Shown here: piece by piece, positions 1-64,000 of the stretch
How positions within the stretch are numbered: the stretch's first letter is position 1
Layout: every line of letters starts with the position of its first letter
From: Utricularia gibba
Lineage: Eukaryota; Plantae; Magnoliophyta
Reading direction: 5' to 3'
DNA: 64,000 nt
Assembly: GCA_002189035.1 (NCBI GenBank)
Contig: CM007989.1
Coordinates: forward strand, 5,766,001-5,830,000
The notes under the pieces: model-generated
What the model was told of the DNA's origin: nothing
Databases searched by the model: none
What the model saw: the letters and a program-made list of their open reading frames with translations, nothing else
Position numbers and translations under genes: made by a program

Positions 1-60
1 AGTCTCAGAATCGGCACTATGCCTTATTGCTTTTCCTTCTTTCGTTTTCAGCTGAAGAGA

Positions 61-1360
61 TGGCTCGGAGAAGCTCTCTGGAAGGTTCGGTGATGGCGCG
101 GTTCTCCGCCGAGATGCAGAGGGTGCAGGAACCCGAGGATCCCTCCCTACACCAGTCTGTCTCCTATTTAACAGTTACCGCGAATTGCCGATTATAACCC
201 CCCCCCCTTTTTTTTTGGTTTTTCTTTCAGGCTGATATGATTGGAGCTCAGTTGGACGCCGCTAATCCTTCCTCGGGGGAAGATCAAGTAGTAGAAGTCT
301 CCGAGACCCGGGAGTTGACTTCCCGTCCTTCAGCCGGGAAAGGGAAAGAGAAACTTCCTCCATCACCCGATCTCAGCGATACTCCTATTCCCGATGCAAG
401 ATTCTTTTCGGCTGGTGCTTCAATATCGGCTCTTCCAATCGAGTTATAGAGGGATTCTGCCCTCGTAGAAGTAAGGGACAACCCGGTGCTTCCTCTACCC
501 TCAGTTCCAGCTGAACTAAGGGGAATCCTGGATGGAGCTATGTCTAATACCTCGGGTGTTGAGCCGGAGAAGATACTTGAAGGGATCTGGCAAGTACGTA
601 TCCCGTTTCCTCTTCTAAGTTCTAAGTAGTCGGTCCTTGACTAGGGATATTCTTTTAGGCTCTGACTCTTGGGTGGGGAATGGTTAGAGAGATTGGCTCT
701 CAATCAGAGGAAGTTTCTTGGCTTCGGGCCCAGGTTGTGGCTCAGAGCGCCCAGATAAAGTTGTTGGAGGAGGGGAGTTCGCTGAAAACCGTTTTAGGGA
801 AACGCAGCCGCTAGGAGGAAGAACTGCAAAATGTGATCGAGGAAATGGGAAAGACGGTTGATGACGCTCAATCAGAGAGATAGGGCTTCAAAGTCCGATT
901 TGAGGAGGCAGAAGCGGAGTTAGAGCATGCCAGGGGCCGCATTTCAGCATTGGAGGCCGAATTACTTGATCAACAAGCATCTCGGCAGGGTCTTCTGGAT
1001 GACTTTGTCAACTCGGCCTGTTTTGCCGAACTCACCGATATCTATGCAGGAGATTTATTCGGCTTACTTCTATACCATCAGAGACGACAGTTCAGCCGGG
1101 AATTTGGGCTTTCAATCATGGATCCGCGCTTCGACAGGATAAACCCCTGACGAAGGATGATAACATGCTTGATGTTATCGCGGATACCTTCCAGGCTCCG
1201 GAGTTCGGGTTAGAAGCTAATCGGGAGCGAATGATTTCGCTAATTCGGGCGAGTATAGGGCGAGAGAATGACGCCAAGTTGAGGGCAAGGATGGAACGGC
1301 ATACCGGTTCCTCTGCCAATCCTCCCGATAATCCCCATCCCCTCTTGTACTTTAGTAGTT
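61..1360 (+). pseudogene. Antisense extra ORF of Tat remnant A (coiled-coil, spliced, disrupted)
   Basis: Homologous to 3445-4560 (-): QLDAA, GIWQ|AL, VNSxCFxELxDIYAGDL. GT-AG introns at 155-230 and 594-658. In-frame stops present. Confidence 0.65.
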
Positions 1361-2077
1361 TTTGACTTGATGTTTTTCCCCCTGCTGTGGGGCTTTTTTG
1401 ATAATTTTGGTCTCCCGGTTCGGGATTTTCTTCTAATTTACTCTGTTTTTTGCGCATCACTTTTGCCTTTGGTGACGTTCACATTTTGAGGGAAGCCCCG
1501 AGTTGGTTTGCTGTGTCTATTACGTGCTTAGACTTGGAGATTCGCCTATACTTTTATGATTCGGGGGTGGATGCCTCCTCGCCAACCCTTTGATTGGACT
1601 TTTTGATTTTAGTTTGCCTTAGTGTTTCCTCATGCGAGCTGAACTGCTGCTAGGGAAGTAGGTCGGAACCCCTCATGGGTTGAGCGACTTCTCCAATCCG
1701 AAAGGGCCCTCTTTTGGCCATACCCATTGTTTTGAACATTGGTGGATTTGCTTTGGGTGCTCTTGCCGCCTCGAGATTACGACAACAAGGTCAATACTTA
1801 AGGGCTTTTTGGGGTTTACGCGTGCGATTTATATAAACCGGTGCTCGAATCGTACCAGGGCTTATTCTTGCTATTGACACCTGGGTTGGTGTATCGCATA
1901 TATATATCGTGGGAGACCCCGAGTCGATTTGCTGTATCCCATAGGGGACTCCGATTTAGGAGATTCGCCTGGGCTTACGTTACTTGGCCAAAGCTTTAAA
2001 TCTTTGATGGTCTGCCTGGGCTTACGCGATTCGGCCAGGGCTTGTGTTTTGTTTTCCCATCTCCATTTCGGAGGAAT

Positions 2078-2784
2078 TTATAGTTGCATGAGTGCTTTGG
2101 GGAAGAGAATGCCGAATCCTGTGACAGAGATTGATATTGAGTCGGTTAGGCGTAGAACTTCCTTAGATGGGATGCGTTCCACGACCTTGGGAGTTCCACG
2201 CCATCTAATTGTTCCAGGCGATATGCTCCTTTTCCAATCACCCTTGAAATCCGATAAGGGCCTTCCCAGTTGCGGTCTAATTTCCCGACGTGTCTTTGCG
2301 GTTGGACGCTTCAAAGCACCAAATCTCCCTCATGGAATTCTCTTGAGGATACCGAGTTGTTGTAACTTTTCTCCGTTCTTCTCTGATAAGCCCCTAGTCA
2401 GCTATAGATGCTTTGTCGCTTCTTTTCCAACAGCTCCAATTCCAGTTTTCGGAGTTCAGTATTCTCTTCTTCATTATAATGCTCTACCTGGTAGCTCTTC
2501 AAGGTCAGTTCGATAGGGCATATGGCTTCTGAACCGTAAACCAATAAGAATGGGGACTCTTCCATGGTGGTTCGAGGGGTAGTGCGGTATGACCACAGTA
2601 CCTCATCTAAGCGATCTGCCCATGACCCCCCAAAATCTTCGAGCTTAGTCTTCATACCTAGTGGGAGTGTTTGGTTCGTTACCTCTGTGAGGCCATTGCT
2701 TTGCGGGTGATATACCGAGGTGAAGTTGTGCTTGACCGAATACTTATCCAGGAATGCATCCATTTGTCCTCCGGCAAAAGACAC
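2078..2784 (-). pseudogene. Gypsy integrase C-terminal fragment (frameshifted)
   Basis: HNFTSVYHPQSNGLTEVTNQ...WADRLDEVLWSYRTTPRTTMEESPFLLVYGSEAICPIE, a classic rve end of the Tat/Ogre type. Confidence 0.9.
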
Positions 2785-3444
2785 ACAACCTCCGGGTTAT
2801 ATAGCCCCAGGTAAATCCCCCATGTCTAAGCCCGTTATGGGCACAGTAAACCAACTCAGGGCTCCTCTTGAAATGTGGTATCCTCTAAACCCAGGCTCTA
2901 GTGACTAGGGTAAGCCCTAGTATGATTCAGGCACCGGTTTCCTAAATCATTTGCGTAAGCCCCGAAAAGGCCCCAAAGTAAGGCTCTCGCTACTAGACCT
3001 TGAAATGGTAAACACACTCAAAGCAAAGCTGGCTCTACCCCGAACAGCACGGATTTGGCCCTATTCGAAATGAGGAAGCAACTCAACCTACGAAAGGTTC
3101 TGATTTACATTCGTAGCGAATACTTAGGCACAAAAGCCCAACTAAGTGACTAACAAAACCATGAGACTCACAAATTGGAGTAATCGATAAAAAGGAGAAG
3201 GCAATGTATCAAAACTAGGAAAGTGAAGGAAGGAATCCCAAATCAAGACTCCAAAATATCCAAAAACCCCAAATCGGGGACAAAAAAGTTAGCTCTAGGG
3301 AGTGAAGGAAAGGAAAAAGAAACTAAAGTTCAAGAGGAGGAGGGAGATCAGTGGGAGGACCAACTAAGGGGCCAATGTGCCCCTGTAGCCTCGCTCGCAG
3401 CTTGGCCTCATTCTCCTGCCCGATTCTAGCCCGAATGAGTGCAA

Positions 3445-5443
3445 TTAGGCGTTCCCGATCAGCTCCCAGCTGATTTGACACCTTTGCCGATATAGAAGTA
3501 CACCGATTAGATCCCCGGCGTAGATGTCTGATAACTCAGAGAAGCAAGTCGAATTAACCAAATTTTCCAAGAGCTCCCGCTGAGACGTCTCTTGGTAGAG
3601 TAGTCCAGCCTCTAAGGCCGAAACGCGTTCCTTGCTCTGCTTCAACTCCGCTTCAGCTTCCTCAAACAGCACTTTGAAACTTTCCTTCTTGGAGTTGGCA
3701 TCATCAATCGCCTTCCTCATCTCATCCACCAAGCTCTGCAACTCCTCTTCCCGGCGGGTGCGTTTCCTGAGAATACTTCTTAGCGCGTTTCCTTCCTCTC
3801 CCAATGACTTTATCTTGGCATTCTGTGACGCAACCTGGGCTTGAAGCTGAGAAACTTCCTCCGAAGCGGACCCCATTTCCTTGGCCATCCCCACCCAAAG
3901 GTCAAGGCCTTAGAAAAAGATCATCAAATCGGATATCGACTATGTATAATCCCGAGAAAGAAGAAAAGTACTTGCCAAATTCCCTTGAGTATAATTTTGA
4001 GCTGAGCTCCCGAGACATTCAGAGTCGCCTCCTCTAAGGCCCTTCGCAGCTCCGGTGGGAATGAAGACGGTGGTAGGGCGGGATCCTCCCTTATCTCAAT
4101 CGGAGGAATGGAACTTCTTTCTGCATCATTCGAAGGAGTTGATGCGGAGGCGCCGGCCAAAAAGGGCCCCACGCAGAGAGCTAGACTTTCGGTAGATATC
4201 GGCGAGGGAGATAGTCTCTCTTTCCATTTTCTTGACGCCAGGGGAGGAGTCGGCTCCCGATTTTCAGGAACCTCAATCACCCGATCTCCTTCCACACTCA
4301 AATCGGCAGCATCTAGCTGAACTTCTGGGGAACCGGCCTAGAGGAAGAAATAAAAGGGGTTAGATTCGGGAATTGGAAATCGATAAACAGGGGACAAACC
4401 TGTGCAGAAGAGGTCGCCTTAGGCTCTTGCATTCTCTACATCTCAGCTGAGAAACGGGCCATTACCGAGTCCTCCAGGGCACTTCTTCAGGCCATCTCTT
4501 CAGCTGCAAACCAAAACTCGGAAAGTAGTAAGGCACCGTGCTGAGTCTGAAATTCGGAAAAATATAACCTAACTACCTCTCTGCTTCTTAGAGGGTTTAT
4601 AGGCAAGTGCCTTAACACTTTTTTTTTTGGGGGGGGGGGGGAGACGTGGGTTGAGTAGTTGGGGAAGTCGGAGATGAAACAGGAACGAAGGGAAGATTAT
4701 GAGGAGGATTAGGGGGAAGAGTAGGTAAACTGGTACCTTCTGAAGGCACAATATTTGGTCAATGAGAATTGTGAGAATGACTAATGATACCTGATCTCTT
4801 CAGCGATACCCTAAAACATAAGGCACGAGATTCGAAGCAGATAGAACCTCGGCTAAGTTTCTCGTAAAGAACTTCACAGGATTCGGAAAAAGATTGGTAT
4901 GCACCAAAGAGCATTACCCTAAAAGGCATCGGGGGATCATTCTGGAAGTTCCACCGAAAACCCAAAGCAGGTGCCACCCAAACGAAAGAAGACCACCAAT
5001 CATGGTGGGTATCAAGGGCTTTCATGATAAAGTGAGGATTATCCTCCAATCGGCGGAACTGAAAGTGAGATCGGCCATCCATGGGGGACTTTGCTTTACG
5101 AACAGCTATTTTGAAAAGCTAAAGAAAGTCCACCAAAGTCATAGCTGGATTCATACTAGCCGAAGAGAACAGAAAGGTAGTGAAGCAGAAAATGGAATTC
5201 GGCGCAAGGCAATAAAGCGGAATTGCGAAAGTGTGAAGAAAGCGGACTATCAAATGATGGAGAGGGAAGTGTAAACCGCTTTCGAAGTAAGCCAAAGGGA
5301 TCGGCAAACTGCAAGGAGGAAGCGGACTTTCGACTAACCCCAAGGGATTTCGGTATCCGAGCATAGGAGACCATATACACATCAAGAATGGAATACCGGA
5401 TGCAAAGAGAAGGAATCTCTATCTCACTGGACCTTCTACTCAT
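3445..5443 (-). pseudogene. Antisense extra ORF of Tat remnant B (Transposase_28/gypsy extra-ORF-like N-terminus plus coiled-coil C-terminus)
   Basis: AYFESGLHFPLHHLIVRFLHTFAIPLYCLAPNSI fits the GLRxP...xPNS motif of this family. Fragmented ORFs; introns at 4338-4399 and 3909-3971. Confidence 0.7.
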
Positions 5444-5926
5444 TTTCGGAGAGATGAAGGAAGTGTCTAACCCAGGAACAAAGCGGAAAAAGGAATAAGA
5501 GAGGAGATTAGAAAAAGACAGGGGACTCCGGCAAAATCATAAGGAAGCGAACGGAAAGAGGAAACACAGACTAATACTTGAAAATGTGTGATTACTGGCG
5601 GTTTTCATGACGGCGAAGAAGGCGAATGAGCGCGAAGGAGCACGAACGACGCTAAAATCTTGCGAGTGAACAAAGAAAGCAAAGGGGAGAAGTGACGGGG
5701 GGAGCATGTACTTCTAGGAGAGATACTCGGAAGACGAAACGACGCGTCGTTTGAGATGCCCAAAATGAGTGAGAAAAAATGTGGCGTGCCCAGAAGGCAA
5801 CACGTGGTGAGGAAATCGGACTAAATCGGTTTGAAACCTACTCATGGGAAAGCGGTACACTTGACATTGGTACGGTGACAATTCTGATCCACTGACTTGC
5901 CTTGAAACGGCCAATATCGGTAAATC

Positions 5927-6240
5927 AGAGGGGCTGAATGGTGTGGCATAAATCAGATTAGGATAATCGGCCTTTGAAAAGCTATCGAAAGGTGCTCTGA
6001 TGGGCTAGCGCCGGCCGATAGACCGATATGTATCAGAGACCTGACAACGGCGGCCATATGGCACAGTTTGAAAAATGGTCGGATCATAGAATAAAAGGCG
6101 GCGATCATCTGAAAAGTAACCGACGCCTACATAACTCATATTTCGGTTAGATCGACCTCTCCACGTAAAAAGTCTTCATCCCTTTCTATTTTCACAAAAC
6201 ACACCCAACGAAGCATGAAACTAACACCCGACTTCGACCC
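5927..6240 (+). mobile_element. Polypurine tract and truncated 3' LTR of remnant B
   Basis: AGAGGGGC then TG at 5935/5939; the exact LTR start and end are uncertain. Confidence 0.45.
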
Positions 6241-6289
6241 CTCTAACGAACTCCATAACCTGAAAATTGGTTCCGACCCCAACGCCGAT

Positions 6290-6577
6290 TTTCTTCCTTA
6301 ACAGAACCAATATTTGTTACCTTTAGTGTTGAAACCTGATTTTGTTTACTAAACTTGCTTACCACTATTAATCCATGCTTAAACTAAGAACTACTGTTAT
6401 TCCGAATTCTGCATCTGCTTATAATACATTGCAAGCACCGGCTCTTTGTGATCGACCCCGAATTCCACTGAAGATTTTGTGTTTAATTTGTATTTTATGA
6501 GGATTAGGGCTTATAAATTTATTTGATACGAAAATTTGGTTTTATTGCAACAACATTGCTAAAATTTTTGTTGATCA
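6290..6577 (+). mobile_element. 3' end fragment of an Athila-like LTR
   Basis: CTTTGTGATCGACCC...TTATAAATTTATTTGATA...GATCA matches the LTR 3' ends at 62280-62409 and 31235-31380 (reverse). Confidence 0.6.
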
Positions 6578-6589
6578 ATCTAACAAACA

Positions 6590-7331
6590 AAGTTTAGGTC
6601 TACCTGAACTTTTTTTTTCCCCTAATCTTTGGTTTATCTCTATTTAGGGTTCTAAGATGAGTTGCACTATTCCCCCCTTCTGAATCTATCCTGGTTTGTT
6701 AAGGAAGTGGCGTGACTTAGCCACTCATAACAAGGGAAAGGAAAGCATCTTCATAACACATCCTAAGCAACATTTTGTTTTCAAGGTTAAACAACAAGAT
6801 AAGATGCATTATAGAGTATAAACAGTAAATTGTTCATGTGGGGAAATCTAAAACTAGTCTCAGCTAGGAACAATATTCATAAAAAATGAAAGAAAATCTT
6901 CAAGGAAAACTTGTTCTTCTGAATTGCCGTCCCCTCCTTCTTTCCCCAAAAATCTTCTCCAGAGAGAACATCATGTGTCTTAATTAGGGTTTCGTTTCTC
7001 TCTCCATCTTATCTTCTTTTTTGTCCAAAATTCTCCTTTTTCATCTCCTTGGATTTTGTGTACTTCTTTCAGACTTTTTCCTCATCCTCTGTTACTGCAT
7101 TGTTTATTTCCGGCTCCGAGGGATTTATGTTGCCGACATGCGCGATATTGTTCAAAGAAAACTATTATTAGTACGGTTGGTACTAAATTACGATTTAGTC
7201 CCAACTAAGAATAAAAAACACAACTACAATTCTATTCGCAAAAACATAGAAATAAGTAATAAAGCTTCATTTTTATAACACATTATGAATTATTTCCATG
7301 TATTGAATCACTCAAAAAATAAGTGTTATCA
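6590..7331 (-). mobile_element. Athila-like LTR (5' part), same family as 19461 and 59875
   Basis: Reverse complement of 19461-19800, 59875-60240 and 61900-62050. Ends in GTGTTATCA (TGATAAC on -). Confidence 0.75.
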
Positions 7332-8376
7332 ATTATTTTTTGGATCAATCTACATATAATAAAGACATATTTCTACGGCGATTTCACATGCAACATCTTC
7401 TATTCCTACAGAATGCTAATCCTCTCCAACATTTTGAGCTTTATTTTCAAGATAAAATTGATGCTATTAGTCGGGTAAGTCTTTCATGCCTCCAAAAGTA
7501 CACAATTGCTATTTGTATGTTGTCATATGATTGTAGTGCTGATTGTGTGAATGAATATATATAGAAGAGACCACTACACTTGAGTGTCTTCGTCATTTTT
7601 TTTAGGCATTTGCTTGACTTTTAAAGAGCATTACAGAGAGCTCCATCCATGAGGGACATGCAATGTTTATTAACCTTTGGGAAGACTCATGGATTACCTA
7701 GTATGCTTGGTAGTGTAGAATGCATGCATTGGAAGTGGAAGAATTGTCCTATTGCATGGCAATAGGATAATGTAAGGTGACACACCTGCTGATATTATAA
7801 AGTCAATTCACTATTGTGACAATACTTGCAAGGGTATGGGATCAAGACACACTTGCTGATATTATATATGCATGTCCTAAAACCCTAATTAAATAATTGA
7901 TTAGTCGCACGATTGAGGGAGGTGTTGTGATTGTTGAGGATGAAGGTCATATTATTCCTATTGTTAATGTTGAAGCTCAATATGATCAAATGAGAGTTGA
8001 GAAACCAATATTCCATTCTAGTGTAGAACTCAACATGGATTCATTTCTTCTTCAAGTAGCTCAATCTCAAGAATATGTTATGCATTGTCGACTTAAGAAT
8101 GATTTTGTGAAACATATTTGGACTACATTTGAGAATCAATGATGAAAATTGTATTTCATTTCTATACTTTTATTAATGTATTTTTTTATGAATTATACTT
8201 ATTTTATTAGTAAATTGATTTATATTATTAATAAATTTAAAACTACAATGGTCAAATATTGTTGTATAAAGTATGGATAGACTATTAAAAAGTAAAAACA
8301 TACTACATGATAAAATAAAATAATGACATGTAAATTGTTTTAGTAATAGTTCATTTATCTATGATTGGAGATGCTC
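7332..8376 (+). mobile_element. Degenerate PIF/Harbinger (Plant_tran-type nuclease) remnant with right TIR
   Basis: FLRRFHM...SCLQKYTIAICMLSY, MLGSVECMHWKWKNCPIAWQ, LKNDFVKHIW. TIR-like TTGGAGATGCTC at 8365-8376 followed by TCA (degenerate TWA). Confidence 0.75.
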
Positions 8377-9239
8377 TCATAGAGATTTCTATCCTAGTGT
8401 GCAAGGACCGCTAGATTTTATCTTTTAGGAATCTCTATTTTCTTTTAACTTTTCCCAAAATTTCTAAAAGTTCTATGATATTATGGAAATAACGGAAAAG
8501 TTAAAAATCATAAAACTTCATAATATTTGATGGGGTCTATAAGACTTAAGTAGTGCTCTATTGAGTCATTTTTGATAGGTTAACATTACAAGCTTGGATT
8601 CAATGCCTTGATGAGATGGTTTTTGGAAACTTGATAAGTATGAACCTGATCATCATAGACCTAAGAAGGATCTTTTAGAGCAAGACCGACATTTTTAAGG
8701 GAACCACAATAACAAAATCAATTGAAAGAGTGAGCTTCCATCCCGACCAATGTAAGTTGGGGTTCATTTTAATTGTCTAGAGATAGCTAGAGCAAGAATG
8801 GTATGCAACATGGAGCTCCACTTCCTAGGTAAGTGACATTACAAGGCATTATCAATTCTTGATTTGAGAAGCCAAGAAAGAACAATCCATGCACTAACAG
8901 CTTGGAGCTCCAAAGGTAGAAAATAGGAGAAAGACTTAGGAGAGTCATATGAGACAAGAGAGTCAAATATTTAAAATTAGGTATGGTTTCACAAATTACA
9001 TCATATTCATTATTTATTTAAGTTGGTTAGTTTTTTCTAATCATCAATCGCTTTCCTTGCATTATGCTTAGATAGGAAGGATGCCACAACATACATATCT
9101 CAATTTTTTGGTTTCTTATGAGGGGTGGTGTGACATTCACAGATCCTAGACACTCAACTTGTTTCTTTGAGGTTGCAACCTTGAATGTATGATGTTGTCT
9201 ACATAATGCAATCCAAATATTCCATGGTGCTCTGCACAA

Positions 9240-9710
9240 CAACCCCTCATCAAGTGAAGAAGTCTAGCATAGCCATCTCACCCTAGTGAATTCTTATTCA
9301 CAAAAACATTATGTACATGTGACTCTACATAGAAATCCTTCCGTAGCGGAAGAGAGCCAACAAAATCATCTTGATGAGGTAGATTCTTATGTGCAAAAAC
9401 ATTATGTATATGGGACTTTGCAATATCAACATCTCATTAAGCAAAGAGGCTCTCTACAATAACCCCTCACTAGGAGAAGAGGCCTAGCATAGCCACCTTG
9501 TTCATGTGGATTCTTATCCACAAACATATTGTGTACAAAGGGCTCTAAGTAGTAATTTCTCATTAGGTGATCATGAGCAAGCATATTCTTATCTACAAAA
9601 TGATTATGTATATGAGGCCTTGCATAGAAATCCCTTATTGAGTGAAGAGGTCCAACATAGGTATTTTTTTCTATGTGGATTCTTATTCATGAAAAAAGTT
9701 GTATTCTTAT
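9240..9710 (+). repeat. Degenerate tandem repeats in a TE remnant
   Basis: Recurring GATTCTTAT..CAAAA..ATTATGTA and AACCCCTCA..GAAGA..CTAGCATAGCCA motifs (9241, 9461). Confidence 0.55.
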
Positions 9711-9898
9711 TGATGTGGCGCCATATGCTCTTATAAAGTTTCATCTGCAAACCTTACTTCCAAAAAGGCTCTACTTAGACATATGGTCATTCTTGCAGAG
9801 TTGGACTGATAGATGTCACCCCACAAGATCCTAGATACTTTGACTAATCCAAGGATTGTATACCAAGATGCTGAGATCAATTCAACTATGGGAGGAGT

Positions 9899-10914
9899 TG
9901 TTCTTTAACTTCATTTAGACAAAATCCTAATGTTATGTTTTATTTTCATATTTTTATGTTTAGGTTCAATAAAAATAGTGTGCAAATGCGTGAATTAGAG
10001 GAAGAAACAAACCCAAAGCTTGCGGACTCTAATTTTGTATGAATTAAACTTGAATAGGCCCAATTTCCCTTTTATCGATGCAAATGTGGATCTATAATTA
10101 TGTAGAGTTTATATGAGTCCAGCTCATTTGGGGTTGCTCATGAGAATTAACAATCTACAAGATATTTTTTAAACAGTAGCAAAATCAGAAATACAGGTAT
10201 GTGTGAGAAACTGAATTAAGAAGAGAGATGATAGAAAGAGTTGACAAAAAATAAGAAAAAGAGGCCGGCTAGCAATAGCTAGGGAGGCGTGAAAAGATAT
10301 TTGACCAAGGAGATATTTTCTAGAACTATGTGAGGAAAAAAATAGTATGAGAAGGAAGAGAAGTGCCAGAATGAACTACATCCTTCAGAGTGCGATTTCT
10401 AGATGAGTTAGAGACAAAGATAGAAGGAAGAGAAGAACCAAAAACCTATTGTACAAGAAGACGAAAGACATGAGGAACACCTAGCTGGAGAATTATTCAG
10501 AAACATTTTATTTCCTATACTTTTGCAACATTACCCTTACATATGCTTAATAACTATTTAACTTGCATGTTTTAGTTGTTTGGGTATGTCTTTGCTTTAG
10601 CCATTTGTTTCCTTTATGCAAAGAACAAACAAATATCTATTCATATTGGGCAGAACCTTGAACGTACCGACTCATTGTATTTCCTTAAATGCTGGTTACT
10701 TCTAGTTTAGAGTAATGTTCCTAATAAAAAAAATCTTCAAATACTAAATTTTTTATTTTTTCCACTCTTCCTCTAGATTGTTCTTTTGAAATTTTTTCAT
10801 CTCATGATTTTGTATTTATCCTTCCTTATTTTTTGACTTTTATCCCACCTTTTGTCTTCATCTTTCTACTCTTGTCTTGTGCACTCTCAACTCCTTGGGA
10901 TCTAGAGTAAAACA
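9899..10914 (+). mobile_element. Candidate LTR (unclassified)
   Basis: Purine tract GGGAGGAG before TGTT, a GA-rich core and an AACA end; no second copy to confirm it. Confidence 0.3.
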
Positions 10915-10999
10915 CTTAAACCATATTGCTATTGCAAAAATACCAAAATGTTCAATAAACTCCTAACTTTATGCGATAATGTGACCTTTTCCTGATTTA

Positions 11000-13900
11000 A
11001 ATACTAAAAATTATGTATTACCACATTATGTTATAATGACACTAAACTTATCTCCAAGTTCAAACTAAGACCAATAGCAGTTAAAGAATTCAAGAATTTC
11101 ACAAACAGTAGTGCAAATGCTTAATATTTTTGCTCATAATGTATGAACTAACTATATGCAAGTGTGGTACATAGGTTACCACTCAAACATCCATAGTAGT
11201 TTCTTCTGAATAAACAAACTTAACATACCTTAATCATCAAGGGATTACTAGCGTCACTAGTTTTCCCTTCTTTTTTTTTTACAAAGATTGAGATCAAGAA
11301 AGGTTATAGGCTCAACTTAGGCAATCATTATTCCCACTCCTCATATATGGAGTGTGAGTCAAGCATCCCTCTCTTTTCCTCCTTGGGGTCCTCCAACTCC
11401 TCTAAGTTGTTTCTGTAATCTCCTTTTTCTCGTTACTTTTCCATCTACACACACTCTTTTATTGTATGTTGCTTTCCAAAATGTAGGATCTCATTCCTTT
11501 TCTTTTGATGATGCTTTTATTGACGCTCATTCTTATTGTCATCAATGTTTTTTAACAATCAATATCCCATCAAAAGATAAGATATGCTAGTTTGTATGAA
11601 AAAAATCTTAAATGCACAAGTCTAATTACATTGCACATGTTCCTATCTCATGAAAATGATCAAGATAAAATTCATGCTCATGGGTGTATAAAGGGTTATA
11701 ACAAAATTCATGCATTCTGTATATCATGGAAAGCATTGCATATATGTTTTGAAATTCCTCAAACAACTTACAAAATCATCTTAATCTCGAACTATCAAAT
11801 CATTCCTAAGTTAGACTAACAGTAAGGGTTACGTAATACTAGTGTTCATTGATCCACAATGACATAAATGAAAAAAATAAAATATAAGCAATAGTAGCAA
11901 TTGGTTACTAAACTAGTGAGGATCCCTTCACTCAATCTTTCAGTTATTTGACTTCTCAAAGCAAATCCTCAAGTCGATCATAAACCATTTCGATCCTCTA
12001 CTTGTAGTAACAATCCTTCTTATTCTTCCATTTTGCTAGTGGTTAATTCAAGGTTCGTCTATTTTACTTTAGTAGAGCTGCATCACTGCGAATTCTTGCA
12101 AGAGATCAAAAAAAAAAATCTCCTCTACAAACCTCAATCGGTCCAACATTTTTAAGAAAATGAGCCCTAAGTTGGGGGCAATCTTTGTTCCCACATAGAA
12201 AAATTCCAGTTGTGAAGTTTCATCGCCACATAGTGTTTGAGCTAAAAGGTTGATTACATTATCGAATCCATGATGATTGATGGTGCTATGTTTGTAATCA
12301 TGATTCATTTGCTTCGCTAAAATAGCCTCTAAGTTCAAAGGTTTTTTGTACAACAGACACCACACAATAAATAATTCATGTTTATACAAAGAATTAAATC
12401 CAAGAATACATTCAAAAGCACAGCATACATCAAGAGGTGTGCATATCTCATAGCAAGATTGGTAAATAAATCAGCCATCTGTTGGTGTATGTGTTCTAGA
12501 AACAATCAATTCATTGGCAAATCTTATCCTTTGATGTTTACCTTGAATTGTGATCAAGTTTACATCATTGATAAAATCCTCTACTTGATTTATGTGCTAT
12601 AGAAATTATGATGAGATCATAATATGAGATTCTTCAAGCATTTATGTTCAAGTTAAAAAACTCTCTGGCTAGAGTGTTTGTGAAATGAGGATATCACAAA
12701 TACGGATAAGTTGGCATTGAGTTCCCTAAACTGTTTAGGCAATAGTTCTCACAATTGATGTAATGAGATTACTAGAACCTATGTGTAGGCGTCGATTAGA
12801 GAATCGATTCACTGGATGACTCATCTTCAAGATGCTACTGTGGGAAGCTAACCAAGTGTCAGTAGCAAGATCTTGAATATGATAGCCGTGCAAGTAAGCT
12901 TAGACTAGAGGTCAACAAAGTTATCTTGATCTTGAGATCACATTTTCGCTCATTACTAATAGGAGCCTAACCATGGCTTGCCTAGTATGGATGAGTAGGG
13001 ATGTGACTCCTTAAGGTTGGAGATAGTTGATTGATCAATAAAGGATTCATCACTCATGTTAACAATGAGATCATATCTCAAGTAATTGCATCAAAGCCTA
13101 ACAGTAAGTCCTGGGCCCAGGGTAATGACACTCGAATTGTTTGAGTAGGTTATTGAGTGTTAGTGCTTGAATGCAATTATAAGTTCGATACATAAAAAAG
13201 ACACACATCCATGTTCTGGTACCGAATGAGATATAAGTATGATGAAAGCTGTTCATTGCATGGTGGCTGGTCATGGAAAGGCTCAATCAATTCACCTGAT
13301 TATTCTTTAATCTTGGGGATCATGATATGTTGCTAGACATCATTCATGATCGATAATGATGGATTTGATTAATTAAGAGTTAATTAATAAATCCATTATT
13401 ATGGCCTTGATTGAGGAAGCCTATAGGGTCACACACAATAGTGGAGTCACTCATCGATATAAAATAGAATGACACAATTACATGAGATGTAATTGGTAAA
13501 TTGGATAAATTAAATAGAGAATTATTTTGAGATTAATATTGATTAAACTCAAAATAAAAGATCTCATATAGATATGATTTGGAACATATGCATGTCTCCA
13601 CAAGATAAGATCTTTATGGAGATATGATTTGATTTATCAAAAAATATCTATAAAAAAGATTTAGATCTTGAGATCTGCTCCAAAGGTCTTCGTGCTCTCT
13701 GAGACTGATCCACAAGGGCGTTTGTCTCTATTAGCACCTGAGGAATTCGACTAGCATTCAAGATCCTTGAGAAGGTTATTGACAGAGTGCTCCACGGTGG
13801 ATACCATAGAGGCCGTCTGCTATTGGCGGTTCATGAACAACGGAGTCATCTGAAAGATATTTTGAACATCCCTTCGTCTGATGTATATCATATTCCAAGA

Positions 13901-14250
13901 TCTGCGTTTGAGGTTTCTCAAAATTTTTAAATTCCGTTGCTTTTGTGACATACAATGTCTACAAGAAACCCAACACCATCGTACCCTTAGGCTTCAATTC
14001 TATTAAAAATAAAGTTGCATATCTAAGGGAGTAGAATGAAGAGCTTTGCTATAAACTAGAGTGGTATGTGAGCTGTTAGGCCCACACCGGACCATCTCTG
14101 AGTGGCTCCAAGTCACAATGGAAGTTGATTATCTTGGACGTAAATGATATGCTCGTAGACATCATATTGAAGGGTGGATCGTCAAGGTCATGAATCTCTC
14201 CAAATGAATTCATATATGACCGATTAGGTACCTCTTTTATTAGTACAACA
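11000..14250 (-). mobile_element. Athila-like 3' internal remnant with ORF2/env-like fragment, interrupted by a solo LTR
   Basis: ORF 12069-12389 (ELFIVWCLLYKKPLNLEAILAKQM) resembles Athila ORF2-type proteins; boundaries approximate. Confidence 0.4.
12480..13975 (+). mobile_element. Solo LTR, copia Angela-like, 1496 bp
   Basis: TGTTGG...CCCAACA with perfect 5-bp TSD CCATC (12475-12479, 13976-13980). Homologous to 60263-61628 (inverted). Confidence 0.9.
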
Positions 14251-15792
14251 TATGTTTCTATCTTTTATATACATTTGTGTATTAACACTTATTGAGAGAT
14301 CATAAAAACTTTTTGATTTAATGTATGCAGTCTATCTATATCCATATACCCACAACTTTATGGGTAGTGCTTGGATAATTTCGATATAGACATCTAGTCA
14401 TCCTAAAAATCACACACTAATAAAATGATTAATATTTATTGTACCTTTAAGATGTTTTTATTGTACTAGCAAACAATAAAAATTTAGGAGCTATATTATT
14501 CATGCCAACATTATATATTACCTTTTTAATTTATAAATGTAAGTACTATTTTTCTTATTTTCTTTATAATTTGCAACTTCTAATAACATTGTTCTAGACT
14601 GATTCCATGCCATAAAATTTATGAAACATTTTGTTTCAGATCATTCCATCCATGAATTTTCCAAGTTGCTCCAATTGGTTCAAGTGCGATAGGAACTTTT
14701 GTTTTTTTTTTTCTAATGGTAATTGTTTCTAGAGGATTAAGCAAATTGTAATCTCTTATCTCTAATAAGCTAAAAATAAGTATATTCTCTAGTGAAATGA
14801 GGTGTAAATGATTTACTATATCTTATGATAATGTTCCTAAGTCATAGTGGCAAATATTTTCCAAAATTATCAAGGTCATTGAAATGAAAAACACAAATGT
14901 TTTTCTCCCAAATGAATTTTTCTAATGTGATTGAAAAATCCCAGAAAGTTATCAAAGCCAACGGCAATGAGAATAAGGAGTAGGCAAATTAGATACGATA
15001 AATGCCAAGCTATATATCCTTCATGCAAAAATACACCAACAGCCAAAATAAGGTATAGAAGAGGTGTGAAAAGACATGGCAGCCAAAAAGAGGGGATAAG
15101 CGAAAATAATACATCACAATCAAACTAAAAAAATTAATTAACAATGACAATGTTATAAAAAGTAAATCGAATTATAACTTGAACACTATTTCTAGTTATA
15201 AAAAAAATTAATTGAATCAAGACCAATTCAACTTGAGTATAGGTATTAAAGCAATAATGTCATATCAAAAAATTAAAATAATATAATCAAATATATAAAA
15301 AATTAGAGATTATTAATAATTGATTGAATATATTTTTTTCACATATAATTTATATTTTTTTGTGTATTTGAACTTCACATATGTGATGTCAGACCCATTG
15401 CATCCTTAAATTTGAACAAAAACGAGATCGAAAGCATGATTTTAGCTTTTAATGGTGTTGGTTTGAAATTTTACCGAAAACATAGTTTTTCAATTTTGGC
15501 TTCTCTTTATGCGTTTTTCAACATCCTTGTTCTCCAACTTTCTTAGCTTCACACATCCTTGTTCTCCGACAATGCGGTGTTTGAGTTGTCGTCCGTGTGA
15601 GGAGTGCACACTCTTTTCAAAAATTGGCAATTTTGGGGGCCATATCAAATGCATTGCCTCACATGATGCAATTGGAAAAGACTTTGAGAACGCAACCCAA
15701 AGCTAGGAGCTTTCTGCATATATCTGAATCGGGTGTTCTCGACAAATTTCAAAGTTCAAATTCACGGCACAGCGTACTCATGAGTTCATGCA

Positions 15793-17026
15793 TCAGTCTT
15801 CGGATTCCACTGGAAGCCCTTCCTTGAACCAGGTATAGGTTCCTCCTTCCAGATGGAAGACATTGGAATAGCCATTCAGAACCAGCAGATAAGCTGCTAT
15901 GAGTGACCTGCAATGTACTTGTTATAGGTTGTTGCTTTTGCACTTTATAGAACATGAAGACAGCTACATTACATTCTGCAACACATGAGCTTGATATGGT
16001 ACCTTGACTGCTGGCCCTCGGGGAGATTTTGTGATGGCCTCATTGTCCCTCCCGCTGAACATGCCACAATGATCTTTGCATCCTTGGCTAGTTTGGACTC
16101 AACACCTGCGAGGTATACATAAGCTTTTAATCTCATGTTGTATACCATACACACAGAGTTTGATAGTAGAGGTGAGCTCATGTTACTTTGCAGAAACTCT
16201 GGGTTCTCTTCAGTTCCTGAAAATATGCCGAAGAACGCAAATGCAGCCCTCCTTGCAATGTCCCAAGCTGTCCACTCCTTTATCAGCCTGTAGATTTGCA
16301 CACCGATGGCTCCTGCTGGGTGACCCTAACATTCACACAAAGGAAAAGCACTGATGATATACAAGCATTCGATCCTCCATTCCAAACAAGAGAATTATTT
16401 CTTCTATCCATCGATTGAGCTCTAGGTTTGTGAAATGAAAATGCATTTACCTGTTTGAATTCAGCCTCCGGCCGTACGTCAAGAATCACGAAGTTGTTCT
16501 CGTTTTGAAGCCTCAAAGCCTCCTTGACATCCACACTTCTCACCTATGGAATCTCAATACCACCACCTCCTTTTATTTCTTCAGTTTATAGTCTACTCAA
16601 TGATGCATATAACTCACACCATGCTTCCCATAGACATGATTGGAGCTTGAATTTTTATAAGCATTGTGTTTCAGAGAACTCTAGCGGAACTACTAACCTT
16701 TTTTTCCAGAAGAACCTGCCTCTTGACCTTCCATTCTTCTTCAGCTGGTGAGAACAAATCGTATCAGTTCATTGATTAATAAATCTGGTTCAACATAAAA
16801 ACACCCTGATTCAGCTCGACCCAACAAACAAAACTTATCAGAACATCGACAAACCTGGAGACTTGGGGCGCTTTGTTGCGGTACAGCGGATAGTGAGGCG
16901 TGAATAGTTGAGCGATCTCTTCGTTGTAGCTGCGTCGAGGAAGACTACTTTTGCAGAAGTGGAAGGAGATTCCAGAGACAGAGGAGCATGAAAGTTGTGT
17001 GATCTGATGGGTGTGATGCACGCCAT
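15793..17026 (-). CDS. STR14: Rhodanese-like domain protein 14, chloroplastic; exons 17026-16855, 16744-16698, 16543-16451, 16325-16187, 16105-16003, 15907-15793; 222 aa
   Basis: VRSVDVKEALRLQNENNFVILDVRPEAEF, IYRLIKEWTAWDIARR, IIVACSAGGTMRPSQNLPEGQQSRSLIAAYLLVLNGY. All five introns are GT-AG with consistent phases (669 bp CDS). Ser/Thr-rich transit peptide. Confidence 0.95.
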
Positions 17027-17559
17027 TTCTCTTTTTTGGTTTAGATCCCAGAAGAAGGAGATGATTGATTTTGTGCAGCAGTTTTAGACATTTGGATAGA
17101 GTAGAAATCAGTTGGCGTGCTTTCAGCGTCAGGAAATCTAATCGTGTGGAGCAGAGATGGCGTGCCTTCTTCCGCGTTGGATGGATTTCTTCACATTAAT
17201 TTTTGATATTTTTGTAAAATCGGATTCAAACTGAATCAGGGAATTGCGACTCGCTTCCATGGTTTCGAGTCTAGTTTAAAAAATGATAAATGAGATATAT
17301 AAAATTTAAAAATATTCCAGTCCAAATATAATTAGTTCAATTTTTACAAATTAATATTCAAAATTTAAAAATTACAAGTTTTCAATAATAAACATTTTAG
17401 ACAAAATTTTCTTTCTTTGAAATCAGCATAGTGTGCTTGTGATCTTTCCGTAGCCAATAACTCATCTTGGATAAAAAAATGCATACTTCTAAAGCATTCT
17501 CTCCAAATATTGATCCGCCTTTAATCTGAGTGTCCGACCATCTATATCAAAAGCACTTT

Positions 17560-19450
17560 ACGAGGTGATCACAAACATGGAAGGAGATAAAATATCTTTG
17601 GTTAATTTAGCCAAGATAAGATAATTTGTGGCAATGGGTTTTCACCAACTCAAAATATCAAAATAATCATCTATTGAAACTACACATAGTACTATATTGT
17701 AAAATATAAAATCAGTATGTTAAATAAAAGTGGAAATAAAACTCCCTATCAAGCTTTCCCAAGTAACAAGATCCTCTTTGTTGAGTAAAGCACAAAACAT
17801 TTTACTCTCTAAGGGTCTCTTCATGGTGGTGATGATTAGAAGACTGTTACATGAGTCAATTTACCAATTAACCTCAGTTAGAATTAATGATGTGTACTAT
17901 ATTGTGATATTTGACAAAGGTATGCCTTTGATTACTAACAAACTCCCCAAAGAAGGGGGATTCTAATGCATGGAACTGAAGATAATTAAGTTAGAAGAGC
18001 ATGAACTATTGTTATGAAAAAATGATGCGAAATAATAGAGTATAATGAACCTACAAATGAGAATTGTGGCAATAAGACTATGCATTAACTGGAAAGTGTT
18101 TTTGATAAGTTAAATCTCAACTGATTTGTCTATGACTAGTGTGTTGGCAAGTTAAGCAATCGCAGTAGGTGCTCTTATGGAGAGGCTCACTCCTTGAGCA
18201 CTAGCATTATTGACTCCTCGTCACTCTAATTTGTGTCCCACTTTGGACTATATCCCATCATCTTCATGTTCTTCTAGTGCTAAGGTTGAAAGTTCATCAT
18301 GTTCTTCCATTTCCTTCAAAGAAGCTTGGTGAGCAAGTTCTATCACCGAGGGAAAAACCTAACATATATCTAATTATAGGAACATTAAGGGTTGGAATTA
18401 CTTGATGGAGCCTAAATGCAAATGTTCTCATCTCTCATCATTTAGGTCCAGCTCGAAGAGTGTGATTGCACATTTTGATTTCATAGGAGGAAGCTGAGTT
18501 TGCTTTTTTGGACAATCTAAATCTATTCTCTTTCTTCAAAATAGTGCATGTAGACTTCAGGAAATGCATTTCTTCATCCAACTACTTATTCTCTTGAGCA
18601 CCAACCTCGAACTACTTTTTCTCTTGGATGATGGACTCCAACTTATGTATCACCTTGGCAATGCACTTCTTCAACTAAAAGAGGTTTGTGTCTACCATAT
18701 CGTATTCATCTTTTTCTTTGGCTTCTTCCTTGATAGTCTCTTGATTCCACATTTTCCTCTGCTCGGCTAGAGCCTCCTTTTTGTAGAGGGCACCTAGAAG
18801 CCATCAATGTTTCCTTAACCACAACCTTATTCATTGGTCAAGGATGTCACTTGAAATTATTGATGGAGGGTCTAAGAACATTAAGGAGTGTAAGAATCTA
18901 TTAGATGAAAATTAATCTAATGCGATTACACCTCATTGGTTAAAAAATTACTTGATATAGAGAGTTGTATAACTCTTCAATATCTGAAATGGGATCACCT
19001 ACTTTCTCTAATAAGGGCCTAATGCTTGTGTAAAAAAACTATTATGTGGATGTTCTCCACCCTTGTGAACTTGAAAACATCATCTATTGACACTCAACCA
19101 ACTCTCTTCCCCTTGCAAACTCAACCACTTGAGTGTTTCAGCCAAGAGATCTACCTCATTTCTCAATAAGGAGTAATTACCCTTCTTCAAAGAAGGGTGA
19201 GTGTAGTGGGTCTCCACTTCTCATTCATTGAGAATGCAACTGTTTTGTGACTAGGACAGGTGCATTTATGGTGGCTCAAGTGCCATTGTAGGTATCAAAG
19301 CCAAATCGGGGCTAGTGCCAATGGTGGAATGAGGTAGCACTTTGCAAGGATGTTGAGTGTCTAAGAGGAAGGTGAATGCAAGGCCAAGGGCCTTGTGATA
19401 GTTATGGTATTCCACACTGGTTACATCGGGGGAGAGGGCATGTTTAAATA
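17560..19450. mobile_element. Highly degenerate copia-like debris
   Basis: GNKTPYQAF-like integrase end near 17720 and AAGGGGGA purine tract near 17955; coiled-coil gag-like remains on -. Weak evidence. Confidence 0.3.
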
Positions 19451-19460
19451 GAAGGATCTT

Positions 19461-20030
19461 TGATAACACATATTTTTGAGTGATTGAGTATAGGGAAATA
19501 ACTCATATTGTGCTACAAAAATTAAGTTTTTCTACCTAATTCTATATTTTTACGCATTGTTTGAAAATTAGTCCTAATCTTCTAATGGTTTTCTTTGAGC
19601 AATGCAGCACATGTCGACAACACAAATCCCAAGGAGCCGAATATGAACAGTGTAGTGGTAGAGAATGAGGCAGAAGTCTAAAAAGGAGTACACACAAAAT
19701 CCAATAAGGAGAAAAAAGGAGGATTTTGGACAAAAAAGGGGACAAGGTGGATAGAGAAAAAAATCTCCCCAATTGGAGACTCATGACATTCTTTCAGGAG
19801 AAGGTTTTCTGGGGGTGGGGGGTGGGGGGGGGGGGGAAGGAGGAAGATGAACAGCAACGAAGCTGATGCTTGAAGATTATTTTCTGTTTTCAAGGAATCT
19901 TACTCTTAGCTAAGAGTAGCTAGTGACATTTTTTAGTTTTCTGTTGACATTTTAAATTCCTTGCTTGTTTATTTTCTGGTAGTCGACTGTGAGATGAGTA
20001 CATTTTAGATGATGTTTTCTTTTCTATTTT
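19461..20030 (+). mobile_element. Athila-like LTR, 5' part (truncated)
   Basis: Starts TGATAACACATATTTTTGAGTGAT; colinear with 59875-60262 plus 61629-61830. Confidence 0.8.
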
Positions 20031-22547
20031 CTTCTCTTGCACGCATTCCTTCCTTTTTCAGAACGTTGCGACTCTTCCATGGAAAACTTTCTGCTACTCC
20101 TCCTCCACCGGAGTGCTTTACCCCTGGACCCCCACTCACACCAGACCTCATTTATGCGGATTTCCTTGAGGACCGGGAAATTTCAGAACCCCCGATGAGG
20201 GTAGTCCCAAGAGTGCAGCCCCTACTACTGCTTGAAGGAAATTCGTGAGTTGAGAAGAACTGTAGGAACCCTAAAGATGTATTTGGAGACCCTGCTTCAC
20301 TTTCAGACATGCATAAGTCCTACTGTTCCTCCTAAGCCTTGACTGACCTTTACCCTCTTTGTTTTGTAAATTTTGTTTTGTGTTTTATGAGTCTTTGCAT
20401 GTGTTTTGTAGTTGTTTGTCTGTCTTTTGTTGCCTCGAGTACTGCTGAGCATGTTTAGGAATTTCGGTTCATTCTAGACATGTAGGATACCTACCTCTTC
20501 GCTTCTGTGAGGACTCAACCTTTTTAGTTCTTACCTGCGTAAGACTTATATTAGGGTAACCAGATTTTGTAGAAAAGTGCATGCATGCGACCTGTGTTTT
20601 GCTCTATCTGCACTAGACTTTCTTGTGAATAGCTTGTATGTGGCCTGCTAGTATGTGGATGTTTGAGGAGTGATGAGTTAGACACATAGATTGTGGCTGA
20701 TGTACATAAAAAAACCCTAAAGGCAAGCTCAAATCTAAAAAAAAAAAAAAGCCGAGCTATATGTAAAAAAAAAAAAAAGAGGCAGAGAGGTACAAAAGGC
20801 ATGCACACCAAAAAAGCCGTGCTGTAAAAAAATATATCTTATACAAAATAAGAGTTTGAGGCTTAGACACTATGAACTCATCATTTTCCCTGAACATAAT
20901 CAGTGGTCTGGCCAACCACTCTAGGAGGAATAAGGATGAACACAGGAGGGGAATGTGACTAAGTCGTAGTGGAAGAGTTCTCAAGTCTCTATGTTCTTGT
21001 TTAGTACCTCCATGTGCATCATTTTCATTTTCAGCCATCATTCTTGTTACAAGTCGTATGTGTCTTGCAAGGTAAAACCCATACATGTCACTGTTAGTCT
21101 GTTAGGATCAAGTTCGTGCCCGTGCAGATGTGATTTTTGAACACTTGAAGCATGCGAGTAACTTCTACTATCTGTGCTTGAGTGACACTATTCTTAACCG
21201 CACTTGCTACCTCTTCTCTTCAAACCTTGCATGGATAGCATGAGTCGAAACCTTTTCTTTGCCTCATCAGACTCAATCTTCGATTTTCTATTTTATTTTC
21301 TATTTTAGACTTGAGGACAAGTCTAGAGTCGTTGTAGGATAGTGTGATAACACCGTTTTTATTGTGTTTTTATATATGTCTTTAAGTGTGTTTTGTAGGG
21401 TTAAATGTTGTTTAGGGTGCTAAAATGTCTTTTTTTGCATATTTAAACTGTTGAAATATGTTTATTGTGAAAACAGGCTCAATTGGAAACAATTGAGCCG
21501 AAAACTCTAATATTTCGTCTAGTCTATATTTTAAGTCTTACCACGGTAAGAGCTAGTATTGTAGTAGCGCACTTTCCGCGTTGACAAGTCAAAGGAGACA
21601 GAAAAGCTGTACAAAAGTCACTTTCCATCAAAAGTAGCCGCCCTTCTGAAAAAATAAGATTTGGAGCAGAGATCTCCCTTCTAGAAGACTGAGGAAAAGA
21701 CAATGCTACCCTTAATTTTGAGCTGCAAAAGGGAAAAGGAAGGGAGAGAAGAAAAAGAGTACATTGTGCACACAGAGGGCACAGACAGCGAACAGGAGCA
21801 AGCGGGAGCGAGGAGAACGTTGTTTCTCCGGCGACCTCCAGATCTGCGTGTCTACACCACCGTTCCGGCCAGAACTTCGATTTCTAGCAGATCTCCAGCC
21901 CACAGAAGCATCCTGCAACTTTTATTTATAGATTTCTGCACTCCCTTTTCTGCGTGAACTTGCTACTGTTATTGTCGTCGTTTTTATGCTTTCTGTTGTG
22001 TTTCGGTACCCTGTTGTGAACGAGAAACTAGTTGTAGACCTTGTTTTAGCTTATGAACATGATGTTGTTTACCCTATTCGTGCTTTGCCTTACGTTTAAC
22101 GCGATTTGCTGTTCCTGCTAACCATGCTCTGTTTCTGCAAACCATTACTCTGTTTTCAAGCATTCCAAAGCTAGGTTTAAGTCTATGGGCTCTCTTGAGT
22201 GATACAAGAGCTAGACCCTGATGTAAAACCCAGCCAAATTACTTTTATTTTATGTTTTCTGCACCTTCACGTTAATTTCAATCCCTTTTCACCCTTGCAA
22301 CTCGTTTATTCCAGTTACTTTTATTTTAGATCTTACCCACGTTAGAACTAAACTCCAGAAAACCCCCCTGTTTCCAGTAAATGTGTTAAACTTCAGGAAA
22401 TTACAACTATTCCCTGTGGATTCGACCCTTGCTTGCCACACTACATTAATTCTTGTGATTTGTGTAGTATATTAGCTTGGTTTATAAATTTCTTTTGATA
22501 CGTTGAATGTGCTAAACCGCGATATTTAGCAACCCATTCCAACGTCA
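20031..22547 (+). mobile_element. Athila-like 3' end: ORF remnant, 3' non-coding region and 3' LTR (21345-22547)
   Basis: TTGAGGACAA motif upstream of TGATAACACC at 21345; CCCTGTGGATTCGACCC near the LTR end; ends CGTCA. Confidence 0.7.
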
Positions 22548-24765
22548 ATCAGATGCACACTCCTATCTTTCAAGCATGTTTGAGGCAACTTCTTATAGAG
22601 TTTTTAGCCACTAGATGATACGAGATTGAAGAATTGTAAAGGAAAAAGAGCAAAGGGATTGCAACTATGTGAGTTAGAAAAGGAGGTGGCACCCCTCTAC
22701 TGATTCCATGAAACCAAAGCCAAAAGAACCTCTTGATCTTGGCTTCTAAGGTTGCTAGATTGATGTTACTGAGTTCAAGGGGATGCAACCATGTACGTAA
22801 ATGGTCACATAACTAATAGAATCATAATATGTTAAATATTATTGCTTAATCTTCATGTTACTTAGTAAGCCTTTATTTTGTATGGTTACATACTTTCTCT
22901 ACATGACCTTTTTGATTCTATGTATTGCATTCAATGTCTCGATCACTAATTAATCCAGGAAATGAGCGGTTAAGATAGGATTAAGTATTGTGATCTAGGT
23001 CATAAGGGAAGGAATCTCATTGCTAGCCATTTTGGTGTCTCTTGATTATGGACCTAGGTTGTTGTTCGAAGTGGAGCTCGCCTCCAAACTAGTCGTTATA
23101 TTTCTAGATTGTTTTTGTGAGTTCTTTAAATGTCTTTGTAGGGAGTTGTGTTCACTAAACTAAGTATGTTGTCCATCATACTTTATAGTGGTTATGTGAA
23201 TTACTTTCTTTTTATTTCATCTCTTCCTATGTGATGATCTATAAACTATATCCAATCTTCCTATGAGTTTAAGTTAATAGTATAATAAGGACTTATGTTC
23301 CTTTTTTGAAAATATGACATCAAGGTCTAAATTCATAAGGTGTGAATTTGGGGCTTAATGGTAGGAGACTTCTTAGCTTCAGCTTTGTAAGGCACTTCAT
23401 GATCCTTTCACCACTTGAGGCATATTCTTAAACTGAACTCTTGTTGGTTGCAAGCTTTTTTTTTGTACATCACATTCCCCACCAACATAGGATCATCCCC
23501 TAAAAGACAATAATGATGATTAACATTACCTTGCCTTTGTGAGGTACTACTTGCATCATTTTTGGGATGGAAGAAGTTGTAGGGATGGTCGAAGTCTTTA
23601 AATAAGTGTTTTAGTTATGATAAAGGATCCTACATCGGGTTCCTCAAGTGACCTCTTGTTGATTGTGACTCTTGATCAAGTTGTTCATCTTAGATCTTTC
23701 AAAATAAAAAAGACAATATAGATTCGTTCTTTTATAAATCTAAGGAGGTAATTTGTATCTCCATCGAGCTCTTCATCCTTAGGAGTACCCTTGAGCACTT
23801 GCTTAAAGCTAGAAGAATCAAGAGATCATGGAAAACCAAAAATGTAATATAGACTATATTGATGTAGGATGATATATATATACACAAGAATTAGATAAGA
23901 AACAAGGAATGACATTTTGGGCATAGAAGAACACCTCCGACAAGAAAAAGGCTCTAGCGTTATTGTTTTGGATTGGACCTTATTCTTATGATTTTGTAAT
24001 TTTATAGCATAAATCCCTTCCTCAGTACATGAGTATTCTCGATTTTCTTGTTTCATAGGTTGTATATAAATATTTTTTTATCTCTTTATTTACTTTTCAT
24101 AATCTTACATAGAAAAAAGTTAATGTTATTTTAAATCTAGTAAAAATTACTAAGAATCATTAAAGACAGTAACATTCATGTCATTTCTTGTGTATTTGAT
24201 ATCATCATTAAATTTCATTATTATCCGAAACAAATAATAGCATTTCATCCTCATCAACTTCATCACTAACATTTTTGTATCATTTCTTGATCTAACTCTT
24301 TCTGATTCTCATTATTATCATTAAAACCTTTCTCATCTAAAAGTATGGAATGTGACATACTATGTTTTATTCTCTAACATCATATTAATTATAAACACCT
24401 ATTTCATCAATGTTACTCATTTTCACACCTATTTTTTGGCCTGCATAGAGTAATTTTAGACTTTCCCTTGGAAGTAGTCAACTTTATGATATGACTTAAA
24501 AAGAATAATTCATATTAGATTAAAAGCGTTAATAATATATTTTTTATTCACACGTCACCTCTTAACACCCCTCGCACATTGCTTCTGTGCCTGAGACTCT
24601 CCGATAAAAGAAAAGGGATTCTAAAACGATATATCATCACCGGAGTCACCTCTCGCATGAGGCAGATGTCCGACGGCCCCTTGACAACTATGCACCACAC
24701 CACGAAGACTAGTAGTAGAAATCCTTCTACCAATGCTACAAACATAGAGTGCTACACGCTCAGCA

Positions 24766-25816
24766 TTACGTTACAAAAGCATCAATGTTCTGGAACCATG
24801 GAAGACATAGCAAAACCCCCGTTTGATGGAGCATTGCATCAATCTCATCTCCATCTTCCATTTCAAGCTGATATCAGACATTAAACAGTCATCCGAATCG
24901 TGTTATTTTAGTAGAACACAGCATAATGATAAATAAGAAAAGTTGGGGGAAACCTCTTCTGGGGTCTGCTCGGACCGGAGGCGGCGACCATCAAACAGAA
25001 AAGCAATGGAGTTGATGTCCACAGATTGTCGATCGCAATAAGCATTCATCAGCTTCTTCAGCTGGGTGCTTCTTTTAATCCTGAAGAACACTTCATTCCC
25101 ATCCTATAGAGGAAAATCCATACACGTTTACTTCAAACATATAAAACACTTGGGATATTTATATGTGGCCCAGTGAGCAAAAGCCAACATTCATTCACCA
25201 ACGAGCAAAAGACGACTTTTTGAGGCGGATGACGTAAATTATAGTAACTTTTATATCATCAGTCTAAAACAAAACTGTGAAAGGAAACAAAAGTTGAAGC
25301 TGGACGGAATTACTATTTCAAGCACAATGGGTCTTGAAAACAAAGCAGCGAACGATATACAACCATGGGAATACTCATATAAAACGTTTTAGTCTGTTCA
25401 GCCATTTTCGTTAAACGAAATCAAACATCATATGCAGAAACATTCGTTAGTTTTTGTAATCTCATGGTTGGGATTAGGGAACCAGAAGGAGACCATTGCA
25501 ACAAATCAACCTAACAGCTAAAGCCCTCAACTCTGAGCAGATTTCAGATAACTCACACTCAAGAAACCAAATATTCACCGCGCTCCCTACGATTGGCAGC
25601 GCAGACACAAGTTACCTAGAATAGTGAGTAATCTTATATCCAAAACAAAGATTGTACTGATTCAAAACACCAAAATCAATAATAACAACGAAATAAGAAA
25701 ATTCGCCACCCAGATGTGGGAGAAAAGGGTAAGGCGGTGAAGACCTGGCCTTTTACTTTCAGATTGATATGAGCTGATGCATCACCGGGCTTCTTATCTT
25801 CCTCCTGCGCAGACAT
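24766..25816 (-). CDS. SUMO1: SUMO1/2-like small ubiquitin-related modifier; exons 25816-25745, 25103-24954, 24867-24766; as sequenced the C-terminus reads QTGV, not QTGG
   Basis: [24 protein letters not shown]|[27 protein letters not shown]...[16 protein letters not shown]|[17 protein letters not shown]. Canonical plant SUMO three-exon structure with phase-0 GT-AG introns. Confidence 0.93.
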
Positions 25817-25911
25817 TTCTTTGAAAGAAAATCAGCCGAAAAATGTCTCTTATCGCAGAGACAGACGCGAATTCCTGAGGCCTATTGAGCTTCCCTCATC
25901 ACCCTCGTAGT

Positions 25912-26031
25912 CAGTGGCTGACCCAGGATTTTGTGTAAGAGGGGGGCGAAACTAGAAATGAAGGTGAAACTCAATTAAAATTTTCAAAATTTTTAAAAAA
26001 TTTATCTAAAATTTTCCTGGGTCCGCCCCTG
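25912..26031. mobile_element. hAT-type MITE, 120 bp
   Basis: TIRs CAGTGGCTGACCCAGGA / TCCTGGGTCCGCCCCTG; 8-bp TSD CTCGTAGT / CTTGTAGT (7/8). Confidence 0.85.
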
Positions 26032-26399
26032 CTTGTAGTAGTCCAGATTCGTTTTCGCTCTCGCGTTATATTTGCTATAAATAATAAATAATTAGAAAAG
26101 AGATGCTGCTGGGTACTGCGTCCGCCGTCACATATTCAAAAAAAACAAAGGAAAAGCGTTGCGTAAAATGTACGCGGAAATATTTATTTCGCGTCCTTTA
26201 CATGATCCAGATGCCACGGGCGGAATTAATTTCTAGAGTGAAAAATTATTGCAACTGTCCGAAATCCATCCGACCATGACAACGTGTTGGTCATCTCATT
26301 CTTCGAGCTGCCAAATAACACCTTAAAAAGGCATTTTATTATTGGTGTAGAAATTGAATGAAATATTTTTTCTGTAATTTTAGAAATACATAATAAAAT

Positions 26400-26720
26400 A
26401 AAAAACAAGAAAAAATCAAAAGTTATACAAACCTTTCCATATTTTACCTCATTTTACACACAAACGTTTGTTAAAAACATTTCAAACATAAAGTTTATAT
26501 TTTTCAAACGGTTTCAATACAAACATTTTAAAACAATTTGTATTAGTACAAATATTTTATTATATATAATATTTTAATCACAAACGTTTAATCAACGAGA
26601 TTTTTGGTACATATGTTGTCTATTATTTTATGAAAATCATACAAACGTTTTTTCACACACTTTTTTCATACAAATGTTTATGAAAAATATATTATGAACA
26701 ATATACATTAAAAAAATTTA
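26400..26720. repeat. AT-rich MULE-TIR-like repeat with ACAAACGTT motifs; similar sequence at ~36400-36640
   Basis: Repeated CAAAC(G/A)TTT motifs; termini not defined. Confidence 0.3.
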
Positions 26721-27020
26721 AAATTCAAATATGTATATAAAAAAATATAGGAAAAATATTGATTGACATTTCTAATAGTTTTTTCGTTTTTTATCATTCA
26801 CTTTTATTTCGATACATATTATTAATCATTATATATTCTAATAAATTGAACGAATTGATTAATTTTATTTTATGTATATCTAATAAAATAATTTTCATTT
26901 ATAATTTTTAAACTATTAAACTATTCTAAATCATTACCAATAAGTTGTTCTAATCTAACCAACACTTCAAACTCATATAATACAATTATAATCATTCCCC
27001 TTTTTTGATGCCATGATTAA

Positions 27021-27501
27021 ATTTTCGACCTTTGGAACATTTTCTTTTGGTACTTGGAACTTTTGGGTTCTTCCTCCCCTAGAATGAGGAAAAACACTTA
27101 GCTTCCATTTTCGTTTTTGTTTCCATGGTCCTTTGTAGCTAAAACCCTTTAGTGTCTAGGAGAAGATGAAGTTTCCTTCCAAGTCTTGAGCAATACACTC
27201 GGTTCTTCGATGAATTCAATCCGGATTTTGCATACTTCCATGCTTTTTGTTGCAGTCTTTCTGTAACGACTCTTAGTCACGGTCCATGAGTAGTAGGCCA
27301 CTCCTTGTGGGTCTTGATGAAGATCATGTTGAAGAGCACCAACTCCAACCCCACCAGTTCGAGGGAAGTAGCGAATTGTTTGTGGTCGAGGTACCGCGAC
27401 AGTGGACAAACATCAACTCCTTGATTTCGATACTCGTACTACGCTCTTTTGTGTTTTACATTTTACATATTTCAAATTTATTGAGGAAACGACACGCAAC
27501 A
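27021..27501 (+). mobile_element. 3' half of a solo LTR (TGTTAAGTG...CGCAACA family), displaced by inversion
   Basis: Homologous to 38015-38880 in the opposite orientation; ends GACACGCAACA at 27501; internal deletion. Confidence 0.85.
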
Positions 27502-28763
27502 AATTTGTTCTAGAAAATATGCATCAATTAGGTTGTGCCATTCTCTCAAAACTTGTTTTAGGCCATATAAAACATTCAGTAATAAAAGTACCCCGTTTTT
27601 ATTTCCAAGCTATAGAAATCCTGGTGGTTGTGAGGTATTGATTTCCTCATCCAAATATGCTGACTTGACAGCTAGGTGATAGACTTTATTTTTACAAGCT
27701 ATCAAAGCAATAATCAGTTTTATAGTATCTAATCTAACTATGGGTGCAAATGTTTCAAAGAATTCAATTCCTTCTATTTGAGGGTATCCTTTAGCTACAA
27801 GCCTTTCTTTTAATGTTATTGACTAATTCATCTGAGTTCAATTTGGTTATGAAAATCCATTTGACTCCAATCATCCTTTTGTTCATTGGTTTTCCCACAA
27901 GTTCCATGTATTGTTTTGTTTATCATTGCTAGCTCTATGTCCATCGCTTCTTTCCATATAGGGTGTTTCAGTGCTTAGTTCAAGGTTTCTGGTCCTTTGA
28001 TCAACATGAATAATTGATACATCTTGGATAGCCTCTTTTTATCCCTCATAGGGAAGTCCTCAATGCTATACCTTCACCTAACAATTTTAGTTTCTACAAT
28101 AGAGTTCTTAATTTGCTCTTCCTATTGAGCATCTGATTGCTCTTCCTATTGAGTTTCTACAATAGAGTTATGATCCTATTTGCATCTCTCGATGAATTTC
28201 CGGCATAATTTTGTACACTAGTATTTTTGATTTGTTGTTGCATTGAGACTTCACTATTGTGTTCTTCTACTTCACTACTGCTTACATGATTGTGATTTAA
28301 CACAATGTTTTCTAGAATTGGTTAGTTGTTTATGCATTCTTCAATTGAGATTGGATTAGGAAAAAAATTTAGAATATCGCTTCTTTGTTGTATGTCCGAT
28401 GCATTTTCTTTGATGTTCGAGTTCCATGTTCTAAATTCATTGAATACTATGTCTCTAATAATCTTTATCTTCATATTTGATGAGTCCAACACTTTGTATC
28501 CTTGGTTATATTGTTATAGCCTAGATGTATACCCATTTCAGCCTTCTTGTCCATTACTCCTTTTTTCTTTGGGAATATGTATAAAGCATACAGAATCAAA
28601 TATGTTGTACATTAGGTATTCTACCATCCCAAATTCGAAAAGAAGTTTTATTTTTGATTAATCCTTTTCTAGGCAGTCTATTCAGCAAGCAAACCACAAT
28701 ATGTATCGCCTCTTCCTAGTAGGTTAATGATAAGCTCTTTTCATATAACAAGCATTCTCAAAC
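27502..28763 (-). pseudogene. Copia pol fragment (integrase end to RT N-terminal half), inverted
   Basis: ECLLYEKSL...LLNRLP...KGYKV; IGVKWIF..KLN; LVAKGYPQIEGIEFFETFAP; LYGLKQ..REW. Confidence 0.85.
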
Positions 28764-29209
28764 AAGTGTTCTAAGTCGGTTTTTATCTCACTTCCCATGT
28801 GCATTAATTCCTTCTTGTCCCCTTCTCATCATTCCTTCTGTCTTGTATACACCACCAGCTTTCCTTTGCATACAAGTTATCATCCAATCATTGCTGCAGA
28901 CTTTGACATGCTGTAAGTTAAGGGTCTTGACCGGTGTCAGTCTTCCACCCACAATTGTTCCAAGTCGCGTGCAAGGCATAAAAAGTTAGAGTCTAACCAC
29001 CTACAATACTCCTGCAACACTCTACGACTGCCTCCTAACATAACTTGGTCAAAGTGCATGAAAAAGACAAGGAAAATATATACAAAATAGGAAAATAGGA
29101 TTTTTCTAGGAAAATCAATTACTTATCAATATAATTCTTAAATGAGCGACTTAACATTAGATTAACACATAATAATTCCTAATAATAAACTAAAAAATGA
29201 CACTTAACA
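28764..29209 (-). mobile_element. 5' half of the same solo LTR
   Basis: Colinear with 38881-39334; ends GACACTTAACA (TGTTAAGTGTC on -). Confidence 0.85.
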
Positions 29210-30010
29210 ACATTTGTGTACCTATCCCATCAGATTGAGCCAACTTTAGTTAATGCTATTATAGGGAAAACAATTGTAGATCCTAAGAGCAACATAGGAG
29301 AATCAGCATATAGAAGCATTATTAGAGCGTTAATGTATCTTACGACAACGAGACTAGATATAGTATTTGCAATAAGTTTGCTATCCAGGTTCATGTCTAA
29401 ACTCCACCAAAATCATTTTGAGAGTGCTCTAAAATTTTGAAATATATTAGAAGCACTATAAACTATGGTTTGATATTTCAAAAAAAAAAATACTAACATT
29501 GCATTCAAGTGTTATGTTAATAACGATTTTGCAGGAGATACTAAAGACTTCAAATCCACAAGTGGATGCTTGTTTATGTTAGGTGACACCACAATCGCTT
29601 GGAATAGTAAAAACTAGGATGTCATCACACAATATTCAGCATAGACAAAGTAGATGGCTGTTGCTGCAGCAGCAGCAAATCATGTAATATGGCTACAAAG
29701 GATCCTATCAGACTTAAGAAATGATGTTAATATGCCTACATCATTGATGATTGATAACAAGTTGGAGAACAACCCAATTCAATTTTGAAGAAGGAAGCAT
29801 ATTCATATCAAGTTTCATATCCTTCGAGAATACATCAAGAATTATCAAATTAAGTTTGAGTATATACCTTCTGAGCATCAAATTGAAGATTTTCTAGCCA
29901 AGCTTCTTTATTCAAAGCAATTCTGCCAACTCCAAGTTTTAATGGGTCTAAAGTAAAATTCCAGCCTATAGAAAAGCTTAGAGAAGACAAATTTGCCTCA
30001 TCATGGGGTG
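29210..30010 (+). pseudogene. Copia RT C-terminus and RNase H
   Basis: YRSIIRALMYLTTTRLDIVFAISLLSRFM; DFAGD...KSTSG; RKHIHIKFHILRE. Confidence 0.85.
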
Positions 30011-30440
30011 TGTTAATTACTGATGAGATGGCTCCAATTAATTTGCTCAAATCTAAAACGAGTGCTGAGATTTTTCTGGATTTACCCATGTGAGAGGAAG
30101 ATTATGAAGAATGAGACCAAAGTACAACAAAACATCTAATGTCATTTATCAGGCCCAAACAACTAGCCACCCATCTAATGTCATGAAGCTCAAATGACGG
30201 AAGTTCAAACTGCAGCCAACACTAACTTGCGCACTAGTAGTCAATTTTGAGTCCAACAACTACTACATCCAAGCACTATAAATACATAAGTGCACACAAA
30301 CATTGTAACGTTTTCAATATACGATTTTCATTTCCAAACTACAAATTCCCAGATAGTGAGCTACAAAGTCTTTCAATCTCATTACATTTTTACCACTCTC
30401 AATGAATTTTGTATAAAGCTAATGCTTATAATATATTACT
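30011..30440 (+). mobile_element. Probable copia 3' LTR
   Basis: TGTTAA after GGGGTG; TATA-like CTATAAATA near 30277; end uncertain. Confidence 0.4.
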
Positions 30441-30639
30441 TCAGATTTAGGCATAGCATGCTTTAGAACCATTTTGTCTCATAAGATAGGATTGAGGTCA
30501 ACCTTATTTAGACCATCCTCGAAATTCAACCTTCTAGAACTCATGAGAGGTGTAGGTCCTAGTGGGATGACATTATGCCTTGAACTAGTTCAATGATTAT
30601 TGCAATTGACAACCTATTGACAATGATTATTTTGCATTA

Positions 30640-30810
30640 TAATCATTGAATATTTCACCAAACACATTGAATCCAAAGTAGTGGCGTCCATCATGGAGAA
30701 GATTGTAAAATTCTTCTTATGGAAGAACCTCATTTATAGGTTTGAAGCATTGAGAACACTGGTTTCAAATAATGGCACTCAAATTATGGGATCACAGATT
30801 GAAAAGGCCT
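30640..30810 (+). pseudogene. Gypsy (Tat-like) integrase core fragment
   Basis: FTKHIES...FLWKNLIYRF...LVSNNGTQ. Confidence 0.6.
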
Positions 30811-31234
30811 CAATTAGACATTGTACATTTGACATGATCTATTTGTGAGGGTATGGAATTTAGGAATTTGGATCAAATATGAGAAAAACATAAATTATTA
30901 TAAGAGATCAAATGATTCTAATTGCATTGTTAATTTTATAATTCCATATAGTGAGGAACAATGTTTTAAAAGTTAATGAATAAAATTACTTTAAAAAAAT
31001 CCTACAAGAATTTTTCTAATCCAATCAGTTTTCAAAATTTACACACACATATGGATGCATTTTAATATAGGGGGACCTTGATTCAAAACCAATTTTCTAT
31101 ATTGATCTAAAACCTGTCTTTTATGTTTTGATTTTGATTCTTTTCAAAACATCACTTTTTAAAAAAATTCAAATAATCAATTTTTTATGGATACAATCTC
31201 TATATCAATAGTTTATGTACATTTGAAAAATTAT

Positions 31235-32566
31235 TAATAAACGAAAATTTCTAATGTCGTTGCAAAAATAGAAAATTCGTTATCAAATAAATTTATAATC
31301 CCTAATCTACACAAAATACAAATTTAGAAAACTTGTATAGTGGATATCAGGGTCAATCACAAAGAGCTTGTGCTTGCTAAGTGTTTTAGTAAATGCATAA
31401 TTCGGGATAACAGTTAATTTTAGTCTATGCGCGGACTAACAGTGGTGAACAAGTTCAGTAAACAAGATCAGTAAATAATATCAGGTCTTAACGCTAAGGT
31501 AACAGGTACTAGTTCTAACTCAAAATAACACACGAAGATGCCTTAAGGATCTGTAGGTGGTGTAATGCTAAGGTTCCTAACTTAATTTACAATCTTCCTA
31601 CACTCACAACTTCAAATAACCTAAGTTTACCCAGGTCATTCATCATACTTTTAGCTAAGCTAGTCCCCAATATCATAACCAACATTGCAATTAGGTCTAC
31701 CCGCATGCAAAGCATATATAACTAAGTCTACTCGGTTCTACTTGTTCTACCTTGGACTAACACCGACTGCTCCCGTCTTGGTTTGTTGGTCTACCTCTAA
31801 ACCAAGCATCTAAGTTGTGAAACTACTTGTTTCCCTCCTTAGGTCTACCCATAGTTTGTTAGAAACAAGAGTTAAGGAACACACATAAATTTCATCATCA
31901 ACCCTTAGCACACACCAATCCACTTCACCTTAAGGCATTCCTAAGACTCTAGCCACGCATGCTTTGAATGTAAAACATGATAACATTAACATAAAGCAAC
32001 GAAAATGTCAAGAACATCGTGAAAGAGTTGGTTGCAGAAATTGAAAAACATCATCAAACGAAAATAAAGCAGTAAGAGTTCTGGTTTCCGTCTACTTCTG
32101 CTCCCTAACCGAAACAGTAGCGTTGGACTGGGCTCTTATGCTCCTGGTTCAGTACTCGTCGTGTTGGGGGAGAAGCCCCCTCGTCGGGTCTGCCCGTCTT
32201 CTCTCCCCAAAAAAATATCTTCACATCTTTTTTCCATTTTTCAAAATCAGTCCACTGTTCCTGACATCTGTACTGTTCCTGGCCTGAACCTACAGACTGT
32301 AGGCGGCTGAATAGTGCATTATGTCTCCTCTTTTAATGCTGCCCATTCTTCCAAATCTCTACATGTACGAAATTCATGTATTCTCCCTGATTTTTGAACT
32401 TTGTTGCTGGACTAGAAAAAATGTTAATAACATGGGATGGGTTAAATCAAAGGATTTAACCCATTAACACATAAAATCACATTATGCCCTAAAATTTGGT
32501 AAAAATACTAAAAACTATAAGATAAACACTTAAAACATGATTCAAAAGTATAATTTTCTTATTCTA
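31235..32566 (-). mobile_element. Athila-like solo LTR
   Basis: The 31235-31380 end matches 6430-6577 and 62280-62409; termini degenerate; possible TSD ATTAT/ATAAT. Confidence 0.6.
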
Positions 32567-33609
32567 ATAATAGGAAAATTCATGTGTTATCAATTATTAT
32601 CAAACACATTTTTCCAAAAGCCCTCCCACCCGATGTTATAATGTTTTTCATTATCCCATGCAATATGACATAGTAGGTTAATGACTTTTCCTTAATATAA
32701 AAGAATACATCAACCCAACTAGAAGATATGGTCAGCAAAAACATTAAAAATAGAATGTTCCATCTTGTCATCAACCTTTTGGAACTTGGAAGATACATAA
32801 ATCATCCCAAGAACATTAAAATCTTCCAAACCATGTAACAATGATGAATAAAGTGAATTTAATAAAGATAATGTATACTTAAAGTAAATTATTATAAAAT
32901 ATAATAAACATTAATTACAATGAATATTTCGTGTGACATGTTAATGTTTCACTAATTTGTCAATAAACTAAATAATTAAATTAATTGATAATTAAAAAAC
33001 GGTAACAAAGTTAAATCCAACAAAGGAATTTTAACAAGAGTACATTGCCAGATGAGTCGACTAGAATACGCATTATTTATTAAAGATAAAAATAAATAAT
33101 AGACAAGTTTCCAAAACGATAGAAATCGGCTGCGAATACTCTGAGACTCACGTGAAGGATAAGGAGGCCTAGGAGTATTTTGAGGATGCAGGGATCTTAT
33201 GGAAGGGAATGAAGCAGACTACTTACTGCACAGAGTTCAAATTGTTGTGCTGTTGATGAAAAGAAAAAGTATGATTTGGTGGCTTTGAAGAGAAACACTG
33301 CATCCCGGAAGGAGGGTCGACGATGGGTTTTGCATGCTGCTGGATCGTCATTCAACTTGCAATACTGAATGGAAATCTAGTTCAACAGGAGCTTCGAGCT
33401 ACCCAATTCTATTTTCAAATCGGCCAATAGCGAAGGCGAGAGAATGAGTCAAAAGTTGTTTGAAAGTAGTACATCAAATGCAACAACAACTTGCTTGAGG
33501 AACACACGCAACAACTATGTTGATTTCCCTGTATCCTCACTCACAATCATGGACAGAATTTTCAACAGAAACCCAACCAAATCCCAACTTGTGCTTACCA
33601 GATAGATAA

Positions 33610-34223
33610 TCAACGGTTCGCTCTGAGAAGTTCAAGCAAACCGCAGCAATTCGCCAATGGAGAGCGCCCTCCTGCTGCCGGGGGTGGATTTTCCTTGTTT
33701 CAAAATGAAAAAGTAAGTTACCATTTTCTTGGCTGTTGTCGGGGAAGTGAAAAAAATGAAGTCTAAATCATCGACATTTTTTTTTTTTTTCTCTTTGTAC
33801 CTCCGCATCCAGGCTTCTCTCTTTTTCAGTCTCCTCTGGGTCTGTAGTAGCCGGTTCCGTTGATTCCCCGACGACTTGGTGACTACCCTTGATGAGCGAT
33901 TCCACGTTTTGGATAGCGGATAACGCATCGAAGCCAACAACTGCATCTTTGACTTGAGTGAGAGACTCCTCCACCTCCTCGATCAATTTCTTCACAGTCT
34001 CCGTTACTTGCTCTGGCTTCACGGTGCCCTCCACCGTTTTCACTGCGTCCTCGATCTCAGCCTCAGCTGTGCCGACGGCATCATCCACGCTGGTCCTCAG
34101 AGTGTGGACAGCATCGTCTACCGCGCTCTCAGCCGTCTTGGCAGCATCGTCCACCGTGGTAACAGCAGGATCATCCGGCGTGGTAACAGCAGCAGGATCC
34201 GCCCCGTCTGCCTGTTCCGCCAT
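33610..34223 (-). CDS. Uncharacterised acidic 168-aa protein with 11-aa repeats and C-terminal Cys-Cys; exons 34223-33801 and 33693-33610
   Basis: GC-rich open frame from ATG 34223. Phase-0 intron 33800-33694 (GTAC...AACAAG). Exon 2 reads ENPPPAAGGRSPLANCCGLLELLRANR*. No stops. Confidence 0.75.
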
Positions 34224-36629
34224 TCCGATGATGAATAATTGCAGCAGGGAAGAAGTGGCCCAAAAAAAGCAATGGAGGAGTTGGAGTCGTTGTATTTGGG
34301 CAGAAGGGGCCGCAAACGACAGAGGGGATGACCTGTTCACGTTGTTGCAAATTAAGTGCCACAACACTCAACCCACATTCTCACCTCACCCCACCTCCTC
34401 ATTAACTGTTTTCAGCTTCCAACACAGGGAAGGGAAGCCATAAAATTGACAGCGTGATACAAAAAGAATTGAAATCATAACGAACCTTGGCCTTCTCCTA
34501 TTTGGATGTATGTGTTTTTTATTTTTCAACAAAAAATGTATGCAGCAGCTCGTGTGCTGAATGTGGAAATCTTTCGTAGCTTCTTCTTCGTGTAAAATTC
34601 ATATTACGATTTACCGATACAAATCATTTTGGACAAATTATAGAGTTAATATCTACTATTTATACTTATTATTTTAAAATTAGAATTTATAATGCCCACA
34701 ATTTTATTATAATTTGTTCCTCATTATTTACAAATTGAAACATCATTGTCCCAATATGGACAGTCCCCACTCCCAGGGGCCCAACATGTGTTATTAATAT
34801 GATAGAAGGATGAAGCTCTTTCTTCCACTAAACACATTAAACCCCAATTTTCCCATCCCGCTGTCCATCTGCCAGCGCCGCACCCACTCACCAAAGATGT
34901 CGCCGCCACCGCACCCGTACCCTGCTGGCTGCTGCCCTCAGGCACTTGCGCCCATCCATCCTCATTTTCACATTCATTCTTCTCTGTCAACGAATATACA
35001 TGAGAAACGAGATATCAGTTGTAGCTCATAAAAAAAAATGATCTTCACATAATACAACAATATGATGCAAATGATTGTGATTCACAGTTTCCTGTAGAGA
35101 AGTGCATGACATGAGTGGTGAATATGAATAACAATCAGGATCATGCACTTCTCCAAGTAGCATATCTGACTTCCAAATTCTGAGGAAGCATCGTAGAGAG
35201 CACGCCCTCCCTCTTGTTGATTGGAATGTTTATAATGAGAGCTTGCGTTTCAGAGACATGGATTTGTGATTTTTTTTTAATTTTTCAGCTTCCATGTGTT
35301 AATTTATTTCATTTTGTGGCTTTATTGGATATCATTCTTTAACGGAAAGGTTTTAAGTTCACAATACGACGAAGCAAAGAAGGCCAAAACGGAGTTCGTG
35401 AGTCTTGTGCCGGGGAAAAATTACCTCGTGTAAACAACCAATTTTTAACATCATTTTCGTTGATGTTTTTATTTACATCGGGCAAAAAGATCTTCACTAA
35501 GAACGAAATTGATGAATGAAGACCTTTATAAAATGACTATAAAGTGTTGGGAGTTGCAATGAATTTAACATGTGAAAAGCTTCGGGGAAGTGCCCTCACT
35601 TTATTAAAAATCTACTTAATGTCAAGAATTACTTTTAGAAAAATAACCATTCTGTATATGTGTAACAACTCGTTTTTAGGGCCCCAAAATATGAGCTGAG
35701 ACCATCCAGTCTTAATTGTATGAGCCAAAACTCAAAATTCTTAACATTATAACGGTATACAAATGTAACATTTCAAACTTCAAATTAACCTATTTATTTT
35801 ATCAGCTGCAATGTAAGAAAAAAAATACTAGTAACGCGAAGTAAAATCAGGAGCAACATTATTCTGGCACTGTCACTACAACAATTACAACCTCAAAGGG
35901 AATTAGCTAAGGTACAAGCAGTTCAACAATTTTTCCATAGGCCTTATAGAGCATAAATAAGATCATCTGTCACTACAAAAAAATAAAACTTGAGTGAGGT
36001 ACAGACAATTAAAACAGAACAAGAAGCTTGACTATTACTTCAGTGACTTGGATACTAACTAGATTTTAGGAGACTTGGTTGATCACAAGCTCTACTCCTC
36101 ACCCCCTTCATCTAGAACAGATAAAATAAGTGGTGATGCTACTATAAAAATTTAAGGTAAATCAAGTAAAAAGTATTTTGGATTGTTCGTAATAAAATAA
36201 GCAAAATCATCAACAATATCATGTATAAGAACAAACATATAGTGACTGCTGTAAATCTAACTTTGTTAATCCCCCTACCAGCTTGAACTCAGTCATCATT
36301 CTTACTATATAAGCATGAGTAGAAATATTTATGCTCTCACTTATAGCAGTTCAAACAGAGTCACCCAAAAGTTAAACCACCATAAACTTAGGTCTATGTC
36401 ACCCTTGAGTGTGAAAACATTTGCATCAAATCAATTAAATACCAGGAAACGTTTGTTTTCAATGTGATTTTTACAAACATGTGTGTTCAAATGTGCGAAA
36501 TAGCTCTACTTTTGTATCAAAACTAAACGTAGCCCTTTTAATTTGTATGAACATTTTTCCTAGTGTTTGTCAGTTTTCTATGCCTTTTAATGCATTGTTT
36601 TTATATTGTTTGAAAACTTTCAAATTCAA

Positions 36630-36785
36630 TGTTTTTAGTAAAAGCCGGAACCAGAACCAACCTAGAACCGATAAAGAACCGTGGTTCTGGGTCTATCGGT
36701 TCTTAATCGGATCTGAGTCATTTCCGGGTGTTTGTTTTTATAGTTGGGTCGGTTCTATTTTAGAACCGACCCATGAACATCTCTA
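36630..36785. mobile_element. hAT-like MITE remnant
   Basis: Multiple AGAACC(G)/CGGTTCT subterminal motifs and terminus CATGAACATCTCTA; other end not found. Confidence 0.55.
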
Positions 36786-37009
36786 CTTGTTGTGTGTTCC
36801 AAAAGCTTATGTCATTTGATTTTGGTCAATCCCATGTAGTCCAAGTTTTATTATTGATTAATGGTTTGTTATCGATCTAATCCTCTATCCCTGAATTGTT
36901 CCTTATCTTTTGATTTAATATTGTCTATAATATTATCTTACTAAGGTTTTCCCTGTTTTGTTCAATGTTTTATCTTGGTTCCAGTGTATTTTTTTTATTT
37001 CATTTTTTT

Positions 37010-37400
37010 AGGAGATGACTACTAGAGGATTAACATCTCAAAGATAGGCCAAAGAAGATAATCTTATTCTTGTTTCAGCATGGTTAAATGTTAGTAAAGA
37101 TTCAGAGAAGGGAACATCACAAAAAGAAAACAATTTCTAGAAGAATATTTTTTATTATTATCATGAAGCAGTATCCCTAGTTCCTCATAGCATGGATACA
37201 ATAAGAAGAAAATGGAAAAATGAGTTCTGATGTCAGCAAATTTGGGGGCTGTATGAATAGGATAATTTCAAGAGGAGGCGGTGGTTATAACGAATTTGAT
37301 TTCAAGCAGCAAGCCATGGAGCTTTTTAAAGTTGAAGAGCAAAGGAATTTTGTTGATATCAAATCTTGGGAGATATTACGACATGAGCTAAAGTGGATGT
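37010..37400 (+). pseudogene. Harbinger-associated Myb/NAM-associated protein fragment
   Basis: EDNLILVSAWLNVSKDS..GTSQK..NF; DVSKFGGC; SWEILRHELKW. Confidence 0.65.
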
Positions 37401-37439
37401 TGGTACAAAAAATTTATACTATATTTTGATACCATTGTT

Positions 37440-40110
37440 TGTAGGAGCTAAGACAATATGAGAACCAGCATTAGAATTTTTCAAGCGAGATTTGTACCTC
37501 CCTTGTTTATTCTTGAGGACATTCGCCTGGTATTCATGGTTGATAGGTTTTTTTCGCTGTTTTCCTCTGCCTCTGTTCAATGGCAATGTGATTGATCAAG
37601 TGATCCAAGGTCATCTTGCAATCAGATTGGCGAATCCTAGCCTTGTCATCATCCCAACCTCTTGGCAACTTGTGGATTAGCGAATCAATGATGAACTTTG
37701 GAGGTAACTTGATAATCTGAGCAGCCATGTTGTCCAAGAGGTGATGCAATTCGTTGATCTGGACTACCACCTCCTTGTCATTAAACATCTCCTACTGTTG
37801 GAAATTAGTGACTTCAAATCAAGATGTAATTGCTTCCTCTGCAGTGTACTTGGCAGTCATCGACTTCCATATGGAGGCATCATCTTTATAGACTACATAC
37901 ACATCGAAGAGACTATCAGCAAGGTGGTAATTATGGTTTGACGACATATTCGGTTTGCCCAATCCCAGTCCACAACAAGGATCTTAGAGTCAGCAGCTTC
38001 TTGCTTGGTGATGTTGTTGCGTATCGTTTCCTCAACAAATTTTAAATATGTAAAACGTAAAACATAAAAGATCATAGTACGAGTATCAATCTCAAGGAGT
38101 TGTTTTTTGCGAAAAGCATTTTGTAGGAAACATTCACAAACTATCACGGATTTGTAAAAGGGGGTTTTTGAAGTACAAAAATAAAAGACAGAACCTAAGT
38201 AATGGACCTTGACTATGGTACGCAGTTCTTGGGAATGAGATTCTACCTCCTTCCTTTACCTATCCTCGCCTCGGTTTTCACTGATTCCTTCCGAATAGCT
38301 GGTTATAGGAGCAAGGAATAGCCTATTCTTCTTTACACTTTGATTGACAAGGAGGCACGGGAATAGCCTCATATGATTCCCCCTTGGACAATTAAGAAGA
38401 CAAGAGGATTGCCTTCGATGACCTTCAAAACTGAATTGTGCGCGTATGCCCAGCTGTTGCCAATGACCAGTGGCAGGCACGAGGTCACTACCTATCCACT
38501 GTCGCGGTACCTCGCCTACAAACAATTCGCTACTTCCCTCGAACAGGTAGGGTTAGAGTTGGTGCTCTTCACCTTGCTCTTCATCAAGACCCGCAAGAAG
38601 TGGCCTGCTACTCATGGACCGTAACTAATAGTCGTTACAGAAAGACTGCGACAATACACATGGAAGTATGCAAAATCCGGAATGAATTCAATGAAGAACA
38701 AAGTTTAGTGCTCAATACTTGGAACGAAGCTTCATCTTCTCCCAAAAACTAAAAGAGTTTAGCTCAATAGGGTCATGAAAACAGAAACAAAAATGAAAAC
38801 TAAGTATTCTTCCTCCCTTGGAGGAGAGGAAGAATTCAAAAGTTCTAAGTACCAAGAGAAAATGTCAAAATTTCGAAAATAAGTGTTCCAAGTTGATTTT
38901 ATATCACTCCCCATGTGCATTAACTCCTTCTGGTCCTCTTCCCATCATTCCTTCTATCTTGCGTGCACCACCAACTTTCCTTTGCGTGCAAGTTAGTGTC
39001 AAATAATTGCTGCAGACTCTAACATGTTGTAAATCAGGAGCCTTGACCAGTGTCAATCTTCTTCCCACAATTGTTTCAAGTCGCATGCAAGGCACGAAAA
39101 GTCAGAGTCTGACCTCTTGCAATACTCATGCAACACTCCACGACTGCCTCCTGACATATCTCGGTCAAAGTGCTCAAAAAAGATAAAGAAAATATATACA
39201 AAATAGGAAAATAGGAAAATAGGATTTTGTCAAAGAGAATCAATTACTTATCAATATAATTTCTAATTGAGCGACTTAACACTAGATTAACACATAATAA
39301 TACCTAATAATTAACTAGAAAATGACACTTAACAGACATCAAGGCCCAAACAGCACTATGCATGTCCAGCAACTCAAAGATTCGATCTTTCCAGTGCCGA
39401 AAGTTCTTGCCATCAAAAGGTTCGATCTTTGTAGTGTCAGTGAACTAACAACCAACAACCGGATGATTTAGAGACAGATCGCGAACGCCAGAGATGACTC
39501 GCGGTAGATAGGTGGAGACGAGTAGATTTTGGACAGGATTTGTCTGCGACGGTGGCACAGCAACTAGATCTGCATCAGGGAGGACCATTGAGGTCGTTGT
39601 GGCATTGGTGAATAGTGCATGGGTCACCAGACAGCGGTGGAGTAGGGTCTTCCGAAGGGCAGAGGTCAAATCCATCGAGATATCCTTTAGATTGTTGTAA
39701 ATCAAACACAAAGAAGAAGAAAAGATCAAAACCTTAAGCATGTAAAATACTGTCCTAAAGGATTTCACGATCCCCCAGGATTCAAGAGACTCTTCGAGAA
39801 CTGCTATCTTGGTCTCAAAAATCAGTCGAGACAAAACGGAGCAAAACATGGGCTTAGTTTGCACACACGCGAGAGACTTTTGGGATGGGTTTGCACCCCC
39901 CTCCCCCCTACATGTAGGCTTTTTGGGTTTTAGGGCACTCCGGAAGCCCAACTTGATCTAATACATTAGAATCCTATGTGAACGCGAGGTCCAACTCACT
40001 CTGAGCCCCATCAAAGTTAATGGGTTGGCTTCCTATATAAACTAGTTGAAATATCTTTCAACTAGCAATATGAGATTGCAACTCCCTTATCCAATATCTT
40101 TATTCCAACA
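37440..40110 (-). mobile_element. Copia (TAR-like) 5' part: 5' LTR 40110-39693 and gag, interrupted by a solo LTR
   Basis: LTR TGTTGGAATA...TTACAACA followed by ATCTAAAGG. gag KIEPFDGKNFRHWKDRI before the insert; KEVVVQINE..IDSLIHKLPRGW..MTLDHLI after it. Confidence 0.8.
38015..39334 (-). mobile_element. Solo LTR, TGTTAAGTG...CGCAACA family, 1320 bp
   Basis: Termini as at 55183-56205; TSD GATGT / GACAT (reciprocal CpG decay of GACGT). Confidence 0.9.
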
Positions 40111-42535
40111 AGTTGTAAATTCCTCCCACCAATATTATGGCTCTTCATCATCCCCTACCCTGATCTCTCTTTACATTTAGTTTGTTGCATTTTATGTTTC
40201 GGTTCTTGCTATTTTTTTGAGTAATTGGAGTATTAATGGATTTACAAGGATGTTCTTTTTTTGTTTTTGCTCAACTATTCAATCACTACCTGACTTGCAA
40301 TCTGCAACTTGGTTTTACATCAGCAATGCTACACCCAAGATCAATGTTAACAAGCTTCATCTTTTGGAAGAAGATGTTGGCCTTGGCTTCAATGGAACCC
40401 CTGAAGCCATGAGTCACAACCCATGTTGTTGCTTTGTGGCTTGTCCTTTTGTGAAGGAGCATGTTGTGCCCAAGGGTCATTCCTGTCACTCTGTGCTTCA
40501 TATTCGCAATGCTTCAGCAACAAAAAAAACTTCAAAACTCGCAACATTGAACATACTCTTGGTGGGGGACAAGTCATGTCCCACAGACGACAGGTGTTTG
40601 AAGAATTTTAGTGTTTTTTGGACAATTTTCATAAAAGTAAATGCTAAGAGGCAAATTTTGTTTTGAAAGCAAAAGAAAAATAGACAAATGGTGACCTGGA
40701 AAAAAAACGAGGAGTGTAGGAAGAAATTCACAATAATATGAAGAAAGTCACAAATAAAGTTTCAAGAACTCCAGAAAGTTACTCATCTTCTTGGGTGATA
40801 CTCTCCTTTACTAGAAAGCCGATCCTTGATCCATAACGATTACACTTTTGAGATTCGTGATTATATCACACATTTAAAAAAAGAAAATAAGATGAATTAA
40901 AGTATAAGAACTCGAATTAAATACTCAATAAAAAATACAGTATGCAATAACATATGTATGAAGTTGAAAAAGCATGGTTTCATGCAAGATTCCTTACCAA
41001 AGTGTGTTCATGAAGACATAGTTTGACTCAAAGATGCCGAAAACTAAAAGACTCGATAAAACAAGGTGCTTAGGACGTTGGTAAAGCTTGATGGTAGAGC
41101 GGTTTTTTATAGGATAAAGATCGAATCATCTTGGAGGCTTAGATTGTCATAAAAATCTGTTCCACAATTAGTCAAAAGAAGGAAGATTGGCGATTCAAAA
41201 AAACAAGCAAATTGAAGGTGCAAAAGTGAACCACCACACTAATGGTGAACAAGGTTTGAGAAAACTAGTTGGGCGGTGATTATAGCGGGAGTAATTTTAG
41301 ACGCTTTAGTAGTCTTGATGTGGATTCAAGATGCTCTTCCAGAGTAGAGTTGATGTCCTTTTAAAGATTAGTTTTGGGATCTTTTGAAAGTTTTAGATAT
41401 ATAAATTTCATATTTAATATAAAAGAGAATATTATGTGTATTAAGTTATGTTTCCCCATACACTCTGATTCGTATTTTCCATTCTCAAAATGATAAAATA
41501 ATATTTTTACACAGCACATCTATTTTTTATTTTTTAGAATGAGAATGTAAAATGCTCATTCTCAAGAAGTTAACACATTGCAAAATGAACCTTCTTGGCT
41601 ATTTTTACGTTTCATTCTCATTCGAGCAATTTTTTTTCGAATAATACCATTTTTTCTTATCTCCTTCAATTTGTTTCTTCGAATTCTTTCTACAATTTTT
41701 CATTTTAGGTTATCGAGGAATTAAAAATCAAATCTGTTGTATGAATTTTTATTTTTATATGCATTGTAAAGTAATTTCCCATTTTTCAATACAACATATT
41801 TTTTATTTGGAATCTCTTTTATTGTTACAAAACATCAACTCATTTTAGTAATCATTCTCATTCTACTTTGTATTATCATTTTTCTGTTTGAAATATAAGC
41901 GAAAAATGCCTTAAAAATAAAATATCCTTGCATGGACATTATTATTCCCTTCTTATTTTGTGGGATATTCTTGGACTTTCAAGGCTGTTTAATGATAATT
42001 GCATGCTTGTCGGACATTGCAAATACACATCAATTCTAGAGCCTCGCCCTCGGTGTTATCTGCAACATTTAAATGGGTCCGGGGTTGAATCATGTTAAGT
42101 GCAACACAGAAAGAAAATAACAGCAATTATATTCAAAAAAATTATATTTATTTTTTCATTGGGGCAATTCGGACGCTGCCATTAAAATAGCCCAGCCCAT
42201 GGGGTGCATAACGGGCTACCCAATAATAAAGTTTGATTTAAAATGATATCATAGTGTAATCAGTATTTCATTTATCAAATTAGTCAACGAACAAAAAATT
42301 GTAGCTAAAATAGATATGTATGCAAATTTATTTGGCATGTCATAAGCTATCATTTAGAGTTCTCCTGGCCCGGCAAACTTGTGTATGGTCCTGGTCTCTG
42401 CAGACCGCAGTGCAACCAAAACACTTGCTGTTGCTGTCATCCTCCATGTGCATTTGGTGGCGAACGGATTGGGACCTTTTCTTTATCCCTCAAGTTATCC
42501 GATCAAAATACAAGTTTGAGCTCGCTAATCCTGCA

Positions 42536-44363
42536 ATGGCGATCGCTTTTTGGCGGTGGGGCCGTCATGCACGCAGGCTGTTGCTCTACGACGCCAACGC
42601 CAGACTGACCACCAACTCACGCTTTTTCTGCAGTCAGTCTTCGCCGTGGAAATCTGTGGAAGGTTTTGTGCGATGCCCGGCGAACGATGTCCCGTTGACG
42701 CCGATAAGCTTCTTGGAGAGAGCTTCTCGTGTTTACAGAGACCGCACTTCTGTCGTCTACGGTTCCTTGAGATTCACATGGGAACAGACTCACCACAGAT
42801 GCCTCAAATTGGCTTCCGCTTTGACCCACTTGGGCATTTCCGCTGGGGATGTGGTAAATTTTGTCGATACTATGCCAATTTCGTGTTCAGTTTTCTCCTA
42901 ACCGTTTCAGTGAACAGGTTGCGATGTTGGCCCCAAATGTCCCAGCAATGCAGGAGTTGCATTTCGCGGTTCCCATGGCCGGAGGCATAATTTGTACCTT
43001 AAACACGCGCCAGGATTCCACGATGATCTCTGTCCTGTTGCATCATTCTGAAGCTAAGGTGATGTTCGTTGATTACGAGCTGTTGGATGTTGCGCGATGT
43101 GCTATCGATTTGCTGGTAGAGAAGACTGCAAAACCTCCAGCCCTCGTAGTCATCCCTGAGCTAAACCCGGACTGTTGTTCAACCTCAGGATCTGATCTGA
43201 ATGGATCTTATGACTACGAGTCTTTATTAGCGAAGGGAGATGATAGGTTTCTCATTCGCCGGCCGGCTTCTGAATGGGATCCGATCAGTATAAATTATAC
43301 CTCCGGCACCACTTCTCGGCCTAAGGGAGTGATTTATAATCATCGTGGAGCATATCTGAATGCCCTGGCCACAACAAATATACATGGGATGTGTTCGATG
43401 CCTGTTTACCTTTGGACAGTCCCTATGTTTCATTGCAATGGCTGGTGTCTCATTTGGGGCTTGGCTGCTTTAGGAGGAACCAACGTATGCCTCCGTCGTA
43501 TCTCGGGTGATCAGATAATCAAGGACATCATCCACAACAATGTGACTCATATGGGGGGAGCACCAACAGTTTTGAACATGATCATCAAGGGAGCAGCCAC
43601 TCAGAAGCCTCTACCACAACGAGTAGACATAATGACCGGTGGTTCACCACCTCCGCAGCCTGTGATTTCCAAGATGCAGGAACTTGGCTTCAGGGTGTCA
43701 CACTTGTATGGTCTCACAGAAACATATGGACCCGGAACATCATGCGTATGGAAGCCAGAATGGGATAGCTTCCCCTATGACGAACAGCTGAGGCTGAAAG
43801 CAAGACAAGGGGTTCAACATTTTGGCTTGGAGGAAGTAGATGTTAGGGACTCTGTGACAATGGAGAGTGTACCAAGTGATGGAGTGAGTATCGGGGAGAT
43901 CATGTTTCGAGGGAACACCGTGATGAGCGGATACTTGAAGGATTTGAAAGCAACCAAAGAAGCCATGGGTGATGGCTGGTTGAGAAGTGGTGATTTGGGA
44001 GTGAAACACAGTGATGGATACATAGAACTGAAGGATAGACTGAAGGACATAATTATTTCTGGTGGGGAGAACATCTGCACTGTGGAAGTTGAAACCGTTT
44101 TATATCGGCATCCCGCAGTTTTCGAAGCTGCTGTTGTAGCAAGACCAGATGAACACTGGGGTCAAACACCTTGTGCATTTGTGAAGCTCAAGGAAGGGCT
44201 TCAAGTTGATTCTCAGGAGTTGATAAACTTCTGTAGAGATCATTTGCCGCATTATATGGCCCCTAGAAGCGTTGTTTTTGGAGACTTGCCTAAAACAAGT
44301 ACGGGCAAGATCCAGAAATTCATTCTTAGGGAGAAAGCAAAAGCCATGGGGAGCCTTTTTTGA
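42536..44363 (+). CDS. AAE2: Acyl-activating enzyme 2-like (AMP-dependent acyl-CoA ligase); exons 42536-42853 and 42918-44363; 587 aa
   Basis: [62 protein letters not shown]. Arg-rich N-terminal extension and C-terminus MGSLF, as in Arabidopsis AAE2 rather than the PTS1-bearing AAE1. Phase-0 64-bp intron. Confidence 0.92.
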
Positions 44364-46166
44364 CACGCGTTTCTGAAACTTTGAATGTTGTTCCCGAAGC
44401 TTATAAATATACCATGAGCATGAATAAATAATTCTTTGACCCTGTTGCCCATCGATGAGAATCCTGAAGGCACTTGTAGATCGGTTTTGTCTTTTTAGAA
44501 GCATTGAATTTAGGGATATGATCGGAGAATACAAAATCCTAGACATCGTAGCATTAAAATAGAATGTAAATAGCAGTAGATAGAGACTAGACTGGTGAAA
44601 AATGACCATTCACAAACAAAGATCCATATAACCAGTGGAGGCAGACGGTCCACTTCAAATATCCCATGATTAGCCTTCAACTACATGGTCATACTATACC
44701 ATACTGCTAGGAGAGTAGGTTCACACCAATTATAATTTTTAAAGTTAATTGTGACAAAGTGCATAGAACAAGCAAACTTGATTGGTTGCTACACTTGGGT
44801 TACTGGAACTGTTGTCAACTTTACAAGCCAATTATACGTGACTCATACAGAAAAAACCAGTAGGGAGAGTTATTCTTTACATAAAAGGCAATCAGAACAT
44901 AGTTACAAGGCTATTGATGACTCAACCTATTTTATAAATCCAAAACAACAAAGTATATCTTATTGCAAAACATTAAACACCCTACCCTGTAAGGCTTTTC
45001 AAAACAATAAAAGTATGTTTTATAAAGAAGAAACTCATAAACTATAAACCAAAGAAAAGATCCTTCCAAGAAACCAAGGAGAACAAATCATATATGTTTC
45101 AAAAAAACGTTATGAGACTATTTCTTATTTTGAATAGTAGCATTCATCTCACTTTATTTTCTTAATACATATTACTTCTTACAATTTAAGATGTACAAGG
45201 TATTATTCCCCTAAAAACCTCATGGTTTTTTTTCTACTCCTTTGCTTCCGCTACATTATCCCCCAATATTTATCAACCTACCTGAGTCACCATTATCCTA
45301 TCCTAAAGTTGGCATATAATATTTTCTATAGATTGCAATTGCAACCCTTCTAATGTCTCTTATTACTTGTGTTGTCTTTTTTTTTACTCATATTGAGCAT
45401 AGAGCTTGATTATTGAGATAAACGAATCACTTAATTGCATATACAACACTCCTAATCTCTCAAGCAGGAAAATATATTCACAATTGGCTAACAATCGCAT
45501 TCATGTAATGATGAACATTATCTTTATATAATATTATTCATTTCAAACACTTAACTTTACAATTTCATATATTAGCTTCCTAGATAATTGATGAAAGTAA
45601 ATTTTCTATAGGTATCACAGGTCTACCTATTTTCCTCATCAAAACATTTATAAGCTGAATAATCAATTCAATAATATTCTATGAAAAAATAAATATAATA
45701 GCAGCAAGTCTTAGTGGATCCACTAAGGCCTCGTTTGTTAGGTGGGTTTAACCCTCTAAACCCTTGGGTAAAAAGTGTTGTATATGTTTGTTGGGGTGGT
45801 TTAGTAAAACACAAGGGTTTGTATTATCCCGAATTAAACCTGCAGCTGCTTGTTTCACAAAACCCACGTGTGAGGTGGGTTTTGAGAAACCCATCTCACA
45901 CAAATACAACTTGGTCGATAATACCCTTCTACTCCAAAAGCAAATTCGCAACAGTGAATCTGTGTATTTGTTCATCCTCTTCAAAAATAATCTGTTGGGT
46001 TTTTGCAGGTACATGGTGAGTGAATTCGAATTCTGATATTTTGACGAAAATCCATATTTCAATTTAAGCCAAGAGTACTTTTTTTTTGTTTCGCATATGA
46101 TGGAGTCGGTTTTTTTTTTTTCTGAAAACTGCAGTAGGTTGTGCATTGCTTATTGAGGCTGTTGCA

Positions 46167-47495
46167 ATGGTTTCAAAGAAGATTATTTTGGTTGCCCTTG
46201 CTGCGGCACATTGTGTTGGTCAGCATCTATGTATTATGCGAGTTATGATTGTTATAATGTTGCATTTCTGTTGTACACCAACCGATAGGAGAATTCGGTT
46301 CTCATACCGAGAAAAGATACTACGACAAATAGAGCATTTGACTGCCTTATTATCTGATTCAAGGAATGCTTGTCTTGAAAACTTACGATTAAGTGCAGAT
46401 GTCTTCAACAAGTTATGTTATGTTATTCGAAGTAATGGTAGACTAACCACTTCAAGGTATGTCGATGTTCCAGAGCAAGTTGCATTGTTTTTGGGTATTT
46501 TAGTTCATCACAGGAAAACAAGGCAATAGAAATTTGAATTCATGCGAAGCAGCTGGACAGTGTCCAAATATTTCAATGTGGTATTGTCGGCGGTGCTATC
46601 ATTGCACCAAAATTTACTTAAGACACCTATGCCAATTGATGTTTCTGATCTCAATTCTAGCTTCAGATTTTTCGAGGTATGCAAGAAGATTTTTCATCGT
46701 AGTTGTGGATGTGCAACGTGTATTCTGCATTCTGTAACTTTCTGCTCTATTTTTAAGAATTTCTTGGGTGCATTGGATGGTTCATATTTTCAGGTGAAAG
46801 ACAAGAATCAGGATAAATCAAAGTGGAGGAATCGTGTCCACTAATGTGTTAGGAGTGTGTGATGATAAGCTCATGTTCATCTATTTGTTGTTCGGTTGGG
46901 AGGGATCCGTTGTTGATAGCAGGGTGCTGCGAGATGCAGTTTGTCGACAGAAACGCAGAGGGATTTCTAGCACCCTACAGGGGTGCTGTTGATTAACTTT
47001 CATGTATTCCATTTTTTTGTAGGGCATTATTACTTATATGATAATGGCTACACAAACGCAGAGGGATTTCTAGCACCCTACAGGGGTGTTCGGTACCATC
47101 TGAAAGAGTGGGGTGCCGGGTCCATGGCTCCACAGAATGCGAAGGAATATTTCAACATACGGCATGCTTCTGCAAGGAATGTTATTGAGAGGGTATGGGG
47201 TCTAATGAAAATGAGGTGGAGTATTTTACGAAGTTATAGTTTTTATCCTATTAAAACACAAACACGTATCATACTCACATGTGCCCTGCTTCACAATTTT
47301 ATTCGGCGAGAAATGCCAACTGATCCATGGGAAGAGGTCATTCCGGAAGAGTACCAAAATTCGGATTCACAGGAATATGAAGATGATGAACATATTTCCT
47401 CCATAGGAAACTCAGAGGAGTGGACACATTGGCGGGATTCAATGGCTGAGATAATGTTTGCGCAATGGAGAGAGACCACACGAAGAAGGGTATAA
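46167..47495 (+). pseudogene. Harbinger DDE nuclease (HARBI1/ALP1-like), disrupted
   Basis: LRLSADVFNKLC, VPEQVALFLGIL, GALDGSY, TNVLGVCD, GWEGS, YLYDNGY..FLAPYRGVRYHLKEW, HASARNVIERVWGLMKMRW. TAG at 46527, a frameshifting deletion near 46835, intron 46677-46757. Confidence 0.92.
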
Positions 47496-47941
47496 GGTGT
47501 ACTAATGAATCCTGATATTTTATTGGTTTGGCTTAAAGACATTTTATTTCATTTTCCAATAGTTGATAAGCATTGCGTTGTGTTGTATTCATATTATGCA
47601 AACACATCAGTTATTCCAGACATGATTTGCTTCTTACATTGGGTTATTTCCCACGGTGAACTGCCTTATTTATGCAGGACTGTTGTCACAGCAAATGTGA
47701 TACAGTCACTGGAAACTAGAATTTGCAGTGCCTGGAAATTTATGATAGGATTGAAGGATGCTTCAGGTTTCCATACACTGTTGACTCATACGTCTGGGTG
47801 CAACTATTGCATGCTCTACACTATCTACATGTACATTGGAAGAATTGCATTCTAGGCACTGTAAATATCTAATCTCGGTGCCTAGATGAAATGTGTTCCT
47901 AGCACCGCAATACACCGTTATCGGTGCCTGGAAGACCAGTG

Positions 47942-48357
47942 TACCAGGCACCGCAAAAGTTTTGTCTCGGTGTCTACAAGACACCCCTTGTAGGCACTGC
48001 AAAACGCTGCTCTCAGTGTCTGGGTGACATGTGTCCCAGGCACTGCAGAATGCCGCTCTCGGTGTTTGGAAGACACGTTATTTTAATATTTTTATTAGCG
48101 TTCGATCCTTAGTTATACTTTGGATCGAGCGTTAATATAAATTTAAAATAAACAAATATCCACTCGATTCGAATGAAACCAAAGGATCAAACGCTAATAA
48201 AAATATTAAAACAACGTGTCTTCCACACATCGACGTCCAAGAGCGGCATTCTGCAGTGCCTGGGACGCATGTCTCTCAGACACTGAGAGCAGCGTTTTGT
48301 AGTGCGTACAAGAGGTGTCTTGTAGACACCGAGACAAAACTTTTGCGGTGCTTGGTA
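47942..48357. repeat. Long fold-back (arms ~190 bp, AT-rich loop ~30 bp)
   Basis: TACCAGGCACCGCAAAAGTTTTGTCTCGGTGTCTACAAGACACC... pairs with ...GGTGTCTTGTAGACACCGAGACAAAACTTTTGCGGTGCTTGGTA. Confidence 0.9.
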
Positions 48358-48872
48358 TACACCGAGACCAAAATTTAAAATTATAAATTACAGAATGTTT
48401 CCTTTATGGGTTTAAATTAGTTCGAGATTACATAACATTTTTTTAATTTTATATATATGAATTTATTTAAAATCACCTACTTTTTTACGTTAATTAAGTT
48501 TGATTTTAATTTTATTAACTATTTTAATACCTAATTAATTGATATATATCATATTCATTTAAATTCAAGTAAAAGGCTGCTCTCAAGGTCTGGGAGACAT
48601 GCATCCCAGGCACTCCAGAATGCCGCTCTCGGTGCCTGGAAGACACGCTGTAGACACTGCAACCTTTGAAATAGGTGCCTGGAGCAATCACGGGCCGGAA
48701 TGAATATTAGGCCTCGCGTATTTGGGCCTCATAACAAACCCTCCGGCCCAGTCCTCACCCTCCTTCACCACGCACCTAATCGCTGCACACTGGAAAGCAT
48801 GGCACACCGTCCCCACCTTAACTGCATGGTCCCTCCCCCATTTACTTTCCTCTGATCTGTCTATTTCAAGAA

Positions 48873-50713
48873 ATGCTTACTTCCAAAAAACTCCAACTTC
48901 GGTTTGCCATCCCAGAGACGTATAATCTATGGGACAAGGCAAGCGATGAGACAATTGACGGTGTGGTTCCACCCAGGGTGGGAGTAATCGGGTTTTCGGT
49001 GTCCACCGAACACTTTCGGTGTGGACTTCGCTTGCCACCACCACCATTCATATGCGAGTTGCTGGCATGTTTGGAGGTCCCATTGTCCCACCTGACACCC
49101 CACTCAATCGCTCATGAGTGTGTGCATGGAGGAACAAATTACTTCGGCCCTACCAGTTTTTTTTTGCCGTAAGTGTGTGCATTCGAAACTGAAAAACTAA
49201 TCATTTCTCGCTGAAAGGTAAGCCAGGTATTGCACTTGTGAATTCTATTCGGAGTGGATATGATGCATGGTGGACAAGCTTCATTTGGGTGTGTCCACCA
49301 GAAGACCTCTGAATTCCAACTACTCTCGGCTCCTCCAAGAAAATTGGAAAGGCAAAGGGTAATGTGTGATGTAGTATGGTTGCATGGATAGTGTACTGTG
49401 ATTTATGATATTCGATTATCCATGTTGTAGGATTTGATAAACTATCGAAGCAGGGGCTGGATGCCTTGTTGACTATGTTTAGTGAAAAGAGTAAGGCATT
49501 GAGTGACATAGTACCCCCTGTGGTGGACGCTGCCGGTACTCGCCACTTCTGCTGTGGTCAAGGAAGAGTGATACGCGAGCGATCAAAGCCTGACGACGTG
49601 ATCATTGAGGAAGAGATGTCACTAGCATTTGCATCTGATCGACAACAGGATGTAGGGAGCAATGTGGAGGAAGACAACTCGCAACCAACTGCTAGTGTGG
49701 ATGTGGACAGAATCCTGGAAGAGAATGCCCAACTACGTGCAAGGCTAAATTGGTATGAAAGTAGTTGGGCATACACTGGCCCCAGTTCATCGCCCAGGCA
49801 ACAAGTGTGCAAGCTCCTTGTGTTGGACGTCAACAGAGTGCTAGCAGACATTGTCTTCAAAGCCAAGTACCAAAGGTTGCATCGAAAACCAGATGCTGTG
49901 ATATATGGGAGAAATAGTAAGACACCGTAACATTGTCTCATGGCTGTGTCATGTTCAACCAATCCATTTTTTCTTGGTTTGGCAGTCTTCCTCAGGCCCT
50001 TTGCTCATGAGTTCATCGAATGGTGTCTTGCAAACTTTGATGTCGGTATATGGTCTTCAAGGGGCGCGTAAGTCCCACTCCATGAAATCTGCAGAGCATG
50101 TGCTGCTATCTAATACTATAACATCTGTCTATGTTCTATAGTACACAACTACATGACATCACCAAGTGGGTGTTTGGGCCAGATGCATACACCTTGCTGG
50201 CTTTCATATGGGATGCATCGAAGACCACTGAAACGCATGTACGTGTGCATGATAATGGGTCAAAAGCTGCTGTGTTGAAGGAGTTGTCGTGGATTTTGGG
50301 GGAAGATGAAGGCTTCTTGGGTTGGTATGATGCAACCAACACCTTACTTATTGACGACTCCCCGTTCAAGTCCATCAGAAACCCAGTTCAGTCTATCTGC
50401 GATCATATGGTCTGATACGCATGTTTCCTACTGACATTTAGGTCATGGTCTTATTGTGCCACAGCATGACAACGCTGTCTTCCCGACGCCATACCAGTAC
50501 ATGGATGCAAGAGATGCTGCATTAGCTGAGTTTGGAGAAATACGCATCTTCCTTCAAGGTCTACTAGAAGCAAATGATGTACCGAGTTTCGTGAAGCATG
50601 CACGAATTGGATAGCCTCCGTTAGATGCTACTCACCCACTGTGGGATTATTACAAAGTTCTTGCTTTAACATTCATAGCATGTAACAGTAGTTTGAATTT
50701 CGGAACATTATGA
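48873..50713 (+). pseudogene. Chimeric cargo gene: Tat extra-ORF-like N-terminus spliced to an FCP1/NIF (HAD-fold) domain; introns 49359-49430, 49917-49985, 50068-50141, 50386-50464
   Basis: FRCGLRLPPPPFICELL..PLSHLTPHSI and HFSLK..DAWWTSFIWVCP, then KLLVLDVNRVLAD, IFLRPFAHEF..FDVGIWSS, NTLLIDDSPFKSIRNP|HDNAVFP, PLWDYY. All four introns are GT-AG and phase-compatible. Stops near 49310 and at 50612; frameshifts around 49110-49200. Confidence 0.8.
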
Positions 50714-50905
50714 TGTTACTCACTCTATTTTAGTTATGGGTTTTTCAATATACACTTCATAAATTACAAAAAACTAAACATACGTTAAATATTCTTATAT
50801 GCATATTCATTTAAAATAATACATTAATTTAATATTTTTATTAACATTCGATCCTTAGGTATGATTCGGATCGAACCTTTTTTTATTTTAATATTTTTAT
50901 TATCA

Positions 50906-51216
50906 TTCGATCCTTAGGTATACTTTGGATCGAATGGATATTTATTTATTTTAAATCTTAATTAACGTTCGACCCTTAGGAGCAATTTGGATCAACTATA
51001 CCAAACAAGGGAACACAGGTGTGGTTTATTCATAAACCGTGCCCGTGTACATACCTAGCAGCACCACAAGGGCACACGGGCGTGGTTTATGCAGAAACCA
51101 TTCCCGTGTGCTCTTGTTAGGTATACACGATCCAAATTGCTCCTGAGGGTCGAGCGTTAATATTTATTTAAAATAAATAAATATCCACTCGACTCGAATC
51201 ACACCTAAAGATCAAA
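50906..51216. repeat. Second long fold-back, same repeat family as 47942-48357
   Basis: TTCGACCCTTAGGAGCAATTTGGATC pairs with GATCCAAATTGCTCCTGAGGGTCGAG; 51148-51219 is a direct copy of 48123-48200. Confidence 0.85.
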
Positions 51217-51244
51217 CGCGACTTACATGCACTCAGTTGGTGCA

Positions 51245-51742
51245 TTGATGCTAGGCACCGTAAGAGCATATTTGTGGTGTTTGAAAAGATATAATGCATG
51301 TCTTCGAAGAGCAATCCAGTACAGTCAATACTTAACACCTAACACGCGAGAGGTTGGGCTGAGTGCCACACACATGCAGTTTACTAGCGCATCGATGCCA
51401 GGCACCGCAAGAGCATATTCGCGGTGCCTTAAAAGATATGATGCATGTCTTCGAAGGGCAATCTAGTGCAGTCAATACTTAACACCGAACACGCGAGAGG
51501 TTGGGCTGAGTGCCACACACATGCAGTTTACTAACGCATCGATGCCAGGCACCACAAGAGCATATTCACGGTGCCTGAAAAGATAGGATGCATGTCTTCG
51601 AAGGGCAATCTAGTGCAGTCAATACTTCACACCTAATACTTGAGAGGTCGGGCTGAGTGCCACACACATGCAGTTTACTAGCGTATCGATGCCAGGCACC
51701 GCAAGAGCATATTTGCGGTGCCTGAAAAGATAGGATGCATGA
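51245..51742. repeat. Tandem array, 147-bp unit, ~3.4 copies
   Basis: AAGAGCATAT recurs at 51262, 51409, 51556 and 51703. Confidence 0.92.
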
Positions 51743-51973
51743 TAGGCACTGCAACCTTTATTTGCGGTGCCTAGAAAGGGACGAGTCCTACTGTTCTGCT
51801 TTCTATAGGTTACAGGGGCTTGATAAATATATTTGGTTACACAAACTAAAATCAGATAGCAGCTACTCATGGAAAACATGTACAGCGTAATATTGTCATG
51901 CAAAGCAAAATGATCGTCATGATACATGGACATCATAAATGGATATGATCAAAACAACAAAGGAAAAACAACA

Positions 51974-53055
51974 TCATAGACCTCTCACAATCCCATCCAC
52001 CATAACCTCACGTTCTGCACTATTGCTGTCCAGAAAAAGCTGTAGCTTTATGGGGTTACTCAAGATGACTTCAGTCACTCCTAGACGCTGCATTGTAGTT
52101 AATTGCAATGGCATCCCTCTGATGATGTCTGCAGCAGCATTTCGACGTTCCCGTAGGTCATTGTTTTCAGCAGTAAGTATTTCTCCCAGTTGTGCGATGG
52201 CATCATTTGTTCGCTTACTCATTTCTTTCAACTCCTCCACCAAGCTATCAAGTTCTGGACCTTGCCTCCTCTTCTTCTTCCTAGGTTCATCACCACTGGT
52301 TGGTGTAGTGTGATTACCTGTGCGACCTCCAGGAGTCCCTCCTAATGAGGGATACTCTTCATATGTAGAGGATGCATCATGTGATCTTTGTTCACCATTT
52401 TTTTCCGAGTCAACCTCCACTTCAGGATACTCAAGAAGATGCACTGGTTGTTCCACATCGGCCATAGAGTCATCAGTCTGCTGTGTTGCATCAGCAGCAT
52501 CAGGGACACATTCTGCAAATTCTCAAGTGGCTCTATCTTTTCCAAAGATGATGCACCAATCTGGATAGTAAGGCCAACGCCTAAACCACAACAAATTGTA
52601 CACCTTCTCATTGTGCTACACATGTAATCCATAAGTGTACATTAATAATCTCACAGGAACTACCTACTACATATACATTAGAACAACAATACCTGTTTGA
52701 ACTCCACCCACAAATCCTCACTAGCATCTACCATGTTTGTTGAGTTATCATACCCGGTACTTGACTTGTTGAGAAAGTCAGATAGGGCATTGTAATCTTT
52801 TTTCCAGCTATGAATCTTTGATTGCATGTGGGGAGTGCCTCTGATATCTGAACCGGGACACAATTTGAGGAACGCCTCCTCTAGTGCTTGAAGATAATTA
52901 CCTTTGAATCCATTCTCTGCTTTCCACCCACCTTGAATGATATCCTTTAGAGCGTGGATCAGAAAGCACTCTTCATCAGGTTTCCACTGTCTTTTGGTCT
53001 TAATGTTATCACCACTTCTCACACGTTTTGTTGTAGGCACGTTTGCTCCAACCAT
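51974..53055 (-). pseudogene. Harbinger Myb/SANT-like DNA-binding partner; exons 53055-52693 and 52615-51974
   Basis: RQWKPDEECFLIHALKD..GWKAENGFK..YL..LE; SKIHSWKKDY; WCIIFGKDRAT*E (premature TGA at 52523-52525); LQLFLD..SAER. Confidence 0.9.
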
Positions 53056-53949
53056 TTCTGCAACTAACACATAAGTGCACAACCCATGACATAACCACAA
53101 TGCATGTGTAGCTCAATATAGCACAAGAAGTATAATAACATTATATGGGTTTCAGGGGCACAATTCACAGCCATATTACTCAAAAAACATCACACACACT
53201 AACACCCAGTCGCTCAATCCACGTGGTTAAGGTTATTCAACCGGCAAATGAAATAAACGCCTCAAATTCGAGAAAAAAATACCTGGTGCATCACCCAATA
53301 CCCAATTTTTCGGTAGATCAGACTTGCTCCCAGAGTTGCATGAGCCGAAGATCCATGCACATCGTAACTTGAGGGTTTCGAATTCCCCAATCTGAATCTC
53401 ACGTTTCTACATGTGGGGTCAAAATAGGATAATAAGATATTATATTATATATAAAGGGTATATTAGGAAATTCATATTTTCTAGTATTGAGAACCTATGC
53501 ATAAACCCTTCTAACAAACATACAAAATTGATAATCCCATATTATTGAACCCTATCTACCAAACACATACTTCATTCTAAACCATTATTTATGGAATACA
53601 ATAAACTAAAATAATCTAAACCCTTTTAATTTAAACCCACCTAACAAATGAGGCCTAAGAGTAATGAATTTTCAATTACATTTCTTTAAAATATTGTTAA
53701 ATTAAAAACACTTGAATGAATATTTTAAAACTGATATAAATAAATTATTTAATACTTTAATTTATATGTTTGGTATTTATAAACATTGAAAAATATTAAT
53801 TAAATATAATTCTCAAAAATATGTTTGTTATTTATTATTCAAATTCATTTCATTGAATTATTTTATTAAACCAATGAATATGTGATATTTTCTTCATAAA
53901 GTCGTTTGAACATTACATGTAATTTGCATCAAGTGAGTTTTTTTAAGAG

Positions 53950-54285
53950 CATATCTTTTTATTTTAAATTTGCATTATTCATAGTTTTATCCTTATGTGT
54001 TATTTAAATTAAATGCCTTTTTTATTTTAAATTTATATAAGTGTTATTTGGATCGAGTATCTATTTTTTTATTTTAAATTTATATTATGCATCATCCGAA
54101 AAAATGTTAGTTACATTGAGTATCTATTTTTTATTTTAAATTTATATTATGCATCACCCGATGTTATAGTATTATTTAGATCGAATGACTCTTTTATTTA
54201 TTTTAAATTTGTATTATATATCATTTGATCTTTAAATATTATTTAGATTGATTGCTTATTTTTTTATTTTAAATTTGTGTTATAT
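53950..54285. repeat. Degenerate AT-rich tandem repeat (~45-70 bp units)
   Basis: TTTTATTTTAAATTT occurs six times, often with GATCGA. Confidence 0.55.
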
Positions 54286-55182
54286 GAGATTTTTTTCAAG
54301 TAGTATTGAAATTTTTTATCTCCCATGGAATGAATAAAATAAAAGAATAGTTTAAATTAAAAATATATATGATAAAAAATAATTCAAAAAATATATAGAT
54401 ATTGTGTTAGCTATTTTACTACAAAATTCATTTGAATTTGAATTTTACTATAGGCATTTAATGTTTTATTTTTTGAATGCTTTAACCTCAATTGACTTAT
54501 ACATTCATTAATATCATTTCTAATTTTCTTATATATATGTGCCCCATTTTTCAATCTTTTTTTGAATAATGAATCAGATTTTTTAGACAATATTTATCAC
54601 ATAGGATTCTCAAGTAATAAAAAATCATTCGTTTTCCTAAAAAATTGACTCAAATACATCATTTTTTATTTTTTCAATGCCGTAGCCTCAATTGGCTTAT
54701 ACATTGATAAATGCAATCATTTATTTCTTTTCCTAAAAAAATCATATTTGGTTATCATCCATAATAAAAAAAAAAGAAAGATTAAAATACTTTTACTAAG
54801 ATATGAAAAACCTCACATTGATAATTATAGAAAAAAAAAGCAAAAAGAAAAAAGTTGCTCATATGTGAATGGAAATATATTGCATAAAAAAATAATCTAA
54901 AATACATTGTAAATCAAATAAAAAGGATGAGTATCAATGTCAACATGTTCAATCAAAACTGAAAAAATAAGTATTTTTGTTTTCAAAATATCTTATATTT
55001 TCTCAAAATACCTTTTAAAGTGAAAAAATTTTACATAAATAAATAGAAAACATCAAAAATGAATTGGTGATACTATGAAAAGTGGGAATGATAGTGAACT
55101 ATAGGCATTTGTCCAAAAAAATGTCTATTATAGTAATCTTCAACGTCTTGCATCAATCATAACCTCTCAAATGTATTGTCAA

Positions 55183-56205
55183 TGTTGCGTGTCGTTTCCG
55201 CAACAAATTTTAAATATTTTAAACATAAAACACTATAAAGCGTAGTACGAATATCGATCTCAGGGAGTTGTTTTTCGTGAAAAGTGTTTGCAATCAACTT
55301 CTACAAAATGTCACGGTTTTGTAAAAGGGGGTTTTTAAGATGTAGAAATGAAAGATACAACCTAAGTAATGGGCCTTGACTACGGGACGCAGTTCCTGGG
55401 AATAAGACTCCATCTCCTTCCTTTGTCCGTCCTTGCCTTGGTTTTCACTGATTTCTTCTGAATAGCTGGTTATAGAAGCAAGGAATAGCCTACTCTCTCT
55501 TATACTCTGATTGACAAGGAGGCACGGGAATAGCCTCATGTGATTCCCCCTTGGACGATTAGGAAGACAAAAGGATTGCCTTCGATTGCCTTCAAAACCG
55601 AATTGTACGCATGTGCCCAGCTGTTGCCAATGGCCAGTGGCAGGTCCGAGGTCACAACATGTCCACTGTCGCGGTACCTAGGCCACAAACAATCTGCTAA
55701 TTCCCTCAAACCAGCAGGGTTGGAGTCGGTGCTCTTCACCTTGATCTTCACCAAAATCCGCGAGAAGTGGCCTGCTACTCATGGACCTTGACTAAGAGTC
55801 ATTACAGAAATACTGTAACAATACGCGTGGAAGTATGCGGAATCCGAATGGAATTCAGTGAAGAACTGAGTGTATTGCTCAGGACTTGAAAGGAAACTTC
55901 ATCTACTTCCCAGAAACTAAAGTGTGACCAGTGTCAGTCTTCCGCCCACAATCATTCCAACTTACGTACAAGGCACGAAAACTCAGAGTCTGACCACCTG
56001 CAATACTCATGCAACTCTCCTGACAGTCTCCTGACATGCCTCGGTCAAAGTGTGAGAAAAAATGCATAAAATATACACAAAATGGGAAAATAAGAATTTT
56101 CTAGTAAAAATCAAATACTTAATAATAAGACTCATAATTGGGCGACTTAGCACTTAATTAATACATAATAATACCTAAATAATAACTAGAAAATGACACT
56201 TAACA
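55183..56205 (-). mobile_element. Solo LTR, TGTTAAGTG...CGCAACA family, 1023 bp (internal deletion)
   Basis: Perfect TSD GTCAA (55178-55182, 56206-56210); homologous to 38015-39334. Confidence 0.92.
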
Positions 56206-59200
56206 GTCAATAAGGCATTGATGATAATTTCATATTTCACCACCTTTACCAAATGTATTATATTCAAATTTCTCATAAGTGTATGACTCAAGATGAATAC
56301 AAGTATGCATTTGTAAATATAAGTTAAATTTATGATGTTAAAATAGAAGGTAGTTTGCAAAATTTAAAGTGTAAAAGATAACACTACTACATTTCTAATA
56401 TACCTGTAAAGCGAATCATTGTCAATTATGTGTTATTAACATTGTAAGACACATCCCACTCAAATGCCAATGGCTTCATCTACTGTATTCGAAAATCCAT
56501 TTGAGTATTCCTATCAATTAAGCCCTAAAAAATGATTAATATAAGTAACATTAGTTTTTAAAAATATTGATAATATATACATTATATAACACCTTACGTA
56601 AATTGCAACATCAAAGTGTTCAATACACCAATTCAACAATTCAACAATTCTCTAGTAAAAAGTCCCAAATACATTCTATATTAAAAGAAATATGTAAGGA
56701 GCTAATTTTGATAGTTAATTTAAAAAATTTATCAAAATTAATTAATGTGATAAAATAATCAAGTTGTCATGGAGTCAAAAAATAATTTATTTTACCTTCT
56801 TGATGATATATTTTCATATTCGAACTATGAACACGATTGTCTATCAAAATAGTTTTATATAATGATAGATCACAAAAGATCTCATTTATATCAAAGATAC
56901 ATATTTCCTTTCAATTAGGAGATCATTGGGGATTACTTCAACTGGTATAACTTACTCATCAAACGTTGATGTCACTCCATGTTGTATGTTTATATTTTCT
57001 AGTTCTTGTTCTTCATCTTTTGTAACATATACATCATCTCTTGGCACATTATATCTTACCGTACGACATACAAATCGGGGCTCAATGTCTCAAAATGATA
57101 TTATTTTACAATTGAAAAATTCAAATAATGATTTTTTTCTACATTTAAAATGATAATAACTATATTAAATGAATAAAATATGAGTACAAATAATAAATGT
57201 AGTGCATTTAATAAAATGTAAATTAATTAAAAAATACAATTACTTAGCAAAACAATAAAGATATATAAAATCAATTATTTATAAATTAATAGGTTACTCT
57301 TAAAAAAACCAAACTAAGTTTCAATTCTAAAATGCATTTATAGAAAAATTAAATAATTTTTTATAATTTTTAGCTTGCCTGTCATCTTCTTCAACTACCA
57401 TTCATGGAAAATCAAATCAATAATTACAAGGTAGTGCAACTCATATGAAGTATGTTGTCCAATCATTATTCCCACTTTGTATACCCCTAATCAATGAAAT
57501 ACAAGTCTATAGTGAAGTGTATAACCATTAGTTTTTTTATTATAAGTACATACATTTATAGCAAAAGAAATATCAAGATCAAGGAATATGTTTTCTTCAT
57601 TACAAATCTCAAGAAAGTCTAGAACGTACCGTATTGATTTTGAGGTCAATTGGATTAACAAAACATCAATACAATGAAAATTGAAAAAAATAAATGGCAA
57701 GATTGGCAAGTGAAATCCACAACAAAAATATTCAGTAAAAATAGCTATATCATTAGTATCAACTCATTTCGGTAATAAATTGGTAATCTTCTCATAACTA
57801 ATTTTGTTGAATATTTTGTATTCATTTAAAACACCAAAATATACCTTGAAGTTAAAATAGTATCTATTTATTCTAGAAGACATAAGTGAAACTCATATTA
57901 AGTTAAATAGATCACCAAAATACACTTATATACTTATGAATAATATTTTTAAAAAAATATTTTAAAATAAGCTATTTTTTGGATTCATAAAGTCAATTTT
58001 GGAAAACCACAATTGTTAGTTCAATTTGTAAATTTGGATTCCCAATGACCATTGAAATGCTAACTTTGAAAAAGAATAAAAAAAAACTAGTAAAAGAAAT
58101 TGCATAAAAATATATTGTGCGGGTGTGTTTTGGGTGAGGAGTAGAAATGGTATATGAATTTCTATTTATAATTTATTACTCAATTGTAGTGTTAACGATC
58201 TCTAAAGAACCCTAATTCCTCAAAAATTATATATAACATAATCCTAATTTGTAGTTGTCTAATTAAATTATGATATTTTATATATAAAAAAGTATAGCTA
58301 GTAAATATTAATCAGAATTCATCTTAAATATCGAAAAAGAAATTTTAGGGGAAATATCATAAAATATCAAAATTAACATAATGAAATATCACATTTTAGG
58401 GGAAATATTCTAATATGCATTACTAAATATTACAAATAGCCAAAAAAAAAATATTTTTTAAATTTCTTTTTAATAAATACAACTTAAATATAATTTAGCA
58501 TGTTCATTGAATTTTTTACACCTTGTAAATGTTTTTTTTCATACAATTATATTTAATTAACATAATAAGATTCAATGTAATTACATTATTAAATTATAAT
58601 CGTATTGTTTTCTCTGATGCATAATTAACACAAGATGGAGTATGACTATGTCAAAATATTTATAAACTCAATAATGTTTTTGTTATTTTAAAGTTATTTA
58701 ATTCAAATTTAAAATTATAAACTTAATATAAGTTATTTAAAGTTATTTAAAATCAAATACTAATAATTTGGATTGAATAGTTATTACTTTTTATTATTAA
58801 GAATACCATTTTTTTCCGATTATGTATTTTATATTTTGTGTTCCATTTTATGAATAATTATGGGTTATTTTCAATAATTTTTTCTATATTTTTAAAAAAT
58901 AGATTTTGACTGATTCTTACAGATTTTACTTTATCAATTTTTTATTCATATCATATCATTTGTGAATGTTGAAAACAATTAACACAATAGTTATGTCCAC
59001 TATCAATTATTCTTCTTTATTACAAGAAAATTTGCAATTTTTTTATTTTCCAAGTCCATGGCTTTTGAGTTCATTATGTATAGAGTATTTTTTAGGGGTA
59101 ATATATTCAATTATAGAAGTTAAATTTCTTATGACAAACCCCCTATACAAATCATACATTTTTATATAGATATTATTGAATGATCTATAATTCGAATTAT

Positions 59201-59874
59201 ATGAATTAATTGAAGTTTAAGACTCTCTATATGAAATTTCAAACATGAGTGCATTCACAAAATTTTTCGAAAATATCATACGATGAGTTTCAAAGGTCTA
59301 TAACCATGATGACCAACCGAGTCGAAGGGATGAATGTAGTACTTCATGGAACTTGGCATCTTATCATTAGTGTACTTGTGCAGGTATACTCATCTAAATT
59401 GTTCATATTTATATTATTTTATACGCATCAACTTAATATCATTATGAATTTACATGCCAATTTCACAAGATGTAAGAAGTACATTTGTGAAGAATTGGAA
59501 GAAGTAACAAAAGCTCAATCCAATAATGAAACATTGACCAAACAAGCGTGTAAATTATTTGATCACTAGGATAAACCTATCTCATATGCATGGGTAGAAG
59601 TTTACAATTACATAAAAATGATCATCCATGTACAAACCCGTAGGCATCAAAGTAACCCAATGAATGATAATGTGTGTGTCATATGATTAAAAAACGACAA
59701 TTATAAATGTGAGAAGTGGCAAAATTATGGAGTACCATGTTCATATGTTAAATAGTTATTCATTAAAGAAAATATCTCTTCTTATTGAATAAATTTCCAT
59801 AATGTAGGTTTACAAATTGTTGAATATCGACCTGATAAAATGCGTTAATATGTTACTTTTGGTTCAACAATATA

Positions 59875-62409
59875 TGATAATACATATTTTTGAGTGATAG
59901 AGTATATGGAAATTACTCATATTGGGGTACAAAAATCATGTTTTATTACCTAATTCTATATTTTTATGCATAGTATCGTAGTTATGTTACTTTAGTTTTA
60001 ATTGGGACTAAATCTGCGATGTCAACAACATGCATCACATGTCGACAACACAAATCCCAAGGAGCCGAATATGAACAGTGTAGTGGCAAAGAATGAGGCA
60101 GAAGTATGAAAAGGAATACATACAAAATCCAAGGAAGAAAAAAGTAGAATTTCGGACAAAAATGACAATAAGGAGGGAGAGAGAAAAAGATCTCCCACAT
60201 TGGAGACACACGAAAAAATTCTTTCTAGAGAAGGTTTTTTTTTGGGGGGGGGGGGGGAGAAGTGTTGGGTTTCTCGTAGACATCGTATGTCTCAAAAGCA
60301 ACGGATAAGAATATTTTGAGAAACCCCCAATGCAGATCTTGGAATACCTTTCAGAGGACTCCGTTGTTCACCAACCGCCAGTAGCAGACGGCCTCTATGG
60401 TATCTACACGTGGAGCACTCCGTCGATAAACTTATCAAGGCTTTTGAATGCTGGTCGAATTTCTCAGGTGCTAGTAGAGAAAAACGCCTCATTGTGGATC
60501 AGTCTTAGAGAGCACGAAGACCTTGGAGCAGATCTCAAGATCTAAATCTTTTTTATAGATATATTGTGACATATCAAATCCTATCTCCATAAAGATCTTA
60601 TCTTGTGGAGACATGTATATGTGCCAAATCATATATATATGAGATCTTTTATTTTGAGTTTAATCAATATTAATCTCAAAATAGCTGTCTATTTAATTTA
60701 TCCACTTTACCAATTACATCTCATGTAATTGTGTCATTCTATTTTATATCGATGAGTGACTTCACTATTGTGTGTGACCCTATAGGCTTCTTCAATCAAG
60801 GCCGTAATAATGGATTTATTAATTAACTCTTAATTAATCAAATCCGTCATTATCGATCATGAGTGATGTCTAGCAACATATCATGATCCCCAAAATTAAA
60901 GAATAATCAAGTGAACTGATTGAGCCTTTTCATGACCAGCCACCATGCAATGAACAACTTTCATCATACTTATATCTCATTCGATACCAGAACATGGTTG
61001 TGTGTCTTTTTTATGTATCGAACTTATAATTGCATTCAAGCACTAATACTCAATGACCCACTCAAACAATTCGAGTGTCATTACCCTGGGCCCAGGACTT
61101 ACTTTTAGGCAATTATTTGAGATATGATCTCATCGCTAACATGAGTGATGAATCTTTTATTGATCAATCAACTATCTCCAACCTTAAGGAGTCACATCTC
61201 TACTCATCCATACTAGGCAAGCCATGGTTAGGCTCCCATTAGCAATGAGCCAAAATGTGAGCTTAAGATCAAGATAACTTTGTTGATCTCAAGTCCAAGT
61301 TTACTTGCACGGCTGTCATATTCGAGATCTTGCTACTGACACTTGGTTAGCTTCCCATAGTAGCATCTCGAAGATGAGTTATCTAGTGAATCGATTCTCT
61401 AATCAACACCCACACATAAGTTCTAGTAAACTAATTACATCAATTGTGAAAACCATTGCCTAAACTGTTTAGGGAACTCAATGTGTGCCAGCTTATCCGT
61501 ATTTGTGATAGCACATAGATCAAGTAGAGGATTTTATCAATGATGTAAACTTGATCACAATTCAAGGTAAACATCAAAGGATAAGATTTGCCAATGAATT
61601 GATTGTCTGTAGAACACATACACCAACAAGAAGAAGGAAGACGAACAGGAATGAAGCTGATGTTTGAAGACCATTTTCTATTTCCAAAGAATATTAGTCT
61701 TAGCTAAGAGTAGCTAGCGACATTTCCAACTTTCTGTTGAACTTTTAAATTCCCTGCTTGTTTATTTTCAAGTAGTCGATTGTAAGATGAGTACAATATG
61801 AATGATGTGTTCTTTTCTATTTTCGTTTATTTTAAGCATGAGTTGTTAAGTACTTAGGGGTGTCTCGAGATGAAAAGAGGAGATTTGTGCTAGTTAATCT
61901 TTAGACCTAATTAACCATAAGTTACACTACTTCCTTAACAAACCAGGATATATCCAGGAGGGGGAAGTAGTGAAACCCATATTAACAACCCTAATTAGAG
62001 GTAGACTATAGATTAGGGGAAAAACAAGAGTCCGGGTAGACCTAAACCTTGTATGTTATGTGTATGATTTATTGTTTGTTTGAGCATGTTTAGTAATAAA
62101 CATACATCCTCTAGAAATCTTAAGGCATCACTCATTTCATTTCATAAACAACCGAGTTCCCAAAGATATTACTTTTCTTTACTGTATTTTGTTGTAGTTC
62201 TGCCTTAGTCCTAATTAAGACCAATTCTACCAACGTAACACTGATTTCTTGCATTGAGCTTCACATAACAAGCACCTAGCTCCTTGTGTTCGACCCTAGT
62301 CCACTATGCTCATATTTTTCATATGATTTAATGTGAATTAGGTTTATAAATTTTATTTGATAAGAGAAATTTGCAATTCTAACGACGTTGCAATATTTTT
62401 CGTTTATCA
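59875..62409 (+). mobile_element. Athila-like solo LTR carrying a nested Angela-like solo LTR
   Basis: TGATAA...TTATCA termini; degenerate TSD ATATA / ATGCA; colinear with 19461-20030. Confidence 0.85.
60263..61628 (-). mobile_element. Solo LTR, copia Angela-like, 1366 bp
   Basis: Perfect TSD AGAAG (60258-60262, 61629-61633); inverted homolog of 12480-13975. Confidence 0.92.
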
Positions 62410-64000
62410 ATGCATCACTACATTTTGCTCACAATTTCAGCCACTTCAACCCAAGATTCATTCGGCATGAGGGTCATTCACTCTAAAGTATGATTTGATA
62501 CATAGAAGAATTTTTAGTAAAAGTCGATATCATAGTAAATGATTTCAAATGTCAATGGATAGAGGTATTGGGTGAGACGCTAAAGACAAATTAATGAGAC
62601 ATACCAACCAACCTGATACTTAATCACCTTCACCTATACTAAATTATTAAAATGATTCAATAAAATGAATTTGAATAATACATAACAATGATTACATATT
62701 GTTTAGAATTATATTTAAGTAATATTTTTCAATGTTTATTATAATAATTTATATTTTATAAATTAAAATATTATATAATTTGTGTATACCAGTTTAAAAA
62801 TATTTATTCAAGTATTTTTTTAATTTAAAAATGTTTCAAATAAATGTAAAATAAAATCAATTGAATCTAATAATTGTGGTAACTTATCCAATCTAGTATA
62901 TTTGAAAATATGAATTTTTAAAATATCAATAAATAAAGATTTAATAATAAAATTTTGAAAATTGAATTAATGCTTTCAAATTAATATAATTGATTTGAAG
63001 GAATAGAGATTTATAATTCTAAAAAAACACAACGATTGTTATTTTTTTTTATTAAATTTCATCTAAATTAATTCAAATAACATAAATTCCTATTATATTT
63101 TATTCAATTATATGCTAATATTGTTAAATATTGATTATTAAATTATCATTAAAATAAATTACCGTTTAAAAAAATAAATTGTTGCAACAATTTTATAAAA
63201 AGCCTTTGAAATAATTATTTTAAATACGTAATATATTATTATTTTTTATTAATAATAATCAATCTGTTTTTTATAATGAATAATCTTTAGTTAATAATTT
63301 TGATATTACAAATACAGATTTCACAAAAAAAGAATTCTGTTAATATTATAATAATAATTATGAAGAATCCATTTTTCTCAAAATCATTATTCTATATTAT
63401 TAAAATACAAATTATGATATTTATAATATACTCAAAAATAAAAAGTTGGGTAGTATTCTATATTTAAATATACACAGTTCACACAATAAGTACTTTTATA
63501 AAAGATATTTTTTGCATAAATAGTTTTCAGAATGATCTCCCACACTTTTACTCATAAGTTTTAGGAAAATTATGTTCCCCTAAAAACTTTTCCCTGGCTG
63601 ATTGCCAGCGAGCCTCCCCCTACTCGTTTAACTCTCTCCCCTTTTCTCCTTTTTTTTTTTTTTTTTTTTTTGTTCCCTCTCCAATTTCAGTTTCTCGTGA
63701 GGATTCGCATTTGTTGTTTTGAAACTATTCTAAAAAATATCTCATGGATTAGATAAATTGCTTGGTCTAGCTCAAATGGACTAGTCCTGTAAGGACTTCA
63801 TAGAACAATATACCACTTCGGCATCACATTAGAGACATATTTGGTCCAATTAAGTTTTCCTTGTGCAAAATTGGTTACAACAATTTTTTATTTTTCAGAT
63901 AAGACTAAAAAAGTCTATTAAATGGTTATAGACTAAGTGTTGGATATAATGGAGTTGTTACAAAATAAGCTGTCATGACAACAATCCACATAAGTCTTTT

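Follow-up and report, generated by a model that had tools for sequence, protein, structure and literature searches.

A PIF/Harbinger transposon of Utricularia gibba with a probably family-wide NIF-domain cargo gene between its two core genes

A 64-kb stretch of contig CM007989.1 from Utricularia gibba, referred to here as the window, harbors a PIF/Harbinger element at positions 45727-53655 (7,929 bp) in which a fragment resembling Transposase_28 (TRP28) and a four-exon open reading frame for an FCP1/NIF domain are located between the transposase gene and the Myb/SANT-like gene. The window copy is one decayed member of a high-copy PIF/Harbinger family. In its standard layout this family very probably has a DDE transposase (+), a chimeric TRP28-NIF cargo (+) and, in convergent orientation, a Myb-like gene (-). 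A capture of the cargo as DNA and its presence throughout the family are very probable. The whole account, in which this family-wide and DNA-captured cargo is also a selected accessory gene, could equally well be right or wrong.

The element is bounded by terminal inverted repeats (TIRs) of 25 nt that start with GGCC and differ from each other at one position. The left TIR, GGCCTCGTTTGTTAGGTGGGTTTAA, is found at 45727-45751 (+) and the right TIR at 53631-53655 (-). These were the only matches in the window when up to three mismatches were allowed, whereas none would be expected from shuffled sequences. Directly outside the TIRs a TAA is present on both sides (45724-45726 and 53656-53658), in agreement with the 3-bp TWA target-site duplication of PIF/Harbinger elements. 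The original prediction had described 24-bp TIRs and a TAA duplication; the repeats, here 25 nt long, and the duplication are indeed there.

Pfam searches bore out the proposed convergent arrangement of a DDE nuclease gene on the plus strand and a Myb/SANT gene on the minus strand. The DDE_Tnp_4 domain was detected in 46983-47495 (+) with E=3.6e-13 and belongs to a transposase gene at 46146-47495 that has 342 homologues (best E=6.6e-55), many of which are named ALP1-like or HARBI1. On the opposite strand Myb_DNA-bind_3 was matched in 52678-53100 (E=7.8e-11), which marks a gene of two exons at 51974-53055. The stop codons of the two genes are 4,478 bp apart. Both genes are disabled. In the transposase gene the reading frame is interrupted by an in-frame TAG codon (46527-46529) and shifted near 46830, and a filler duplication of 39 bp is present (46947-46985 repeated as 47050-47088). 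The Myb gene is interrupted by an in-frame stop at 52523-52525 (FGKDRAT*EFAE). Because of these lesions the element in the window is a decayed, dead copy, and its earlier description as a complete transposon applies to the structure but not to the coding capacity. Since its own proteins can no longer be made, its mobility would depend on transposase and Myb protein provided in trans by intact copies. The lack of autonomy, for which both genes should be intact, is a statement about this copy and not about the family.

In the spacer of about 4.4 kb between the core genes, where a spliced FCP1/NIF gene had been proposed, the expected motifs were found in four plus-strand exons with GT-AG borders that together stay open for 319 codons. 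Exon A (49431-49916) encodes an orphan linker with a coiled-coil-like stretch and has an ATG at 49475; the NIF domain begins within this exon at 49811 with motif I, LVLDVNRVL. Exon B (49986-50067) provides NIF motif II, GIWSS, exon C (50142-50385) the NIF core with LLIDDSP, and exon D (50465-50614) the C-terminus of the domain and the stop codon. The encoded NIF domain is full-length, as residues 127-319 of the spliced product aligned from one end to the other with NIF domains that Pfam confirmed (E=4e-47). Exon C matched a profile of the related host subfamily with a probability of 98.9% in hhalign, and exon B taken alone scored 20.4 bits against Pfam NIF (PF03031), below the cut-off of 21.8. 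Exon A (161 aa) gave no match within the allowed length range in a set of 5.8 billion proteins, and none of its 126 pattern matches in JGI metagenome contigs was confirmed. Comparison of the linker region with the ESM Atlas returned sub-threshold matches only.

Upstream of the NIF exons, at 48873-49168 (+), we found a TRP28-like fragment that ends at a GTAAGT donor. The region 48990-49169 scored 27.8 bits against the TRP28 profile PF04195 (gathering cut-off 26.2), covering only profile positions 3-40 of 69, and it shows the G-LRLP..PF...L motif of PF04195. A word search of 5.8 billion proteins produced no candidate homologue of this exon. A TRP28-NIF fusion cannot be read in the window copy, since splicing from the strong donor at 49169 to the strong acceptor at 49431 would not keep the frame. 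In-frame splicing of the two parts by one GT-AG intron was also considered and was found with weak-site combinations only. A second, degenerate TRP28-like stretch is present at 57626-57850.

The abundance of the cargo relative to the core genes was followed by read depth in X8, X12 and X14, which are DNA read sets of the same species from three different studies. In X8 the mean depth was 1.3 and about 1.7 in the flanks, and 91, 93 and 91 over the transposase gene, the cargo (48800-50599) and the Myb gene, respectively. The corresponding values in X12 were 31 and about 63 for the flanks and 584, 487 and 749 for the three genes. In both sets the depth rises at the left TIR and falls at the right TIR. 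In X14 the cargo reached about half of the transposase depth and the NIF exons only about a quarter. Furthermore, the cargo is covered by hundreds of contigs from the three DNA studies with identities of 85-99%. Since its depth in X8 and X12 is close to that of the core genes and drops at the TIRs, the cargo is probably a family-wide component, which favors the three-gene Harbinger subfamily that was originally suggested over a one-off capture. A host NIF gene that the TIRs merely flank, the other option raised at that time, is ruled out by the read depth. When exon C was compared with representatives of 15 billion predicted proteins, the identity did not exceed about 52%, as might be expected of one unusual locus. 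Such a single capture event, like a syntenic host NIF gene that lies between two TIRs, has a negligible probability in view of the many contigs, the core-gene depth and its collapse at the TIRs, and a host-type NIF gene of Fraxinus sits among ordinary genes without transposon parts.

The rest of the 4.4-kb spacer in the window copy probably consists of later additions, namely MITE-like repeats, local rearrangement and an array of 147-bp units. The segment at 48077-48674 is composed of a MITE-like repeat and inverted and direct duplicates of adjoining sequence. It is copy-specific: a contig of X12 joins 47797-48079 to 48674-48893 (joint 48076->48675) and represents another copy that does not have this 598-bp segment, so that in this other copy the cargo adjoins the region downstream of the transposase. 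An AT-rich, MITE-like nested palindrome at 50821-51219, with very high depth in X14, belongs to one repeat family with 48075-48214 and, outside the element, with 53946-54282. The tandem array at 51242-51741 comprises about 3.4 units, and a joint (51290->51759) shows other copies without 468 bp of it.

These repeats bear on two further readings of the cargo. On its two sides lie members of a single repeat family in inverted orientation (48104-48214 and 50883-50993, 111-nt arms that are 77% complementary), as would be the case if it were a separate nested Pack-type unit that had inserted in one Harbinger copy. We consider this highly improbable, because another copy has the cargo but not the region 48080-48673 where the left arm lies, because the same AT-rich repeat also occurs outside the element, and because in X8 and X12 the depth of the cargo follows that of the Harbinger element. 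In addition, the repeat exceeds the cargo in X14 depth by a factor of up to about 80, which indicates an independent and abundant MITE-like family. The palindromes that surround the cargo represent nested repeats of the MITE-like kind. A long near-perfect hairpin that adjoins the cargo (47939-48062 paired with 48237-48360, 124 nt, 93% paired) is also what would be expected if the module acted as RNA, in which case the palindromes, together with its resemblance to NIF genes of the host or TRP28 sequences of Retand, would make it a source or target of small RNAs. An RNA-level role is improbable as well: the hairpin is part of the copy-specific segment that is missing from another copy, and with a protein identity of about 40-45% the host NIF genes are too distant for siRNA cross-targeting.

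The NIF part of the family-wide cargo probably originated from a host gene that belongs to the plant-specific 'DVNG' NIF subfamily; it would have been taken up as DNA and then amplified with the element. The first two of the three cargo introns, which follow '...YGRN' and '...GIWSSRGA', coincide with exon borders of the Fraxinus host gene, and their conserved positions indicate copying at the DNA level. The cargo resembles the 'DVNG' subfamily in its full-length NIF domain, in the motifs LVLDVN.., GIWSS and LLIDDSP and in the positions of the first two introns. It differs in that the identity is only 38-45%, the G of DVNG is replaced by R, 11 of 50 near-invariant residues are changed, and the N-terminus is not that of the host proteins but the orphan linker behind the TRP28 fragment. 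In a tree of cargo and host NIF sequences the cargo branch is very long (1.43 versus a median of 0.19). The cargo grouped with deep-branching streptophyte sequences in this tree, which we attribute to long-branch attraction, and no donor lineage can be named from it. TRP28, DDE or Myb pieces were absent from 178 NIF homologues, and none of the 30 that were scanned with Pfam had a transposon domain. Proteins of the subfamily are annotated as 'FCP1 homology domain-containing' or 'TIM50-like'.

Motif I of the cargo reads D-V-N-R-V, whereas the catalytic form is DxDx(T/V). The whole subfamily lacks the second Asp, with D-(V/I/L)-N-G in nearly all rows of an alignment of 103 host relatives. In the cargo the nucleophile Asp is retained in motif I and the DD pair in motif IV, and as in the host relatives Asn is found at the position of the general-acid Asp. 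Since the subfamily motif is DxN and not DxD, CTD-phosphatase activity of the cargo product is doubtful, and the earlier idea that it acts on the RNA polymerase II CTD is weakened. Because the nucleophile and the DD pair are kept while the general acid is replaced, the product would be expected to be a phosphoprotein-binding or slow phosphatase module and not a typical RNA polymerase II CTD phosphatase. When the host-subfamily profile was compared by sequence with the PDB, UBLCP1 was the only match (E=3.5e-4). To our knowledge, no function has been assigned to the plant-specific DVNG NIF subfamily. A tentative and rather unlikely model is that the TRP28-NIF chimera is a selected accessory gene, of which the DxN NIF-fold protein binds or slowly dephosphorylates a host phosphoprotein and in this way aids transposition or blunts silencing.

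The chances that the cargo is, or until recently was, a selected accessory protein and not a mere passenger appear to be about even. Of the 50 near-invariant host columns 39 are kept in the cargo, compared to 29.5 +/- 4.6 in a simulation of uniform decay (P=0.035). Within the span of the cargo gene five small indels are listed, all of them in introns, which are T-rich and indel-prone. At least four lesions disable the core genes of this copy, and the cargo is free of such damage. Together, the kept columns, the restriction of indels to introns and the lesion-free cargo are suggestive of constraint. A relic at 14029-14223, decayed but with the linker specific to the cargo, points to a long history of the cargo in this genome, with persistence through more than one wave.

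A family-wide cargo could also be a pure hitch-hiker, that is, a transduplicated fragment that an ancestral master element had acquired and that was passed on with each burst without benefit to the transposon, the open frame being a matter of luck in a fairly young copy. This has a considerable probability, though short of even. Plant transposon transduplicates are mostly thought to be non-functional, a view that stems from the Pack-MULE literature and that fits a passenger. From depth alone selection cannot be told apart from a burst that started from a single master copy, which would spread a neutral passenger equally. The long branch, the lost near-invariant residues and the TRP28 part that is out of frame with the NIF part are in line with hitch-hiking, and all four private changes in the NIF exons (49583, 50195, 50508 and 50532) read as non-synonymous, as predicted for decay after insertion. 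The RNA data examined also agree with it: cargo words were absent from all seven listed RNA runs, and no cargo transcript was found in two small-sized RNA runs, of which X1 yielded a single contig, confined to the TIR region, and X2 nothing. Less compatible with hitch-hiking are the retention of host columns above the uniform-decay prediction, the avoidance of exons by the listed small indels, the frame that is open over four exons while both core genes are broken, and the old relic, from which the module seems to have outlasted more than one wave.

PIF/Harbinger elements are the textbook example of two-gene transposons, with PIF and Pong in grasses and ALP1 and HARBI1 as domesticated relatives. 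The U. gibba element shares with the canonical form the DDE_Tnp_4 transposase, the Myb/SANT-like gene, the short GGCC TIRs and the 3-bp TAA duplication, but has a third, probably family-wide module between the core genes. Six loci in Lamiales that carry the nearest transposases of the database (56-61% identity) had neither NIF nor TRP28 sequences within 10 kb. The homologous Myb gene lies 0.2-0.45 kb downstream in tandem at five of these loci and at 3.5 kb in convergent orientation at the sixth. We found no description of NIF/FCP1 cargo in PIF/Harbinger elements in the literature, and papers that pair FCP1 homology with transposable elements were found for Trichomonas only.

Pack-TYPE elements are non-autonomous TIR elements that contain gene fragments (PMC8903248). 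They have no transposase genes, and their captures are usually unique. The cargo described here is similar in that a host gene appears to have been captured as DNA with introns kept. In contrast, the U. gibba element has both core genes, so that it falls outside the definition by lack of transposase, and its cargo seems common to the whole family. The TRP28 domain (PF04195) has been described as an antisense ORF of Retand Ty3/gypsy retrotransposons (PMC11963269), whereas the partial TRP28-like fragment described here belongs to a DNA transposon and precedes a NIF domain. Cargo copies of this kind inflate the counts of 'FCP1 homology' genes in genome annotations. If the cargo is a passenger only, it would be a clear case of gene capture at the DNA level followed by many-fold amplification. 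If it is selected, it would offer a natural handle on the role of the DVNG NIF subfamily and on the recruitment of host signalling folds by transposons, and a selected accessory protein that acts on a host phosphoprotein to aid transposition or blunt silencing would represent a novel type of factor by which transposons counter host defence or manipulate the host.

Captured accessory genes are found in other transposon families, such as MULEs with a Ulp1 protease (KI-MULE/Kaonashi) and VANDAL elements with VANC. As in these systems, a host-derived domain would have been amplified together with the transposase in an element of autonomous type. The differences are that the present case concerns the Harbinger superfamily and that the cargo is a NIF fold behind a TRP28 fragment. 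A high-copy Harbinger family with a host-derived third domain would join MULE-Ulp1 and VANDAL-VANC on this short list.

By every structural test the element at 45727-53655 (7,929 bp) is a PIF/Harbinger transposon. An inverted-repeat search of the window gave arms at 45723-45751 and 53631-53659, and the core 25-nt TIR GGCCTCGTTTGTTAGGTGGGTTTAA lies at 45727-45751 (+) and recurs with a single mismatch at 53631-53655 (-); it occurs nowhere else in the window and no matches are expected in shuffled sequence. A 3-bp TWA target duplication is a hallmark of PIF/Harbinger elements, and the TAA found immediately outside each TIR is thus a duplication of this type. The predicted TIRs and TAA duplication were confirmed in this way, as was the convergent pair of core genes, with Pfam assigning DDE_Tnp_4 to 46983-47495 (+) and Myb_DNA-bind_3 to 52678-53100 (-). 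Pfam also placed a Transposase_28 fragment at 48873-49172 (+) and a NIF piece at 49940-50071 (+), and every NIF motif quoted in the original prediction is present in the sequence.

The description of the transposon as complete holds for its structure (TIRs, TAA and both core genes) but not for its coding capacity. Three lesions affect the transposase gene. It is interrupted by an in-frame TAG (46527-46529), the ...STNVLGVCD...GWEGS...DSRVLRD block is thrown out of frame by a frameshift near 46830, and there is a 39-bp filler duplication (46947-46985 repeated at 47050-47088), at which other copies in the DNA-run contigs differ in sequence (loose ends at 46949 and 46990). An in-frame stop also interrupts the Myb gene, at 52523-52525 within FGKDRAT*EFAE. 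The window copy is therefore whole in structure and unable to encode its own proteins.

Contigs of three DNA read sets from the same species (X8, X12 and X14, from three studies) were aligned to the element at a minimum identity of 85%, and abundance was expressed as mean summed word depth, which is not a copy number. In X8 the depth was 1.3 in the left flank, 91 over the transposase (46000-47599), 93 over the cargo (48800-50599), 91 over the Myb gene (51900-53099) and ca. 1.7 in the right flank; the corresponding values in X12 were 31, 584, 487, 749 and ca. 63. In both sets depth steps up and down in the bins containing the TIRs. The flanks were themselves repetitive in X14 (363 on the left, ca. 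325 on the right), where depths over the three modules were ca. 1,475, 814 and 795 and the NIF exons attained only one quarter or so of the depth seen over the transposase. Given, in X8 and X12, the contrast between inside and outside and the flat profile over all three modules, the cargo can be neither a unique host gene merely flanked by TIRs nor a one-off capture; the proposed three-gene Harbinger subfamily is favored. Element contigs number in the hundreds, most of them 90-99% alike. In X8, C>T and G>A made up about 39% of the kinds of change listed, a share in keeping with methylation and silencing of these repeats.

The 4.4-kb spacer contains further repeats. A contig of X12 passes directly from 47797-48079 to 48674-48893, the two stretches being separated by 30 other letters, which shows that another copy has the cargo without 48080-48673. 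Besides an AT-rich MITE-like repeat (48075-48214), this segment comprises duplicates of two stretches, one inverted (of 47939-48062) and one direct (of 48001-48077). The AT-rich repeat has a second copy, a palindrome, at 50821-51219, and further copies occur outside the element at 53946-54282. The possibility that the palindromes bracketing the cargo are the ends of a Pack-type unit was rejected, since one copy has the cargo without the left palindrome and others lie outside the element; they are independent nested repeats. The family is marked by the words TAAAATAAA and TCGA(T/C)TCGAAT, and its abundance or recovery differs greatly among samples, with summed word depths of 57,000-67,000 in X14 versus ca. 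100-600 in X8 and X12. Other copies lack 468 bp of a tandem array of 147-bp units at 51242-51741. A single 670-nt contig from RNA run X1 can be aligned to 45729-45811 (the left TIR and 58 subterminal bases) with 11 differences in 83 nt and continues into unlike sequence on both sides, which suggests a related MITE/TIR fragment in a transcript or DNA carry-over in the RNA library.

The cargo consists of four exons with GT-AG borders (49431-49916, 49986-50067, 50142-50385 and 50465-50614), which together form an uninterrupted frame of 319 codons closed by a stop codon, with an ATG at 49475. Over the full length of the NIF domain, residues 127-319 can be aligned with proteins whose corresponding region Pfam calls NIF (best E=4e-47; identity 38-45%). 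For the preceding 126 residues no match was found when exon A was searched against 5.8 billion proteins, among the NIF homologues, or above threshold in the ESM Atlas. Motif I reads LVLDVNRVL in the cargo and L(V/I)LD(V/I/L)NG in nearly all of 103 aligned host rows; because DxN is common to these, the missing second catalytic Asp is a trait of the plant NIF subfamily and not a cargo defect. Host proteins of this DVNG type from Asteraceae (P0004, P0007 and P0013) carry a fused DUF724 domain, which may hint at a partner of the host subfamily; P0004 and P0007 have two NIF-matching stretches each. A profile of ten host domains matched only UBLCP1 among PDB sequences (E=3.5e-4). Of the proposed FCP1/NIF cargo acting on the RNA polymerase II CTD, the NIF domain thus stands, and the link to CTD dephosphorylation is a loose analogy at family level.

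Upstream of the cargo, 48990-49169 scores 27.8 bits against PF04195 (cut-off 26.2) over just 38 of 69 profile positions. This domain, of no known role, marks the antisense ORF in Retand gypsy elements (PMC11963269). In the window copy the strong donor at 49169 and the strong acceptor at 49431 do not share a frame, and no convincing single-intron TRP28-NIF fusion was found. A second TRP28-like stretch at 57626-57850 (-), 33% identical to the fragment over 75 aa with one stop and no Pfam call, probably derives from a decayed retrotransposon ORF.

Cargo introns 1 and 2 (after ...YGRN and ...GIWSSRGA) lie where a Fraxinus host NIF gene has exon borders, which points to capture as DNA and not via mRNA. 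The Fraxinus gene is flanked by a TCP and a Bromo_TP gene, and its surroundings hold no transposon parts. The thirty cargo homologues scanned with Pfam, among them the 13 with the best E-values, are NIF proteins of host type that lack transposon domains, and exon C found nothing above ca. 52% identity among representatives of 15 billion proteins. The tree of cargo and host NIF genes envisaged in the original prediction was built, but the cargo, whose terminal branch measures 1.43 (median 0.19), is drawn toward deep-branching lineages, so the donor cannot be named. A decayed relic of the transposon-borne NIF gene occurs at 14029-14400 (+), with several stops, motif I as KLIILDVNDML and no DDE or Myb remains detected close by. 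It is 43% identical to the cargo over 65 aa, and its part 14029-14223 contains the cargo-specific coiled-coil/linker stretch EENAQLRARLNWYESSWAYTGPS; judging from this, the module has long been resident in the U. gibba genome. About 2 kb from the relic, ORFs at 15969-16543 (-), judged by eye to resemble the coding exons of a gene with a rhodanese-like domain (for example ...NFVILDVRPEAEFKQ...), look like an ordinary host gene.

Evidence for selection on the cargo is only suggestive. Of 50 columns conserved to at least 90% in hosts the cargo keeps 39, whereas host sequence uniformly decayed to equal overall similarity keeps 29.5 ± 4.6 (P=0.035); hosts themselves keep 95% on average and 70% at lowest. 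The small insertions listed within the gene span, at least five (49940, 49967, 49969, 49974 and 50449), are all intronic, with the caveat that the introns are T-rich. At least four disabling lesions occur in ca. 2.2 kb of core coding sequence versus none in 0.96 kb of cargo, a difference with a chance probability of ca. 0.17 by itself. The old relic speaks for selection as well. Against this reading, 11 near-invariant residues are lost, including the G of DVNG, and no cargo transcript was seen in contigs of RNA runs X1 and X2 or in words of seven RNA runs. Overall there is about an even chance that the cargo is an accessory gene selected now or until recently. That the cargo is a pure passenger we consider a serious possibility, though short of an even chance; all other readings together share what remains.

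Among database transposases, the closest come from Lamiales (Buddleja, Perilla, Striga, Sesamum and Salvia; 55-61% identity). Six such loci were compared. At five of them (L001, L002, L004, L005 and L006) the Myb gene follows the transposase in tandem after 0.2-0.45 kb, whereas in the Salvia locus L007 (3.5 kb) and in the element it is convergent and 3.5-4.5 kb away. Gene order and orientation thus vary inside this Harbinger group. No NIF or TRP28 similarity was found within 10 kb at the six loci. In agreement with the supposition that NIF cargo is undescribed in plant Harbingers, no paper on a Harbinger with NIF or FCP1 cargo was found in the literature that could be searched, and Harbinger goes unmentioned in a 2026 review of gene capture in plants. 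Because both core genes are present, the element is not of the Pack-TYPE kind. With MULE-Ulp1 and VANDAL-VANC it shares an accessory gene within a transposon, but both the superfamily and the cargo are different.

Follow-up and report, generated by a model that had tools for sequence, protein, structure and literature searches.

A decayed Transposase_28–NIF fusion gene in Utricularia gibba, probably an old accessory gene of plant DNA transposons

To our knowledge, plant DNA transposons have seldom been found to keep a captured host domain as a working helper gene, and the main example is ULP1 in Kaonashi. Kaonashi and the KI-MULEs are Mutator-like elements with a transduplicated ULP1 protease domain (PMC13317346; grapevine survey, PMC2528002). 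VANC proteins, the anti-silencing proteins of VANDAL Mutator-like elements, have an experimentally shown function (PMC5735166, PMC10398659). The capture of gene fragments by elements of the Pack-MULE type is known as transduplication (reviewed in PMC13317346). Among LTR retrotransposons, the Transposase_28 domain is an extra-ORF domain of Retand elements (Tat lineage), 23% of which carry it (PMC6317226).

Here we describe a gene at positions 48873–50713 (+) of a 64,000-nucleotide stretch of Utricularia gibba DNA; this whole stretch, which we call the window, has about 37% G+C and is rich in transposons. The gene joins a Transposase_28 domain to a NIF domain. We consider it likely that the locus represents an old accessory gene of plant DNA transposons, in a copy that has become a pseudogene.

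Gene model and carrier element

The gene has five exons of 486, 486, 82, 244 and 249 nt, separated by four GT-AG introns of 72, 69, 74 and 79 bp. Exon 1 (48873–49358) runs from an ATG at 48873 and encodes the Transposase_28 domain, as judged from PF04195, an Atlas look-up and the reading frames. Exon 2 (49431–49916) encodes an acidic linker (21 Asp or Glu residues in 111 aa), then a coiled-coil-like stretch and the beginning of the NIF domain. Exon 3 (49986–50067) contains the FDVGIWSS motif, exon 4 (50142–50385) the NIF core with LLIDDSP and exon 5 (50465–50713) the NIF C terminus. A profile made from 86 host NIF proteins, taken from the exon 4 HMMER matches described below, hit exons 2 to 5 consecutively (E 1e-8 to 3e-23): positions 179–217 in exon 2 (E 1e-8), 220–244 in exon 3 (E 5e-13), 252–330 in exon 4 (E 3e-23) and 333–379 in exon 5, followed by 382–395 past a premature stop codon.

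Intron 1 (49359–49430; 72 bp, 65% A+T and 42% T), predicted from the sequence, links the Transposase_28 exon to the linker exon. Its donor (agg/GTAATG, 49359) and acceptor (TGTAG/ga, 49430) are both in phase 1, the join rebuilds a glycine codon, and splicing removes two in-frame stops. Intron 2 (49917–49985; 69 bp, phase 1) lies just before the FxRP motif, intron 3 (50068–50141; 74 bp, phase 2) follows WSSRx, and intron 4 (50386–50464; 79 bp, phase 0), which has a weak GTTCAG donor, follows NP. The introns have an A+T content of 57–65%, compared with 51–57% in the exons. A first-pass annotation of the window had proposed this fusion, and we confirmed its coordinates and splice sites, including the phase-1 donor and acceptor of intron 1; the in-frame five-exon model stands.

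The reading frame is interrupted in both halves. Exon 1 carries a frameshift at about 49112–49120 and TGA codons at 49190 and 49310. Several 5′ frameshifts had been reported, but we found only this one in exon 1, and the summed exon length of 1547 nt is consistent with a single frameshift. In exon 5, a premature TAG at 50612 occupies the place of the conserved glutamine of the host FGQ motif, and similarity to host proteins runs on past it to a TGA at 50711. Because the TAG hits a conserved glutamine and the similarity resumes afterwards, at profile positions 382–395, the proposed end at 50713 and the proposed CAG-to-TAG change are reasonable. Judging by these lesions, the gene copy at 48873–50713 is dead, a pseudogene, and of use as a marker for its family.

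GGCCC site-II-like motifs upstream of the gene had been taken as a possible promoter. Only two motifs of the site-II type lie 5′ of the gene (TGGGCC at 48723 and GGCCCA at 48745), compared with an average of 0.36 in GC-matched tiles, and with just these two we rejected the promoter reading as weak.

The placement of the gene inside a DNA transposon was borne out by terminal inverted repeats (TIRs) and target-site duplications. The carrier is a complete PIF/Harbinger element (45727–53655) flanked by TAA duplications. Its 25-bp left TIR (GGCCTCGTTTGTTAGG...), together with the left TAA, occupies 45724–45751 (+), and the right TIR, together with the right TAA, occupies 53631–53658 (+); the two TIRs match at 24 of the 25 bases. 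The element contains a PIF/Harbinger transposase exon at 46983–47492 (+) (DDE_Tnp_4/Plant_tran; Pfam E 3.6e-13) and a Myb/SANT-like second Harbinger gene at 52678–53097 (-) (Pfam Myb_DNA-bind_3; E 7.7e-11). Thus, DDE_Tnp_4, the Myb/SANT-like gene, short TIRs and a 3-bp TAA/TTA duplication, the features of PIF/Harbinger elements, are all present. The fusion gene is flanked by the 3′ end of the transposase gene on one side and that of the Myb-like gene on the other. It therefore lies between Harbinger TIRs rather than in an LTR retrotransposon, the location of a Retand extra ORF.

Origin of the two halves

The first 99 codons of exon 1 matched Pfam Transposase_28 (PF04195) over positions 3–40 of the 69 in the profile, with 26.2 bits at a cut-off of 26.2. 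The score is marginal because the frameshift splits the domain. In an Atlas look-up with exon 1, Transposase_28 was found in 22 of the 30 nearest clusters, with a score of 0.96. A second collinear Transposase_28 block, WWxSFxWV, follows downstream of the first. The first-pass annotation had likened this 5′ part of the gene to an ORF at 4759–5385 (-) in a retrotransposon-like region of the window, and the likeness holds at the family level: the ORF itself matches PF04195 (20.6 bits), and exon 1 aligns with it in two collinear blocks, one with 32% identity over 37 aa and the other being WWxSFxWVxP. The latter block is identical at seven of ten positions to the ORF at 4762–5115 (-) (E 5e-6), and it is also found in a second copy of the fusion described below. 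The label of this ORF as a Tat antisense ORF was not confirmed, because an integrase-like fragment at 2398–2784 is on the same strand. The window holds a further Transposase_28-like piece near 16548.

For the NIF half, exons 2–5 were searched individually, exon by exon. A full HMMER search with exon 4 retrieved 171 proteins, which were plant NIF proteins wherever checked, and a Pfam scan of 93 of the best 150 matches found NIF in all 93. The Atlas look-up likewise placed the NIF part in NIF clusters (score 0.91). Exon 3 alone scored 18.8 bits against Pfam PF03031, under the cut-off of 21.8. The closest relatives are plant ‘FCP1 homology domain-containing’ proteins, often automatically named TIM50. 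HAD motif II (WSS, exon 3) and motif IV (LLIDDSP, exon 4) align with conserved columns of the host proteins. Motif I, at 49826–49840 in exon 2, reads D-V-N-R-V and not the catalytic D-x-D-x-(T/V); in the host subfamily, motif I is D-[LVI]-N-G-[LIV] (126 motif instances), as opposed to D-x-D-x-T. The missing second Asp of motif I makes classical phosphatase activity doubtful. By these matches, the NIF part is a member of the NIF fold family, but it is not predicted to be a classical phosphatase.

The NIF part is 44–48% identical to every host protein fetched, whether from a monocot or a dicot, whereas most of the host proteins are 50–63% identical to the Vanilla protein. This lower identity suggests a long separate history. 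The NIF part keeps 45 of the 57 strongly conserved host positions (counted by eye in profile alignments), compared with an overall identity of about 45%; such retention would be expected if most of the divergence occurred under constraint.

The introns bear on how the NIF part was acquired. We mapped the exon structures of host genes from Vanilla, Citrus, rice and a fourth plant by exact protein-to-genome threading, and found five introns common to the NIF region of all four. The three NIF introns of the gene at 48873–50713, introns 2, 3 and 4, occupy the positions of host introns 1, 2 and 4, respectively, with identical phases in all four plants, and three of the four host genes have an equivalent exon of 82 nt, like exon 3. 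The gene lacks host intron 3 (after FCW), whose site falls in exon 4, and host intron 5 (before GPGG). The earlier proposal that the NIF part was taken up as DNA and not as cDNA is thus supported, with coincident positions for three of three introns. The shared positions and phases support capture as genomic DNA, and hence the view that the NIF part is transduplicated host genomic DNA.

Related copies and alternative readings

A second, heavily decayed and AT-rich copy of the fusion lies at 55079–57838 (-), as detected by tblastn (E 2e-9), by Smith–Waterman alignment and by collinear matches to the host profile. From its 5′ end, this copy comprises two Transposase_28 blocks (57838–57626, E 2e-9, and 57500–57429), an acidic P-R-D-D-V stretch at about 57044, a D-I-N motif (56892–56884), an exon-3-like piece (56642–56598), the sequence LAFEWDVS (56470–56447), an exon-5-like piece (56310–56233) and, beyond an apparent insertion, a C-terminal piece (55150–55079), all on the minus strand. 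Its Smith–Waterman score was 107, compared with 47 for the best shuffle, and the observed score of three blocks was reached in none of 200 shuffles. The pieces have the same order and orientation as in the gene at 48873–50713, and the matches to the host profile are collinear. The linkers of both copies contain P-[DR]-D-D-V and, after it, a run of acidic residues. In the second copy, intron 1 would correspond to an AT-rich gap full of stop codons, with a TGTAG acceptor in a similar position, in sequence too decayed for exact placement. It also reads through the sites of host introns 3 and 5, as does the gene at 48873–50713, and this common readthrough points to one ancestral fusion gene.

The carrier of the second copy is a neighbouring element with TIRs of about 210 bp at 53660–53870 and 62644–62866. 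A SWIM-like motif was seen by eye in it at 59687–59752, and a Pfam search of the second-copy pieces and of the putative transposase of this carrier gave no match. No target-site duplication was definable for the long-TIR element. The carrier is, from its TIRs and the SWIM-like motif, probably a Mutator-like element.

A third, truncated copy at 14029–14403 (+) retains the coiled-coil stretch, the first part of the NIF domain and exon 3. It is 43% identical to the gene over 65 aa (tblastn E 5e-11) and matches the host profile with an E value of 0.0017; its coiled-coil stretch is a non-host sequence common to the gene at 48873–50713. As would be expected of a Kaonashi-like accessory gene, the same gene is present in independent, diverged elements, in the form of the second copy and the third fragment, with no DNA-level similarity between them. 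Judging by these alignments, the fusion is older than the split of at least two copies in the window. Its presence in two different elements indicates that the gene moves along with transposons and was not formed at this locus. The first-pass annotation had read the locus as a chimera formed in place; this is not supported, and the locus is better described as a decayed copy of an older, recurrent transposon gene.

We weighed this reading against three others. One is that the fusion is a matter of chance, or a local chimera made at a single site, with a retrotransposon fragment lying beside a captured NIF fragment. Both kinds of sequence are common in the window, Transposase_28-like pieces being present at 4759–5385 and near 16548. 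The first-pass annotation had itself tied chance juxtaposition to the two halves never occurring together elsewhere, but they do so at 57838–55079 (-), in collinear order and in a different element. This second copy might be thought a segmental duplicate of the first; we found no DNA-level similarity between it and the gene at 48873–50713, which argues against duplication and marks it as an old relative. In addition, the Transposase_28 module of exon 1 is far nearer to the second copy (tblastn E 2e-9) than to the retrotransposon-like ORF at 4759–5385 (E 1.0), and the join between exons 1 and 2 is phase-matched. We therefore regard chance or a one-site chimera as extremely improbable. It is somewhat easier, although still quite unlikely, to suppose that the two halves were separate transcription units, with a NIF gene starting at an ATG at 49475, a Transposase_28 exon that was its own small gene or a dead remnant, and no fusion protein ever made. 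The spliced NIF frame is open from that ATG to the TAG at 50612, and all lesions but one fall in exon 1, as this explanation would have it. However, the donor and acceptor of intron 1 are good plant splice sites of matching phase, the intron belongs to the same size class as the other three and has the highest T content, and the order, orientation and spacing of the halves, together with part of the linker, recur in the second copy.

The third alternative accepts the fusion but questions its carrier. Two repeat arrays flank the gene: a palindromic array upstream (47838–48690), made of 46-bp GC-rich units and AT-rich units, and an array downstream (50821–51788) with AT-rich units, a 143-nt palindrome and 147-bp tandem repeats. 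The gene could belong to a nested, non-autonomous Pack-type element (about 47838–51788) bounded by these palindromic subterminal arrays, in which case the Harbinger element would merely host it and the gene would not be a third Harbinger gene. The unit lies exactly between the 3′ ends of both Harbinger genes, and the bracketing arrays share GGCACCG/CGGTGCC sites, holding 10 of the 14 present in the window. The AT-rich units also recur just inside the left TIR of the neighbouring long-TIR element, the carrier of the second copy. Against this, no TIR pair or target-site duplication was definable at 47838 and 51788. We consider a nested element possible, if on the unlikely side, and clearly the most plausible of the three alternatives to an accessory gene of its carriers.

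Public proteins provided no further example of the fusion. PF04195 was absent from the 93 Pfam-scanned proteins among the best 150 exon 4 matches, and pieces of exon 1 had no blastp match in any of the 242 proteins fetched. None of the clusters returned by the Atlas look-ups held both domains, the Transposase_28 and NIF clusters being separate. In a word search for which the Vanilla host protein and the exon rows were aligned, the best 120 proteins were all NIF-only; a word search with exon 2 gave nothing in the range of 88–282 aa, and one with the Transposase_28 exon yielded no candidate. The 151-aa ORF from ATG 49475 was not on record in an exact look-up. Transposon genes are frequently masked, and query length restricts what the word search can reach, so the absence of the fusion from public proteins is a weak negative. 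In our literature search, no paper combined PF04195 and PF03031 and no account of such a gene came up; pairing NLI-interacting factor with Mutator-like elements gave nothing relevant. ULP1/Kaonashi and VANC appear in a 2026 review of how plant transposons capture genes, but no phosphatase, FCP1, NIF or Harbinger case does (PMC13317346), and phosphatase, FCP1 and NIF go unmentioned in a 2026 atlas of Arabidopsis transposon products.

Possible role and comparison with known systems

On the favoured reading, that of an old accessory gene, the working ancestors of this copy would have been five-exon genes encoding a protein of about 515 residues, in which an acidic and coiled-coil linker connected Transposase_28 at the N terminus to a NIF/FCP1-like HAD domain at the C terminus. 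A host gene of the D-x-N-G-L subfamily would have supplied the NIF part in the form of genomic DNA, with three host introns kept and two lost, and the fusion gene would then have travelled with transposons, namely a PIF/Harbinger element and a different, long-TIR and probably Mutator-like, element. By analogy with VANC, Kaonashi and other captured transposon helper genes, we infer that the protein aided its carrier. The NIF-like domain, which lacks the general-acid Asp as does the host subfamily, may be a phosphopeptide-binding module or a weak phosphatase. Its putative target would be a host phosphoprotein, for example the RNA polymerase CTD or a silencing factor.

A bolder proposal, which taken as a whole we judge unlikely, is that the Transposase_28–NIF gene forms a mobile helper module, passed between DNA transposons of unrelated superfamilies (PIF/Harbinger and Mutator-like). 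With an N-terminal domain common to Retand elements, it would target a host phosphoprotein (for instance the RNA polymerase CTD or a silencing factor), so that its carrier would be more readily transcribed or would evade silencing. More generally, a working gene of the family described here would add a second case of a captured host domain kept as a helper, and would offer a new way to study the interplay of transposons with host transcription or silencing. In such a gene, a phosphatase-like domain would be coupled to one otherwise characteristic of the extra ORFs of retrotransposons, in a combination common to different transposon superfamilies, and the coupling would give a first hint at a role for the unexplained Transposase_28 domain.

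Of the systems described to date, Kaonashi and the KI-MULEs offer a close parallel: there, as here, a host enzyme domain resides in a DNA transposon, in a spliced accessory gene that lies beside the transposase and exists in many copies. The captured domain in those elements is ULP1, whereas here it is NIF/FCP1-like and fused to Transposase_28. The present gene also occupies a PIF/Harbinger element and a second, long-TIR element, and it is known from the sequence of decayed copies. With VANC it would share the status of an accessory protein, distinct from the transposase, with a proposed part in countering host control of the element; the analogy is functional only. The Retand extra ORFs have the same Pfam domain, PF04195, with both conserved blocks. 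By contrast, the domain here forms exon 1 of a spliced gene in DNA transposons and is followed by a NIF domain, and its relationship to the window's retrotransposon-like ORF is distant (E 1.0).

Like the host FCP1-homology proteins, the gene has collinear similarity across the domain, Asn in place of the second Asp and three common intron positions. It differs from them in missing two host introns, in lying inside transposon TIRs, in being broken and in its Transposase_28 N terminus, which none of the host proteins tested has. Capture of the Pack-MULE type likewise places host genomic DNA, introns included, inside a cut-and-paste transposon. Unlike such one-off fragments, however, the sequence described here is a whole domain with most of its conserved residues, found as the same fusion in anciently diverged copies.

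Immediate surroundings of the first fusion-gene copy

The broken five-exon Transposase_28–NIF fusion gene (48873-50713, plus strand; the first copy), carried by a PIF/Harbinger element (Harbinger, 45727-53655), has palindromic and tandem repeat arrays on either side (47838-48690 and 50821-51788). These arrays comprise 46-bp GC-rich units, 59-62-bp AT-rich units and 147-bp tandem repeats, and contain 10 of the 14 GGCACCG/CGGTGCC sites in the window. Possible roles are those of subterminal binding-site arrays in a nested element or of hairpin sources.

Within the gene, the start of exon 2 (VPPVVDAAGTRHFCCG, 49493-49558) bears a weak likeness to the opening of exon 1's Transposase_28 domain (VPPRVG...TEHFRCG, 48948-49025); this likeness is not significant alone (E = 0.3-2; reached by 2 of 200 shuffles). 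Nothing in the second, heavily decayed copy (57838-55079, minus strand) corresponds to this exon 2 stretch, and exon 2 of that copy is approximately 64 nt shorter at that point. The stretch at 49493-49558 may be a small internal duplication. Approximately 1.4 kb upstream of the left end of Harbinger lies an AMP-binding enzyme gene (42320-44363, plus strand; PF00501, E = 8e-60; PF13193, E = 4e-23), which is an ordinary host gene beside the transposon cluster.

A long-TIR element around the second copy

The right end of Harbinger adjoins an element of approximately 9.2 kb (53660-62866), the ends of which are terminal inverted repeats of approximately 210 bp with 84% mean column identity. This element, which holds the second copy on its minus strand, is probably Mutator-like. 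On its plus strand are a TNxxExxN motif (59249-59566) and a SWIM-like CxC...CxH motif (59687-59752); Pfam was blank there, and we looked for a target duplication and found none. In the second copy, the final exon appears to be interrupted by a GC-richer block of approximately 1 kb (55200-56200), and the NIF profile matches at 56310-56233 and 55150-55079 lie on either side of it.

Scattered NIF, Transposase_28 and integrase-like pieces

One repeat, with translated stretches that include GGYHRGRLLLAV and HTMSTRNPT, occurs both inside the long-TIR element (60035-60500, minus strand) and immediately 5′ of the third NIF fragment (14029-14403, plus strand). Insertion of the repeat at the latter site (13600-13990, plus strand) may have separated the third copy from its 5′ part. 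A further short Transposase_28-like stretch (GISIPPPPFISSVYSLL, 16548-16601, plus strand) is not collinear with this fragment.

In the retrotransposon-like region, an integrase-like fragment with a YHPQSNG motif (2398-2784), which had no Pfam match at E = 0.01, lies on the minus strand, as do a coiled-coil ORF (3445-3894) and the Transposase_28 ORF (4759-5385) that the first-pass annotation had called a Tat antisense ORF. Because the integrase-like fragment shares its strand with the Transposase_28 ORF, the layout at 2398-5385 does not fit the simple picture of an antisense ORF behind pol.
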